Source: Escherichia coli (GTDB lineage: Bacteria; Pseudomonadota; Gammaproteobacteria; Enterobacterales; Enterobacteriaceae). From it: a DNA stretch of 64,000 nucleotides. Position 1 is the first letter of the stretch, and every line of letters begins with the position of its first letter. This document shows, one piece after another, positions 1 through 64,000 of the stretch. Below the pieces are notes generated by a model. That model did not search any database. It was not told the DNA's origin and saw only the letters and a list, made by a program, of their open reading frames with translations. The DNA lies in NCBI RefSeq assembly GCF_050320075.1, contig NZ_CP190018.1; one strand, given 5' to 3'. The position numbers and the translations under genes were made by a program.

Positions 1-510
1 ACTGTCTTGATCACCAGTTTCGATGAGCAATCCCAGCGGCGTAACATTATGGCAGCCGCCTGGTCAATGCCGGTGGAGTTTGAACCGCCACGCGTGGCGA
101 TTGTGGTAGATAAATCGACATGGACCAGGGAGTTGATTGAACGTAATGGTAAGTTTGGCATCGTTATCCCGGGTGTTGCAGCAACTAACTGGACGTGGGC
201 GGTGGGAAGTGTGTCGGGGCGTGATGAAGATAAGTTTAATTGCTATGGTATTCCGGTTGTGAAAGGTCCGGTGCTTGGTTTGCCGCTGGTCGAGGAAAAA
301 TGTCTGGCGTGGATGGAGTGTCGCCTGCTACCTGCAACTTCCGCGCAAGAAAAATACGATACGCTATTTGGCGAAGTGGTATCTGCAGCGGCAGACGCAC
401 GAGTATTTGTCGAAGGCCGCTGGCAGTTTGATGATGACAAACTCAATACGTTGCATCATTTAGGTGCTGGCACGTTTGTTACCAGCGGCAAGCGTGTTAC
501 GGCAGGTTAA
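1..510 (+). CDS. yddH: flavin reductase-like protein; 5' end probably lies outside the window (first in-window Met at 7)
   Basis: Frame is open from base 1; flavin-reductase-like sequence; convergent with pptA as at the K-12 pptA-yddH locus. Confidence 0.6.
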   Translation, partial: TVLITSFDEQSQRRNIMAAAWSMPVEFEPPRVAIVVDKSTWTRELIERNGKFGIVIPGVAATNWTWAVGSVSGRDEDKFNCYGIPVVKGPVLGLPLVEEKCLAWMECRLLPATSAQEKYDTLFGEVVSAAADARVFVEGRWQFDDDKLNTLHHLGAGTFVTSGKRVTAG

Positions 511-513
511 GCA

Positions 514-741
514 TTACATGCTGTAACCGGGTTTCTTTATCAAAGCCTCCATTTGGGGCGCGATTTCGGCATCCCAGATAGCTTGCCAAGATTCTGGTTG
601 AATCTGCTGTAGAGAAATGCTTATCGAGCTATCTTTACTGTTCAGATGGCGAATAATAACGTCGGTAATATCTGCAGCAAGTGCTGCTTTTTGTTGTTCG
701 TCCAGTTCACGCGGAAAACATTTAATGTCTATGTGCGGCAT
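514..741 (-). CDS. pptA: 4-oxalocrotonate tautomerase family protein (75 aa, starts Met-Pro)
   Basis: ORF 514..780 trimmed to internal ATG at 739..741, preceded by AAGGAG Shine-Dalgarno; [11 protein letters not shown]-terminus typical of tautomerases. Confidence 0.85.
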
Positions 742-1046
742 GATTGTGCTCCTTTTGAAAGATGTCAGTAAAATTAACACACGTTGTGAATGTCGTGTGT
801 CCGGTAATGCGTTTTTACGGCAATAATGCCTACTTGAAATTGTACATATTTGTACTACACACTTTTAAATAAAGCGCCAATGAAAACGTTAACTTGCAGA
901 ATATATTCTTCGCCAACATGCCATTAAGAAAACATCAATTTCCCGGCTTGCCAATTTGTTAACGCCCATTATAGTTATTCTTGCCCTCACTAAAAATTTT
1001 CATCCGTAATTACCCCCAATAAAAATCCATTCTGGAGACGCTTAAG

Positions 1047-3023
1047 ATGCAGCTTAATCATATCGTTAAAAGTCTGCTAATAACGGGATTATTCACCACC
1101 AGTTCTTTACCTCTCCTCGCGGCGGAAGCTCCTAAAGACGCCACCGCAGCCACGCAACAAGCAAACAATTTACTCTACAACCAGTTGCCGTTTGCCGATA
1201 ACACTGACTTTACTGATGCCCATAAAGGTTTTATTGCCCCTATCCCTCAAGACGTGATTAAGGGCGAACAAGGGAATGTTATCTGGGATCCACAACATTA
1301 CGCTTTTATCAAAGAAGGCGATAAAGCCCCTGATACGGTGAATCCGAGTTTATGGCGTCAGGCGCAACTGATAAATATCAGCGGGTTATTCGAAGTAACT
1401 GAAGGTGTCTATCAGATTCGCAATCTCGATCTATCAAATATGACCATCATTGAAGGCAAAGAGGGTATTACCGTCGTTGATCCCCTTGTTTCAGCAGAAA
1501 CAGCCAAAGTGGGTATGGATCTCTATTACAAAAATCGCGGCAAAAAACCGGTAGTGGCGGTTATCTATACACACAGTCATGTCGATCACTACGGTGGTGT
1601 TCGTGGCGTAATTGATGAAGCTGACGTTAAATCAGGCAAAGTTAAAATCTATGCGCCAGCCGGATTTTTGGAGGAAGCCGTTTCCGAAAACATCATGGCT
1701 GGCAATGTTATGAGCCGACGAGCCAGTTATATGTATGGCAACTTATTGAAACCTGATGTTAAAGGCCAGGTGGGGGCTGGACTGGGAACGACTACTTCAG
1801 CAGGAACAGTCACGTTGATTGCTCCTACTAACTACATCACCAAAACCGGACAAATAGAAACTATTGACGGGTTGACTTATGATTTCCTGATGGCGCCAGG
1901 TTCTGAAGCGCCTTCTGAAATGCTGTGGTTTATTGAAGAAAAGAAACTGATCGAAACCGCTGAAGATGTCACGCACACCCTTCATAACACCTATTCGCTG
2001 CGTGGGGCTAAAATTCGCCAACCGCTGCCGTGGTCAAAATATATTAATGAAGCTCTCAATTTGTGGGGTGATAAAGCCGAGATTATTCTCGCTCAACATC
2101 ACTGGCCAACCTGGGGCAACGATAACGTGGTCAAACTGCTTAAAAGCCAGCGTGATTTGTATCGTTACATCAATGATCAAACTCTGCGCATGGCTAATCA
2201 AGGGATGACCCGTGATGAAATTGCCGCAAACTTTAAACTGCCCTCTTCACTGGCTAACACCTGGGCGAATCGCGGCTATTACGGTTCGGTAAGTCATGAC
2301 GTGAAAGCAACTTACGTGCTTTATCTCGGCTGGTTTGATGGTAACCCCGCGACGCTTGATGAACTGCCGCCAGAAGAAGGCGCAAAAAAATTCGTCGAGT
2401 ATATGGGCGGTGCTGATGCCATTTTACAGAAAGCCACACAGGATTATGACCAGGGTAATTTCCGCTGGGTTGCCCAAGTTGTTAGTAAGGTGGTGTTTGC
2501 CGATCCAAACAACCAGGCAGCGAGAGATCTGGAAGCTGATGCGCTTGAGCAGTTAGGCTATCAGGCTGAATCTGGGCCGTGGCGTAATTTCTATCTCACT
2601 GGTGCACAGGAATTGCGTAATGGCGTACAAAAATTACCAACACCAAATACTGCCAGCCCAGACACCGTGCGTGCGATGACGCCGGAGATGTTCTTTGATT
2701 ATCTTGCCGTCCATATTAATGGTGAGAAAGCGGCAGATGCCAAAACCGTGTTGAATTTCGATTTTGGTGAAGATGGCGGCACCTATAAAGTGGAGCTTGA
2801 AAATGGTGTTCTCAATCATACCGCTGGTGTAGAGGCTTCGGATGCTGATGCCACTATCACTCTGTCTCGTGATGTATTGAACAAAATTGTACTGAAAGAA
2901 GAGACGCTGAAAGAAGCCACGGCCAAAGGAGATGTCAAAATTACTGGCAATGAGGAAAAACTCAACGAGCTGTTAGGTTATATGGATAATTTTGAATTTT
3001 GGTTCAATATAGTGACACCATAA
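1047..3023 (+). CDS. alkyl/aryl-sulfatase, metallo-beta-lactamase fold (YjcS/BDS1-like), with N-terminal signal peptide
   Basis: 658 aa; signal peptide MQLNHIVKSLLITGLFTTSSLPLLAAEA; HSHVDHYGG metal-binding motif; GGAG Shine-Dalgarno upstream. Confidence 0.8.
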   Translation: MQLNHIVKSLLITGLFTTSSLPLLAAEAPKDATAATQQANNLLYNQLPFADNTDFTDAHKGFIAPIPQDVIKGEQGNVIWDPQHYAFIKEGDKAPDTVNPSLWRQAQLINISGLFEVTEGVYQIRNLDLSNMTIIEGKEGITVVDPLVSAETAKVGMDLYYKNRGKKPVVAVIYTHSHVDHYGGVRGVIDEADVKSGKVKIYAPAGFLEEAVSENIMAGNVMSRRASYMYGNLLKPDVKGQVGAGLGTTTSAGTVTLIAPTNYITKTGQIETIDGLTYDFLMAPGSEAPSEMLWFIEEKKLIETAEDVTHTLHNTYSLRGAKIRQPLPWSKYINEALNLWGDKAEIILAQHHWPTWGNDNVVKLLKSQRDLYRYINDQTLRMANQGMTRDEIAANFKLPSSLANTWANRGYYGSVSHDVKATYVLYLGWFDGNPATLDELPPEEGAKKFVEYMGGADAILQKATQDYDQGNFRWVAQVVSKVVFADPNNQAARDLEADALEQLGYQAESGPWRNFYLTGAQELRNGVQKLPTPNTASPDTVRAMTPEMFFDYLAVHINGEKAADAKTVLNFDFGEDGGTYKVELENGVLNHTAGVEASDADATITLSRDVLNKIVLKEETLKEATAKGDVKITGNEEKLNELLGYMDNFEFWFNIVTP

Positions 3024-3035
3024 ATTTACTGCATA

Positions 3036-3062
3036 CCGGGCAGGTATCCTGCCCTTTTTTGG
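3036..3062 (+). terminator. rho-independent terminator after the sulfatase gene
   Basis: GC hairpin GGGCAGG-TATC-CTGCCC followed by a T run. Confidence 0.5.
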
Positions 3063-3069
3063 TTAAAAA

Positions 3070-4167
3070 ATGGCTGAACGAAGAAAAACTCATCACTCAT
3101 GGAAAACCCGCCGCGATATGGTTATTCGCGGCATGACGATTAGTTTGCCATGGTTTGCTTTTATCAATGTCAGTTTTGCATTGATAATTTTGCTGCGCCG
3201 TGTTCTGTTTAATGACCTTACTCCACCCTGGTTAAATGAAAAAAGCCTTATACATTCTATTGATATATCTGCAACGGGTATTCTGCTGATTTGCAGTGGT
3301 TTACTACTCATCCCTCGGCAAAAAACATTACCTATCCAGGTGCTATTAGTTGCCCTGAGCCTGCTATGGTCATGGTGTAGTTATCACTTTATTGCGTACT
3401 GGACGCTGCAGTTTGCTTATCCACTATGTGTATTATTAATGCTTAGTGGCGTTGTCGCACTTTATTTCCATACCCCATCATTGCTCGCATTTGTCATTCC
3501 CTTATGGTTCACCACTCCAATAGCGAGTCTTATGCTTAATCAACAGATCAATATTCATTTTGCTGTTGTATGGTGTATTTTTTCACTGGCGCTATATGGT
3601 GGGCGACTCATTTTGTTACGTTGGTTTGAAGAAGCATGGGTACAAAACAGTTATAACAACCAGTTAATTAATCGCCTTGATGCATTAGCACATCGTGATC
3701 CTTTAACTGGGATAGCAAACCGACGTGCAATGAACAGTATCTTACACGACGCGATGGATAACGGCGGGTCATTTGCTCTTATTATGCTGGATGTCGATTT
3801 TTTTAAACGTTACAACGACACTTACGGGCATCCTGCTGGGGATCGTTGTCTAATACAAGTTGCCGACGCTCTACAGCGTTCAACTCGCCAGTCGGAGGAT
3901 GTTGTTGTCCGTTATGGTGGCGAAGAGTTTGCCATCATACTTTTTAATGCAACATTGCCGGAAGCAGAGACGGTAGCAGCCAGAGTGAAGCAAGAACTTA
4001 AACTGGCAGCTATCCCACATCAGGCATCTGCTGTTAATGCATTTGTTACGGTTAGTCAGGGGATTACCTGTTCTGCTCCCGCAAAAACGGCTGAACAAAT
4101 TATTTCAGATGCCGACGCTGCGTTATACCGGGCGAAAGAAAGTGGGCGAAATCGATGGGCTTTATAA
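3070..4167 (+). CDS. membrane-anchored diguanylate cyclase (GGDEF domain, GGEEF active-site motif); start codon uncertain
   Basis: Hydrophobic multi-helix N-terminal half; C-terminal GGDEF domain with RYGGEEF and DxLTG-like motifs. Confidence 0.8.
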   Translation: MAERRKTHHSWKTRRDMVIRGMTISLPWFAFINVSFALIILLRRVLFNDLTPPWLNEKSLIHSIDISATGILLICSGLLLIPRQKTLPIQVLLVALSLLWSWCSYHFIAYWTLQFAYPLCVLLMLSGVVALYFHTPSLLAFVIPLWFTTPIASLMLNQQINIHFAVVWCIFSLALYGGRLILLRWFEEAWVQNSYNNQLINRLDALAHRDPLTGIANRRAMNSILHDAMDNGGSFALIMLDVDFFKRYNDTYGHPAGDRCLIQVADALQRSTRQSEDVVVRYGGEEFAIILFNATLPEAETVAARVKQELKLAAIPHQASAVNAFVTVSQGITCSAPAKTAEQIISDADAALYRAKESGRNRWAL

Positions 4168-4240
4168 GCATTAGGGGACTGGACAGATTACGTCTCTCCT
4201 CGCTTAACAAGGGCTGACGGAGGGTAATAATTGTCTATAG

Positions 4241-4792
4241 CTATCTTCTTAGCGATGTCTTTCTGGTATCACATTGGATCGGTGCAATTATTTTTCCTTT
4301 AATACCCATTATGTTAAGAAATTCAGAAACAGCTGTAATCTCATTGTTTTTTTCATTCGTCTTGATCTTCCAAGGAATCTGACTGTGCATTATTGAGAAC
4401 ACACTAATAACGTGAATCGCTCCCTTGCGACGACTCTTGTCATAAGAGTACCGGAGCGTTTTTCCATCAATTGCAATGACGTCTTTATCATCTGAAGAAT
4501 GGCAGTCAAGCATCCAGTTAATAAAGCACTCATAAAATTTTTCAGGACTGATACAGGATACAACTCTGGCAATGGTATCGTGAACAGGAATACCATTATC
4601 AAAATCACCATATTGCTTCAAAAAATCGAGATGTGTTTCCCCAAAATCCTCTATATCTTCCCAGCCTTCTGCACCCGAAATAACGGCACAAATAGTCAAC
4701 AGTAGAATATCCGATAATTTATGTTCCACTTTCCAGGCTTGTCTGTAATCGGGGATAATAGAAATATGTCCCATCAATTTTTTAAGTTCCAT
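4241..4792 (-). pseudogene. H-repeat-associated (ISAs1-family transposase-like) gene remnant, N-terminal ~183 codons only
   Basis: Aligns to the first half of the 378-codon H-rpt frame at 10493..11629, then diverges and stops. Confidence 0.7.
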
Positions 4793-4939
4793 TTTGTTCT
4801 CCTTAATTATGTAAGGAGTATTTGATCATGTATACGCAATAAAAAACAGCTTCAGGTAATGAGGAATATCTCAATTGTTAAACATAAAATGCGAATTGTC
4901 TAGTACAAAAAAGCAGCGTTACGTGATCTTTCCGTGGAT

Positions 4940-5065
4940 CGTCAAATTGTTCGAGAGAAAATACCAACATGATGGATTTTACTGTAAAAGTAATGTCGTA
5001 GTTTAAAAACTCATCATCCGGTAAAGCCTTGTGGGGCGTGGGCTTTCATACTTTTACCCTGATGT
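4940..5065 (-). repeat. H-rpt element upstream-end repeat, copy A
   Basis: About 120 bp closely similar to 11680..11810, each just upstream of an H-rpt reading frame. Confidence 0.6.
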
Positions 5066-5377
5066 CTGCTATACGCCGGACACCCTTTACGTAGCATTCG
5101 GAATTCACCCGTAAATTTATCACGGCGGTATCACGAAACCTCCGGTTCTGATGCCGCTTAGGACTAACGACACGTCAACACAGGTTCGGGTTTATTCATT
5201 TCACTGTATCTCATATAATCTGAGCACTCCCCCTGCGCTCGCTACTATGACTCTTTACCACAGCAACCGGGGTTGTTTGGGATCGGCTTTCAACAGCAGA
5301 TCCCGGTGGCTATTGCAAGTAAGTCTACTTTCCACATCAGTGTTACTGACACAGAAAATAATGAGTTATGATCCTTG

Positions 5378-5863
5378 TCATATTTTTAATATAGCCCCAT
5401 GAGCTATAGGATCAAAACCTTCTAACCATGAGGTGTTTTTATCGAATAATGCATCTGTTATATTTATATCGCCATATCTATCACATAATAAATTAGCGCC
5501 ACATAAGTCAGCACCAGAAAAATTTGAATCTTTAACGTCTGCATTGCAAAAGGTTGAATTAGTTAATATAGCACCCTCAAAGTTTGCACCTATTGACCTT
5601 GAATTACTAAAGTCACTTCCAGTGAAATCTGAGTTATTAAGAATAGCGTTCATCAGAGCCGCATTGCGAAAGACAGCATTTCTAGTTGATGTATGTTGAA
5701 TCATTACATTTCTTAAATGGGAATTTTCAAATTTCGCCCCATCAAGACAATAACCATTGAGGATGGCACGATGTAGATCCATCCCGCTAAAATCATATCC
5801 AGCAAGAGTGGTACTATCTATATCAAGAAATTTATTGGTTATTAAAAACGCGATTCTTATCAT
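5378..5863 (-). CDS. pentapeptide-repeat protein, putative immunity protein for the adjacent Rhs C-terminal toxin
   Basis: 161 aa with tandem A(D/N)LxG/F-type pentapeptide repeats; its start overlaps the Rhs stop by 4 bp (ATGA); AT-rich. Confidence 0.75.
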
Positions 5864-8800
5864 CTATTCCCCCAATCATCTAACTCCGGAAAAATTTGGC
5901 TAAACGGATATAGTGGTGCCGATAATGGACGCGTACCTGGCCGCTCAGGAGGAAGTTTATCACATAACAGACCCGCAACCATCCTGTGATTACCATTAAC
6001 AATCACATTCCCATCCATATCAACCGGTGGTGCTCCACTACCATCTTCCAGCATTTGTACGTAGTGAGCTACTACGGGTACTGAGACTTTTTGTTGTACT
6101 GTCAACAAGGGACTGTTGGCCACAACCATCCTGATGTTTTCAGGTGTCGTAGGTAAACATTTAGTCTTCTCTTGACTAAAGGTATCATCCCACAATTTTG
6201 TTAAACCCATCACTGCCTGTTGTCTGTATTTATCCATGGGGTCAGCAATCAACCAAGATGGACCTGACTGCTCTATGGAATCTTCTCCGGAGAGACCCAA
6301 CGGATCTATCTTAGTAGTTGGATTCAATGGATACTGATACAGGTTCCATGCACCTCTTAGCCCAATGGGATCCTGGGTGATATACCGCCCCTGCAACGGG
6401 TCATAGTACCGGTTGCGGTTATAGTACAGCCCCGACTCCTCATCATACTGCTGCCCCGGCAGACGGTACGGCTGTTGCAGTTGCTGCGCGCTGGTTTCGC
6501 CCAGCAGGTTTCCCCACTCGTCATACTCCCCCTGCCACGCCGTTTCCCCTTCCGGGCTGATGAGCGCCTGCGGCAGCCCCCGGTGGTCGCAGTGGTAAAG
6601 ATGAAGTGTCCTCTCCGGGATGTATTCCGCCTCCATCTGGTTTTTCATCTGTTCCGCCGTCAGCCCGCACTGCTGAAGCCATGCCTCACTCTCCGCACTC
6701 ACCGCACCCGCGCGCAGTTCCCGCTCCAGCCTCCCCAGCATCACCGACAGCTCCGCCGGTAGCGTCACCCCCGTGTCCTCCTGCAACACCTCCGCCAGAC
6801 TCCGGTGCCGCGCCTTCGCCTGTTCACCATTCTCTGTTTCGATTCTGATGAGCGGCGTGAAGCTCCCCGGCTGGTATACCGTCTGGATACGCGTGGTGCC
6901 GGTCTGTACCGTCGTCAGCCTGTCACCGTCCCACCCGTACCAGGTCTCCTCCGGTTTACGCGACAGCGACATCCACCCCGTCAGGTCACGCTCCCGCCGC
7001 CACACCCGTTTCCCCGTCCGGCGGCCCAGCGGGTCATAGAGGTAGCGGCTCTCCACCTGTGGCTCGCCGTGCTGTATCCGCGTGTAGAACACCAGGCGGT
7101 GCTGGCTGTCGTAATGGTAGTGGTGCGTCCGCTCGTCGTGCATCCGTATCACCCCTTCCGGGATACGGTCCGTCTTCTCCGCCAGCCTGCCGTATTCATC
7201 GTAGCGGTAGACATAGTGCGCATCTTCCGTGATGCGGTTATCCGGCCACGCCGTGAAGGTGCTGTCCGGGTGCAGTTCCGGGTCCGGCAGCCGGTTTCCT
7301 GCCGGGTCCGTCGCATACGGGATATCGATATCCAGGTTCGCCGCCGTGGTGTGAACGCCCGTCAGTCTTCCCGTGTCGCTGTAACGGTACTTCCGGCTCT
7401 CCTGCGGGCCGCTGATGCGCACCAGTTGCCCGTTATCGTTCCACGTATACTCACGGTCAAGCTGCGGAAGGTTCAGGTGCCTGCTCCGGAGCTGCCCTGT
7501 GAGGGTGTACGCCGTGGCCTGTTCGTACCCCGCTGTACTGCCCGCCCCGCCGAAGCTGCGGGCCGTCTCACGGTGCAGCCGGTCCCGCGTGTACTCGACC
7601 AGCGGCGTTCCGCCCAGCTTCATCCCCGCAAGATAACCGCTGCCATACGTCAGCCACTCCACCGGCGGCAGACCGTCCGGCTCCTGACGGGTCGCCAGCC
7701 CCTGTTCGCTGTAGACGTGCCTCGTCTCATGCTCCCACAGCATCTCCCCCGTCTCCTGGTTCTCCACCGTCTGCCGTTCGCCCGTCAGGCGGCCTTTATC
7801 GTCATAGCCGTAGTGGACCGCCACACGGTGGCCTTCGCTCAGGTGGCTGATTTCTGTCAGCCAGCCGTGGTCGTCATACTGCCACTGCTCCGCCGGGTCG
7901 CCGTTCACCGTCCGGTGCGTGATGCGCCCGGCGTCATCGTAGTACCACTGCGTGACCTGCCCCTCATCCTCGCTGCGGATGAGCTGCCCTGTGGCGCTGT
8001 ACCGGTAACGCTGTGTCCTGCCGTCAAAGCCGCGCTGCTCCGTCAGCCTGTCCACCGGGTCATACCGGAACGTGGACTGGCTGCCGTTCTCGTTGGTCAG
8101 CACGGTGATGCGCCCGGCGGCGTCATACTCCATGCTGCGCGTCAGTCCGCCCTGCGTGGTGCTGACGGCCTTTCCCCACGCATCATACTGTGTCTCACTC
8201 CGGCTGCCGTTCGGGGCAATGATAGCGGTGAGGTCGCCTGCGGCGCTGTACTCATAACGGGTTTCACGTCCCTGCGCATCCTTCTGACTGACCAGTTGAC
8301 CACGCGGGTTATAACTGCTGTAAGTGCTGATGCCTTCCTCCCGGTGAACCGCCGTCCTCTGACCGTACCGGTCGTATTCATACCGCGTCGTGTACCCTGA
8401 ACAGTCCGTAAATGCCTGAAGCTGACCGTACCGGTTTCGCGTTATTCTCCGCCTCACCCCGGTTCCGTCTTCCACCGCACAGGGCAGGCCACTGCGGGAA
8501 GAATCATAAAACCAGCGCGTAATGTTACCGTTGCGCGAGACCTCTTCCGCCAGCCTGCCCTGACGGTCATATTTCCGGCTGCGGCGCAGCCCGTCCGGGT
8601 ACGTCACTGACGTCAGTTGCAACTGGTTGTTGTAACCATACCGTACCGTCCTGCCGTCCGGCAGTATCACTGAAGTCAGCTTTCCCGACGCCATATGCAG
8701 CCGGTACTCCGTCCGCCGTCCCGCCGCATCCGTCTGCGCCTTCAGCCTCCCCGCCTCATCATACTCGCTGCGGGTGATGCTCCCGTCCCCATACTCCTTC

Positions 8801-10071
8801 TTCACCACCCGCTTCAGGCCGCCCTCGCCCTCCGTGTACAGCACCTCCCGCCGGTTCAGGCTGTCCGTGATGGTCACGCGGTCCTGCCCGTACTCAAAGC
8901 GGTAGTCCAGCCCCTCCGGGTTGACCTGCTCCGTCACCCGACCGGTATCATCATACCGGTAGCGGCTCTCCGGCCTCCCCGCATAATGGTGCGCCACCAT
9001 CCGCCCGGCGTGCTCCGCATCATAAGTAAACCCGCGCACCTGCGTCCCGCTGCGGTCATACACCGCCCGCAGTTCTCCGCTGGCCGTGTACGTGTAGCGC
9101 GCCAGCGGCGCAGTCGGCAGTTCATCCGGGTATGCCGGGTCGTGTGTCAGCCATACCGCCTCCAGCCGGATACCGTTATCGGCACCGTACTCTGTACCGG
9201 TGGGCAGCGTGTCGGGGAAAAACTGAGAAGAGGAAACAGAACGGGGACTGGCCGGAGAAGATAAAGAAGACTCGCGCTGTTTACGGAAGGCTTTCGCCCG
9301 CTGCGCCTGTGTGGTCAGCGCCAGATGAAAACGGCGGCCCGCGCCGTCCGTCACCCCCGTCACCGCGCCCGCCGCTTCCCCCTCTGCCGCCCGGTGGAAG
9401 GCCAGCGTCCGCCCGAAGCCGTCCACCACGCCCGTCAGCACCCGGTATGCGGGCGGCTCCGGCGGCAGCACCTCGTCCGCCTCCGGCACCCGCTCCGGCC
9501 AGCCGAGTATCCACCACGGCCCCTGAAGGCTGTTTGTCGCCAGGTACACATGCGGGCTTAAGCGGAGACTCTCCGGCAGCACCTGCCAGAGCGCGCTTAG
9601 CGGCTGCGAACTGTGCTGCTCCGCCACCCCGCCCCTTGCCAGCCAGAACGACTCGCTGCGGCTGTAGCTTATCTCGCCGGGAAACAGCGGCTCAAAGTGA
9701 ATGCTCCTGCCGCCACTGTCGTTGAGTATCAGTTCCCGCTCATGAACCTGTAAGCGGATATCGAAGGGCGCTTTCCAGCCGGGACCAAACACCCCCACCG
9801 GCGCGGGTGTCCTGGTCCGGTAGCTGCTGTAGGCGCGGGAAAGAATAAACGGCAACGGGCCGGGCAGCGCAAGATCCGTCTCGCCCGGCAGCACCTTCGC
9901 ACCCAGTAGCGGGTTCACCGGGTTACCCTTCTGCTCCTCCACCGGGCTGTTGGGACACACCGAGCAGGCCACTCCCGTCGGCGCACCTATCAGCACCCCC
10001 GCTGAACCCTGCACAATATCCAGTCCCTTGCGGGTCATATCGCCCTGTCGCGCCGCCGGTTTTCCGCTCAT
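5860..10071 (-). CDS. full-length Rhs family protein: PAAR-like N-terminus, YD-repeat core, DPLGL boundary, variable C-terminal toxin domain
   Basis: 1403 aa; conserved Rhs N-terminus [13 protein letters not shown]; many YD/RYxYD repeats; PxxxxDPLGL motif; GC-rich core. Confidence 0.9.
5863..6291 (-). other. Rhs C-terminal variable toxin domain (~143 aa after DPLGL), family not recognised
   Basis: Sequence after the DPLGL motif is unrelated to the conserved core and lower in GC. Confidence 0.6.
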
Positions 10072-10492
10072 GGTTTATTCCTTAAATTATTTATGGTTTT
10101 ATTCTGAGTGCAATCCATACTGATTCATAACCAGTGAATAAGATTTCCCCGAATAATCTATATAAATTAGCGAAGTCCTCTTCACTAATTAACCGTAAAA
10201 TCCCGTACCAATGAAATATAAAAATAACCACCCACACAAATTTATTGCAAATATTATTTATTATTGTATATACATCATTCACTGAACGTTCTCAAACTGC
10301 ATACCTTAGAACCATCAATTAAAGCCACAACAAAAAAAATCGATTACTTTATGTCGCATGACAAATATGAATTACATATTAATCAACCTTAAAAACAATC
10401 ATCTCTTATAATTAACAGCATACCATGAGAAACACAAAATCAATTTACCATGCATACCAGGAGCATAATTAACCTCTCACCGCAGGGCGAAA

Positions 10493-11629
10493 TCATGAAG
10501 GCCCGCAGCCAGCAAGGATTAGAGAAAGGTATTCATTCTTACGTCCTGCCCGCTTTTGCTTGCGTTTAATACCCGCTTTAAAGCTATTCTCTGCGGTCAG
10601 TAAATTCATCGCGATATGTCGACAAACTGCCAGATTTTCTCCCGCTTCTCCACGAACAATCTGGCATTCATCTTCCCGCATCCCCATATCAAGTCGCCAG
10701 TGCAGTTGATTTTCTACCGACCAGTGTGCTCGTGTTGCTTCCAGGAGTTCTTTCGCCGTAAGCGTCACCGAACTTATGTAGTAGCGAAGAATACACTTCT
10801 CTGATTTCACCGCTGTTTCTCCTTCCTGTCTGCTCGCCAGCACTATTCCTATCGTGCTCAGCTCTGACCATTCATAAGCTAAATCACCCAGAGCGGTTAA
10901 ATCATGGCTCACAATGCAGCATCGTGTATCTTCCCGTCCATGCCCTTTTTCCTGCGTGCTGTAACTGTCATACCTCTCACCCAGCCACATTGTCGGCGAG
11001 TACCCGTTATCAAACGCCTCCGCTAATTTTCCCTGATTTCCTTTCAGCGCCAGCAGGTAACCGGCTTTCTTTTTCAGAATTTCACGGGCGATTATATGCT
11101 GGCAACCCATTGCATCCAGCGTGACCAGACACCCTTTTAATTCCAGCAACTGGAGCCGTTCCGGGATCGCCGTTATCTCATTCGATTTTGCCCCTGTTTT
11201 CACCTGCCCCAAAACCAGACGATTTTCTGCGCTAAAAGCACTGACCCTATGGATCACGGCATTACGTTTCGATTTATCGTAAGTACCCCGTAATGACTTA
11301 CCATCAATCGCCACAACAGAGCCTTCAGACAACGTGTGACAGTCCTTCATCTACTGGATAAAAAGGGGCTGTAATTGTTTTGCTGAAATCATTCCCATCA
11401 CTCGGGCAATCGTGTGATGGGAGGGGGTGCCATTTTCAAAATCACCATACAGGCGTAACCATTCCAGATGCTCCTCACCAAAATCAGCAATTTCTTCCCA
11501 TCCTTCAGCGCCACCGATAATGGCGGTGATCGTCAGAAAAAGGATATCCGCCAGGCTGTAACTGGTTTTCCAGGACTGGCGATAATCGTGAATAATTGAA
11601 ATTTGATCCAAAAGGCTTAGTCCGTTCAT
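10493..11629 (-). pseudogene. H-repeat-associated protein (ISAs1-family transposase-like), 378 codons interrupted by an in-frame TAG at 11351..11353
   Basis: ORFs 11351..11629 and 10493..11350 are contiguous in one frame, separated only by TAG; the fragment at 4241..4792 has W at that position. Confidence 0.7.
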
Positions 11630-11679
11630 GGTGTGCTATCCATCAAAAAGAAAGGATAAGATCACACTGAAATAAGATG

Positions 11680-11810
11680 GTCAAATTGATCGAAAAAAAA
11701 GATCAACATGATGGGTTTTACGATAAAAGTAATGTCGCGATTTAAAAATTCATCATTCACCAAAGTCTTGTGGGGCGCGGGCTTTCATGCTTTTTCCCTG
11801 ATACGCTACC
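11680..11810 (-). repeat. H-rpt element upstream-end repeat, copy B
   Basis: Closely similar to 4940..5065. Confidence 0.6.
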
Positions 11811-12040
11811 GCTCTGCCCTGATAACATGATCTGCACGGCGCTATCATATCGACATATTTCTCTACATGCGAAAGGATGTTTTATTTTCGGATTATATTA
11901 AATTGATATTTCATATAAAAAACGAGATTACATAAATCATATAAATAATTGTACCAACTTTAATTACCATTCATAGCAAACAAATGGATGTCCAGTTAAC
12001 TACGCCAGTGATTTATTAACATTAATCTCCGGCATTATTG

Positions 12041-12647
12041 TTAAATAATGGCATTCCTTTTTAGTATTTCTTGTAACGTTGGTATCGGACATACAGCATC
12101 AGCAATCGCACTGATATTCGCGGCATTATCTTGAAACCATTCATGCCCCGGTCCCCATATGCGCATAACGCAGAGATAAGGGTAGCTGATCGCCAAACGC
12201 ATAAGGTTCAGCAGTGAGCTACGAATTCAACCAGATATAAAACGATTTTCGATATTCAATAACATTCTTCTTTAACTGTTCGGGTGCGTCAGGAGCCCAA
12301 CGCTCAGGGTAATCGGCGAAAGTGAATGTTGGATAGACATTAGCAACCAGCCAGACCAATAGCCGTTGAAACTGCTGACGTTCGGCGCGCCCAACCGGTG
12401 GCGCAAGGTCCGGGCGACGATCGAGAACCATCAATGCAATCGCCGCTGTCTCCGTCATAATCTCGTCATTTTCCAGCGCCAGTGTCGGAATCTGACACAA
12501 CGGGTTCAGGGTTTTCAATAACTCGCGTGAGGTTCCCTCGTGGTCAAAACCACTGACATCAACGAACTGATAAGGAATATCAGCCAGTGTTAGCATCAGC
12601 TCACTGATTGTAGAGCCCCATCCGGGTACGCCATACACCTTAATCAT
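12041..12647 (-). pseudogene. yncG: glutathione S-transferase homologue, disrupted by an in-frame TAG (12219..12221) and a downstream frameshift
   Basis: 142-aa N-terminal GST-like ORF ends at TAG; the GST C-terminal remnant CVMRIWGPGHEWFQDNAANISAIADAV continues in another frame to a stop near 12041. Confidence 0.6.
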
Positions 12648-12913
12648 ATGCCCCTCACAATCTTTTAAAGATTAAGTGTAGGACAGTACACAGGTTAACC
12701 AGCAAAAGGATTTGTCATTTTTTCGTCAGTTGTATTATTCCCCTTCAGGATTGTAAGGGGATGTTTTGCATCGTTTATCGATAACGGGTAGGATGCTGCG
12801 CCGATAGTTTTATACCCATAAAGAATAATGGTGATAACTATCATCGCCAGGATGAATAAACATTGTTCATGGCAACTTATATGACTTTTTCATTAAAGCA
12901 ATCAGGGAGAGCA

Positions 12914-14413
12914 ATGAGTAAACACGACACCGACACTTCAGATCAACACGCCGCGAAACGCCGCTGGCTTAATGCCCACGAAGAGGGGTATCACAAAGCG
13001 ATGGGCAATCGCCAGGTACAGATGATCGCCATTGGCGGCGCGATTGGTACGGGTTTGTTTTTAGGCGCGGGAGCCCGACTGCAAATGGCGGGGCCAGCAC
13101 TGGCACTGGTCTATTTGATCTGCGGCCTGTTTTCATTTTTTATTCTGCGTGCATTGGGTGAGCTGGTGTTACACCGCCCTTCCAGTGGCAGTTTTGTCTC
13201 TTATGCCCGTGAGTTTTTAGGAGAGAAAGCCGCTTACGTTGCAGGCTGGATGTACTTCATCAACTGGGCGATGACGGGGATTGTCGATATTACCGCCGTC
13301 GCTCTGTATATGCATTACTGGGGTGCGTTTGGCGGCGTGCCGCAGTGGGTCTTTGCGCTCGCTGCGCTGACCATCGTTGGCACCATGAATATGATCGGTG
13401 TGAAATGGTTTGCCGAGATGGAGTTCTGGTTTGCGCTTATTAAAGTGCTCGCCATTGTTACCTTTTTGGTCGTGGGTACAGTGTTCCTCGGTAGTGGTCA
13501 GCCGCTGGATGGCAACACCACTGGTTTTCATTTAATTACCGATAACGGCGGCTTCTTCCCCCACGGTTTGCTGCCTGCGCTGGTGTTGATTCAGGGCGTA
13601 GTGTTTGCTTTTGCCTCCATTGAAATGGTGGGTACAGCTGCCGGAGAATGTAAAGATCCGCAGACCATGGTGCCTAAAGCCATTAACAGTGTGATTTGGC
13701 GTATTGGCCTGTTTTACGTCGGCTCCGTGGTGTTGCTGGTTATGTTATTGCCGTGGAGCGCATATCAGGCGGGGCAAAGTCCGTTCGTGACGTTTTTCTC
13801 TAAACTGGGTGTGCCATATATCGGCAGCATTATGAACATTGTGGTGCTGACCGCTGCCCTCTCCAGCCTGAACTCAGGTCTGTACTGCACCGGACGTATT
13901 CTGCGCTCAATGGCGATGGGCGGTTCCGCACCGAGTTTTATGGCGAAAATGAGTCGTCAGCATGTGCCGTATGCCGGGATTCTGGCGACACTGGTTGTGT
14001 ATGTCGTCGGCGTATTCCTCAACTATCTGGTGCCGTCGCGCGTATTTGAGATTGTGTTGAACTTCGCGTCGCTGGGAATTATCGCCTCATGGGCGTTTAT
14101 CATCGTGTGCCAGATGCGCCTGCGTAAAGCGATTAAAGAAGGCAAAGCCGCGGATGTCAGTTTTAAACTGCCTGGCGCGCCCTTCACTTCCTGGCTGACA
14201 TTACTGTTTTTGCTGAGCGTCCTGGTGCTGATGGCGTTCGATTACCCGAACGGGACTTATACCATCGCGGCGCTGCCGATTATCGGTATTCTGCTGGTTA
14301 TAGGCTGGTTTGGTGTGCGCAAACGCGTTGCTGAAATTCACAGCACTGCGCCAGTCGTCGAGGAAGATGAAGAACAACAGGAAATTGTGTTTAAGCCTGA
14401 AACGGCGAGTTAA
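12914..14413 (+). CDS. ansP: L-asparagine permease (APC family amino-acid transporter)
   Basis: 499 aa from MSKHDTDTSDQ with GGGAGAG Shine-Dalgarno; polytopic membrane protein. Confidence 0.9.
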   Translation: MSKHDTDTSDQHAAKRRWLNAHEEGYHKAMGNRQVQMIAIGGAIGTGLFLGAGARLQMAGPALALVYLICGLFSFFILRALGELVLHRPSSGSFVSYAREFLGEKAAYVAGWMYFINWAMTGIVDITAVALYMHYWGAFGGVPQWVFALAALTIVGTMNMIGVKWFAEMEFWFALIKVLAIVTFLVVGTVFLGSGQPLDGNTTGFHLITDNGGFFPHGLLPALVLIQGVVFAFASIEMVGTAAGECKDPQTMVPKAINSVIWRIGLFYVGSVVLLVMLLPWSAYQAGQSPFVTFFSKLGVPYIGSIMNIVVLTAALSSLNSGLYCTGRILRSMAMGGSAPSFMAKMSRQHVPYAGILATLVVYVVGVFLNYLVPSRVFEIVLNFASLGIIASWAFIIVCQMRLRKAIKEGKAADVSFKLPGAPFTSWLTLLFLLSVLVLMAFDYPNGTYTIAALPIIGILLVIGWFGVRKRVAEIHSTAPVVEEDEEQQEIVFKPETAS

Positions 14414-14525
14414 TTGCAAAATTGCCCGGCTACGTGCCGGGCAAATTCAAATTACTGACGAAGGTGCCGGATACGGCGTGATAAAAGTCAGGCAAGTCTC
14501 ACCGTTTTCACCCTCGCCATATCTA

Positions 14526-15587
14526 TTACAGCGCAATACGAATCACATCATCCGGCTGGGTTGCTTCCTGCTGTTTAGTGGATTTTTGTTTCACACTGAC
14601 ATACAGCGTTTTACCATCGGCAGACAGCGCCAGGCTGTTCGGATGAGTCGGCGTATCGAACGTTTTCACCACTTTATAGCTTTTCGCGTCAATCACACTG
14701 ACTTTACCTGCCTGACGATGCGTTACGTAGGCTTCATTACGCGCCGGGTTAAACAGCACAGCCAGTGATTCCGGTGCCGCAACCTTCGCCAGAATATTGC
14801 CATTACGGGTATCGACCACTAACACTTCTGCGGCTTTAGAATCGGTGATAAATGCACGCTGCCTGGCGGTATCAAGGCTAATGTTGATAAAGAAGTGCTC
14901 TTTGCCGTCATCCAGCAGCTTTTTACGGCTGAGGATTTTATTGTCGGCGGTGTCGATGGTAATCAATTCGCCGTCAGCGTTAGTGGTGTAAAGACGTTTG
15001 CCTTTGCTATCCAGCGCCAGACCGGTACTCATTTTACCGGTGTTCTGGATGGCGGTTTTCAGTTTGATATTCTCGCCATCAACGACCCAAATCACGCTCT
15101 CTTTACCAATACCACTGATGTAAACGGTGTTCGTGGCATCATCAGCTACCAGCTCACGCGGTTGCAGCGGGCGCACCTCTTCCGTGCGCTTACGATCATC
15201 CAGCACCAGACGGCCTTTCACTTCGCCCGTTTTGGCATCTATCGCCGTGACCGCGCTGTTTACAGTGTTACCAAACCACAACGTCTGAGTCGTGTTATTG
15301 ATGGTGGCACCAAACGGCTTGAGATCGTTATGGATCGCCTGCGTCACTTCCAGAGTAACCGGATCAAGACGATAAACCACGCCGCCTTTATCCAGTTTGC
15401 GGCTTTGCGAAGTGGCGAGCCACAGCGCGTTCTCCTGCTGGCTATAAGCCATTTCGTAGGCACCTTTACCTACCGCTTTACGCAGCATTTCTTCTGCAGC
15501 CTGCGTACTGAATGATGAAGCAACAAGCAATGAACCTAACAGTAATGAACCACGCAGGCGCGATGAAAACAGATGACGTAAATGCAT
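14526..15587 (-). CDS. yncE: periplasmic beta-propeller protein YncE
   Basis: 353 aa with signal peptide; position between ansP and yncD. Confidence 0.85.
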   Translation of the reverse strand: MHLRHLFSSRLRGSLLLGSLLVASSFSTQAAEEMLRKAVGKGAYEMAYSQQENALWLATSQSRKLDKGGVVYRLDPVTLEVTQAIHNDLKPFGATINNTTQTLWFGNTVNSAVTAIDAKTGEVKGRLVLDDRKRTEEVRPLQPRELVADDATNTVYISGIGKESVIWVVDGENIKLKTAIQNTGKMSTGLALDSKGKRLYTTNADGELITIDTADNKILSRKKLLDDGKEHFFINISLDTARQRAFITDSKAAEVLVVDTRNGNILAKVAAPESLAVLFNPARNEAYVTHRQAGKVSVIDAKSYKVVKTFDTPTHPNSLALSADGKTLYVSVKQKSTKQQEATQPDDVIRIAL

Positions 15588-15828
15588 GACGACTCCCTTT
15601 GATGAACCGATATTTTTGCTGCTTCACAATGCTTCGCTAAGCGTAATCATCGTTACGCTCTTGTTATAAATGGGAATGGTAATCATTATTTTCTCAAATG
15701 TGGAGCATTTCTTGCCGTTACGACTACAATTTTCTCAATTACTTAACGTATCGTGCCGTTTCGTTTTCCATATATTTACAATTTTATTACCATGGCGGCG
15801 TTTTCCCATTCTTAACTTGGCTTTTTTC

Positions 15829-17931
15829 ATGAAGATTTTTTCCGTCCGACAGACCGTTTTGCCCGCACTGCTTGTCCTTTCCCCCGTTGTTTTTGCCGCT
15901 GATGAACAGACCATGATTGTCAGTGCCGCACCGCAGGTGGTTTCAGAACTGGATACCCCAGCAGCCGTGAGCGTGGTGGATGGCGAGGAGATGCGCCTGG
16001 CAACACCGCGCATTAACTTGTCCGAATCACTGACCAGCGTGCCTGGTTTGCAGGTACAAAACCGGCAGAACTATGCGCAAGATTTACAGCTGTCGATTCG
16101 CGGATTTGGCTCCCGCTCCACTTACGGAATTCGCGGTATTCGCCTGTATGTGGACGGTATTCCCGCCACCATGCCCGACGGACAAGGGCAAACATCCAAC
16201 ATCGATTTAAGCAGTGTACAAAATGTGGAAGTGCTGCGCGGCCCCTTCTCTGCTCTGTATGGCAACGCGTCTGGCGGTGTAATGAATGTCATCACCCAGA
16301 CCGGACAACAGCCACCAACCATTGAAGCCAGTAGTTACTACGGCAGTTTTGGCAGCTGGCGCTATGGGCTGAAAGCAACAGGCGCAATGGGCGACGGCAC
16401 TCAGCCTGGCGATGTCGATTACACCGTCTCAACCACGCGCTTTACGACCCACGGCTATCGTGATCATAGTGGCGCACAGAAAAATTTAGCCAATGCCAAA
16501 CTGGGCGTACGCATTGATGACGCCAGCAAATTAAGCCTGATTTTCAATAGTGTGGATATCAAAGCAGATGACCCAGGTGGGCTAACCGAAGCAGAATGGA
16601 AGGCGAATCCGCAACAAGCGCCACGCGCTGAACAGTACGACACGCGAAAAACCATCAAGCAAACTCAGGCTGGGTTGCGCTATGAACGTAGCCTGAGCGC
16701 ACAAGATGATATGAGTGTGATGATGTATGCCGGGGAGCGAGAAACGACCCAGTACCAGTCAATCCCGATGGCACCACAACTTAACCCGTCGCATGCGGGC
16801 GGCGTGATTACTCTGCAACGCCATTATCAGGGGATAGACAGCCGCTGGACACACCGTGGCGAGCTGGGCGTTCCGCTCACGTTCACTACCGGCCTGAACT
16901 ACGAAAACATGAGTGAAAATCGCAAAGGCTACAATAACTTCCGCCTGAATAGCGGCGTGCCGGAATACGGGCAAAAAGGTGAGTTGCGCCGTGACGAACG
17001 CAATCTGATGTGGAACGTCGATCCCTATTTGCAGACACAGTGGCAGCTGAGCGAAAAACTGTCGCTGGATGCTGGCGTGCGCTACAGCTCCGTATGGTTT
17101 GATTCCAACGACCATTACGTTACTTCGGGTAACGGCGATGACAGCGGTGATGCCAGTTATCACAAATGGCTACCTGCCGGTTCGTTAAAATATGCAATGA
17201 CCGATGCCTGGAATATCTATCTGGCAGCCGGGCGAGGTTTTGAAACGCCGACGATTAATGAGCTGTCTTATCGTGCTGACGGTCAAAGCGGTATGAACTT
17301 TGGTTTAAAACCATCCACCAACGATACAATTGAGATCGGCAGTAAAACGCGTATTGGTGATGGGCTGCTTAGTCTCGCATTGTTCCAGACCGACACCGAT
17401 GATGAAATTGTAGTCGATAGCAGTAGCGGTGGGCGTACGACTTACAAAAATGCCGGAAAGACCCGTCGTCAAGGCGCTGAGCTGGCATGGGATCAACGTT
17501 TCGCGGGAGATTTTCGTGTAAAAGCGTCCTGGACCTGGCTCGATGCGACCTATCGCAGCAATGTTTGCAATGAACAGGATTGTAACGGTAATCGGATGCC
17601 AGGGATCGCCCGTAATATGGGCTTTGCGTCGATAGGTTATGTACCGGAGGATGGCTGGTATGCAGGTACGGAAGCGCGTTATATGGGCGATATTATGGCA
17701 GATGATGAAAATACGGCCAAAGCGCCGTCTTATACTCTCGTCGGCTTATTCACCGGGTATAAATACAATTACCACAATTTAACTGTGGATTTATTTGGTC
17801 GTGTCGATAATTTATTCGATAAAGAATACGTTGGTTCTGTCATTGTCAATGAGTCAAACGGGCGATATTACGAACCTGCGCCCGGGCGAAATTATGGTGT
17901 CGGCATGAATATTGCATGGCGATTTGAGTAA
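15829..17931 (+). CDS. yncD: TonB-dependent outer-membrane receptor
   Basis: 700 aa from MKIFSVRQ; signal peptide; C-terminal aromatic residue (…AWRFE). Confidence 0.85.
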   Translation: MKIFSVRQTVLPALLVLSPVVFAADEQTMIVSAAPQVVSELDTPAAVSVVDGEEMRLATPRINLSESLTSVPGLQVQNRQNYAQDLQLSIRGFGSRSTYGIRGIRLYVDGIPATMPDGQGQTSNIDLSSVQNVEVLRGPFSALYGNASGGVMNVITQTGQQPPTIEASSYYGSFGSWRYGLKATGAMGDGTQPGDVDYTVSTTRFTTHGYRDHSGAQKNLANAKLGVRIDDASKLSLIFNSVDIKADDPGGLTEAEWKANPQQAPRAEQYDTRKTIKQTQAGLRYERSLSAQDDMSVMMYAGERETTQYQSIPMAPQLNPSHAGGVITLQRHYQGIDSRWTHRGELGVPLTFTTGLNYENMSENRKGYNNFRLNSGVPEYGQKGELRRDERNLMWNVDPYLQTQWQLSEKLSLDAGVRYSSVWFDSNDHYVTSGNGDDSGDASYHKWLPAGSLKYAMTDAWNIYLAAGRGFETPTINELSYRADGQSGMNFGLKPSTNDTIEIGSKTRIGDGLLSLALFQTDTDDEIVVDSSSGGRTTYKNAGKTRRQGAELAWDQRFAGDFRVKASWTWLDATYRSNVCNEQDCNGNRMPGIARNMGFASIGYVPEDGWYAGTEARYMGDIMADDENTAKAPSYTLVGLFTGYKYNYHNLTVDLFGRVDNLFDKEYVGSVIVNESNGRYYEPAPGRNYGVGMNIAWRFE

Positions 17932-17964
17932 TTACCTTGATGCCCGGTATTTGCCGGGCATTTA

Positions 17965-18675
17965 ATTGTGCACAGAAAACCCCCAGCTAGGCTGGGGGTT
18001 CCGGAAAGCTTTCAGCTTTAAGCCAGTTATTAAAACCCCTTTTGATTTGTTAAAACACCTTGCGGTCTGGCAACTGCAAGTGTCAAACAAGAAATCAAAA
18101 GGGGGTCCCAATGGGGAACGAAAAGAGCTTAGCGCACACCCGATGGAACTGTAAATATCACATAGTTTTTGCGCCAAAATACCGAAGACAGGTGTTCTAC
18201 AGAGAGAAGCGTAGAGCAATAGGCAGTATTTTGAGAAAGCTGTGTGAGTGGAAAAGTGTACGGATTCTGGAAGCTGAATGCTGTGCAGATCATATCCATA
18301 TGCTTGTGGAGATCCCGCCCAAAATGAGCGTATCCGGCTTTATGGGATATCTGAAAGGGAAAAGCAGTCTGATGCTTTACGAGCAGTTTGGTGATTTGAA
18401 ATTCAAATACAGGAACAGGGAGTTCTGGTGCAGAGGGTACTACGTCGATACGGTGGGTAAGAACACGGCGAAGATACAGGATTACATAAAGCACCAGCTT
18501 GAAGAGGATAAAATGGGAGAGCAGTTATCGATTCCCTATCCGGGCAGCCCGTTTACGGGCCGTAAGTAACGAAGTTGGATGCAAATGTCAGATCGTGTGC
18601 GCCTGTTAGGGCGCGGCTGGTAAGAGAGCCTTATAGGCGCATTTGAAAAACCTCCGGCTATGCCGGAGGATATTT
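17965..18675 (+). mobile_element. IS200-like insertion sequence (IS200/IS605 family), boundaries approximate
   Basis: Left-end hairpin CCCCCAGCTAGGCTGGGGG just upstream of a 152-aa HUH/Y1 transposase; about 0.7 kb. Confidence 0.6.
18111..18569 (+). CDS. tnpA: IS200 transposase TnpA (Y1 HUH transposase, 152 aa)
   Basis: MGNEKSLAHTRWNCKYHIVFAPKYRR with HxH motif (ADHIHML) and catalytic Tyr region. Confidence 0.85.
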   Translation: MGNEKSLAHTRWNCKYHIVFAPKYRRQVFYREKRRAIGSILRKLCEWKSVRILEAECCADHIHMLVEIPPKMSVSGFMGYLKGKSSLMLYEQFGDLKFKYRNREFWCRGYYVDTVGKNTAKIQDYIKHQLEEDKMGEQLSIPYPGSPFTGRK

Positions 18676-18677
18676 AT

Positions 18678-19343
18678 TTAACGATTGTATTGCTGGTATA
18701 AAATAGCAATATTTTGTTGCATAATTTCAGCAAGACAATGTCTGCATCCCTCTTTGTCTTTTGCTTTTAACGCGGCGAGTAATAGACGATAGTTTTCTAT
18801 ACGTTCCCGTAATTCCGCTGGATTAATCGCTTCATAAAGATAATGTAAACCAGGTCCCATCCTGACCCACAGTTGCTCAATCATCTCACACAGGATGGGC
18901 ATATTTGAACGATGATAAATTGCTAAGCGAAATAGCCTGTTCGCATTAATGATTTGTTCCATGTCGCCCTTTTCTTGCGCCTGCTGTAATTTCTCGAGCA
19001 ATTCCTCGAGTTCCGCCAGGTCTTGCGAGGTGAGGTTTTCAACAGCCAGAGTAACTGCCATTAATTCCAGCTCGTAGCGGATCCGATTGATTTCGTCTAA
19101 TTGACGTTTCCCCACTTCCGGAACTGTAAATGCTTGCGCTGGTGCGACAGAAAGCGCATTCACCGAAACCAGACGTAATAATGCTTCACGCACAGGTGTA
19201 ATACTCATACCTAATTGCTCCGCCAGATTTTTAGTAATCAGGCGTGCGCCAGGTTTTAGTGCGCCAATACTAAGCTGATGTTTCAGGTCATTCTCAACCT
19301 GCAGAGTCAAACTGACATGTTTCATTTTTTCCGTTCCAGGCAT
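18678..19343 (-). CDS. mcbR: GntR/FadR-family transcriptional regulator McbR
   Basis: 221 aa from MPGTEKMKH; AAGGA Shine-Dalgarno; N-terminal GntR helix-turn-helix. Confidence 0.85.
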   Translation of the reverse strand: MPGTEKMKHVSLTLQVENDLKHQLSIGALKPGARLITKNLAEQLGMSITPVREALLRLVSVNALSVAPAQAFTVPEVGKRQLDEINRIRYELELMAVTLAVENLTSQDLAELEELLEKLQQAQEKGDMEQIINANRLFRLAIYHRSNMPILCEMIEQLWVRMGPGLHYLYEAINPAELRERIENYRLLLAALKAKDKEGCRHCLAEIMQQNIAILYQQYNR

Positions 19344-19540
19344 TTTAATTCCTTCGCGTGTTTTCTGTCCAACCCTGCCTGCATGGCAGAAGGAGTTCAC
19401 CTGGGGTATTAAAGTGAATAATCATAAACCACTCACCTTTATTGTTATTAGCAGCAGAACAATGACGTAGTTAGTTAATTAAAGCTGAAAATAAGCTTTT
19501 TGCCTGGATTTTTATGGCGGCTTACGCCGCCGTCGTATCT

Positions 19541-20578
19541 TTAATCATCACCCGCCACGCGGATCACCACTTTGCCGAAGTTTTTACCCTTCAGCAGGCC
19601 GATAAATGTCTGTGGCGCATTCTCTAAACCGTCAGTAATTTCTTCGCGGTAGTGGATTTTATCCTCTTTCACCCATTGCCCCATCTCCTTCTGAAACTCA
19701 TGGATGCGGTGACCATAATCCTGAGCGATAATAAATCCTTGCAAGCGAATACGTTTTTTCAGCACCGTAGCCATCAGCAGAGGTAAACGATCCGGGCCGG
19801 GTGGTAGCTCTGTAGCGTTATAGCTGCTCACTAAGCCGCAGACGGGAATGCGCGCAGATGTATTAAGTAACGGTAGCACCGCATCAAATACTTTACCGCC
19901 CACGTTTTCATAATAGATATCAACGCCTTTTGGGCACGCTTTCGCCAGTTGTTCGGCAAAATCATCCGCGTGATGGTCAAGACAAACATCGAAGCCCTGC
20001 ACCTCAGTAGCATGGCGGCATTTTTCCGCGCCACCGGCCACCCCAACCACTCTACAACCTTTAAGTTTGCCGATTTGACCCACCGTCGCCCCTACTGGTC
20101 CTGTCGCCGCAGCTACCACCAGCGTTTCGCCCTCTTTAGGCTGGCCGATATCCAGTAGGCCCATATAAGCAGTAAAGCCTGGCATCCCCAGCACACCCAG
20201 CGACCACGATGGATTTTGCGGATGATCGCCAAGTTTCACCAAATCATCACCACTGGATATGTCATAGTCCTGCCATCCACTGTAGCCCAGCACCCAGTCG
20301 CCAGGCTGATAATCAGGATGATTCGACTCCACGACACGGCTCACCGTGCCGCCGACCATCACGCCGCCAATATCAACAGGCGGTGAATAAGATGGCTCAT
20401 CGCTCATACGTCCACGCATATACGGGTCCAGGGACAAATAAACTGTGCGCAGTAACACCTGTCCTTCACCCGGTGTGGCGACATCATCTTCTTCAAGACG
20501 GAAATTCTCCGGAACCGGTGCGCCATGCGGACGCGAGGCCAGAACCCAACGGCGGTTACGCTGCTTTTGTTGCCCCAT
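19541..20578 (-). CDS. curA: NADPH-dependent curcumin/dihydrocurcumin reductase (medium-chain dehydrogenase family)
   Basis: 345 aa from MGQQKQRNRR; Rossmann motif AAATGPVGATVGQ. Confidence 0.85.
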   Translation of the reverse strand: MGQQKQRNRRWVLASRPHGAPVPENFRLEEDDVATPGEGQVLLRTVYLSLDPYMRGRMSDEPSYSPPVDIGGVMVGGTVSRVVESNHPDYQPGDWVLGYSGWQDYDISSGDDLVKLGDHPQNPSWSLGVLGMPGFTAYMGLLDIGQPKEGETLVVAAATGPVGATVGQIGKLKGCRVVGVAGGAEKCRHATEVQGFDVCLDHHADDFAEQLAKACPKGVDIYYENVGGKVFDAVLPLLNTSARIPVCGLVSSYNATELPPGPDRLPLLMATVLKKRIRLQGFIIAQDYGHRIHEFQKEMGQWVKEDKIHYREEITDGLENAPQTFIGLLKGKNFGKVVIRVAGDD

Positions 20579-20758
20579 AATGCTCTCCTGTGCTTTTGGC
20601 ATGAATCCATCAATAGTAGCAGGCTCACGGGATTGGTTTTGTTTGCAGCCGTCACATCCCCTCTGCAACACGCAATAATTTCATCGAGGAATCCGTTGCT
20701 TCGGGCTGTTTTCGATAGTATTGATAACATCATCATCATTATTTTATCGAGGCCAGAC

Positions 20759-21277
20759 ATGTCCATCCGTTTTGCCCGCAAAGCGGACTGTGCTGCCATT
20801 GCGGAAATTTATAACCACGCCGTGTTGTATACGGCGGCTATCTGGAATGACCAAACGGTGGATGCAGATAACCGCATTGCCTGGTTCGAAGCGCGGACTT
20901 TAGCAGGTTATCCGGTGCTGGTGAGTGAAGAAGATGGCGTCGTTACAGGATATGCCTCGTTTGGCGACTGGCGTAGTTTCGATGGTTTTCGCCATACCGT
21001 GGAACATTCGGTTTATGTCCATCCCGATCATCAGGGCAAAGGTCTTGGGCGTAAATTGTTAAGCCGATTGATTGATGAAGCGCGGGATTGCGGGAAGCAT
21101 GTCATGGTCGCCGGGATCGAATCGCAAAATCAGGCGTCTTTGCATCTGCACCAGTCGTTGGGATTTGTCGTCACCGCACAAATGCCGCAGGTAGGCACTA
21201 AATTTGGGCGCTGGCTGGATCTGACATTTATGCAGTTGCAACTCGACGAGCGCACTGAACCGGACGCGATTGGATGA
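20759..21277 (+). CDS. mnaT: GNAT-family N-acetyltransferase (L-amino acid N-acyltransferase MnaT)
   Basis: 172 aa from MSIRFARKAD; acetyl-CoA motif QGKGLGRKLL. Confidence 0.85.
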   Translation: MSIRFARKADCAAIAEIYNHAVLYTAAIWNDQTVDADNRIAWFEARTLAGYPVLVSEEDGVVTGYASFGDWRSFDGFRHTVEHSVYVHPDHQGKGLGRKLLSRLIDEARDCGKHVMVAGIESQNQASLHLHQSLGFVVTAQMPQVGTKFGRWLDLTFMQLQLDERTEPDAIG

Positions 21278-21723
21278 ATCAGTCGCTTACCCTTGCTTTT
21301 TTGATTGCCGCCGGAATTGGTCTGGTAGTCCAGAACACGCTGATGGTGCGCATCACCCAGACCTCCTCTACCATTCTCATCGCCATGTTGCTGAACTCTT
21401 TGGTAGGAATTGTGCTGTTCGTTTCTATTTTATGGTTTAAACAAGGCATGGCGGGGTTTGGCGAACTGGTGTCCAGCGTGCGCTGGTGGACACTTATACC
21501 TGGCTTGCTGGGATCGTTTTTTGTCTTCGCCAGTATCAGCGGATATCAGAATGTGGGAGCGGCGACAACTATTGCGGCACTGGTCGCCAGCCAGCTGATT
21601 GGCGGTCTGGTGCTGGATATCTTCCGCAGCCATGGCGTACCACTACGGGCGTTGATCGGCCCAATTTGTGGCGCAATTTTACTTGTGGTTGGTGCCTGGC
21701 TGGTGGCCAGGCGCACATTTTAA
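21274..21723 (+). CDS. ydcZ: inner-membrane protein YdcZ (DMT-like)
   Basis: 149 aa hydrophobic; start overlaps mnaT stop (ATGA). Confidence 0.8.
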   Translation: MNQSLTLAFLIAAGIGLVVQNTLMVRITQTSSTILIAMLLNSLVGIVLFVSILWFKQGMAGFGELVSSVRWWTLIPGLLGSFFVFASISGYQNVGAATTIAALVASQLIGGLVLDIFRSHGVPLRALIGPICGAILLVVGAWLVARRTF

Positions 21724-21957
21724 TCAGAGGATGGTGCCACCTTTGGTTAACTGTTCGTGGCGCGCTTCCATATCTTCTTTATGCTTGCGACCGTGATGGG
21801 CGATCGCTGTGCGCAGACGCTGCTGCTGGGTGTAGCGATCTTCCCGACTTAACTCCGCGTCATCGCTCAGGGCGATTAATAATTCGTTCATATGGGCAAT
21901 GACGCTCTCTTCAATCGCGGCATCCACGCGCGCGATGACTTCATCCAGATGCGACAT
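21724..21957 (-). CDS. ydcY: small uncharacterised protein YdcY
   Basis: 77-aa ORF in the conserved position. Confidence 0.65.
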   Translation of the reverse strand: MSHLDEVIARVDAAIEESVIAHMNELLIALSDDAELSREDRYTQQQRLRTAIAHHGRKHKEDMEARHEQLTKGGTIL

Positions 21958-22042
21958 ACTTTCTCCTTAGCCACTTGTGAAATTTATCGATTCATCCAAA
22001 TGATATAAGTCTGCGTGGTGCCGTCAAGCCAGTGAGTAAGAT

Positions 22043-22216
22043 TTAAAACAGTGAAAACAACAGCGCCACCGGGAAACTCATCGGCCATGTTGCCCCCACC
22101 AGAAAGGCGCTTAAGAAACGGATGCGTTTCTTATCGTGAGAAAGAAACCAGGTGATAAGAAATGCGATTGCTGCCATAACCGCATAAAAAACAAGCATGT
22201 GTTGATAGAGAGACAT
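22043..22216 (-). CDS. ortT: small membrane toxin OrtT (YdcX), 57 aa
   Basis: MSLYQHMLVFYAVMAAIAFLITWFLSHDKK; ORF 22043..22291 trimmed to internal start. Confidence 0.7.
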   Translation of the reverse strand: MSLYQHMLVFYAVMAAIAFLITWFLSHDKKRIRFLSAFLVGATWPMSFPVALLFSLF

Positions 22217-22410
22217 GTACGGGCGTCCAGCCAGATGAATAAAACGCGCGCAAATATGCGTCATTTTTTGACGTGCATCAAGTTTTATCACCAGTTTGAG
22301 AAAAAATCATCAAACAGCAACTTGCCCTTATCCATCTTCAGAATGAGTATTATTGCGGATTTTCTTAACCCGTACTATACACATAGGGGCAATGATAAAA
22401 GGTGGCAAAA

Positions 22411-22506
22411 ATGAATGTTTCCAGTAGAACTGTAGTACTGATAAATGTCTTTGCTGCTGTTGGTTTGTTTACTCTTATCTCTATGAGATTTGGCTGGTTT
22501 ATTTGA
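22411..22506 (+). CDS. yncL: small membrane protein YncL (31 aa)
   Basis: MNVSSRTVVLINVFAAVGLFTLISMRFGWFI preceded by AAGGTGG Shine-Dalgarno; not in the ORF track (too short). Confidence 0.55.
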   Translation: MNVSSRTVVLINVFAAVGLFTLISMRFGWFI

Positions 22507-22602
22507 TGTAGTGATTTTGCACGCAGCACGTACTGTCAGAGAAATCAGTGCTCTGACAGTACGCAAGATCTTCTCATACTCTTACGATCTGCAATATTAT
22601 CC

Positions 22603-24027
22603 TTAATGTTTAACCATGACGTGGCGGACGACGGTGTAATCCTCCAGCCCATAAAGTGACATATCCTTGCCGTAACCAGAAAGTTTCTGCCCACCGTGCG
22701 GCATTTCACTTACCAGCATGAAATGGGTATTGACCCAGGTACAACCATATTGCAGCCGCGCGCTGACGCGATGCGCCCTGCCCACATCTTTCGTCCATAC
22801 CGAGGATGCAAGTCCGTACTGGCTGTCATTCGCCCAGTTCACCACCTGTTCTTCGTTGTCGAAGAGCGTAACACTCACTACCGGACCAAATACCTCTTTT
22901 TGCACGATGGCATCGTCCTGTAATGCGCCAGCCAGCAACGTCGGTGCATAGTAATAGCCATTACCCTTGCGCTTTTCACCACCGGTGATCACTTTGATGT
23001 GCCCTGTCGCTTTCGCCTCTTCTACCGCCTTGCTGACGCGTTCGAGATGCGCCAGCGAGCTTAAAGGTCCAAGCTCCGTAGACTCGTCATCCGGTGCACC
23101 CGATTTTAACGTTGCCACTGCAGCACCGAGTTTTTCCACCAGCGTATCGTAAATACCTTTTTGCGCGTAGATCCGACAAGCCGCAGTACAATCCTGTCCG
23201 GCATTGTAATAGCCAAAAGTACGTACACCTTCGACCACCGCTTCAATATCCGCATCATCAAAAACTATCACTGGCGCTTTGCCTCCAAGTTCCATATGAG
23301 TACGCTTTATGGACGGCGCGGTATGGCTGATGATGTGCTCGCCAGTGGCGATAGAGCCCGTCAGCGACACCATCCGTACTTTGGGATGTCCGGTCAGCGG
23401 ATCTCCCACCGTTTTGCCTCTGCCAAACAGTACGTTAATCACGCCTGCCGGGAAGATATCTTTCGCCAGCTCTGCCAACTTCAACGCGGTCAGCGGGGTA
23501 ATTTCTGATGGTTTAAGCACTACACAGTTCCCTGCCGCCAGCGCCGGAGCCAGTTTCCACGCGGCCATCATCAGCGGATAATTCCACGGTGCGATCGAAG
23601 CCACGACCCCCAACGGATCGCGACGGATCATCGAAGTATGACCTTCAAGATATTCACCTGCCGCCAGACCATTCAGACAGCGCGCCGCACCAGCGAAAAA
23701 GCGAAAAACATCGACAATCGCCGGGATTTCATCATTGAACGCACTATGCAGCGGTTTGCCACAATTACGGGACTCCAGTTCGGCAAAAACCTGACCATTT
23801 TCTTCGATAACATCAGCCAGTTTCAGCAGACATTCCGCACGCACTTTCGGCGTGGTTTGCCCCCATTCGGCAAATGCTGCATCTGCCGCGCGCACAGCAG
23901 CATCGACCTGCTCTGCGGATGCCTCGGCAATCTCCAGTAAAACGTCCCCCGTTGCCGGATTATAGACAGGCTGTTTTTCCCCTTCGCCGCTAACCAGTTC
24001 TCCGTTAATCAGTAACTTATGTTGCAT
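22603..24027 (-). CDS. patD: gamma-aminobutyraldehyde dehydrogenase (aldehyde dehydrogenase family)
   Basis: 474 aa; ALDH motifs including catalytic Cys region GQDCTAA and ELGGKAP. Confidence 0.9.
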
Positions 24028-24048
24028 AGCATATTCCTGTATCAGTGG

Positions 24049-24843
24049 TTATTGACCATTGTCGCCTTCGCGGGTTAGCCACCAGGCCCCCAGGATCGGC
24101 AAGGTTGTTACCAACATAACCAGCAGTGCCACCACGTTGGTTACCGGTACATCACGCGGTCGCCCAAGCTGATTGAGCAACCACAACGGTAACGTTCGTT
24201 CATGACCTGCCGTAAAGGTCGTCACGATGATTTCATCGAACGACAAGGCAAACGCCAGCATTCCTCCTGCCAGTAACGCCGAACTGAGATTCGGCAACAC
24301 TACGTAGCGGAAGGTTTGCCAGCCATTGGCCCCAAGATCCATTGACGCCTCAACCAGACTCCACGAGGTGCGGCGAAAACGGGCGATGACATTGTTAAAC
24401 ACCACAACTACACAAAAAGTCGCATGACCGACCACGATGGTGAAAAATCCCGGCTCCAGATTGATGGTTTTAAAGGCGGTTAACAACGCCAGACCAGTGA
24501 CAATGCCCGGCAGCGCAATGGGCAGCAGCAGTAACAGCGAAATGGCGTTTTTGCCGCAAAAGTCTCGTCGCCACAGCGCGGCAGCGGCCAGCGTCCCTAA
24601 CACCAGCGCCATTAATGTCGCCAGCGCCGCCACTTTAAGTGACAGTGTCACGGCATCAAGAATATCACTACGCTGTGCTGCCACGCTAAACCAGCGCAGC
24701 GTCAGGCCCTGCGGTGGAAAACTAAACGCCGCATCTTCAGTGTTAAACGCATAGGCGGCGATAATCAGGATGGGAAAATGTAGGAAAACCACGCCGCCCC
24801 AGGCCGCCAGTTTGAGGAAAAACGGTGCGCGTTCAGAGTGCAT
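24049..24843 (-). CDS. ydcV: ABC transporter permease
   Basis: 264 aa polytopic; last gene of the ydcSTUV cluster. Confidence 0.85.
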
Positions 24844-25774
24844 CGAACGCTCCCAGACGTTTCACGAACGCCAGGTACAGTGCGATGAGAACAATCGGCA
24901 CCAGGGTGAATGCCGCCGCCATCGGCATATTGCCAATCGCTCCCTGCTGGGAATAAACCATATTGCCGATAAAATATCCTGGAGGGCCAACCAGCTGCGG
25001 AACAATAAAATCGCCCAGTGTGAGTGAAAAGGTAAAGATAGAGCCAGCGGCAATACCAGGGATTGCCAGCGGCAGCACCACATAGCGAAAGGTTTGCCGT
25101 GGACGCGCGCCAAGATCAGCCGACGCCTGCAACAATGACGGCGGCAAACGCTCAAGCGCCGCCTGCACGGGCAGGATCATGAACGGCAGCCAGATATAGA
25201 GAAACACCAGAAAGCGCCCCAGCCCGGAAGTTGACAGCGTATTGCCGCCCACCGCAGGTAATGTAAGGAACGCAGTCAGCAGTGGTTCCAGCCCAAGATG
25301 TTGTAAAAACCACTGAGCCACGCCATCTTTTGCCAGCAATAACGTCCAGGCATAGGCTTTAACAATGTAGCTCGCCCACATCGGCAACATTACCGCAATA
25401 TAAAAAAACGCTTTCATTTTCCCGCTGGTATAGCGCGCCATATACCACGCCATTGGAAAAGCCAGAATGGCGCTGGCGATAGTGACTGCCACAGCCATAG
25501 TCAGCGTGCGGAGAATGATGTCGTAATTCGCCGGATTAAACAGCGCACGGATATTCGCCAGCGTCAGTTCCGGCGTTACCGACATGGTGAAATCGTCAAA
25601 GGTATAAAATCCCTGCCATAACAGTGTCAGCAGCGAGCCGAAATAGACAATGCCAAACCACATTAGCGGGCCAAGCAGCAGTAAAAACAGCCCCAGCCCC
25701 GGATTACGCCAGAAGAAACCGGACACCTTACCCAGACCTGGACGTGAAGGTGATTGCAATACATTCATCGCCAT
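24833..25774 (-). CDS. ydcU: ABC transporter permease
   Basis: 313 aa polytopic; overlaps ydcV start by 11 bp. Confidence 0.85.
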
Positions 25775-26788
25775 TCACCTCTCCTCAACCAGCGGCACCA
25801 TCACATCACGCGACCAGGAAACCATCACCTGTTGTCCGGGCGTGAGCGTGGCAGGCAGTTCTTCGCCTGTCATATTGGCCTGACTCACAAGCAGTTTTTC
25901 ACCGCCGTTCAATTTCAGTTCAAAACGTGTTGCCGCGCCCTGATATTGCACCGCCTGGATCGTGCCATTGGTCTGCAGTTCACCAGGGGTGTTGAGGCGG
26001 ATATGTTCCGGTCGCAGGGCGAAGCTTCCCGTCATGCCACAAAGTTTCTCTGCCATCAGTCCATCAAAAACATTCGATGTACCAACGAACCCGGCAACAA
26101 ACGGCGTGCGCGGGCGCATATAGAGATCGCGCGGGGAATCGACCTGCTCAATGCGTCCATTATTGAAAACCGCCACACGATCGGACATCGATAACGCTTC
26201 GCCCTGATCGTGGGTAACGAAGATAAAAGTGATACCGAGAGACTGTTGCAGTTTTTTCAGTTCCAGCTGCATCTGCTCACGCAATTTGAGATCCAGTGCG
26301 CCGAGCGGTTCATCCAGCAATAACACACGCGGTTCGTTCACCAGTGCTCTGGCGATGGCGACTCGCTGGCGCTGACCACCAGAAAGTTGTGACGGTTTGC
26401 GTTGCTGTACAAACCCCAATGCCACTTTCTCCAGCGCCTCTTGCGCCATCGCATGCCGCTGTTTTTTATTCACGCCTTTGACCATCAGACCATAGGCGAC
26501 GTTGTCAAGAATCGACATATGCGGAAATAGTGCGTAGTCCTGGAAGACAGTATTCACGTCCCGCTCCCACGGTGGCAGATTGCTGGCGGGTTTACCAAAG
26601 ATAGAGATAGCCCCGCCGGAAAGCTGTTCGAAGCCAGCAATCAGGCGCAGGCAGGTGGTTTTGCCGGAGCCGGACGGCCCCAGCATAGAGAAGAACTCAC
26701 CATCTTTTATCGCAATACTGACGCCATCTACTGCGCGCACGTCACCGTACAACCGCGAGACGTTGCCAAACTCCACTGCGTACGTCAT
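25775..26788 (-). CDS. ydcT: ABC transporter ATP-binding protein
   Basis: Walker A GPSGSGKTT, signature LSGGQRQR, Walker B LLLDEP. Confidence 0.9.
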   Translation of the reverse strand: MTYAVEFGNVSRLYGDVRAVDGVSIAIKDGEFFSMLGPSGSGKTTCLRLIAGFEQLSGGAISIFGKPASNLPPWERDVNTVFQDYALFPHMSILDNVAYGLMVKGVNKKQRHAMAQEALEKVALGFVQQRKPSQLSGGQRQRVAIARALVNEPRVLLLDEPLGALDLKLREQMQLELKKLQQSLGITFIFVTHDQGEALSMSDRVAVFNNGRIEQVDSPRDLYMRPRTPFVAGFVGTSNVFDGLMAEKLCGMTGSFALRPEHIRLNTPGELQTNGTIQAVQYQGAATRFELKLNGGEKLLVSQANMTGEELPATLTPGQQVMVSWSRDVMVPLVEER

Positions 26789-26805
26789 AAAACACCCCAG
26801 CGAAG

Positions 26806-27951
26806 TTAGCGACCGCCCATAATGGCAATGTAATCCTGCGTCCAGCGACTGTAGGGAACAAACTTGCCCCCTTCTGCTATAGGTGTTTTCCAGAAGGCGA
26901 TTTTATCGAAATAGTTAAAACCGTTTGTTTCACACCCTTTCTCGCCTAATAACGGACTGGCTTTACACCCTTCCGGCACTACCGGTAACGAGCCAAACCA
27001 GGCCGCCACATCGCCCTGCACTTTTGGCGTTAATGACCAGTTCATCCATTTGTAGGCGCAAACCGGATGTTTCGCTTCACTATGTAGCATGGTGGTGTCA
27101 GCCCAACCGGTAACGCCCTCTTTCGGGAATAGGGTCGCGACAGGCTGGCCTTCGGCTTTCAGGGCGTTGGCCTGATAGGGCCATGCACTGGAAGCAACCA
27201 CACCCTCGTTTTTGAAATCGCTCATTTGCACGGTAGTGTCATGCCAGTAGCGATGGATCAAACTATGTTGATCGCGCAGCACTTTCAGCACCGCCTGGTA
27301 CTGTTCTTCGGTGAGTTGATACGGATCGCTGATGCCCAACTGCGGCTGAGTGGCTTTAACGAACAACGCAGCGTCCGCAATGTAGATAGGGCCATCATAA
27401 GCCTGAACGCGGCCTTTATTGCTCTTGCCGTCCGGCAGATTCTGCTCAACAAAAACCACTTGCCAGCTATCCGGCGGCGTCGGGAAGGTTTTAGTGTTGT
27501 ACATCAACAGGTTCGGACCCCATTGGTAAGGTGTGCCATAAACTTTGCCACTAACGTTAAACCAGTCGCCTTTAACCACGCGCGGATCGAGCGTTTTCCA
27601 GTTGGGAATCAATGCGGTATTAATCGGCTGCACGCGTTTGCCCATAATCAGGCGCAGCGAGGCATCGCCGGATGCCGTAACCAGATCGTAACCCCCTTTG
27701 GTCATCAGACTGACCATTTCATCGGAAGTCGCGGCGGTTTTCACATTCACCGCGCAGCCAGTCTCTTTTTCGAATTGCGTTACCCAGTCGTATTGTTTAT
27801 CAGTTTGTCCGCGTTCGATGTATCCCGGCCAGGCGATAATATCCAGTCGCCCTTCCGGTTTATCTAAATTGGTAGGTGGTTCGGCGGCGTGAGCGGTCAT
27901 TATTGTCATGGTGAGCGCACACAGGCTGCTGCGGGCAAATGTCTTGCTCAT
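26806..27951 (-). CDS. ydcS: periplasmic substrate-binding protein of a polyamine-type ABC transporter
   Basis: 381 aa with signal peptide; PotD/PotF-like. Confidence 0.85.
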   Translation of the reverse strand: MSKTFARSSLCALTMTIMTAHAAEPPTNLDKPEGRLDIIAWPGYIERGQTDKQYDWVTQFEKETGCAVNVKTAATSDEMVSLMTKGGYDLVTASGDASLRLIMGKRVQPINTALIPNWKTLDPRVVKGDWFNVSGKVYGTPYQWGPNLLMYNTKTFPTPPDSWQVVFVEQNLPDGKSNKGRVQAYDGPIYIADAALFVKATQPQLGISDPYQLTEEQYQAVLKVLRDQHSLIHRYWHDTTVQMSDFKNEGVVASSAWPYQANALKAEGQPVATLFPKEGVTGWADTTMLHSEAKHPVCAYKWMNWSLTPKVQGDVAAWFGSLPVVPEGCKASPLLGEKGCETNGFNYFDKIAFWKTPIAEGGKFVPYSRWTQDYIAIMGGR

Positions 27952-28195
27952 AAAGTCTTACTCCTGTCGTAATTAATTGTTCAGCCGCCGTGCCGTAAAA
28001 ATATCTCCTTGTTTAACCATAGACGGCGGCTAGCAGGCACACCTTCGCCCCTGAGAAAATTTAATCAGGTTGTGAGCTACCGCGCATTATGCCGTCTGTA
28101 AGGTTATCTTCTGGAGTATAGACAAGGAGTTAGGAAATATGACTGCTATTCGAAATTCATATTACTTAACCTGAGAGGAATTAAATTAAACGCTA

Positions 28196-29602
28196 TTACA
28201 GTCGTTCTTGAATAAGTTTGCCTAATTGTTTAACCGCCTGTTCTTCGCGCTCGCCCCACTGCCACGCGGTATTAAAACGGAAAAAACGTGACCAGTTTTC
28301 ACCGGTAGAAAACATTTTACCCGGCGCAATACTGATATGATGCGTCAGTGCTGCCAGGCTTAATTCGCCCGCATCTAACGGCGCGGGGAGCTCCAGCCAG
28401 AGAAAATAACCGCTGTCATTATGATGAATTTTCACTTCCGCAGGCAGATAACGCAGCAGTGCCTGCCAGGCACGTTGTTTACGCTCCGCAAGCTGGCGAC
28501 GCAAGCGACGAAGATGGGCGTCGTATCGGCGCGTGGAAAGGTAATCCACCAGAGCAAGCTGCATCGGTGAGCTGGTGGAAAGCGTACTCATCAACTGCAA
28601 GCGTTGAATTTTACGTGCATGTTTTCCGGCGGCGACCCAACCAATACGAAAACCAGGCACCAGACATTTCGAAAACGAAGAGCAATGCAAAACGCCATCG
28701 TGGCGATCCCACGCTTTCGCAGGCAGCGGTTTTTCCCGTCCAAAATAAAGTTCGCTGTACACGTCATCTTCAATCAGCGTTACGTTGTACTGATTGAGCA
28801 ACGCTACCAGCCGCGCTTTTTTCTGCGGCGTTAAGGTAAATCCGAGTGGATTCTGGCTATTAGTCATCAGCCAGCACGCTTTCACCGGATACTCCTGCAA
28901 CGCCAGTTCCAGCGCCTTGAGATCAATCCCTTCTTTAACGTCCGTCGCCACCGATAACGCCTTCAGCCGTAACCGCTCCAGCGCCTGCAACGCGCCGTAG
29001 AAACAAGGATTCTCTACTATCACCCAATCGCCCGGTTCAGTGACCGCTTGTAAACTGAGGTTTAATGCCTCTAACGCCCCGGCGGTAATGACAATTTCAT
29101 CAGGAGAAATAGTGATGCCCTGTAAGGCATAGCGACGAGCAATAGCCTGACGCAGTTCTGCGTTTCCTGGCGGTAAGTTTTCAATCACGCTCATCGCCGT
29201 GGCGGTTTTGCTTACCTGCGCCAGCGAGCGGTTGAGTTGTTGGAGGGGGAAAAGTCGCGGGTCGGGAAAGGCCGAGGCAAACGGAACTACCGACGGATCG
29301 CGACTGGCCTGCAACATATCAAAAATATAGGTGTTGATATCGACTGCTTCATCTCGAGTGACAGGAATGACTGGCGCTTTCGGCATTTTTATTGCCTGTG
29401 GCGCAACGTAATAACCCGACTGCGGTCGCGCGATAATATATCCCTGACTTTCGAGCAACTGATAGGCATGGCTCACGGTCATAAAGCTCATGCCAGAAAG
29501 CGCCACCTGGTCACGCAACGAAGGCAAACGATCGCCAGGTTGCCAGATACCCGACGCAATCTGCTCGCGTAATTGTTCTGCAAGCTGCTGGTATTTTTTC
29601 AT
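28196..29602 (-). CDS. ydcR: MocR/GntR-family regulator with aminotransferase-like domain
   Basis: 468 aa; N-terminal GntR helix-turn-helix plus class-I aminotransferase fold. Confidence 0.85.
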   Translation of the reverse strand: MKKYQQLAEQLREQIASGIWQPGDRLPSLRDQVALSGMSFMTVSHAYQLLESQGYIIARPQSGYYVAPQAIKMPKAPVIPVTRDEAVDINTYIFDMLQASRDPSVVPFASAFPDPRLFPLQQLNRSLAQVSKTATAMSVIENLPPGNAELRQAIARRYALQGITISPDEIVITAGALEALNLSLQAVTEPGDWVIVENPCFYGALQALERLRLKALSVATDVKEGIDLKALELALQEYPVKACWLMTNSQNPLGFTLTPQKKARLVALLNQYNVTLIEDDVYSELYFGREKPLPAKAWDRHDGVLHCSSFSKCLVPGFRIGWVAAGKHARKIQRLQLMSTLSTSSPMQLALVDYLSTRRYDAHLRRLRRQLAERKQRAWQALLRYLPAEVKIHHNDSGYFLWLELPAPLDAGELSLAALTHHISIAPGKMFSTGENWSRFFRFNTAWQWGEREEQAVKQLGKLIQERL

Positions 29603-29680
29603 TATCGAATCGTAATTATGTGCAGATGATTCGGCAGTCTATATCAGTTGTTAAAAATGACAACTTTTCGTTAACTGTAA

Positions 29681-30097
<417 letters not shown>

Positions 30098-30142
30098 AAT
30101 TTCGACTGTCTCTCGCATGTCATTAACCTTTTTAATTGGCGA

Positions 30143-30319
30143 TTAACTCAAACCGAGTTGTTTCAGAATGGCTTTACGCAATGGTTCTTTAATCTCTTCG
30201 CTGGGGTGACGCGGCATGACACTGCGCCTCCCGTGAAACCTGAGTTTTAAATGGTTGCTGCCATTCGCTACATCGACGCCCTGAGATTCGAGCCAACGTC
30301 TGAACTCGCTTTGTTTCAC
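30143..30319 (-). CDS. hicA: HicA mRNA-interferase toxin (58 aa), apparent GTG start
   Basis: Translation (M)KQSEFRRWLESQGVDVANGSNHLKLRFHGRRSVMPRHPSEEIKEPLRKAILKQLGLS; GGGAGG Shine-Dalgarno 4 nt upstream; not in the ORF track (too short). Confidence 0.7.
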   Translation of the reverse strand: MKQSEFRRWLESQGVDVANGSNHLKLRFHGRRSVMPRHPSEEIKEPLRKAILKQLGLS

Positions 30320-30540
30320 ATCGCCTCCCTGCCGCTGAGTATATCAACAAAGTAAACATTAGTGTTTACCTCCGTGTGTAATTTGCTCGAAAATAGCACT
30401 AAATCGCCGCAACGGCAGAATGCAATGCAAAATCAGGAAGGAAGATTCCATAATTTCTTTGCGCTAATTTGCAAAACTGAATAATAACCTCAAGAAACGA
30501 TCGGCATCATAGCGGCAAAAGGTAAGAAAAAGGTGGCAGG

Positions 30541-30771
30541 ATGTTTACGAAGGCGTTATCGGTTGTCTTATTAACGTGTGCGCTGTTCTCAGGACAACTC
30601 ATGGCAGGGCACAAAGGACATGAATTTGTGTGGGTAAAGAATGTGGATCATCAGCTGCGTCATGAAGCGGACAGCGATGAATTGCGTGCTGTGGCGGAAG
30701 AGTCGGCGGAAGGTTTGCGCGAGCATTTTTACTGGCAACAATCGCGCAAACCAGAAGCGGGACAACGTTGA
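30541..30771 (+). CDS. yncJ: small secreted protein YncJ
   Basis: 76 aa with signal peptide. Confidence 0.6.
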   Translation: MFTKALSVVLLTCALFSGQLMAGHKGHEFVWVKNVDHQLRHEADSDELRAVAEESAEGLREHFYWQQSRKPEAGQR

Positions 30772-30862
30772 GTCATTTATTGCCGGATGCGGCGTGACGC
30801 CTTACCCGGCCAACAATATCATGCAGATTCAATAAGTTGTGAGTAACCAGAAAACTGGCATT

Positions 30863-32824
30863 TTACCCTTTTCGCTTCGGCAATGTTTTCAGCAGCTCAT
30901 CCGGACTTACGGAGGCGACAACACTTCCCGGTAACGGCATTTTCAGAATGTGATTTTTAATTTTGCCGATGACGTGCATCTCGCATGGGCGGCAATCAAA
31001 CTTTAGCGTTAATACTTCATCGCCGTTAACCAGTTGCATTGGCGTCGCCTTCCAGCTTTTGATATTGCCTTTCGCCTGTTTCGGGCACAGATTGAAGGCA
31101 AAGCGCAGACAATGCTTAGTGATCATCACCGGGACTTCGCCCTTCTCTTCATGTGCCTCATACGCCGCGTCAATCAGCTGCACACCGTAGCGATGATAAA
31201 ATTCACGCGCTTTCTGGTTGTATACGTTCGCGAGGAAACTCAGATGCGTTTGCGGATAAACCGGCGCAGGATCAGCAACCGGTTTACGGCTGCCCCGCTG
31301 GTAACCGGCAAGACGTGCAGCATCCAGCATGTCGGCGGCTTCACGGCGGAACTGATTTAACAGACTGTTTGGTACAAACAGCGCACCCGGCAAATTAATT
31401 TGCACATCGCGGGCGTAATAGATGGTTTGCCCCAGTTTTGCCAGACCATCCTTTAGATTGTTCATTGCTTTTTCGGCGTTATTGGCTTCGTCGAACTGCC
31501 CGTCCAGCGTATGCGTGATGCTGACACCCTCTTCACTGGTGAGGGTCAGAATCAGTTGTTCCTGCCAGCCGCCCAGTTCAATGTCTACCGCCACCCGACG
31601 TTCGCTGGAGGTTTTTGTCAGTGCCTGCTGCCAGTTATGATCAAGATTACGGTTTAGTGGGTGATGCGGGCGAATTTTGTGCAACTCTGCTGGCATTTCA
31701 TTGGGCCAGACGCGGTACTGATTTTCTCCGGTTTTCTCGACCGTATTGGCACGAAAGCCGACGACTTCACGTTTAATCATCACGTTCAGGCCGTCGCCAT
31801 TTGCCAGTGGTTCGGAAACGGCAACATCGAGATGATCTTTCGCCACTTTCAATACTTCACCCACCGGCAGGCCGATAAATTTCGGCGAATCGAACGCGCC
31901 AATATCGCCTTTACGGGCATTCACAAAATAATCTGTGCTACCACGGTGGAAAGTCTTTTCCGTCGATGGAACAAAGAAATGTTCAGTACGACCTGATGAA
32001 GCACGCGTCAGATCGCCACGTTCTTCAATAATGGCATCCAGCATCTGGCGATAATGGGCGGTGATATTCTTCACGTAGCTCATATCTTTGTAACGCCCTT
32101 CAATCTTGAAGGAGCGTACGCCAGCATCAATCAGCGCGCCGAGGTTGGCAGTCTGATCGTTATCTTTCATCGACAGCAGATGTTTTTCATAGGAAACCAC
32201 CCGCCCCTGATCGTCTTTCAATGTGTATGGCAAACGGCACGCCTGCGAGCAATCGCCACGGTTGGCGCTACGCCCTGTTTGCGCATGAGAAATGTAGCAC
32301 TGACCCGAATAGGCCACGCACAGTGCGCCATGAATAAAGAATTCAATGGTCGCGTCCGTGGCCTGGTGAATCGCGCGGATCTGCTCAAGATTCAGCTCTC
32401 GCGCCAGCACAATCTGCGTGAAGCCAACATCAGAGAGGAACTTCGCTTTTTCTACTGTGCGAATATCGCACTGCGTACTGGCGTGCAGTTCAATCGGCGG
32501 AATATCAAGTTCCAGAATCCCCATATCCTGAACAATCAGCGCATCGACGCCGGTCTGGTAGAAGTCGGTAATCAGCCGTTGCGCAGGTTCCAGCTCATCA
32601 TCATGCAAAATGGTGTTAAGCGTGACGAAAATTTTTGCACCATAACGATGGGCAAACGGCACCAGTTCGGCAATATCTTTCAGGCTATTACTGGCATTAT
32701 GACGGGCACCAAAACCAGGGCCGCCGATATAAACAGCATCGGCACCGTGCAAAATAGCTTCGCGGGCAATGGCGGCATCGCGTGCCGGGCTTAACAGTTC
32801 AAGTCGATGAGAAGATACGGTCAC
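30863..32824 (-). CDS. ydcP: peptidase U32 family protein; start uncertain (track ORF extends to 32866 with GTG)
   Basis: U32 collagenase-like family sequence with conserved C-terminal Cys-rich region. Confidence 0.75.
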   Translation of the reverse strand: MTVSSHRLELLSPARDAAIAREAILHGADAVYIGGPGFGARHNASNSLKDIAELVPFAHRYGAKIFVTLNTILHDDELEPAQRLITDFYQTGVDALIVQDMGILELDIPPIELHASTQCDIRTVEKAKFLSDVGFTQIVLARELNLEQIRAIHQATDATIEFFIHGALCVAYSGQCYISHAQTGRSANRGDCSQACRLPYTLKDDQGRVVSYEKHLLSMKDNDQTANLGALIDAGVRSFKIEGRYKDMSYVKNITAHYRQMLDAIIEERGDLTRASSGRTEHFFVPSTEKTFHRGSTDYFVNARKGDIGAFDSPKFIGLPVGEVLKVAKDHLDVAVSEPLANGDGLNVMIKREVVGFRANTVEKTGENQYRVWPNEMPAELHKIRPHHPLNRNLDHNWQQALTKTSSERRVAVDIELGGWQEQLILTLTSEEGVSITHTLDGQFDEANNAEKAMNNLKDGLAKLGQTIYYARDVQINLPGALFVPNSLLNQFRREAADMLDAARLAGYQRGSRKPVADPAPVYPQTHLSFLANVYNQKAREFYHRYGVQLIDAAYEAHEEKGEVPVMITKHCLRFAFNLCPKQAKGNIKSWKATPMQLVNGDEVLTLKFDCRPCEMHVIGKIKNHILKMPLPGSVVASVSPDELLKTLPKRKG

Positions 32825-32896
32825 ATTCTTATCCAGTAGCTGAAAAATGGCGGCTATTTTAGCCACAAGCGCGACGTTGCGAAATAGTTTTCCCGC

Positions 32897-33433
32897 TTAA
32901 CTGCGCGGGTAATGGATGAGGGAATGAAAATGTACGATTTGCTCCCCACCATTACGATAGACATGCGTAACGTCTGCAGCAAATCGAGCGCCTTTTCCAC
33001 AATTAAGGCTCTGCCATTCACCATCAACGCACAGATCAAGTTGCCCATCAATGACGACAACATGTTCGATTACTCCCTTCTCATGGGGCGTCGATTCGCT
33101 TATTGCACCGGGTGCCATCTGAATCGAGAAGTGTTCAAAGCAGAGTTGTGGATCATAAGGAAACAGCGAAGTGATCACCATCGCCTGCTGTTGCGGATCA
33201 TAAACTGAAGGCGTAGCGGACTGCGGCGGAGAAATAAATGTCGAAAATGGCACATTCAACCCGGTGGCAATTTTCCATAATGTCGCGACCGTCGGGCTGG
33301 ACTCATTACGCTCAATCTGCCCTAACATCGCTTTAGAAACGCCCGTCGCTTCTGCCAGTCGCGAAAGACTCCAGCCATGCTGCTGACGTAGTTGTTTAAG
33401 TGTGGTGGATAAAAAGCGAGCGAGATTTTCCAT
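32897..33433 (-). CDS. ydcN: XRE-family helix-turn-helix regulator with C-terminal cupin domain
   Basis: 178 aa; N-terminal HTH LKQLRQQHGWSLSRLAEATGVSKAMLGQIE. Confidence 0.8.
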   Translation of the reverse strand: MENLARFLSTTLKQLRQQHGWSLSRLAEATGVSKAMLGQIERNESSPTVATLWKIATGLNVPFSTFISPPQSATPSVYDPQQQAMVITSLFPYDPQLCFEHFSIQMAPGAISESTPHEKGVIEHVVVIDGQLDLCVDGEWQSLNCGKGARFAADVTHVYRNGGEQIVHFHSLIHYPRS

Positions 33434-33524
33434 GCGACTCCTCCGGCAAAACGGAAGTTTATCACTTGTGCGTTATAACGGACAAATGCTACGGTACCTG
33501 TACGTTATAACGCACGAGGTGACT

Positions 33525-34697
33525 ATGCGTCTGTTTTCTATTCCTCCGCCCACGCTACTTGCGGGGTTTCTGGCGGTATTAATTGGCTACGCCAGTTCAG
33601 CGGCAATAATCTGGCAAGCAGCGATTGTCGCCGGAGCCACCACTGCACAAATCTCTGGCTGGATGACGGCGCTGGGGCTGGCAATGGGCGTCAGTACGCT
33701 GACTCTGACATTATGGTATCGCGTACCTGTTCTCACTGCATGGTCAACGCCTGGCGCGGCTTTGTTGGTCACCGGATTGCAGGGACTAACACTTAACGAA
33801 GCCATCGGCGTTTTTATTGTCACCAACGCGTTAATAGTCCTCTGCGGCATAACGGGACTCTTTGCTCGTCTGATGCGCATTATTCCGCACTCGCTTGCGG
33901 CGGCAATGCTTGCCGGGATTTTATTACGCTTTGGTTTACAGGCGTTTGCGAGCCTGGATGGTCAATTTACGTTGTGTGGCAGTATGTTGCTGGTATGGCT
34001 GGCAACCAGGGCCGTTGCGCCGCGCTATGCGGTAATTGCCGCGATGATTATTGGGATCGTCATCGTTATCGCGCAGGGTGACGTTGTCACAACTGATGTT
34101 GTCTTTAAACCCGTTCTCCCCACTTATATCACCCCTGATTTTGCGTTTGCTCACAGTCTGAGCGTTGCACTTCCCCTTTTTCTGGTGACGATGGCATCGC
34201 AAAACGCACCGGGTATCGCAGCAATGAAAGCAGCCGGATATTCGGCTCCTGTTTCGCCATTAATTGTATTTACTGGATTGCTGGCACTGTTTTTTTCCCC
34301 TTTCGGCGTTTATTCCGTCGGTATTGCGGCAATCACCGCGGCTATTTGCCAAAGCCCGGAAGCGCATCCGGATAAAGATCAACGTTGGCTGGCCGCTGCC
34401 GTTGCAGGCATTTTCTATTTGCTCGCAGGTCTGTTTGGTAGTGCCATTACCGGGATGATGTCTGCCCTGCCCGTAAGTTGGATCCAGATGCTGGCAGGTC
34501 TGGCGCTGTTGAGTACCATTGGCGGCAGTTTGTATCAGGCGCTGCATAATGAGCGTGAGCGAGACGCGGCGGTGGTGGCATTTCTGGTAACGGCAAGTGG
34601 ATTGACGCTGTTCGGGATTGGTTCTGCGTTTTGGGGATTAATTGCCGGAGGCGTTTGTTACGTGGTGTTGAATTTAATCGCTAACAGAAACCGATAA
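33525..34697 (+). CDS. ydcO: BenE-family inner-membrane transporter
   Basis: About 390 aa from MRLFSIPPP with GAGGTG Shine-Dalgarno; divergent from ydcN. Confidence 0.8.
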   Translation: MRLFSIPPPTLLAGFLAVLIGYASSAAIIWQAAIVAGATTAQISGWMTALGLAMGVSTLTLTLWYRVPVLTAWSTPGAALLVTGLQGLTLNEAIGVFIVTNALIVLCGITGLFARLMRIIPHSLAAAMLAGILLRFGLQAFASLDGQFTLCGSMLLVWLATRAVAPRYAVIAAMIIGIVIVIAQGDVVTTDVVFKPVLPTYITPDFAFAHSLSVALPLFLVTMASQNAPGIAAMKAAGYSAPVSPLIVFTGLLALFFSPFGVYSVGIAAITAAICQSPEAHPDKDQRWLAAAVAGIFYLLAGLFGSAITGMMSALPVSWIQMLAGLALLSTIGGSLYQALHNERERDAAVVAFLVTASGLTLFGIGSAFWGLIAGGVCYVVLNLIANRNR

Positions 34698-34731
34698 TAA
34701 AAAGCGCCATCTAACGATGGCGCGTCTGGAA

Positions 34732-35400
34732 CTACTTTTTGTTAACGTCAAACATGGTGGCACCGGTCGCCATGTCATCAATAACTTGTTTAATATTTTC
34801 GAAAGCCATTGGCGTACTTTCGTTATTCAGGTCTTTACCTTCGCCCTGACGAACGACTTTGATAACCGGTTTATTAGTCGCTGCATCAATCAGCTCACCT
34901 TCAAAATAGAGGCGAGTATCCATGGTACGGTGGCCTGTAGCCATTTGCGTCCCCGCAACCACTAATGCAACAGGAACCACTTCATAGAATTGCAGCCCTT
35001 CTTTGCTGGTATCTACACCGGTAATGGCCCCACGGAAAATCAGACTATGCGGCCCAGCGGTGGTAACCAGTGGTTTACGCTGCGCTATCGCTTCTTTCAT
35101 TTCGGTGTTGGTATAGTTCAAAATTTTATCCAGAACTTTCTGCCCTACCTGGGTAGAAGGTTTCGGTACCGGATAATAAGTGATTGGGTTCCAGACGATG
35201 CTGTCATATTTGCTTTGATCAAAACTCGGGTCTACCCAACGTAAAACAGGTTTACCTGTTGCCGAGGTTGTTTCTTTTAAATCAGAGTAATTGTTTAAAA
35301 AACCAGAATATTTATCTGGCTGGGTGATTTTAGAGGCACAACCAGACAGAGCCAACAAGCCGCATAAAGCTGCAACTTTCGCAAATGATGTGGTACGCAT
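34732..35400 (-). CDS. ydcL: lipoprotein YdcL
   Basis: 222 aa; lipobox LALSGC after the signal peptide. Confidence 0.8.
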   Translation of the reverse strand: MRTTSFAKVAALCGLLALSGCASKITQPDKYSGFLNNYSDLKETTSATGKPVLRWVDPSFDQSKYDSIVWNPITYYPVPKPSTQVGQKVLDKILNYTNTEMKEAIAQRKPLVTTAGPHSLIFRGAITGVDTSKEGLQFYEVVPVALVVAGTQMATGHRTMDTRLYFEGELIDAATNKPVIKVVRQGEGKDLNNESTPMAFENIKQVIDDMATGATMFDVNKK

Positions 35401-35702
35401 GAATAGTTTCCTGAGATGATTATATTACTTTCTAAGTTATAGCAAAAAGCGCCGCTTCGTGTTGTGGCAAAAAAAGTGTTGGTGAAAATAAATTTTTTAG
35501 CCCCTTTTCAGACGACATAGTCAATGTCGAAAAAGGGGCTAAGTCAATCATCAGTAGTTAAATTTCAGTAAGTTAAGCGGCTAAAAAACTTCGACTACTG
35601 TGATTAATTTCACATCCCTTCGATAAAAAATATGCTTACCGAAAAGAAGAACAGTAAACCATCTCAGCGTGGGGAATTTTCACGCGCTTTGTTCTTACCG
35701 GA

Positions 35703-36296
35703 TCATTTTTTACGTGCCAGCATCGTGGCGAAACGCAGTTTAATACGATTACCGTTGGCGTCGGTGCGGTGCAGCTCGCCGACGTCTTCATTGTATTTCA
35801 CCATCTCCCAGCCTTCGTAATATCGACGTAATTCCCCCTCTTTGAAGGCAAACGGGAAGCCGACGGTACATGGATAATCAGCGGTATCCATCGCCGCCAC
35901 AATCAGGTTGTAACCGCCAGGTTTAGTGCAACGTTGCATATTGGCAATCAGCCCTGGGATGGTTTTAGCCTCAAGGAACATCAGCACCACAGTCGAAAGA
36001 ATAAAATCGTACTGTCCATCAAATGTGAGGTTATTCAGATCAACGACCCGGGTGTGTAAATTATCCAGATTTTCAATGGACTTAATGCGCTCGACGTTGG
36101 CGACACTCATGGCATTTTTATCCCATGCGTCAACATCATAACCATTGGCTGCCAGGTAAAGACTGTTACGACCATTGCCACAGCCCAGATCCAGCGTTTT
36201 ACCCGGTTTAACCACTTTCACCGCTTCCAGCACTTCAGAGTGTGTGCGGGTTAATTCATATTTATCAGTAAAATAGTTTTCATCACGAATGATCAT
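35703..36296 (-). CDS. tehB: tellurite methyltransferase (SAM-dependent)
   Basis: 197 aa; SAM-binding motif [15 protein letters not shown]. Confidence 0.9.
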
Positions 36297-37285
36297 TCTT
36301 TGTCCTCTGCTTTCATTAAAACGGCGCGCTCGGTTCTGACTAACAATTTTCCCTGCATCAGAAGCGCAAAAGTACGGATGAGCAGTATTGCAATAATAAA
36401 ATTGGTAAAGATAAACAGCGGCACCGCCAGCGTATGGAAAAATCCATTATCGCTGCCACTCCCCAGATGCAAACCGGTGGTTGCCAGTGCAGATACGCCG
36501 AACGAGAAACTCCAGAATGAAGCATTAAATGGCTGGGAGAGATACCATGGCATCAGACGTAGCATAAACAGCAGTTGCAGCAGTCCATAACCGAAAAGCA
36601 TTTTCGCCAGCGTGTCACCCTCGCCGCCGTTGACGCTCAGCCAGGCACTACAGGCCACCAGTGCAGGAGCGAGCTGAATGCCGAGTGAGGTCCGCAGTGC
36701 CGTGGGTAATTCTCCCGAACTGCGCAGACGCTGCAAGATCACAGGTTCAAGGCTTAGCCATGAGAAAACGCCTGCGCCTAAAAACACCAGACCTGCGTCG
36801 GTGTAGCCCAACGCACCACAGGCCATTGCGCTGATAAAGTTGTTGGCAACTGTCGGCAGATACAGTCCAGGCGTGGTAGCTTCTTCAGGGTGAGATCCGC
36901 GCCATAATCCCGCAGTTTGCCATGCGGCATAAGCCAGTTGCACCACGACACCAAAACTGAACAGGCACACCGCCAGTGGACGAAACCACGGAACAAAACC
37001 AATCGCCACCAGCATCGTCGTTGCCGGAAACAAACTCACAAAACTGCTCAGCACTGGATGGCGAACTTCCGCCAGCACGCTATGCGGAAAGCGTATGAGT
37101 CGGGTAATAAATGCGCTAGTCAATAATCCCCAGATGATCATCGCCAGAATCACTAGCCCATCCCCTAACCAGTGGCTGACCTGCCAAACCTGGCTGGCAT
37201 AGCGCCAGGCAAATCCCATCCCTATCGTCCCCAACACAATACCAAAGTAGCCTGCCGGCAAATTGAGCACTTTATCGCTCTGCAT
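36293..37285 (-). CDS. tehA: tellurite resistance protein TehA (C4-dicarboxylate transporter/TDT family)
   Basis: 330 aa from [14 protein letters not shown]; stop overlaps tehB start by 4 bp. Confidence 0.9.
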
Positions 37286-37408
37286 CTTCTTACTCATTTT
37301 GTTTAATTTATAAAGTACATTTGAAATGCATTTTATGGAATTTTCTCGAGCATAGCCAGAGCCGCAGAATTTGCTACGGTTATAGTAAGTCACCTGTGGG
37401 AAAACGCT

Positions 37409-38389
37409 ATGCGCAAATATCGTCTAAGTGAAGAACAGCGAGCCTTTAGTTATCAGGAAGATGGCACTAAAAAAAGTGTGTTATTACGGCAGATTATCGC
37501 CATTAGCGATTTTAACGATGTGATAGCAGGAACCGCTGGCGGCTGGATCGATCGCGAAACGGTGTTAGCACAGGAAGGAAATTGCTGGATTTACGATCAG
37601 AATGCTATTGCGTTCGGCGGAACGGTGATTTCCGGTAATACGCGTATCACCGGCACCAGCGTTCTTTGGGGAGAGGTTTACGCAACGGATAACGTCTGGA
37701 ACGATAATAGTGAAATCAGCCAGGATGCATATATAAGTGACAGCGTCACCATTCGTGACTCATTAGTTTGTGGTCAATGTAGAATATTTGGTCACGCCTT
37801 AATTGATCAACATTCTATGATCGTCGCCGCACAAGGCTTAACGCCCGACCATCAACTCCTGCTACAAATTTATGATCGCGCAAGGGTTAGCGCCTCGCGT
37901 ATTGTTCACCAGGCACAAATTTATGGCGATGCCGTCGTCCGGTATGCTTTTATTGAACATCGCGCCGAAGTTTTTGATTTTGCCAGCGTTGAAGGTAATG
38001 AAGAGAACAACGTCTGGCTATGCGATTGCGCTAAAGTCTACGGTCACGCGCAGGTGAAAGCTGGCATAGAAGAAGATGCCATTCCGACGATTCATTACAG
38101 TTCGCAGGTGGCGGAATATGCCATTGTGGAAGGTAATTGTGTGTTAAAACATCATGTATTGATTGGCGGAAATGCCGTGGTACGTGGCGGACCGATTCTG
38201 CTCGACGAGCACGTTGTAATACAAGGTGAGAGCCGTATTACAGGTGCGGTGATAATTGAAAAACATGTGGAGTTAACCGACCACGCCGTCGTTGAAGCCT
38301 TTGATGGCGACACGGTTCATGTCCGTGGTCCAAAAGTCATTAACGGCGAGGAGCGCATTACGCGAACGCCGCTGGCAGGGTTATTGTGA
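37409..38389 (+). CDS. ydcK: hexapeptide-repeat (left-handed beta-helix) protein YdcK
   Basis: 326 aa with repeated hexapeptide-like segments. Confidence 0.8.
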
Positions 38390-38920
38390 ATCGATAATAC
38401 GCGCGTATAAGTTCACATCATCATAGGCATCATTCAGGAACTCAGCCTGTTTCAGACAACCTTCAAGGATAAAACCATTGCGCAAGGCGACCTGGTTGCT
38501 TTGCACATTGTCCACCCGACATTTGATCACGAAGCGTCTAAGTTCACCAGACTGGGCGTAATGATGAATCAATGCCTGCAGCGCCTGAGAAATGATCCCC
38601 TGCCCCTGATGAGATTCGTCCAGCCAGTAGCCGATTTCAGCGGTTTTATTCAGTGGTTCAATACGATTAAACGAGATAACGCCGATAAGTTCATCTTCTT
38701 TGAAAATCATGAACATTTTGGCATATCCGCGTTGATGCAACATTACATTGCCCTGCACCGTTTTTCGCGTGTCCTCTTCACTTTGAACAAACTGCGGCCA
38801 GTTTAGCGACTGCTGTAACCAGGTTTTATTTTTACAGATTAACTGATAAAGAGGTGTGACGTGATTTTCTGCAACAGCATGTAATTCAAGTGATTCGCTT
38901 ACTTTTATCGTTTCGGTCAT
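38381..38920 (-). CDS. rimL: ribosomal-protein-L7/L12-serine acetyltransferase (GNAT)
   Basis: 179 aa from [16 protein letters not shown] motif [10 protein letters not shown]. Confidence 0.85.
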
Positions 38921-38982
38921 CTTATCTCCAGTCAATCCATGCAGTTGTTAAAAAAGCCGCCTGGCTGGCGGCTTAGGAAAGT

Positions 38983-39207
38983 TTACACCTCTTTGACGCT
39001 CTCCTGCTGCAGGATTTTGAGCATCTCATCTTTTAACTGTAGCTTTTGTTTTTTCATGCGGACCACTTCCGCATTGTACCCTCGACCGTCGGAACCTTCC
39101 TTTCTGGCAATTTCATGATCAAGTTTATTGTGTTTATCGAACAAGGACATAAAGCGAGGATTTTCGTTTTTCAGACGGGATATTAAATCTCGGTATTCTG
39201 GAAACAT
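38983..39207 (-). CDS. ydcH: small protein YdcH (DUF465)
   Basis: 74 aa; conserved position next to rimL. Confidence 0.7.
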   Translation of the reverse strand: MFPEYRDLISRLKNENPRFMSLFDKHNKLDHEIARKEGSDGRGYNAEVVRMKKQKLQLKDEMLKILQQESVKEV

Positions 39208-39346
39208 ACGCACTCCCTGTTAGTGGCTGACAAGGTGTATCTGAAATACACACTATCAGATTACTCATTTAACTTAGGGAAAAATGCGAGCGGGATCGTG
39301 TTTAACCAGACGGCACCTCCCGAAGAAGGTGCCGAAGAAAAAACGA

Positions 39347-41002
39347 TTAACTCATCACGCGGTCGTCAACATACTGACGTTTATCCGGCGCTGGCGGGAA
39401 ATACTGATACAGCCATGTTTCACTGATAGCGTCGCCCTGACAACGCAGATACATCCGCATATCGACCGGATCAGTGGAGTCCGAAGTCGGATACCAGTCA
39501 AACTGAATACGATAACCATCAATGGGTTCAATATAGAGAATTTCGATTTGCTTCGCTTCCCCACTGGAAAGCGTAATCACCGGCTCAATGCCTTTTGGTG
39601 CGGCAGCTTTCAGATCACCACCAACGAAATCGACGGCAAAACGACGCGCCCATTTTTCGGGATAGTGTTCACCTGGCGCCCAACCTTCCGGGAAACCGCC
39701 CATGCCGGTACGCGTCGCCATAACGCGCGCTAATGGGCAATGAACAGGCGGTTGCGCACTCCAGTACAGACGATACTGGAATGCAAACTCATCACCCGCT
39801 TTTACAGCTTTTTCTGGCTGCCAGAAGCAGACAATGTTATCCAGCGTTTCACCCGTAGTTGGGATTTCCATCAGGCCGATGGTGCCCTTACCCCACTTGT
39901 TACGCGGTTCCACCCACAGACTTGGGCGTTTGTTATACCAGCCCATAATGTCCTGATAATGAGAGAAATCACGATCCAGTTGCAATAAACCAAACCCTTT
40001 CGGGTTGTTGTCGGTGTAAGCATTGAACTGCAATTTTTGCGGATTGTTCAGCGGACGGCAAATCCACTCGCCGTTGCCCCGCCACATGGACAGACGATCA
40101 GAGTCATGGATTTGCGGATGAATGGTGTCGCACATCCGACGTTCATTAGTACCGCAGCTGAACATGCTGGTCATCGGCGCAATGCCCAGCTGTTTAATGT
40201 CTTTGCGCGCATACAGGTGATTTTCCACATCCATAATCACCTGACTTTTCTCACAATGGATAGTGAACTTATAGGCACCAGTAATGCTGGCGCTATCGAG
40301 CAACGCATAAACGGTAAAGGTGGTTGCCCCCGGTTTTACCGTATCAAACCAGAAGGCGGTAAAGTCGGGGAACTCTTCTTTACTGTCGGTGTAAGTGTCG
40401 ATCGCCAGGCCGCGAGCCGATAGACCGTATTGATATGTGTCGTCAACGGCGCGGAAATAACTCGCACCGAGGAATGATACGACATCACGGCGCGCCAGTT
40501 CGGGGGCTTTAAACACGCGAAAACCGGCAAAACCGAGATCGCTTTGCCCTTCTAATTGTTTGGTATCAACACCCGCATCGTTGTATTTGAACAACTCCGG
40601 GCGAAAGTGAATTTCACGCGCCAGATGTGTTGCGGGATCTACAGAAAACATACGAACGCGGCGACGGAATCCCATTCCCATATGGAAGAACTGAGCGTCC
40701 AGTTGACGGTTCTCAACGTTATGCCAGAGCGATTTTTCGGCGTCGTATTGAATACTGTTATAAGCCTGCGGCGTCATTGTCGCCAGAGTGTCAGGTAACG
40801 GACGCGGCGCACCTCGCCACGCTGTTTGCGCTAAGTCGTGCGCCATTGACTGTAGAATGGAGAAGTCAAAACGTTGGGTTTGCCCGTCGGCAATATCAGA
40901 ATCTGCCGCGAATGCCGCCTGAGAAAAAAGAGAAGCAATGCCGCTGGTACCGCACACGGCGGCCATAGCCATTGAACCTTTAATAAATCGTCTACGATCC
41001 AT
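39347..41002 (-). CDS. opgD: osmoregulated periplasmic glucan biosynthesis protein D, with Tat signal peptide
   Basis: 551 aa; twin-arginine signal [15 protein letters not shown]. Confidence 0.9.
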
Positions 41003-41226
41003 ACCTGAAAGTGAGTCCTTCTGGTGTTGTGAATGGTCCCGCGCTGGTCGTTTTCAGCGGCAAGAAAGTGCTTATTTATGACCGCTCACTCTAGACAATA
41101 TTTATTAATAATCCAATTGTTGAACTGAGAGAATATGCATAAATCGGCAATTTTTTTATGTCGATGGGATGAGCCTGATTCGTTTGTAAAATCAGGCAAA
41201 TTTTTGCAAAGGCGGATGGTCAGAGT

Positions 41227-42570
41227 TTAAAGCAAACCACAGCGACGTTTACTGCGTTCTTCCGCTTCCTGATAAAGCTGGAACTCATCCAAAACCGGGC
41301 AGCCCAACGCCTGCTCAAATGCTTCGCGACTGGCATTACCGTGACTGCGTGCCTGCGTTTCATTACCCAGATTTGACTGGAAGATCCCCGCCGCGCTAAC
41401 AGGCAAGAAATCTTCATAGGTAATGGGTTGCGCCACTACCCAACCACGTTCAATTAAGGGCTGTGGATCGTCTCCGGAATGAATCGCCTGACGATGCGCC
41501 TCACCTGAAGGCGTTAGACGGTACCGGAACCATGCCAACCCTTGCTGACGCATTAAAAACTCACTGTCAGGAAAAGTGCGGAAGGTTTCCTGTAAATGCA
41601 TTTGGTGAGTGAGATTATCCTGCCCGGTTCCAGCGTTACGCAGAAGATCATCATACAGTTGTCGCCCTTTCGGCGTTAATGCCACACCACGCTGCTCTAT
41701 TTCACCAAAGCGCGCGGTATGCGTACCCTGTTTCTGCCCTGCAAACAACACCGTCTCTTCCAGTGCTTTAAAGCTGGTCTGGCGTAGTAAAATCGGTACC
41801 TCGCGGCGCGGCGGCCCTTCGATCAGAATTTTGGGTTCAATCCCGCATTCAGGCATCATCGACTGCACCCGGTCAATATCCAGCGTACGTGGCGTCAGGT
41901 GGTTGATATGGCATCCAGGAAAACAGACCACATCAGCAATTAACCGATGTTCGTTGTGCAAGGCGCGATAGGTTTCTTCATCTACCGTTGCTGACTGGTG
42001 CCAACGAAACGTTTCCAGGGCTTCCTGCACAAACTCCTGTGCCTGTGTTTCGTTAAAACCGCCCCGCTGCTCATATTCCTCTAACAGTTGTCGACAACGT
42101 GGGGTGAAGATATCGCGCTGACGCAGAATCTCCGCCGCTTTCTGGCGCAAAATTTCGTTCTCGATAAGCTCAAGGCGGAGTAATGAAGTAAAAACGCGGA
42201 AGGGATTACGCGCCAGAGAAGCATCATCAATGGGCCGAAATGCTGTCGAATGTACCGGCACCCCCGCCTGCGAGAGATCGTAATAGCTCACCGGGTACAT
42301 CCCCATAATGGCAAACATCCGCCGAAGAGTAGCAAGCTCTTGTGCAGTCCCAACACGAATCGCCCCATGACGTTCAACATTCAGTCGCGCCAGCTCGTCT
42401 GCATTTACCATTTTTTCGTGCAGTTGAGGATTGTTTTCCAGCACAGCCAGATTCACATCAGCTACCAGTTCCAGCAGCGTGCCGTACTGCGGAACTTCTT
42501 GCTGGTACATGGCTGACATTGCCTGCGAAAACTGTTCCCGAATCTCATCCGCCGTGATGCTGTTCGCCAT
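41227..42570 (-). CDS. ydcJ: DUF1338-family metalloprotein YdcJ
   Basis: 447 aa. Confidence 0.8.
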   Translation of the reverse strand: MANSITADEIREQFSQAMSAMYQQEVPQYGTLLELVADVNLAVLENNPQLHEKMVNADELARLNVERHGAIRVGTAQELATLRRMFAIMGMYPVSYYDLSQAGVPVHSTAFRPIDDASLARNPFRVFTSLLRLELIENEILRQKAAEILRQRDIFTPRCRQLLEEYEQRGGFNETQAQEFVQEALETFRWHQSATVDEETYRALHNEHRLIADVVCFPGCHINHLTPRTLDIDRVQSMMPECGIEPKILIEGPPRREVPILLRQTSFKALEETVLFAGQKQGTHTARFGEIEQRGVALTPKGRQLYDDLLRNAGTGQDNLTHQMHLQETFRTFPDSEFLMRQQGLAWFRYRLTPSGEAHRQAIHSGDDPQPLIERGWVVAQPITYEDFLPVSAAGIFQSNLGNETQARSHGNASREAFEQALGCPVLDEFQLYQEAEERSKRRCGLL

Positions 42571-42786
42571 AGTGTCTGCCTCCAGTGGTCAGTAATCTGG
42601 AGTGTAGGTAACCGCATTCACTCCGGCGGGAAGAATTTACAAACTGTGATCTCGCCGCGAAAACATCAATATTATCCATTTTGCTGTAACATAATTGCTT
42701 TAATTGTTAATAATATTTTGCAATCAAGTTATCATAATCAAACAACTTCACTTGTCAGCGACACCGCTTCGTTTTTAACATCGCTT

Positions 42787-43710
42787 ATGGAAAAAAATAG
42801 TCTGTTTAGTCAGCGCATCCGTTTGCGCCACCTTCATACATTCGTAGCTGTCGCACAACAAGGAACTTTGGGGCGCGCGGCTGAAACCCTTAATTTGAGT
42901 CAACCTGCGCTCTCTAAAACATTGAATGAACTGGAGCAACTGACGGGCGCTCGCTTGTTTGAGCGTGGTCGTCAGGGGGCGCAACTTACCTTACCCGGCG
43001 AACAATTTTTAACGCATGCAGTCAGAGTTCTTGACGCCATCAACACTGCCGGACAGTCGCTTCATCGTAAAGAAGGTCTTAATAATGATGTCGTCAGGGT
43101 TGGTGCACTACCTACTGCGGCACTGGGGATATTACCTTCGGTTATAGGTCAGTTTCATCAGCAACAAAAAGAAACGACCTTGCAAGTTGCGACAATGAGT
43201 AACCCTATGATTCTGGCGGGTTTGAAAACCGGGGAAATCGATATCGGCATTGGTCGGATGTCAGATCCTGAACTGATGACCGGGCTTAATTACGAACTGC
43301 TGTTTCTTGAATCGCTGAAGCTGGTTGTCCGCCCCAATCATCCGCTACTTCAGGAGAACGTAACGCTAAGCCGGGTGCTGGAATGGCCGGTCGTTGTATC
43401 ACCAGAAGGCACTGCGCCACGCCAGCATTCAGATGCATTAGTGCAGAGCCAGGGATGTAAAATTCCTTCGGGTTGTATCGAAACGCTGTCTGCTTCGCTA
43501 TCTCGTCAACTTACGGTTGAATACGACTACGTGTGGTTTGTCCCTTCTGGCGCGGTAAAAGACGACCTGCGTCATGCCACGCTGGTGGCCCTGCCTGTTC
43601 CGGGACATGGTGCAGGCGAACCGATTGGAATACTGACCCGCGTAGATGCAACGTTCTCTTCTGGTTGCCAGTTGATGATTAACGCTATTCGAAAATCAAT
43701 GCCGTTCTGA
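42787..43710 (+). CDS. ydcI: LysR-family transcriptional regulator
   Basis: 307 aa from MEKNSLFSQRIRLRHLHTF; LysR N-terminal helix-turn-helix. Confidence 0.85.
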   Translation: MEKNSLFSQRIRLRHLHTFVAVAQQGTLGRAAETLNLSQPALSKTLNELEQLTGARLFERGRQGAQLTLPGEQFLTHAVRVLDAINTAGQSLHRKEGLNNDVVRVGALPTAALGILPSVIGQFHQQQKETTLQVATMSNPMILAGLKTGEIDIGIGRMSDPELMTGLNYELLFLESLKLVVRPNHPLLQENVTLSRVLEWPVVVSPEGTAPRQHSDALVQSQGCKIPSGCIETLSASLSRQLTVEYDYVWFVPSGAVKDDLRHATLVALPVPGHGAGEPIGILTRVDATFSSGCQLMINAIRKSMPF

Positions 43711-43748
43711 AAGGTGAAGGGATCTGTCGATCCCTTCCTTGAACATTT

Positions 43749-45389
43749 TCACACCGTAGCGAAACTAACTTGTTCACCCGCTCCGCGAGGTTCTGCCAAC
43801 ACAGAATGTTTGTTCAGACGGAATACGTCCACCGCCTCAGTTAATCGTGCCGCCTGTTCTTCAAGGGACACCGCCGCCGCTGAGGCCTCTTCTACCAGAG
43901 AAGCATTCTGTTGCGTCACCTTATCCATTTCAGAAATCGCCTGGCTAACCTGAGTTATGCCTCTGCTTTGTTCATCCGAGGCAGCGGCGATTTCCTGCAT
44001 GATATGTGTGACACTCGCGACGGCATCAACAATAGTGCTCATGGTTTTCCCTGCCATTGCCACCTCATCCGACCCCAGGTCAATTAACCTGACTGATTCA
44101 CTGATCAAGCCTTCAATCTCTTTCGCCGCCTGAGCGCTGCGGCTTGCGAGTGTCCGTACTTCGCTGGCGACAACGGCAAATCCACGCCCTTGCTCACCCG
44201 CTCGCGCGGCTTCAACGGCAGCATTCAGTGCCAGAATATTCGTCTGGAAAGCAATACTGTTGATGACGGCGGTGATCTCAGAAATTTTCTTCGAACTCGT
44301 GGAGATAGCGCCCATCGTTTTTACTACACCGGAAACCGTCTGCCCGCCATCGCTGGCTTTAATAGAAGCCTCTTGCGCCAGTTTGCTGGCATGATGCGCG
44401 TTATCCGCATTCTGTTTCACCGTCGCAGTAAGTTGCTCCATGCTGGCGGCAGTTTGTTCGATAGCCGCCGCTTGTTCTTCGGTGCGAGATGACAGGTCCG
44501 CATTGCCAGCTGAAATTTCGCTGGTGCCACGATAAATCTCTTCCGCACCCTGTCGAACAGTCCCTACTGTCATCCCCAGTGAATGCTGCATTTGCTGTAA
44601 ATGACGACTTAAGCGACCGATTTCATTACGACCCGCCGGTTCATCATTCATCGTCAGATCGCCACTGGCGATTTTTTCAATCCGTTGTGCGGCATGTTGC
44701 AGTGGACGAATGACGATCCGACGTAGCACTATAAATGTTATCAGCGTCATGACCAGGGCAAGCACAAACGCGCCAATCATGAACATCCCACCCAGGCGGG
44801 TGCGCTGATGGGCCAGTTCCGCCAGTTGGTTGGCTCTGGCGCTACGTATCTTAACGGCTTTGCTCAAAATATCGGTATAAGCATTATCCAGCGGTCGGAT
44901 CTGCTCACTTTCATGATTGATAATCGCTTCAAACATGCCATTTTTGGCATATTTCAACATCGGTTGCATACCCGTGATATAAGCCTGGAAGCGTTGATTT
45001 AATTCAGTGTCGAGGGCTTCATCAGCAGGTGTTTTCACCGACCGATTCTGATAAGCACGATAACCTTGCTGCGACTGTTTAATCTCCGATTCGGCTTGCG
45101 CAATATTTCGCTTCATTGCTTCCATTTCAGCAATACGACTCGCAGCACCAGCCTGAATCATATTGATCCGGGCTGAACGCAAAAAATCTGAACTGTTCGC
45201 TAACCCGGTCCGAATCTCAATCTCCGCAGTAACATCACGCTGATCGCGATCGGCCTGCCAAAGGAAATAGCCGGCCAGGGCTGAACTTAATGCGAATAGA
45301 ACTAAGATACCGCCAAGAATGCAGGCAAATAACGGAACCAGCCTGATGTGATGCAAAAAACCTAATCGCTGTGAGGGAGTTGTATTCAT
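43749..45389 (-). CDS. trg: methyl-accepting chemotaxis protein III (ribose/galactose sensor)
   Basis: 546 aa; two transmembrane segments, HAMP domain, MCP signalling domain with methylation sites. Confidence 0.9.
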
Positions 45390-45764
45390 TACCGTTGTCT
45401 CTCTTCCAGGTTTACTCCTGATAGAAAGTCATCGGCACTTGACGGTAATTTCTTACGACCAAAAACCTCTTTGCGTCACATTTTTACAACAATTATGGCA
45501 GAGAAGAATAATGCCATTGGAATGAAGAGAGTAACGAATGATTAAACTGGCTAAACCGAATGACGAAAAATTCTGGAAAACAGCACGCAATTTCGTGAAG
45601 TGATTATTTTCGTCCCTAAGGAAACCTCATAGGATGCCTGCGGGTGCCTGAGACTTTCTGTTTTCAGGCTAACCGGGAATCAGAAAGACGAAGGCCCCGA
45701 CCGATATTTCTATCAACTGTACTGCACCCATTTTGTTGGACGATGAAATGGAATAGCCCCTAAT

Positions 45765-46286
45765 ATGTCAAAGCCAAAATACCCTTTTGAAAAGCGCCTT
45801 GAAGTCGTGAATCACTACTTCACAACTGATGATGGTTACAGGATCATCTCGGCACGTTTTGGTGTCCCCCGAACCCAGGTCAGGACATGGGTTGCCCTCT
45901 ATGAAAAACATGGAGAAAAAGGTTTAATTCCCAAACCTAAAGGCGTTAGTGCTGATCCAGAGTTGCGTATTAAGGTCGTGAAAGCTGTGATCGAGCAGCA
46001 CATGTCCCTTAATCAGGCTGCTGCTCACTTTATGCTTGCTGGTAGTGGTTCTGTAGCCAGGTGGCTGAAGGTCTATGAAGAGCGCGGAGAAGCTGGTTTA
46101 CGCGCGCTCAAGATTGGCACCAAAAGAAACATTGCAATATCAGTTGATCCAGAAAAAGCGGCATCAGCATTGGAGCTGTCAAAAGACCGACGCATTGAGG
46201 ATCTTGAAAGGCAAGTTCGATTTCTTGAAACGCGGCTTATGTATCTAAAAAAGCTGAAAGCCTTAGCTCATCCCACGAAAAAGTAA
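45765..46286 (+). CDS. insJ: IS150 OrfA (InsJ), helix-turn-helix DNA-binding protein
   Basis: 173 aa MSKPKYPFEKRLEVVNHYF. Confidence 0.85.
   Translation: MSKPKYPFEKRLEVVNHYFTTDDGYRIISARFGVPRTQVRTWVALYEKHGEKGLIPKPKGVSADPELRIKVVKAVIEQHMSLNQAAAHFMLAGSGSVARWLKVYEERGEAGLRALKIGTKRNIAISVDPEKAASALELSKDRRIEDLERQVRFLETRLMYLKKLKALAHPTKK
46277..46283 (+). other. putative programmed -1 ribosomal frameshift site (A AAA AAG) joining orfA to orfB
   Basis: Slippery heptamer at the orfA/orfB overlap, as in IS3-family elements. Confidence 0.5.
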
Positions 46287-47134
46287 AAGTACTCAACGAG
46301 CTAAGGCAGTTTTATCCTCTTGATGAGCTTCTCAGGGCTGCGGAGATACCGCGCAGTACGTTTTATTACCATCTAAAGGCTCTCAGCAAGCCTGACAAGT
46401 ATGCGGACGTTAAAAAGCGTATTGGTGAGATTTATCACGAGAATAGAGGCCGATACGGATACCGTAGGGTAACGCTGTCTCTTCATCGAGAAGGGAAACA
46501 GATTAACCATAAAGCTGTTCAGCGCCTGATGGGAACCCTCTCACTTAAAGCAGCGATTAAGGTCAAGCGATACCGCTCTTACAGAGGAGAGGTAGGGCAA
46601 ACCGCCCCTAATGTTCTCCAAAGAGATTTCAAGGCTACGCGGCCAAACGAGAAGTGGGTTACCGATGTTACTGAATTTGTAGTCAATGGGCGCAAGCTGT
46701 ATTTGTCTCCAGTAATAGATCTCTTCAACAACGAAGTTATTTCTTACAGCCTTTCGGAAAGACCAGTGATGAACATGGTTGAGAATATGCTCGATCAGGC
46801 ATTCAAAAAGCTTAATCCTCACGAGCATCCTGTTCTGCACTCTGACCAGGGATGGCAGTATCGTATGAGAAGATATCAAAATATCCTTAAAGAACATGGT
46901 ATTAAACAAAGCATGTCCAGAAAAGGCAATTGTCTGGATAATGCTGTGGTGGAGTGTTTCTTTGGAACCTTAAAGTCGGAGTGTTTTTATCTTGATGAGT
47001 TCAGTAATATAAGCGAACTGAAGGATGCTGTTACGGAATATATTGAATACTACAACAGCAGAAGAATTAGCCTGAAATTAAAAGGTCTGACTCCAATTGA
47101 ATATCGGAATCAGACCTATATGCCTCGTGTTTAA
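46283..47134 (+). CDS. insK: IS150 OrfB (InsK), DDE transposase catalytic domain, expressed as an OrfAB fusion by frameshift
   Basis: Frame open from about 46268; DDE integrase-like sequence. Confidence 0.75.
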
Positions 47135-47175
47135 CTGTCCAACTTTTTGGGGTCAGTACAAACCGAGGCCAACGA

Positions 47176-47383
<208 letters not shown>

Positions 47384-47454
47384 GGGCAAGCGCGGGGATT
47401 TTCCCCGCGCATCTGACTAGCAGATTCATTTTCTCATGGCACCCCTTTTACACT

Positions 47455-47628
47455 TCAGTTAGTGCATGTTTTTTTCGATGCACTAATAGAACCATCATTA
47501 CAGACAAATTTGCCGCCTGCCGTACAGTGTGAGATCCCCCCTTTCGAACCAGAACAGGGTTTGCGCCCGGCATCGGCATAAAAGGAAACAAGCGTTCCCA
47601 TAAACAAGATAAGTGCCAGTTTTTTCAT
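47455..47628 (-). CDS. ydcA: small secreted cysteine-rich protein YdcA (57 aa)
   Basis: MKKLALILFMGTLVSFYADAGRKPCSGSKGG; GGAGG Shine-Dalgarno; not in the ORF track (too short). Confidence 0.65.
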   Translation of the reverse strand: MKKLALILFMGTLVSFYADAGRKPCSGSKGGISHCTAGGKFVCNDGSISASKKTCTN

Positions 47629-47798
47629 ATAACCTCCATGGTTTATCGAATCTTATGTTCGATTTGAACGTTATACGCTGGTTTATTTTGATACCGTTGA
47701 TGAGATCAAAGATCGGGCGAATTGATTAAAGATAAGCCAGATGGACGTATGGATAAGGATTATGGTTTTATTTGTCATACAAATAAATATAATAGGCG

Positions 47799-47862
47799 CT
47801 TCCGATGTAGACCCGTATTCTTCGCCTGTACCACGGGTCGGTTTTAGTACAGGCGTTTTCTT
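47799..47862 (+). ncRNA. rydC: RydC small RNA (Hfq-dependent, pseudoknot), approximate ends
   Basis: cybB-ydcA intergenic location; CTTCCGATGTAGACCCGTATTC...; hairpin CCTGTAC/GTACAGG with T-run; TATAAT-like -10 box upstream. Confidence 0.55.
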
Positions 47863-47872
47863 TAAATATCCT

Positions 47873-48403
47873 TCAGGAACGTTTACGCGGCATCATGCGT
47901 AGAAGTGTGTTGTCCTTCCAGAAATAGTGGTGTGCCAGTGCAGCCGCAGCGTGCAACCCGATGACAAAATATCCCAGATTCGCCAGCATTTCATGCCACG
48001 ACTTTAAGCTATCAACCCGTTCGAAATTGGCCTCTGATGCATAAGGCATCGTCAAACCAAACGCAAACCACGGGTTGCCTCGGTTATACATCATCACCAA
48101 ACCAATCACTGGCAGCGCAATAAACAGGAGATAAATCACCAAATGTCCCAAATGCGCCAGTCCCGTCATCATCGGTTTTGGCTTAGGTATAATCGGCGGG
48201 GTTGGGTATTTCAGCCTTAACAAAAGACGAACGACCATCAGCACGAGAATTGATATGCCACAGGAAACATGAATCATGTTGATGAGTGGCCGATCGCTAC
48301 GTGGGAAGAACCCCCGAAACTCCATTGCGCAATACGCTGCAATAACCAGCAAAAAGACCAGCCAGTGAATGCTGATTTGTAACCTTGAGTATTTATTTTC
48401 CAT
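47873..48403 (-). CDS. cybB: cytochrome b561
   Basis: 176 aa from MENKYSRLQISIHW; four-helix membrane protein with conserved His residues. Confidence 0.85.
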   Translation of the reverse strand: MENKYSRLQISIHWLVFLLVIAAYCAMEFRGFFPRSDRPLINMIHVSCGISILVLMVVRLLLRLKYPTPPIIPKPKPMMTGLAHLGHLVIYLLFIALPVIGLVMMYNRGNPWFAFGLTMPYASEANFERVDSLKSWHEMLANLGYFVIGLHAAAALAHHYFWKDNTLLRMMPRKRS

Positions 48404-48591
48404 AACATTTCCTGCTTTAACATAATTTTCCGTTAACATAACGGGCTTTTCTTAAAATTTCATTAAATATTGTTCACCCGTTTTCAGTACGTTACGTTTC
48501 ACGGCAAGAATGTAGATTGCCCATCCCGCCATCCTGGTCTAAGCCTGGAAAGGATCAATTTTCATCCGAACGTTCCTGACAGGAGAAGACC

Positions 48592-49593
48592 ATGAGTAAA
48601 GTTGGTATTAACGGTTTTGGTCGTATCGGTCGACTGGTGTTGCGTCGATTACTTGAAGTCAAAAGCAACATAGACATTGTCGCTATTAATGATCTCACTT
48701 CCCCAAAAATTCTCGCCTACCTGCTGAAACATGATTCAAACTATGGACCGTTCCCCTGGAGCGTTGATTTTACGGAAGATTCACTTATCGTTGATGGGAA
48801 AAGTATCGCGGTTTACGCCGAAAAAGAGGCTAAAAATATTCCGTGGAAAGCGAAAGGGGCAGAAATTATTGTCGAATGTACTGGCTTTTATACCTCCGCC
48901 GAGAAATCGCAGGCGCATCTTGATGCTGGTGCGAAGAAGGTGTTGATTTCCGCCCCTGCCGGTGAAATGAAAACTATCGTTTATAACGTCAATGACGACA
49001 CTCTGGATGGCAACGACACCATTGTTTCCGTGGCGTCATGCACCACTAACTGCCTTGCGCCGATGGCCAAAGCCTTGCACGACAGTTTCGGAATAGAAGT
49101 CGGCACGATGACGACCATTCATGCCTATACCGGCACTCAGTCACTGGTGGATGGCCCGCGTGGTAAAGATTTACGTGCTTCACGCGCAGCGGCAGAAAAT
49201 ATCATTCCCCACACTACGGGGGCGGCAAAAGCCATTGGTCTGGTGATCCCAGAACTGAGCGGCAAACTGAAAGGTCATGCGCAACGCGTGCCGGTGAAAA
49301 CAGGTTCCGTCACTGAACTGGTATCGATTCTCGGAAAAAAAGTGACTGCCGAAGAGGTGAATAACGCACTTAAACAAGCAACCACCAATAACGAGTCATT
49401 TGGTTATACCGATGAAGAAATAGTCTCTTCCGATATCATTGGCAGCCATTTCGGTTCGGTGTTTGATGCCACGCAAACCGAAATTACCGCCGTGGGCGAT
49501 TTACAACTGGTGAAAACGGTCGCCTGGTACGATAACGAATATGGCTTCGTCACGCAGCTTATTCGCACCCTCGAAAAATTCGCTAAACTCTGA
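48592..49593 (+). CDS. gapC: glyceraldehyde-3-phosphate dehydrogenase C, intact 333-aa reading frame
   Basis: NAD motif NGFGRIGR; catalytic SCTTNC. Confidence 0.85.
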
Positions 49594-49634
49594 CGCGCAC
49601 AGGCGGAGGAAAAAACCTCCGCCTCTTTCACTCA

Positions 49635-51074
49635 TTAAGACTGTAAATAAACCACCTGGGTCTGCAGATATTCATGCAGGCCATGTTTACCATCTGCGCC
49701 GCCAATACCGGATTTACGCCATCCGGCGTGGAAGCCTTGCATAGCTTCGAAGTTTTCACGGTTGATGTAAGTTTCACCAAACTTCAGCCCTTTAATGGCT
49801 TTCATCGCGACGTTCAGATTTTGGGTATAGATTGATGAGGTCAGGCCGTAATCACTGTCATTCGCCATTGCGATAGCATCTTCCAGCGTGTCAAATGCGA
49901 CCACTGGCAGAACCGGGCCAAAGGTTTCCTCATGCATAATCGACATTTCCTGGCGAACATCCAGCAGCAATGTCGGCGGATAATAATATCCTTTCCCCTC
50001 TACCGCTTTGCCACCCAACGCCACTCTCGCCCCTTCTTCTACTGCGCGCGCCACTTTTTGCTCGACCCTTTCCAGCGCCGCGGCGTTAATCAACGGCCCC
50101 ATCGCAATGTCGTTGCGTTCTGCGGGGTTACCAAATTGAACCGCCTGCAACGCTTCACCCAGCCGATTGACGAACTGATCATAAATGCCTTTCTGTACAT
50201 AAACACGTTCTGCACAGTTACACACTTGCCCACTATTAATGACGCGTGAATCAACGATGGCTTTGACTGCCAGTTCAAGATCGGCATCGTCCATTACGAT
50301 AGCTGGTGCTTTACCCCCCAATTCCAGGCACACTTTGGTGATGTTTTTCGCCGCAGTCGCCATGATCTTTTCACCTGCAGAGACGCTGCCTGTCATACTG
50401 ACCATTGCGACCTTTGGGTTACCCGCCAGTTCTTGCCCAACGGTTTCACCACGCCCCAGAACAAGGTTAAACACGCCGCGCGGAAGGCCTATTTCATCGA
50501 CGATTTTGGCGAATGCAATCGCATTGTTTGGCGTAAATTCACTGGGTTTAATGACAATGGTATTACCAGTCAAAAGAGCGGGAGCCATTTTGCGGGCAAT
50601 GAGGAAGAACGGGAAGTTCCACGGCAGAATGCCGGTAGTCACACCAAGCGCACGTTTAAACAGAAGAATATTTTCTCCTGGACGATCGCTTTGAATAATC
50701 TCGCCCTCGTAACGCCGTGCCCACTCCGCCATGTAATCGATATAGTCCGCAGTAAAAGCCACTTCGACTTCAGCCAGCTGCTGGATCTTGCCCCCTTCTT
50801 CAACAATCAGCGCACTGATTTCACTGGCGCGTTCGCGGATCCCGACGGAGATTTTGCGCAACCAACTGGCGCGTTCAATAGCAGGCAACGCTTCCCATTC
50901 TGGTTGTGCACGTTCTGCTGCATCGATTGCCTTACGGGCATCCTCGGCCTGACCATCGGGAATGCGGGAAATGACAGCCTCTGTAGCAGGGTTTACCACA
51001 TCAATCCATGCGTCTCCACGCCAGGTAACAAACTGTCCATCAATATACATAGGATGTTGAACGGGTACTGACAT
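49635..51074 (-). CDS. aldA: lactaldehyde dehydrogenase
   Basis: 479 aa; ALDH motifs ELGGKAP and QVCNCAERV. Confidence 0.9.
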   Translation of the reverse strand: MSVPVQHPMYIDGQFVTWRGDAWIDVVNPATEAVISRIPDGQAEDARKAIDAAERAQPEWEALPAIERASWLRKISVGIRERASEISALIVEEGGKIQQLAEVEVAFTADYIDYMAEWARRYEGEIIQSDRPGENILLFKRALGVTTGILPWNFPFFLIARKMAPALLTGNTIVIKPSEFTPNNAIAFAKIVDEIGLPRGVFNLVLGRGETVGQELAGNPKVAMVSMTGSVSAGEKIMATAAKNITKVCLELGGKAPAIVMDDADLELAVKAIVDSRVINSGQVCNCAERVYVQKGIYDQFVNRLGEALQAVQFGNPAERNDIAMGPLINAAALERVEQKVARAVEEGARVALGGKAVEGKGYYYPPTLLLDVRQEMSIMHEETFGPVLPVVAFDTLEDAIAMANDSDYGLTSSIYTQNLNVAMKAIKGLKFGETYINRENFEAMQGFHAGWRKSGIGGADGKHGLHEYLQTQVVYLQS

Positions 51075-51270
51075 GAGCGGCTCCTGTGATTTATATGTTT
51101 GTTTTTGGTAAATACATTGTTAATTAACATCAATCATCAGAGAGACGGCATCATGAAAGGACAATTCTGTGAAGGGCTTCATAAAAACAAGTGTAAAAGG
51201 AATAAGAGGCAGAAATAAAAGGCAGGAGTTATGCCCGTTTGCAAACAAGTGGTTCACAAACGGGCAATTT

Positions 51271-52071
51271 TTAACGTAACGAGCGACTTTCCATCGCCTC
51301 GATGAGCACCGCATCGTGTTTCAGCGTTTGCCATGCATGGATGACTTCTGCCGGAAAATCAACGTGAACGATAAAATCTCGCCCGCGGGGACCGTAGCCA
51401 TCGCTATCATCGCGTAAACGCGGCAGCTCGCCAGTGAGTAGTGAGAGATAACGCTCAACCGGCCATAATCCTTGCAACGGATTAACAAAGATTACACTGT
51501 CTGCGTTGTTTCCTAGCTGAGGAACGAATCCGGGATAACTTAACCAGCGAGGTGCATCTGGATTGTCCCCGGTCATACGGCGGAACGTCGCCATCGTGCG
51601 CCGCTGCATGGTGGGGTCCTGAACAACGATAGCCGTATGAACTCGTTCTACGGCCTGATTCAATAGCGCGATGCTAAAGCGTGCGTTTTCACCGCAGTTT
51701 GTTGACTGGTCTTCAATCCAGATTTTTTCATGCGGAATATGCCAGAACTGATGAGCGATATCCGCCAGGATGGTGGCTTCTGCTCTGCCAGTGGTGCGGA
51801 TAGTGTTGTAGTGCGGATGCTGTGCGATAGCGCTATACAAAAAAGTTGTCGAGTGACCGATACCACCACTAATCAGTAGAGGAATTTGCTGATCGCGGGC
51901 AATCTTACATGCCGCATCGATAGTCGGCATAACCGCATTGCCTGCAAGGATCACGCAATCGGCCTGATACGGCATCTCACCGGAGAAATCATCCTGCGCC
52001 AGCCACTGTCCGATAACATTTATGGCATCTATAGTTGCCGTCGAAAGCGTCGGAAACGGGGTAATGTTCAT
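51271..52071 (-). CDS. ydcF: DUF218-domain protein YdcF
   Basis: 266 aa. Confidence 0.8.
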
Positions 52072-52186
52072 GGTTCCTCCTTATCGTTCCCTTAAGAATA
52101 CTGCGTGAGATAATAATGAGAAGCGGAGCACTCTGAAAGGAAGATGATGCTTTTTCTACCTCGCCATCGCGAACCAGACACTGGTT

Positions 52187-52564
52187 TTAGTCATACTGTA
52201 TTTGCGGAGAAACTGTTGATAAAACATCAATAACATCATTTGACGTGGCAATGACATAATGCTCGATCACATTATTTTTATAAATTTCACAACTTTGCAT
52301 AGTAAACCATGCAAAGTAGGCGGAATTCACTACTCTATAGATCCCCGTTTGGTTAATACCGTGAATTCCTGACATTCCTAACAAATCACCTTCGTCAGTA
52401 ACACGAAATGAATGTATCCAGTCAAATGATAACTTAACTTCTGACTTGATCGCCGGACATATGAGGGTAAGTTCAAGCCTGGCATTTTTATAGCTTAAAT
52501 CTGATAGTTCGGCATTTTTAAAAGACAATGAAGTCGGAGTGATATTTATAAAACATTCATCCAT
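52187..52564 (-). CDS. hypothetical small protein (125 aa), AT-rich islet gene C
   Basis: Uninterrupted ORF co-directional with the two genes upstream; no recognisable family. Confidence 0.5.
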   Translation of the reverse strand: MDECFINITPTSLSFKNAELSDLSYKNARLELTLICPAIKSEVKLSFDWIHSFRVTDEGDLLGMSGIHGINQTGIYRVVNSAYFAWFTMQSCEIYKNNVIEHYVIATSNDVIDVLSTVSPQIQYD

Positions 52565-52683
52565 GTTAATACCCCTTCATATATGAGACTGCTCTCGATA
52601 GACGACACATTAACCTTCTGCAAAAACGGTGCGAGTCTGTTTACGTACCATGTATAATCGATGGACATTACTGTGATTTGAAA

Positions 52684-53142
52684 TTACCTTGTCCAGTCAT
52701 CAACCATTTTTTTCAGGGGGAACATCTGCAATACATTCATTAATGCGAAATATAATTCCCCCTGTGGCACCCATATTCTAATCTTCTCATCCCCTAAAAT
52801 GAAAAATTGCAATTGACGTTTGAAACCTAATGTTTTATCTTCAGGTAATTCAGCTTGTATTTTTTTATTGATATCATCAAGGTAGATGTGATGACAATAC
52901 TCATCAAACATACTCATTACTTCCAGACCGTTTACAGATGTCCATCTTTGTTCACTTTCCCAATAAACAAGAACCGGTTTGCGGCAGGTATATCTGCCTA
53001 AAAAGCGCTGAATGTGTTCTTCCTGATTCTCGTAAAATATTGCCTCTGCATTCGAGATTTGCCGACGCATTCGCCAGCGGATTTTTTCTTCATAAAAAGA
53101 CAATTTGTCGCATTTGGTATTACTCAAATTCATTGTCAACAA
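52684..53142 (-). CDS. hypothetical small protein (about 150 aa), AT-rich islet gene B; start uncertain
   Basis: Uninterrupted ORF; overlaps the end of islet gene A. Confidence 0.5.
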   Translation of the reverse strand: MLTMNLSNTKCDKLSFYEEKIRWRMRRQISNAEAIFYENQEEHIQRFLGRYTCRKPVLVYWESEQRWTSVNGLEVMSMFDEYCHHIYLDDINKKIQAELPEDKTLGFKRQLQFFILGDEKIRIWVPQGELYFALMNVLQMFPLKKMVDDWTR

Positions 53143-53512
53143 CTCGCATGGTTTTAAATATAAAATTTAAAAAACCGCCAAACAAATGAAGTGAAATTTC
53201 ATACTTCTTTGCCTTATAAACAATTACCGCATCTTTAATATTACCTGCATTTTGGTTATCTATAAGTTCAGCAATATCCATAACCTGCGATAAATGTTCC
53301 ACTCCCGTAAACTCGAACCTTTTTCGTTCCCTTCCGGCTGTAAATTCATCAACATAAAGTTCTGCCGTCAATATAAAATTATACTCGGTGTGGTGACATT
53401 CCATTCTGGTTTCTACTAAAACACCATCATGCCAGATAATATTGTCTAAATTTTTCATACTATTAATCCAATCCATTACTTTCTGATAAAATTTCCTCTG
53501 GAAGTTTTTCAT
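53120..53512 (-). CDS. hypothetical small protein (130 aa), AT-rich islet gene A
   Basis: Uninterrupted ORF; first gene of the three-gene islet. Confidence 0.5.
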   Translation of the reverse strand: MKNFQRKFYQKVMDWINSMKNLDNIIWHDGVLVETRMECHHTEYNFILTAELYVDEFTAGRERKRFEFTGVEHLSQVMDIAELIDNQNAGNIKDAVIVYKAKKYEISLHLFGGFLNFIFKTMRVVDNEFE

Positions 53513-53685
53513 AGAAAGAGATTAAAGCCTGACCGACGCAATCAAGCTCTATTATTCGCTCATAATACGATCTCATTAAAATATCATGCTTACTCATTGC
53601 AATACGTCCTGTTTACCATGGGCAGAGTATGAATGTAACTTATGTAAAATAGTACCGCCCTTGCTATTTTTCAGAATTCATAAAG

Positions 53686-54755
53686 GCTGAATTTACAATC
53701 CAAGTGCAACAAAAAAAGAAGTACTCATCAACTAGAATATAATTTTGTTTCCACACAAAAACCATTTCCAAATGATGAGTACTTCCTACCGACATCTTAC
53801 AATAAACGAGCGAGAAAAGATAATGATTTTACTCGCACAGGGCAAAAAACAAGCAGAAATTGCCAAAGCACTGGGACGTAGCTCCAGCACCATTTCTCGC
53901 GAGCTGAAACGACACGCTCTAGAAAGCTACAGTGCAACGAACGCACAAAACAGCTATTTGAAGCATCGTCAAAATAGCAAAGCACAGCGCAAATTAGAGC
54001 AGCCTGAATATTTCAATTTGGTGCAAGAAAAGTTTCTGACAGAAAACTGGTCGCCCGAACAAATCAGCGCACGATTAAAATTGGAAAAATCTGAATTATC
54101 CATTAGTTATTCAACCATTTATCGTGGTATTTATTCAGGGTTGTTTGATATAGGCGAACGCAAAGCCAGTCGCAAACTGCGCCACAAAGGCAAAACACGG
54201 CATACAAAAAATCATCATGAAAAACGTGGCAAAATTCAGATATCCAACCATTTGAACGACCGTCCCATTTCGGCGCAAAATCGCAGTCGCTTTGGACATT
54301 GGGAAGCCGATACCGTACTGGGTAAAGCGGGTGGAGCTTGTTTGCTGACGCTGACGGAACGCAAAAGTCGTTTTGAGTTGGTGAAGAAAATTCCTGCCAA
54401 AAAAGCCGAAGCAGTCCAAAAAGCCATGATTGAATTGCTGGATTCACATATATTGCGGTCAATTACGCCAGACCGTGGTAAAGAATTTGCCCAACATCGT
54501 TTGGTAACAGAAGCACTGGGTGTAGAATTTTACTTCCCCGAGCCGCATCAACCGTGGACACGGGGAACGAATGAAAATACAAATGGGTTACTTCGTGAAT
54601 ACTTTCCGAAGCACCAAGACATCAATCAGTGGAGCGAAGTTGATATTCAACAGGTGATCAATAAACTGAATTTACGACCACGTAAATGTTTAGGTTGGAA
54701 AACACCTTATGAAGTTTACTTCAAAAAATCGTTGCACTTGGTTTGACAATTCAAG
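53686..54755 (+). mobile_element. ISApl1 (IS30 family), upstream copy, transposase intact
   Basis: 1070 bp; imperfect terminal inverted repeats TGAATTTACAATCCAAGTGCAAC / TGAATTGTCAAACCAAGTGCAAC (reverse complement). Confidence 0.85.
53823..54746 (+). CDS. tnpA: ISApl1 transposase (IS30 family, DDE); 307 aa from MILLAQGKKQ, alternative upstream starts at 53772/53775 possible
   Basis: HTH region LGRSSSTISRELKR; C-terminal DDE integrase core. Confidence 0.8.
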   Translation: MILLAQGKKQAEIAKALGRSSSTISRELKRHALESYSATNAQNSYLKHRQNSKAQRKLEQPEYFNLVQEKFLTENWSPEQISARLKLEKSELSISYSTIYRGIYSGLFDIGERKASRKLRHKGKTRHTKNHHEKRGKIQISNHLNDRPISAQNRSRFGHWEADTVLGKAGGACLLTLTERKSRFELVKKIPAKKAEAVQKAMIELLDSHILRSITPDRGKEFAQHRLVTEALGVEFYFPEPHQPWTRGTNENTNGLLREYFPKHQDINQWSEVDIQQVINKLNLRPRKCLGWKTPYEVYFKKSLHLV

Positions 54756-54941
54756 ATACAAATTATAAATACTCTCAAGTGTATATTCAGTATGGGATTG
54801 CGCAATGATTGCCTAATAAAATTTCTGAAATATTTCTGTATCGCATAATTTTTTATATCAGATAAATTGTACTGGATTTCTTAAAAAATTGCAGTATAAT
54901 TGCCGCAATTATCCCACCGTTTATTTTTTGAGTAGTTTCTC

Positions 54942-56567
54942 ATGATGCAGCATACTTCTGTGTGGTACCGACGCTCGGTCAGTCCGTTTGTTCTTGTGGC
55001 GAGTGTTGCCGTTTTCTTGACCGCGACCGCCAATCTTACCTTTTTTGATAAAATCAGCCAAACCTATCCCATCGCGGACAATCTCGGCTTTGTGCTGACG
55101 ATCGCTGTCGTGCTCTTTGGCGCGATGCTACTGATCACCACGCTGTTATCATCGTATCGCTATGTGCTAAAGCCTGTGTTGATTTTGCTATTAATCATGG
55201 GCGCGGTGACCAGTTATTTTACTGACACTTATGGCACGGTCTATGATACGACCATGCTCCAAAATGCCCTACAGACCGACCAAGCCGAGACCAAGGATCT
55301 ATTAAACGCAGCGTTTATCATGCGTATCATTGGTTTGGGTGTGCTACCAAGTTTGCTTGTGGCTTTTGTTAAGGTGGATTATCCGACTTGGGGCAAGGGT
55401 TTGATGCGCCGATTGGGCTTGATCGTGGCAAGTCTTGCGCTGATTTTACTGCCTGTGGTGGCGTTCAGCAGTCATTATGCCAGTTTCTTTCGCGTGCATA
55501 AGCCGCTGCGTAGCTATGTCAATCCGATCATGCCAATCTACTCGGTGGGTAAGCTTGCCAGTATTGAGTATAAAAAAGCCAGTGCGCCAAAAGATACCAT
55601 TTATCACGCCAAAGACGCGGTACAAGCAACCAAGCCTGATATGCGTAAGCCACGCCTAGTGGTGTTCGTCGTCGGTGAGACGGCACGCGCCGATCATGTC
55701 AGCTTCAATGGCTATGAGCGCGATACTTTCCCACAGCTTGCCAAGATCGATGGCGTGACCAATTTTAGCAATGTCACATCGTGCGGCACATCGACGGCGT
55801 ATTCTGTGCCGTGTATGTTCAGCTATCTGGGCGCGGATGAGTATGATGTCGATACCGCCAAATACCAAGAAAATGTGCTGGATACGCTGGATCGCTTGGG
55901 CGTAAGTATCTTGTGGCGTGATAATAATTCGGACTCAAAAGGCGTGATGGATAAGCTGCCAAAAGCGCAATTTGCCGATTATAAATCCGCGACCAACAAC
56001 GCCATCTGCAACACCAATCCTTATAACGAATGCCGCGATGTCGGTATGCTCGTTGGCTTAGATGACTTTGTCGCTGCCAATAACGGCAAAGATATGCTGA
56101 TCATGCTGCACCAAATGGGCAATCACGGGCCTGCGTATTTTAAGCGATATGATGAAAAGTTTGCCAAATTCACGCCAGTGTGTGAAGGTAATGAGCTTGC
56201 CAAGTGCGAACATCAGTCCTTGATCAATGCTTATGACAATGCCTTGCTTGCCACCGATGATTTCATCGCTCAAAGTATCCAGTGGCTGCAGACGCACAGC
56301 AATGCCTATGATGTCTCAATGCTGTATGTCAGCGATCATGGCGAAAGTCTGGGTGAGAACGGTGTCTATCTACATGGTATGCCAAATGCCTTTGCACCAA
56401 AAGAACAGCGCAGTGTGCCTGCATTTTTCTGGACGGATAAGCAAACTGGCATCACGCCAATGGCAACCGATACCGTCCTGACCCATGACGCGATCACGCC
56501 GACATTATTAAAGCTGTTTGATGTCACCGCGGACAAAGTCAAAGACCGCACCGCATTCATCCGCTGA
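54942..56567 (+). CDS. mcr-1: phosphoethanolamine--lipid A transferase MCR-1 (mobile colistin resistance)
   Basis: 541 aa; MMQHTSVWYRRSVSPFVLVAS N-terminus, five-helix membrane domain, sulfatase-like catalytic domain with the nucleophile Thr in the CGTSTAYS motif. Confidence 0.95.
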   Translation: MMQHTSVWYRRSVSPFVLVASVAVFLTATANLTFFDKISQTYPIADNLGFVLTIAVVLFGAMLLITTLLSSYRYVLKPVLILLLIMGAVTSYFTDTYGTVYDTTMLQNALQTDQAETKDLLNAAFIMRIIGLGVLPSLLVAFVKVDYPTWGKGLMRRLGLIVASLALILLPVVAFSSHYASFFRVHKPLRSYVNPIMPIYSVGKLASIEYKKASAPKDTIYHAKDAVQATKPDMRKPRLVVFVVGETARADHVSFNGYERDTFPQLAKIDGVTNFSNVTSCGTSTAYSVPCMFSYLGADEYDVDTAKYQENVLDTLDRLGVSILWRDNNSDSKGVMDKLPKAQFADYKSATNNAICNTNPYNECRDVGMLVGLDDFVAANNGKDMLIMLHQMGNHGPAYFKRYDEKFAKFTPVCEGNELAKCEHQSLINAYDNALLATDDFIAQSIQWLQTHSNAYDVSMLYVSDHGESLGENGVYLHGMPNAFAPKEQRSVPAFFWTDKQTGITPMATDTVLTHDAITPTLLKLFDVTADKVKDRTAFIR

Positions 56568-56614
56568 TTTCTCCCTGTATTTTTTCCAAACCCACCGCAC
56601 ACTCCATTCGTATT

Positions 56615-57361
56615 ATGGGCGGTGGGGTGGGGTTTGTTATGCCGTATTTATCAAATAAACGCCTACTTGCTGAGATGAGTATCGCTCTTGTCATGGCGAT
56701 CGTTGCCACGCTGACCCTTGAGCACAGTCAGATTGATCTGATGGTCGCTGATTGGTTTTATCTGGGTATGGGGCATTGGATGGTTGCCAAGCAAGCTTTT
56801 TTGCCAGATTTGCTACTGTATTCTGGACTAAAAAAGCTGCTGATGGCGATGCTGATCTACTTGCTGGTTGCGACCATTTGCCGTGCTTATCATGAGAAAA
56901 AGGGCAATGCTATCACTGCCAAGTGGCTTGTCCCAGTGACAAAATTTCGCGTGCGTGAGCTTGCGTATCTGGTGCTGACTTTGATCCTAGTGCCGACAGT
57001 TGTCGCGTCATTGAAGGCATATACTCATGTGGTCTGCCCTGTGCATTTGACGATTTTTGATGGTACGCTGCCGTATTTGCCGATGCTTGATAGTATGCGT
57101 AACACCATTCCTGATAAGTGCTTTCCTGCGGCGCATGCCAGTAGCGGATTTGCGCTGTTTGCCTTTGCGTTTGCGCCAAGTTTGCGCCGCCGTCGTGGTG
57201 CGATCATCATCGTGGTGATGGCATTGGGCTGGGCGATGGGCTGCTATAAGATGATTATTGGCGATCATTTTTTGAGCCATACGGTGGTGTCGATGATGCT
57301 TGCGTGGGCGATGTCGGCAGGGCTTGCGTGGGTGTTTTTTAAGAAGGGTGAACAAGTTTAA
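56615..57361 (+). CDS. pap2: PAP2-family membrane phosphatase (start may be 56639)
   Basis: 248-aa hydrophobic protein directly downstream of mcr-1, as in the mcr-1 cassette. Confidence 0.8.
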   Translation: MGGGVGFVMPYLSNKRLLAEMSIALVMAIVATLTLEHSQIDLMVADWFYLGMGHWMVAKQAFLPDLLLYSGLKKLLMAMLIYLLVATICRAYHEKKGNAITAKWLVPVTKFRVRELAYLVLTLILVPTVVASLKAYTHVVCPVHLTIFDGTLPYLPMLDSMRNTIPDKCFPAAHASSGFALFAFAFAPSLRRRRGAIIIVVMALGWAMGCYKMIIGDHFLSHTVVSMMLAWAMSAGLAWVFFKKGEQV

Positions 57362-57364
57362 TCG

Positions 57365-58434
57365 GCTGAATTTACAATCCAAGTGCAACAAAAAAAGAAG
57401 TACTCATCAACTAGAATATAATTTTGTTTCCACACAAAAACCACTTCCAAATGATGAGTACTTCCTACCGACATCTTACAATAAACGAGCGAGAAAAGAT
57501 AATGATTTTACTCGCACAGGGCAAAAAATAAGCAGAAATTGCCAAAGCACTGGGACGTAGCTCCAGCACCATTTCTCGCGAGCTGAAACGACACGCTCTA
57601 GAAAGCTACAGTGCAACGAACGCACAAAACAGCTATTTGAAGCATCGTCAAAATAGCAAAGCACAGCGCAAATTAGAGCAGCCTGAATATTTCAATTTGG
57701 TGCAAGAAAAGTTTCTGACAGAAAACTGGTCGCCCGAACAAATCAGCGCACGATTAAAATTGGAAAAATCTGAATTATCCATTAGTTATTCAACCATTTA
57801 TCGTGGTATTTATTCAGGGTTGTTTGATATAGGCGAACGCAAAGCCAGTCGCAAACTGCGCCACAAAGGCAAAACACGGCATACAAAAAATCATCATGAA
57901 AAACGTGGCAAAATTCAGATATCCAACCATTTGAACGACCGTCCCATTTCGGCGCAAAATCGCAGTCGCTTTGGACATTGGGAAGCCGATACCGTACTGG
58001 GTAAAGCGGGTGGAGCTTGTTTGCTGACGCTGACGGAACGCAAAAGTCGTTTTGAGTTGGTGAAGAAAATTCCTGCCAAAAAAGCCGAAGCAGTCCAAAA
58101 AGCCATGATTGAATTGCTGGATTCACATATATTGCGGTCAATTACGCCAGACCGTGGTAAAGAATTTGCCCAACATCGTTTGGTAACAGAAGCACTGGGT
58201 GTAGAATTTTACTTCCCCGAGCCGCATCAACCGTGGACACGGGGAACGAATGAAAATACAAATGGGTTACTTCGTGAATACTTTCCGAAGCACCAAGACA
58301 TCAATCAGTGGAGCGAAGTTGATATTCAACAGGTGATCAATAAACTGAATTTACGACCACGTAAATGTTTAGGTTGGAAAACACCTTATGAAGTTTACTT
58401 CAAAAAATCGTTGCACTTGGTTTGACAATTCAAG
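57365..58434 (+). mobile_element. ISApl1, downstream copy, transposase inactivated
   Basis: Co-linear with the upstream copy at a fixed offset of 3679 bp; at least two substitutions seen, including the nonsense change. Confidence 0.85.
57502..58425 (+). pseudogene. tnpA: ISApl1 transposase pseudogene, codon 10 CAA->TAA (57529..57531)
   Basis: GGCAAAAAATAAGCAGAAATT here versus GGCAAAAAACAAGCAGAAATT in the upstream copy; remainder of the frame matches copy 1. Confidence 0.8.
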
Positions 58435-58436
58435 AG

Positions 58437-58470
58437 AAAAAACCCGGCGCTAAATGCTTACCGGGTTTTA
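58437..58470 (-). terminator. rho-independent terminator of hrpA
   Basis: Hairpin CCCGG...CCGGG with flanking A and T tracts just downstream of the hrpA stop. Confidence 0.55.
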
Positions 58471-58493
58471 GATTTATCAGGCAAATAGCAGTG

Positions 58494-61400
58494 TTAACCG
58501 CTAATCTGCTCCATCGCCTGCAAAATACGCTTATCTGAAATCGGATAAGGCGTACCAAGTTGTTGAGCGAAGTAACTAACGCGCAACTCTTCTATCATCC
58601 AACGGATCTCTTTCACGTCTTCATCCTCACGACGTGCGGGCGGCAGTTTGTTGATCCATTGCTGCCACGCCTGCTGGACATTTTCGACTTTCAGCATCTG
58701 AGCACGGTCGCGATGTGGGTCAACCGCCAGTTTTTCCAGCCGTTTTTCAATCGCCTGCAAATAACGCAGCGTGTCGCCCAACCGTTTGAAGCCGTTACTA
58801 GTGACAAAACCGCGATATACCAACCCGCCCATCTGCGCTTTAATGTCAGAAAGCCCCAGCGCCATGGTCATATCCACCCGCCCTTTCAGACGTTTATTGA
58901 TATTGAACACCGCAGTAAGGATTTGCTCGACCTGCTTCGCAATATCCACCACCGTGTCGTTCAGTTCAGCGCGGACTTTTTCATGCAGCGCAGCAAAACC
59001 TTCTTCCGTCCAGACCGGGCCACCATTGGCGTCGATCAGTTGATCCACACCGCAGGAGATACAGTCGTCGATCAGCTCCAGCACTTTGCCATACGGGTTA
59101 AAGTACAGCCCCAGCTTGGCTTTGTTTGGCAACTTCTCATGCAAATATTTGATTGGCGAGGGAATATTCAGCAGCAGTAGACGGCGAAGACCGTTCCACA
59201 TTGCCTGCTTTTGTTCCAGCGGATTATCAAACAGTTTGATCGCCACGCTGTCGCGTTCATCCACTAGCGCTGGCCACGCCTTCACTTTATAGTTGCCACG
59301 CTTCTGTTCGTAGCTTTCCGGCAGCTGACCAAAACTCCAGATATGTAAGCCGCTCTGCTCGATACCGTCATCCGCCACCGCAGACAGCGTTTCCTGCACT
59401 TTGCCTTTCAGCGCATCTTTCAGATCTTGTAGAGAGCGCCCTTCTTTTAGCTTCTTGTTTTTGTCATCCACCACACGGAAGGTGATTTTCAGGTGATCGG
59501 GCACCTGATCCCAGTGCCAGTCTTCGCGGTCAACGGTGACGCCAGTCATCCGCCGTAGCTCTCGTTCAAGGCTGTCGAGCAACGGCAATTCCAGCGGTGT
59601 GACGCGGCCTAAAAAAGCTTCGGCGTAGTTTGGCGCGGGCACAAAATTACGCCGTACCGGTTTCGGCAACGATTTAATCAGAGCAATCACCAGTTCGCGG
59701 CGCAGACCGGGGATCTGCCACTCAAATCCGCTCTCCTCCACCTGGTTAAGTAACGGCAGCGGGATATGTACCGTCACGCCGTCCGCATCCGCCCCTGGCT
59801 CAAACTGATAACTCAAACGCAGCTTGAGATTGCCCTGATGCCAGAAGTTCGGGTAATCCAGCTTGCTGATCTTTTCCGCCCCTTCTTTGATCAACATGCT
59901 CTTTTCAAAGTTGAGCAAATCAGGCGTTTCGCGGCTGACTTTTTTCCACCAGCTGTCGAAGTGACGTGCGGAGATCACATCGTGGCTGATGCGCTGGTCG
60001 TAAAACTCAAACAGCGTTTCGTCATCCACCAGAATATCGCGGCGACGTGTTTTGTGTTCCAGTTCTTCCACTTCGGCCCGTAGTTTCAGGTTTTCACGGA
60101 AGAATGCGTGACGCGTCTGCCAGTCACCTTCCACCAGCGCGTGGCGAATAAAGAGTTCACGACATAACGCCGGATCGATCTGGCTGTAGTTGACCTTGCG
60201 CGCGGCAACAATCGGCAAGCCATAAACAGTGACTTTTTCCGTTGCCATCACCGCGCCCTGCGCCCGTTCCCAGTGCGGTTCGCTGTAGGTGCGTTTAATC
60301 AAATGCTGAGCAACTGGCTCCACCCATTCTGGATCGATGCGTGCCGCAATGCGCCCCCACAGGCGGCTGGTTTCTACCAGTTCCGCCACCATTACCCATT
60401 TCGGCGGCTTTTTAAATAAGCCGGAACCGGGGAAAATGGAGAAACGCGCGTTACGTGCGCCGGTATATTCTTGTTTATCGGCATCTTTCATGCCGATATG
60501 GGAAAGCAAACCGGTCAGTAAGGCGATGTGAATTTCGCGATACTCCGCCGGTTCGCTGTTAACCGGAATGCCAAGTTCTTTTACCACCTGGCGCAACTGG
60601 GTGTAGATATCCTGCCATTCGCGCACGCGCAGATAGTTGAGATAATCGGTACGACACAGGCGACGGAAAGCGTTGGAAGAAAGCGCCTTTTGCTGCTCGC
60701 CAAGATAATTCCACAGATTTACAAACGCGAGGAAGTCGGATTCTTTGTCGTGGAAGCGACGATGTTTTTCGTCCGATGCCTGCTGTTTGTCCATCGGTCG
60801 TTCGCGCGGATCCTGGATGGAGAGCGCGGACGTGATAATCATCGCCTCACGCACGCAGCCATGTTTTTGCGCTTCCAGCACCATACGCGCCAGACGAGGA
60901 TCGACAGGCAATTGCGAAAGCTGGCGACCGAGCGGCGTCAGTTTATAGGCGCTGGCCTGTTCATCAGTGGTGATCGCGCCCAGCTCTTCGAGCAGACGCA
61001 CGCCATCCTGGATATTACGTTTATCCGGTGCTTCGACAAATGGGAACGCGGCGATATCGCCCAACCCCAGCGCGGTCATCTGTAAAATAACCGAGGCCAG
61101 GTTGGTACGCAGAATCTCCGGATCGGTAAACTCCGGGCGCGAGAGGAAATCGTCTTCGGAATAGAGACGAATACAGATCCCTTCGGACACACGACCACAG
61201 CGGCCTTTACGCTGGTTGGCAGACGCCTGCGAAATGGGCTCAATCGGCAAACGCTGCACTTTGGTGCGATAGCTGTAGCGGCTGATACGCGCCGTACCTG
61301 GGTCGATAACGTATTTAATCCCCGGTACGGTCAGCGACGTTTCCGCGACGTTGGTCGCCAGCACAATGCGCCGTCCACTGTGCGACTGGAACACGCGGTT

Positions 61401-62396
61401 CTGTTCGCTGTTCGAAAGCCGCGCATAAAGCGGCAAGATTTCGGTATGGCGTAAGTTCAGCTTGTTCAGCGCATCGGCGGTATCGCGAATTTCCCGCTCA
61501 CCGCTCATAAAGATCAGAATGTCGCCGGGACTTTCCTGGCTCAGTTCGTCTACGGCGTCAAAAATCGCCTGCAACTGATCGCGCTCGGTGTCATCGGCTT
61601 CTTCAACAATCGGGCGATAGCGCACTTCCACCGGATAGGTCCGACCGGAGACTTCGATAATCGGCGCATTATTAAAGTGGCGCGAAAAGCGTTCCGGGTC
61701 GATAGTCGCGGAAGTGATAATGATTTTTAGGTCAGGACGCCGCGGTAGCAACTCTTTCAAATAGCCGAGCAGAAAATCGATATTCAGGCTGCGTTCGTGC
61801 GCTTCGTCAATAATGATAGTGTCGTACTGCATCAGCAGGCGGTCTTGCTGGATCTCCGCCAGCAGGATACCGTCGGTCATCAGCTTGACCATCGTGTTAT
61901 CACTTACGTGATCGCTGAAACGCACTTTGTAACCGATGCAACCGCCCGGCTCCGTTTTCAGCTCTTCCGCAATACGGTTCGCCACCGTTCGTGCCGCCAG
62001 GCGACGCGGCTGGGTATGGCCGATCAGCCCTTTAATCCCGCGCCCCAGTTCCATACAGATTTTCGGTAGCTGAGTCGTCTTACCGGAACCGGTTTCCCCG
62101 GCGACGATCACCACCTGGTGATCACGAATCGCTTCGAGAATGTCCTTCTTTTTCTGACTAACTGGCAAATTGTCGGGATAAGTGATTTCCGGTCGTGCCG
62201 CTTCACGCAGCAGGACTTTCCCTGCCGCCTGGTCAATCTCTTTCGCCATCTCCTGGAAAATGGCCTGTTGTGCATCAGGATTTTTAACCTTCTTCACACC
62301 GTGCAGACGGCGTAAAAAACGCTGTCTGTCGCGCAGCATCAGCGAATCCAGCCGCTGCTGCAAGGCAGTAAAGGTCAATTTTTGTTGTTCTGTCAT
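58494..62396 (-). CDS. hrpA: ATP-dependent RNA helicase HrpA (DEAH-box)
   Basis: 1300 aa; Walker A GETGSGKTTQ, DEAH motif (IIIDEAHERS), helicase C-terminal and HA2 regions. Confidence 0.9.
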   Translation of the reverse strand: MTEQQKLTFTALQQRLDSLMLRDRQRFLRRLHGVKKVKNPDAQQAIFQEMAKEIDQAAGKVLLREAARPEITYPDNLPVSQKKKDILEAIRDHQVVIVAGETGSGKTTQLPKICMELGRGIKGLIGHTQPRRLAARTVANRIAEELKTEPGGCIGYKVRFSDHVSDNTMVKLMTDGILLAEIQQDRLLMQYDTIIIDEAHERSLNIDFLLGYLKELLPRRPDLKIIITSATIDPERFSRHFNNAPIIEVSGRTYPVEVRYRPIVEEADDTERDQLQAIFDAVDELSQESPGDILIFMSGEREIRDTADALNKLNLRHTEILPLYARLSNSEQNRVFQSHSGRRIVLATNVAETSLTVPGIKYVIDPGTARISRYSYRTKVQRLPIEPISQASANQRKGRCGRVSEGICIRLYSEDDFLSRPEFTDPEILRTNLASVILQMTALGLGDIAAFPFVEAPDKRNIQDGVRLLEELGAITTDEQASAYKLTPLGRQLSQLPVDPRLARMVLEAQKHGCVREAMIITSALSIQDPRERPMDKQQASDEKHRRFHDKESDFLAFVNLWNYLGEQQKALSSNAFRRLCRTDYLNYLRVREWQDIYTQLRQVVKELGIPVNSEPAEYREIHIALLTGLLSHIGMKDADKQEYTGARNARFSIFPGSGLFKKPPKWVMVAELVETSRLWGRIAARIDPEWVEPVAQHLIKRTYSEPHWERAQGAVMATEKVTVYGLPIVAARKVNYSQIDPALCRELFIRHALVEGDWQTRHAFFRENLKLRAEVEELEHKTRRRDILVDDETLFEFYDQRISHDVISARHFDSWWKKVSRETPDLLNFEKSMLIKEGAEKISKLDYPNFWHQGNLKLRLSYQFEPGADADGVTVHIPLPLLNQVEESGFEWQIPGLRRELVIALIKSLPKPVRRNFVPAPNYAEAFLGRVTPLELPLLDSLERELRRMTGVTVDREDWHWDQVPDHLKITFRVVDDKNKKLKEGRSLQDLKDALKGKVQETLSAVADDGIEQSGLHIWSFGQLPESYEQKRGNYKVKAWPALVDERDSVAIKLFDNPLEQKQAMWNGLRRLLLLNIPSPIKYLHEKLPNKAKLGLYFNPYGKVLELIDDCISCGVDQLIDANGGPVWTEEGFAALHEKVRAELNDTVVDIAKQVEQILTAVFNINKRLKGRVDMTMALGLSDIKAQMGGLVYRGFVTSNGFKRLGDTLRYLQAIEKRLEKLAVDPHRDRAQMLKVENVQQAWQQWINKLPPARREDEDVKEIRWMIEELRVSYFAQQLGTPYPISDKRILQAMEQISG

Positions 62397-62587
62397 AACG
62401 TTAGTGGGCAGTAGTCTGCCTGATTAATTTTCTTTTAAATGATAGATATAGAGTACCACATCGCGGCTTTCTATGCGTTGTTCAATAAATTCGAACATAG
62501 GCTTCGATTTATTGCGCTATCTCTGTGGCAGGATTGTGAATAAAGTGTCAGCAAGCAACGGGGCATCGCCCATTCAAACATCTATAA

Positions 62588-63202
<615 letters not shown>

Positions 63203-63315
63203 CCGGACACGATCTTGATGTGGACTGTAGATATTCAGTCCACATCTCAATCCGCTTACCTGTTTTCTATCGCTTTGTGCTCTTCCTTAAGCACAATCTG
63301 CGAGCGCCTGACTCG

Positions 63316-64000
63316 TTATTCTCGCGAAATACCATCCAACGTAGACAACACTTCCTCAGAAAGATGCAATTTTTCAGCAGCCATATTCTCCCGTAAATGC
63401 GCAACAGAAGATGTCCCTGGGATCAGCAAAATATTCGGTGAACGTTGTAACAGCCACGCCAGCGCCACCTGCATTGGTGTTGCGCCCAGGCTCGCTGCTA
63501 CATCCGAAAGTGTGGAGGATTGCAGCGGCGTAAAGCCCCCAAGCGGGAAGAACGGCACGTAAGCAATGCCAACGCGGGCCAAATCATCAATCATTGCGTC
63601 ATCAGCACGATGAGCAATGTTGTATTCGTTCTGCACACAGACGATTTCGGTAATCTTACGCGCCTCTGCGACCTGCGTCGGTGTGACGTTGCTCAGGCCA
63701 ATATGTTTTACCAGGCCTTGTTGTTGCATCTCTGCCAGCACGGTCAGGCTGGCTTCAATCGATCCTTCCGCCGGGCCATGACCATCCCCCATCATGACGC
63801 GCAGGTTAACCACATCCAGTACGTCCAGGCCGAGATTACGTAGATTATCGTGTACCGCTTTTTGCAGCTCTGCCGGAGAAAATGCGGGCAACCAGGAAGC
63901 ATCCTCACCACGTCGTGCACCAATTTTAGTGACAATTGTCAGGTCGTCAGAGTAAGGATGTAGCGCTTCGCGGATAATCTGATTGGTGACGTGCGGACCA
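63316..64000 (-). CDS. ydbC: aldo-keto reductase; N-terminal end lies beyond the window edge
   Basis: Frame open to base 64000; AKR-like sequence; adjacent to azoR. Confidence 0.7.
   Translation of the reverse strand, partial: GPHVTNQIIREALHPYSDDLTIVTKIGARRGEDASWLPAFSPAELQKAVHDNLRNLGLDVLDVVNLRVMMGDGHGPAEGSIEASLTVLAEMQQQGLVKHIGLSNVTPTQVAEARKITEIVCVQNEYNIAHRADDAMIDDLARVGIAYVPFFPLGGFTPLQSSTLSDVAASLGATPMQVALAWLLQRSPNILLIPGTSSVAHLRENMAAEKLHLSEEVLSTLDGISRE

What the first reader, a model, noticed from the sequence alone, without database searches (positions are those of the whole stretch)
63203..63315. azoR directly abuts ydbC, and no IS lies between ydcL and ydcO
Only ~113 bp separate azoR and ydbC, whereas I recall K-12 carrying ydbD and ynbABCD between them; likewise the ydcL-ydcO gap (34698..34731) has no IS609-type element. 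Together with the insertions elsewhere, this shows the window comes from a lineage distinct from K-12 with its own set of accessory gains and losses.
Basis: established knowledge. Interest (0 to 1): 0.25.

Follow-up and report, generated by a model that had tools for sequence, protein, structure and literature searches.

The report
Lineage-specific deletion and empty IS site
In this E. coli stretch a 7-kb block of five dispensable genes that K-12 carries between azoR and pdxI (ydbC) has been deleted, and the spot where K-12 carries an IS609 copy is empty; this is ordinary strain-to-strain variation that marks a phylogroup D (ST38-like) lineage.

Summary
azoR (62597..63202, +) and pdxI/ydbC (63316..window end, -) are 113 bp apart. 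ydcO and ydcL are 34 bp apart with no IS between them. K-12 MG1655 has ydbD-ynbABCD in the first gap and IS609 in the second.

The 113-bp spacer shows that the first difference is a deletion in the window's lineage. It consists of the 53-bp azoR/ynbD intergenic region followed by the last 60 nt of ynbD. This remnant is fused 3 bp past the pdxI stop codon at a 3-bp TCG microhomology. About 7,045 bp of K-12 sequence is missing.

Among 5,426 complete E. coli genomes, 145 share this exact junction. Another 643 have a different azoR-pdxI junction (NC101/B2 type) with no ynbD remnant. The rest keep azoR and pdxI apart.

The ydcO/ydcL site equals K-12 minus its annotated IS609, base for base. 2,128 genomes share the empty site and 3,256 share the K-12 junction.

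The closest genomes are 100% identical apart from one transposon. One of them, ECSC054, is phylogroup D, ST38.

The finding is ordinary and already present in public annotated genomes. The most notable thing in the window lies elsewhere: a chromosomal ISApl1-mcr-1-pap2-ISApl1 transposon at 53686..58434.

The parts
62597..63202 (+). azoR (FMN-dependent NADH-azoreductase), intact, 201 aa
   Evidence: ORF. RefSeq annotation of the 100%-identical CFSAN061763 locus. The NCBIfam match NF010075 (111 bits) is below its 188-bit cut-off.
63203..63255 (.). Retained azoR/ynbD convergent intergenic region (53 bp). It contains an 11-bp-stem hairpin (63217-63227 paired with 63236-63246).
   Evidence: Aligns base for base with K-12 1482202..1482254 and with AHB6. 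The fold has z = -4.75 on the + strand and -5.79 on the - strand. No U-tract follows the stem, and the consensus scan did not call it a terminator.
63256..63315 (-). Remnant of the 3' end of ynbD. It holds the stop codon (TTA on the + strand, 63256..63258) plus 57 nt of coding sequence, and has a 12-bp gap relative to K-12 and AHB6.
   Evidence: Alignments. The remnant shares AHB6-specific variants (ctcttccttaagca). In ynbD-bearing genomes the match to the window runs through azoR and into ynbD, reaching window 63315 in 16 of the listed rows and stopping at 63267 in 8 others.
63313..63315 (.). Deletion junction. TCG is present at both K-12 breakpoints (3-bp microhomology). K-12 1475085..1482129 is missing (about 7,045 bp: the pdxI terminator, ydbD, ynbA, ynbB, ynbC and most of ynbD).
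   Evidence: The two blastn blocks overlap by 3 bp. Alignments.
63316..64000 (-). pdxI (ydbC), 3' 685 nt of an 861-nt gene. It is cut by the window end. The stop codon sits directly at the junction.
   Evidence: (NF007695, 434 bits).
34695..34697 (+). ydcO stop codon TAA. The unoccupied IS609 insertion point lies inside it, between 34696 and 34697.
   Evidence: the window sequence equals K-12 with 1503161..1504908 removed. In K-12 the IS adds one codon (Tyr) and supplies a TGA stop to ydcO.
34698..34731 (.). ydcO/ydcL convergent spacer (34 bp) with the hairpin GCGCCATC-TAAC-GATGGCGC. No IS is present.
34732..35400 (-). ydcL (DUF3313 lipoprotein), intact
   Evidence: Annotation of matching genomes.

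Best explanation
Two unrelated lineage markers are involved. (1) An ancestor of the window's lineage had the K-12-type order pdxI-ydbD-ynbA-ynbB-ynbC-ynbD><azoR. It lost about 7.0 kb in a single deletion between two TCG trinucleotides. One lies 3 bp past the pdxI stop codon and the other lies 72 nt (in K-12 numbering) before the ynbD stop codon. The event removed the pdxI intrinsic terminator, ydbD, ynbABC and all but the last 60 nt of ynbD. pdxI and azoR now converge on the old azoR/ynbD hairpin. Both flanking genes stay intact. The lost genes are dispensable: ynbB is a non-essential backup for CdsA in MPIase glycolipid synthesis. (2) The ydcO/ydcL site is the unoccupied target of IS609. IS609 is an IS200/IS605-family element that inserts 3' of a TTAT without a target duplication. 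In K-12 and about 60% of complete genomes it sits inside the ydcO stop codon. The window has the empty form, most simply the ancestral one. Shown here: the junction anatomy, the remnant, and the population counts. Inferred: the order of events, the microhomology-mediated mechanism, the lack of phenotype, and that the IS609 site was never occupied.
For: The K-12 gene order is. The whole-window blastn gives breakpoints with a 3-bp overlap. Base-level alignments show the 53-bp intergenic region plus the 60-nt ynbD tail fused to the pdxI stop codon. In the listed ynbD-bearing genomes the homology runs from azoR into ynbD and never past window 63315; it reaches 63315 in 16 rows and ends at 63267 in 8. 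145 of 5,426 genomes share the exact junction. A second junction type is found in 643 genomes, and 145 + 643 = 788, which is the total number with azoR-pdxI adjacency. E. albertii has the K-12-type hairpin and a ynbD-like tail after azoR. Many Citrobacter species, Klebsiella spallanzanii, Phytobacter ursingii and Superficieibacter have azoR followed by ynbDCBA, so the block next to azoR predates E. coli. The empty IS609 site equals K-12 minus the annotated IS exactly. 2,128 genomes have the uninterrupted site and 3,256 have the K-12 ydcL-IS609 junction. ynbB is non-essential (PMC6362211).
Against: No near relative (>=99% identity) that still carries ynb was found, so the pre-deletion state is inferred from a 97%-identical genome (AHB6). 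A 3-bp microhomology is short and could be coincidental. IS200/IS605 elements excise precisely, so sequence alone cannot tell a never-occupied IS609 site from a cleanly excised one. Phylogroup and ST are inferred from the nearest genomes, because no typing locus lies in the window.
Confidence: 0.93

Rival explanations
1. The window shows the ancestral arrangement, and K-12 and its allies gained ydbD-ynbABCD by inserting an island between azoR and pdxI.
For: Direct azoR-terminator-pdxI adjacency does exist in other Enterobacteriaceae (Kluyvera intermedia, Enterobacter sp. kpr-6) and in NC101-type E. coli. ydbD was not found next to azoR outside Escherichia in the 80 loci examined.
Against: The window's spacer holds the ynbD stop codon and its last 57 coding nt plus the azoR/ynbD intergenic region. 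An ancestral empty site would not contain these. The window junction differs from the NC101 and outgroup type, which has a clean stem-loop with a T-run and a different pdxI 3' end.
Confidence: 0.03
2. The adjacency is an assembly artefact, such as a collapsed or misjoined contig.
For: None specific. The source of the window is unknown.
Against: The identical junction is present in 145 independently assembled complete genomes. The 24-kb region is 100% identical to many of them outside the transposon.
Confidence: 0.01
3. The window lineage acquired its azoR-pdxI adjacency by homologous recombination with a B2 (NC101-type) donor that lacks the ynb block.
For: NC101-type genomes are common (643) and recombination in E. 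coli is frequent.
Against: The two junctions differ. The NC101 spacer is 40 bp with no ynbD remnant, and its pdxI 3' 120 nt are only 62-77% identical to the window, whereas K-12 and AHB6 are 97-98% identical there.
Confidence: 0.01
4. The ydcO/ydcL site once held IS609 in this lineage and lost it by precise excision.
For: IS200/IS605-family elements excise precisely as single-stranded circles (established knowledge). The window's site is a seamless match to K-12 minus the IS.
Against: Parsimony. Named strains with the empty site span phylogroups E (O157:H7) and B2 (ST131) as well as this D lineage. Named strains with the IS are of the K-12, ATCC 8739 and O104:H4 type. That pattern fits one old insertion in the A/B1 branch.
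Confidence: 0.05

Closest known systems
K-12 MG1655 pdxI-ydbD-ynbABCD-azoR region (b1406-b1412)
   Same: The flanking genes, their orientation, the azoR/ynbD intergenic hairpin and the last 60 nt of ynbD are the same.
   Different: 7,045 bp are missing from the window: the pdxI terminator, ydbD, ynbA, ynbB, ynbC and most of ynbD. There is also a 12-bp gap inside the remnant.
NC101 / B2-type azoR-pdxI junction (643 complete genomes)
   Same: azoR and pdxI are convergent neighbours with no ynb genes between them.
   Different: The NC101 spacer is 40 bp and consists of one GC-rich stem-loop with a T-run (CCTCCCAC-GAAA-GTGGGAGG-TTTTTTT). It has no ynbD remnant. Its pdxI is 867 nt with a divergent 3' end. 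It resembles the arrangement in some other Enterobacteriaceae, so it has a separate and probably much older origin.
IS609 of K-12 (IS200/IS605 family; yncK pseudogene plus insQ/tnpB)
   Same: The window carries the exact target: TTAT on the K-12 + strand, inside the ydcO stop codon.
   Different: The element is absent at this site. The window instead has a different IS200-type element (Y1 transposase) between pqqU and mcbR.
E. coli ST38 / phylogroup D genomes (e.g. ECSC054, YZLc1-3, CFSAN061763)
   Same: They are 100% identical over window 40000..64000 apart from one insertion. This includes the deletion junction, the IS150 at hokB/sokB and the 1.5-kb island between ydcF and hrpA.
   Different: None of the 5,426 complete genomes has the 4,749-bp mcr-1 transposon at this locus. 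The best coverage of the 24-kb query is 80%.

Membership tests
Deletion allele derived from the K-12-type pdxI-ydbD-ynbABCD-azoR arrangement | Both flanks are collinear with the ynb-bearing arrangement right up to the breakpoints. | tested here: met
   The blastn blocks end at K-12 1482130 and 1475084. Alignments.
Deletion allele derived from the K-12-type pdxI-ydbD-ynbABCD-azoR arrangement | A residual fragment of a deleted gene lies at the junction. | tested here: met
   60 nt of the ynbD 3' end, including its stop codon, lie at 63256..63315. They share allele-specific variants with AHB6.
Deletion allele derived from the K-12-type pdxI-ydbD-ynbABCD-azoR arrangement | The ynb block next to azoR is present in outgroups, which gives the polarity of the change. 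| tested here: met
   The E. albertii sequence after azoR is K-12-type. azoR-ynbDCBA is present in 8 Citrobacter loci, K. spallanzanii, Phytobacter ursingii, Superficieibacter sp. and Enterobacteriaceae bacterium LSJC7; Phytobacter massiliensis has ynbCBA without ynbD. E. fergusonii and E. marmotae were not among the 80 loci returned.
Deletion allele derived from the K-12-type pdxI-ydbD-ynbABCD-azoR arrangement | The junction is reproducible in independent genomes, so it is not an artefact. | tested here: met
   145 complete genomes cover at least 80% of the 331-bp junction query in one piece.
Unoccupied IS609 (IS200/IS605 family) target site | The sequence equals the occupied locus with the IS removed, with no target duplication or scar. 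| tested here: met
   the K-12 flanks ...TTTTTAT | TATCGG... are contiguous in the window at 34696|34697.
Unoccupied IS609 (IS200/IS605 family) target site | A short specific tetranucleotide lies 5' of the insertion point (TTAT here). | tested here: met
   Read directly from the K-12 and window sequences. That this is the preferred IS609 target rests on general knowledge of the family and was not tested.
Unoccupied IS609 (IS200/IS605 family) target site | The site was never occupied, as opposed to precisely excised. | not testable with these tools
   This needs ancestral-state reconstruction on a genome phylogeny. Only counts (2,128 empty, 3,256 occupied) and named example strains are available.
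E. coli phylogroup D / ST38 | MLST alleles (adk, fumC, gyrB, icd, mdh, purA, recA) and Clermont markers. | not testable with these tools
   None of these loci lies in the window. The assignment rests on 100% identity over about 19.25 kb to ECSC054, which is reported as phylogroup D, ST38, O4:H30 (PMC8209727).
Tn6330 (ISApl1-mcr-1-pap2-ISApl1), noticed outside the finding | Two direct ISApl1 copies flank mcr-1 and pap2, with a 2-bp target duplication. | tested here: met
   The two 1,070-bp copies are at 53686..54755 and 57365..58434 and differ at 2 positions. The MCR-1 model NF000465 scores 1302.7, above its 1100 cut-off, and PAP2_near_MCR1 scores 547. The AG duplication is seen against the empty site in YZLc1-3. 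The unit is 100% identical over 4,749 bp to annotated plasmid units.

The most novel reading that the evidence does not exclude
The ydbD-ynbABCD block is missing in 14.5% of complete E. coli genomes, in two unrelated configurations: a recent deletion in an ST38-like D lineage, and an old terminator-only junction common in B2 that resembles the arrangement in some Kluyvera and Enterobacter. The most novel reading the evidence allows is that presence or absence of this putative membrane-lipid/MPIase-backup operon is a long-standing polymorphism, possibly shared across species and under selection. In that case the natural null lineages, which include successful extraintestinal clones, would be a ready-made test of what YnbABCD and YdbD do.
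Probability: 0.12. Interest if true: 0.3.

Novelty: already known. Interest (0 to 1): 0.1.

Why it matters
The finding has little significance by itself. Gene-block loss and IS presence or absence are the expected kind of difference between E. coli phylogroups, and these exact sequences are already in public annotated genomes.

It has three practical uses:
- The junction TCG at 63313..63315, with its ynbD remnant, is a clean clade marker for the ST38-like lineage.
- Natural ynbABCD/ydbD nulls agree with laboratory data that ynbB is dispensable.

Tried and rejected
- I considered that K-12 had gained the block. The ynbD remnant and the outgroup synteny rule this out for the window.
- I considered import of the B2 allele. 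The junction and the pdxI 3' end differ.
- I looked for a canonical intrinsic terminator in the spacer. The consensus scan found none at 63203..63315. Folding gives two stable hairpins without U-tracts, so I do not call the hairpin a proven terminator.
- I searched the literature for descriptions of ynbABCD presence/absence variation. Only incidental mentions turned up.
- I searched for a report of chromosomal Tn6330 in ST38 at this site. The search returned 8 papers, judged from titles and abstracts only, and none appeared specific to this site.

Full report
**Observation.** The ORF list and sequence show four genes at the two sites:
- azoR at 62597..63202 (+).
- An aldo-keto reductase reading frame on the minus strand. 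Its stop codon is at 63316..63318 and it stays open to the window end.
- ydcO, ending at 34697 (+).
- ydcL at 34732..35400 (-).

The minus-strand frame matches NCBIfam NF007695 at 434 bits, above its cut-off. The azoR ORF matches azoreductase model NF010075 at 111 bits, below that model's 188-bit cut-off, so its name rests mainly on RefSeq. RefSeq names the same genes azoR and pdxI in a 100%-identical genome. K-12 has pdxI, ydbD, ynbA, ynbB, ynbC, ynbD and then azoR. It also has IS609 (1503161..1504908, yncK pseudogene plus insQ) between ydcL and ydcO.

**Whole-window comparison.** blastn of the window against K-12 1,468,000-1,560,000 gives nine collinear blocks in reverse orientation. The aligned core blocks are 94.7-98.3% identical, and the Rhs/H-repeat fragments are lower (about 81-91%). 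The breaks between blocks are:
- Window 831..12042, which holds different Rhs-region content.
- About 17968..18671, an extra 0.7 kb.
- 34696|34697, where IS609 is absent.
- 45718..47160, an extra 1,443 bp.
- 52145..58436, an extra 6.3 kb between ydcF and hrpA.
- 63313..63315, where K-12 1475085..1482129 is absent.

**What the 113-bp spacer is.** Base-level alignments show three things:
- 63203..63255 is the 53-bp azoR/ynbD convergent intergenic region. It includes an 11-bp-stem hairpin at 63217..63246.
- 63256..63315 is the ynbD stop codon plus its last 57 coding nucleotides. This stretch has a 12-bp gap relative to K-12 and AHB6.
- The remnant carries variants shared with the closest ynb-bearing genome found (AHB6, L086) and not with K-12.

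At 63313..63315 the sequence TCG is common to both K-12 breakpoints. Immediately after it comes the pdxI stop codon. In ynbD-bearing genomes the match to the window runs through azoR and into ynbD. In 16 of the listed rows it stops at window 63315, and in 8 others it ends earlier, at 63267.

The window therefore descends from a ynb-bearing arrangement by a single deletion. The deletion is 7,045 bp in K-12 coordinates and 7,044 bp in AHB6, with 3-bp microhomology at the junction. It also removed the pdxI stem-loop and T-run that lie in the K-12 pdxI-ydbD spacer. That motif is read directly from the alignment. pdxI now runs into the ynbD tail and the old hairpin. The spacer folds far better than shuffled sequence on both strands (z = -4.75 and -5.79). 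No U-tract follows either stem, and the simple terminator scan did not flag it. Its role as a terminator is therefore an inference.

**Polarity from outgroups.** One scan of species-representative genomes with AzoR, followed by tblastn with the K-12 proteins, gave these results:
- The hrpA-azoR pair is conserved across Enterobacteriaceae.
- azoR-ynbDCBA is present in eight Citrobacter loci, Klebsiella spallanzanii, Phytobacter ursingii, Superficieibacter sp. and Enterobacteriaceae bacterium LSJC7. Phytobacter massiliensis has ynbCBA without ynbD.
- The E. albertii contig ends 269 bp after azoR. Those bases align with the K-12-type hairpin and ynbD tail.

The ynb block beside azoR therefore predates E. 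coli. ydbD was not detected beside it outside Escherichia in these loci.

**Population census (5,426 complete RefSeq E. coli genomes).**

| State | Genomes |
|---|---|
| azoR and pdxI adjacent (any junction) | 788 (14.5%) |
| Window-type junction | 145 |
| NC101-type junction | 643 |
| ydcO/ydcL site uninterrupted | 2,128 |
| K-12 ydcL-IS609 junction | 3,256 |

The two junction types add up to exactly 788. The NC101 type has a 40-bp spacer made of one GC-rich stem-loop plus a T-run, no ynbD remnant, and a pdxI 3' end only 62-77% identical to the window. It resembles the azoR-terminator-pdxI arrangement of Kluyvera intermedia, Enterobacter sp. kpr-6 and a divergent strain labelled E. coli. It is therefore a separate and probably much older state. 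Whether it is ancestral or a second loss remains open.

**The IS609 site.** The window's sequence ...CCGATA|ATAAAAAGCGCC... equals K-12 with the annotated IS609 removed, with no duplication or scar. The insertion point lies inside the ydcO stop codon. In K-12 the IS adds a Tyr codon and supplies a TGA stop. Named genomes with the empty site include O157:H7 and ST131 strains. Named genomes with the IS include K-12, ATCC 8739 and O104:H4. One old insertion in the A/B1 branch is the simplest reading. IS200/IS605 elements excise precisely, so excision cannot be excluded from sequence alone.

**Lineage.** A 24-kb query (window 40000..64000) matches many genomes at 100.0% identity but never over more than 80% of its length. 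One of these, ECSC054, is reported as phylogroup D, ST38, O4:H30 (PMC8209727). No typing locus lies in the window, so the assignment is an inference.

**Function of what was lost.** ynbB is a non-essential CdsA paralogue. It acts as a backup for synthesis of the MPIase glycolipid, and its knockout grows like the parent (PMC6362211). This fits a neutral or nearly neutral loss. No paper describing natural ynb presence/absence variation was found.

**Other features seen.** These lie outside the finding and are listed under Noticed in passing. The 20% of the 24-kb query that no complete genome covers is a 4,749-bp ISApl1-mcr-1.1-pap2-ISApl1 composite transposon (Tn6330-type) at 53686..58434. It has a 2-bp AG target duplication relative to the empty site in YZLc1-3, and it is 100% identical to units annotated on many plasmids. 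Also present are an IS150 in the sokB/hokB leader, an IS200-type element, a small island of hypothetical genes, and an Rhs region that differs from K-12.

**Verdict.** The feature is ordinary lineage-specific gene-content variation that is already present in public annotated genomes. What this analysis adds is the direction of change (a loss, shown by the ynbD remnant), the exact breakpoints, the existence of two unrelated adjacency alleles, and their frequencies.

Noticed in passing
window 53686..58434: A chromosomal composite transposon, ISApl1-mcr-1.1-pap2-ISApl1 (Tn6330-type, 4,749 bp), carries colistin resistance. It has a 2-bp AG target duplication and sits between a small island and hrpA. 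It is 100% identical to plasmid-borne units. None of the 5,426 complete E. coli genomes has it at this locus. The right-hand ISApl1 copy carries a C-to-T change at 57529 that turns a Gln codon of the transposase into a stop.
   Followed up: yes
window 45718..47160: An IS150 (1,443 bp, TGTACTG...CAGTACA ends, 3-bp AAC duplication) is inserted at K-12 position 1492142-1492144. That position lies inside sokB and the hokB/mokB leader. The closest genomes share the insertion. It probably disables this type I toxin-antitoxin locus, as IS elements do at other hok loci in K-12.
   Followed up: partly
window ~17968..18671: An IS200-type element of about 0.7 kb (Y1 transposase, Pfam PF01797, E = 5e-38) lies between pqqU (yncD) and mcbR. 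It is absent from K-12 at this site.
   Followed up: partly
window 52145..53685: An island of about 1.5 kb with three ORFs that have no Pfam match (125, 152 and 130 aa) replaces about 140 bp of the K-12 ydcF-hrpA spacer. ST38-like genomes share it. AHB6 has a different insert there (an SMI1/KNR4-family gene). The ydcF-hrpA gap is therefore a variable hotspot, and it is where the mcr-1 transposon landed.
   Followed up: partly
window 831..12042: The Rhs region differs from K-12 rhsE/ydcD/yncI/ydcC. It holds an alkyl-sulfatase-like gene (658 aa), a MASE5-GGDEF diguanylate cyclase (365 aa), an intact 1,403-aa Rhs protein followed by a pentapeptide-repeat protein (a likely immunity gene), and H-repeat (DDE_Tnp_1) transposase fragments.
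   Followed up: partly
L004 4807..4846 (NC101); L006, L018, L044, L047: The NC101-type azoR-pdxI spacer is a single stem-loop with a T-run. Its stem differs between NC101 (CCTCCCAC/GTGGGAGG) and strain SCPM-O-B-8794 (CCTCCTGC/GCGGGAGG). Citrobacter amalonaticus has a similar element after azoR. This suggests an old, conserved terminator and an ancient origin for this ynb-less arrangement.
   Followed up: partly
window 63316..64000 compared with K-12, AHB6 and NC101: pdxI is unusually polymorphic and looks mosaic. Identity in 60-nt windows ranges from 88% to 98% among E. coli alleles. Only the 3' 120 nt separate K-12-type from NC101-type alleles.
   Followed up: no
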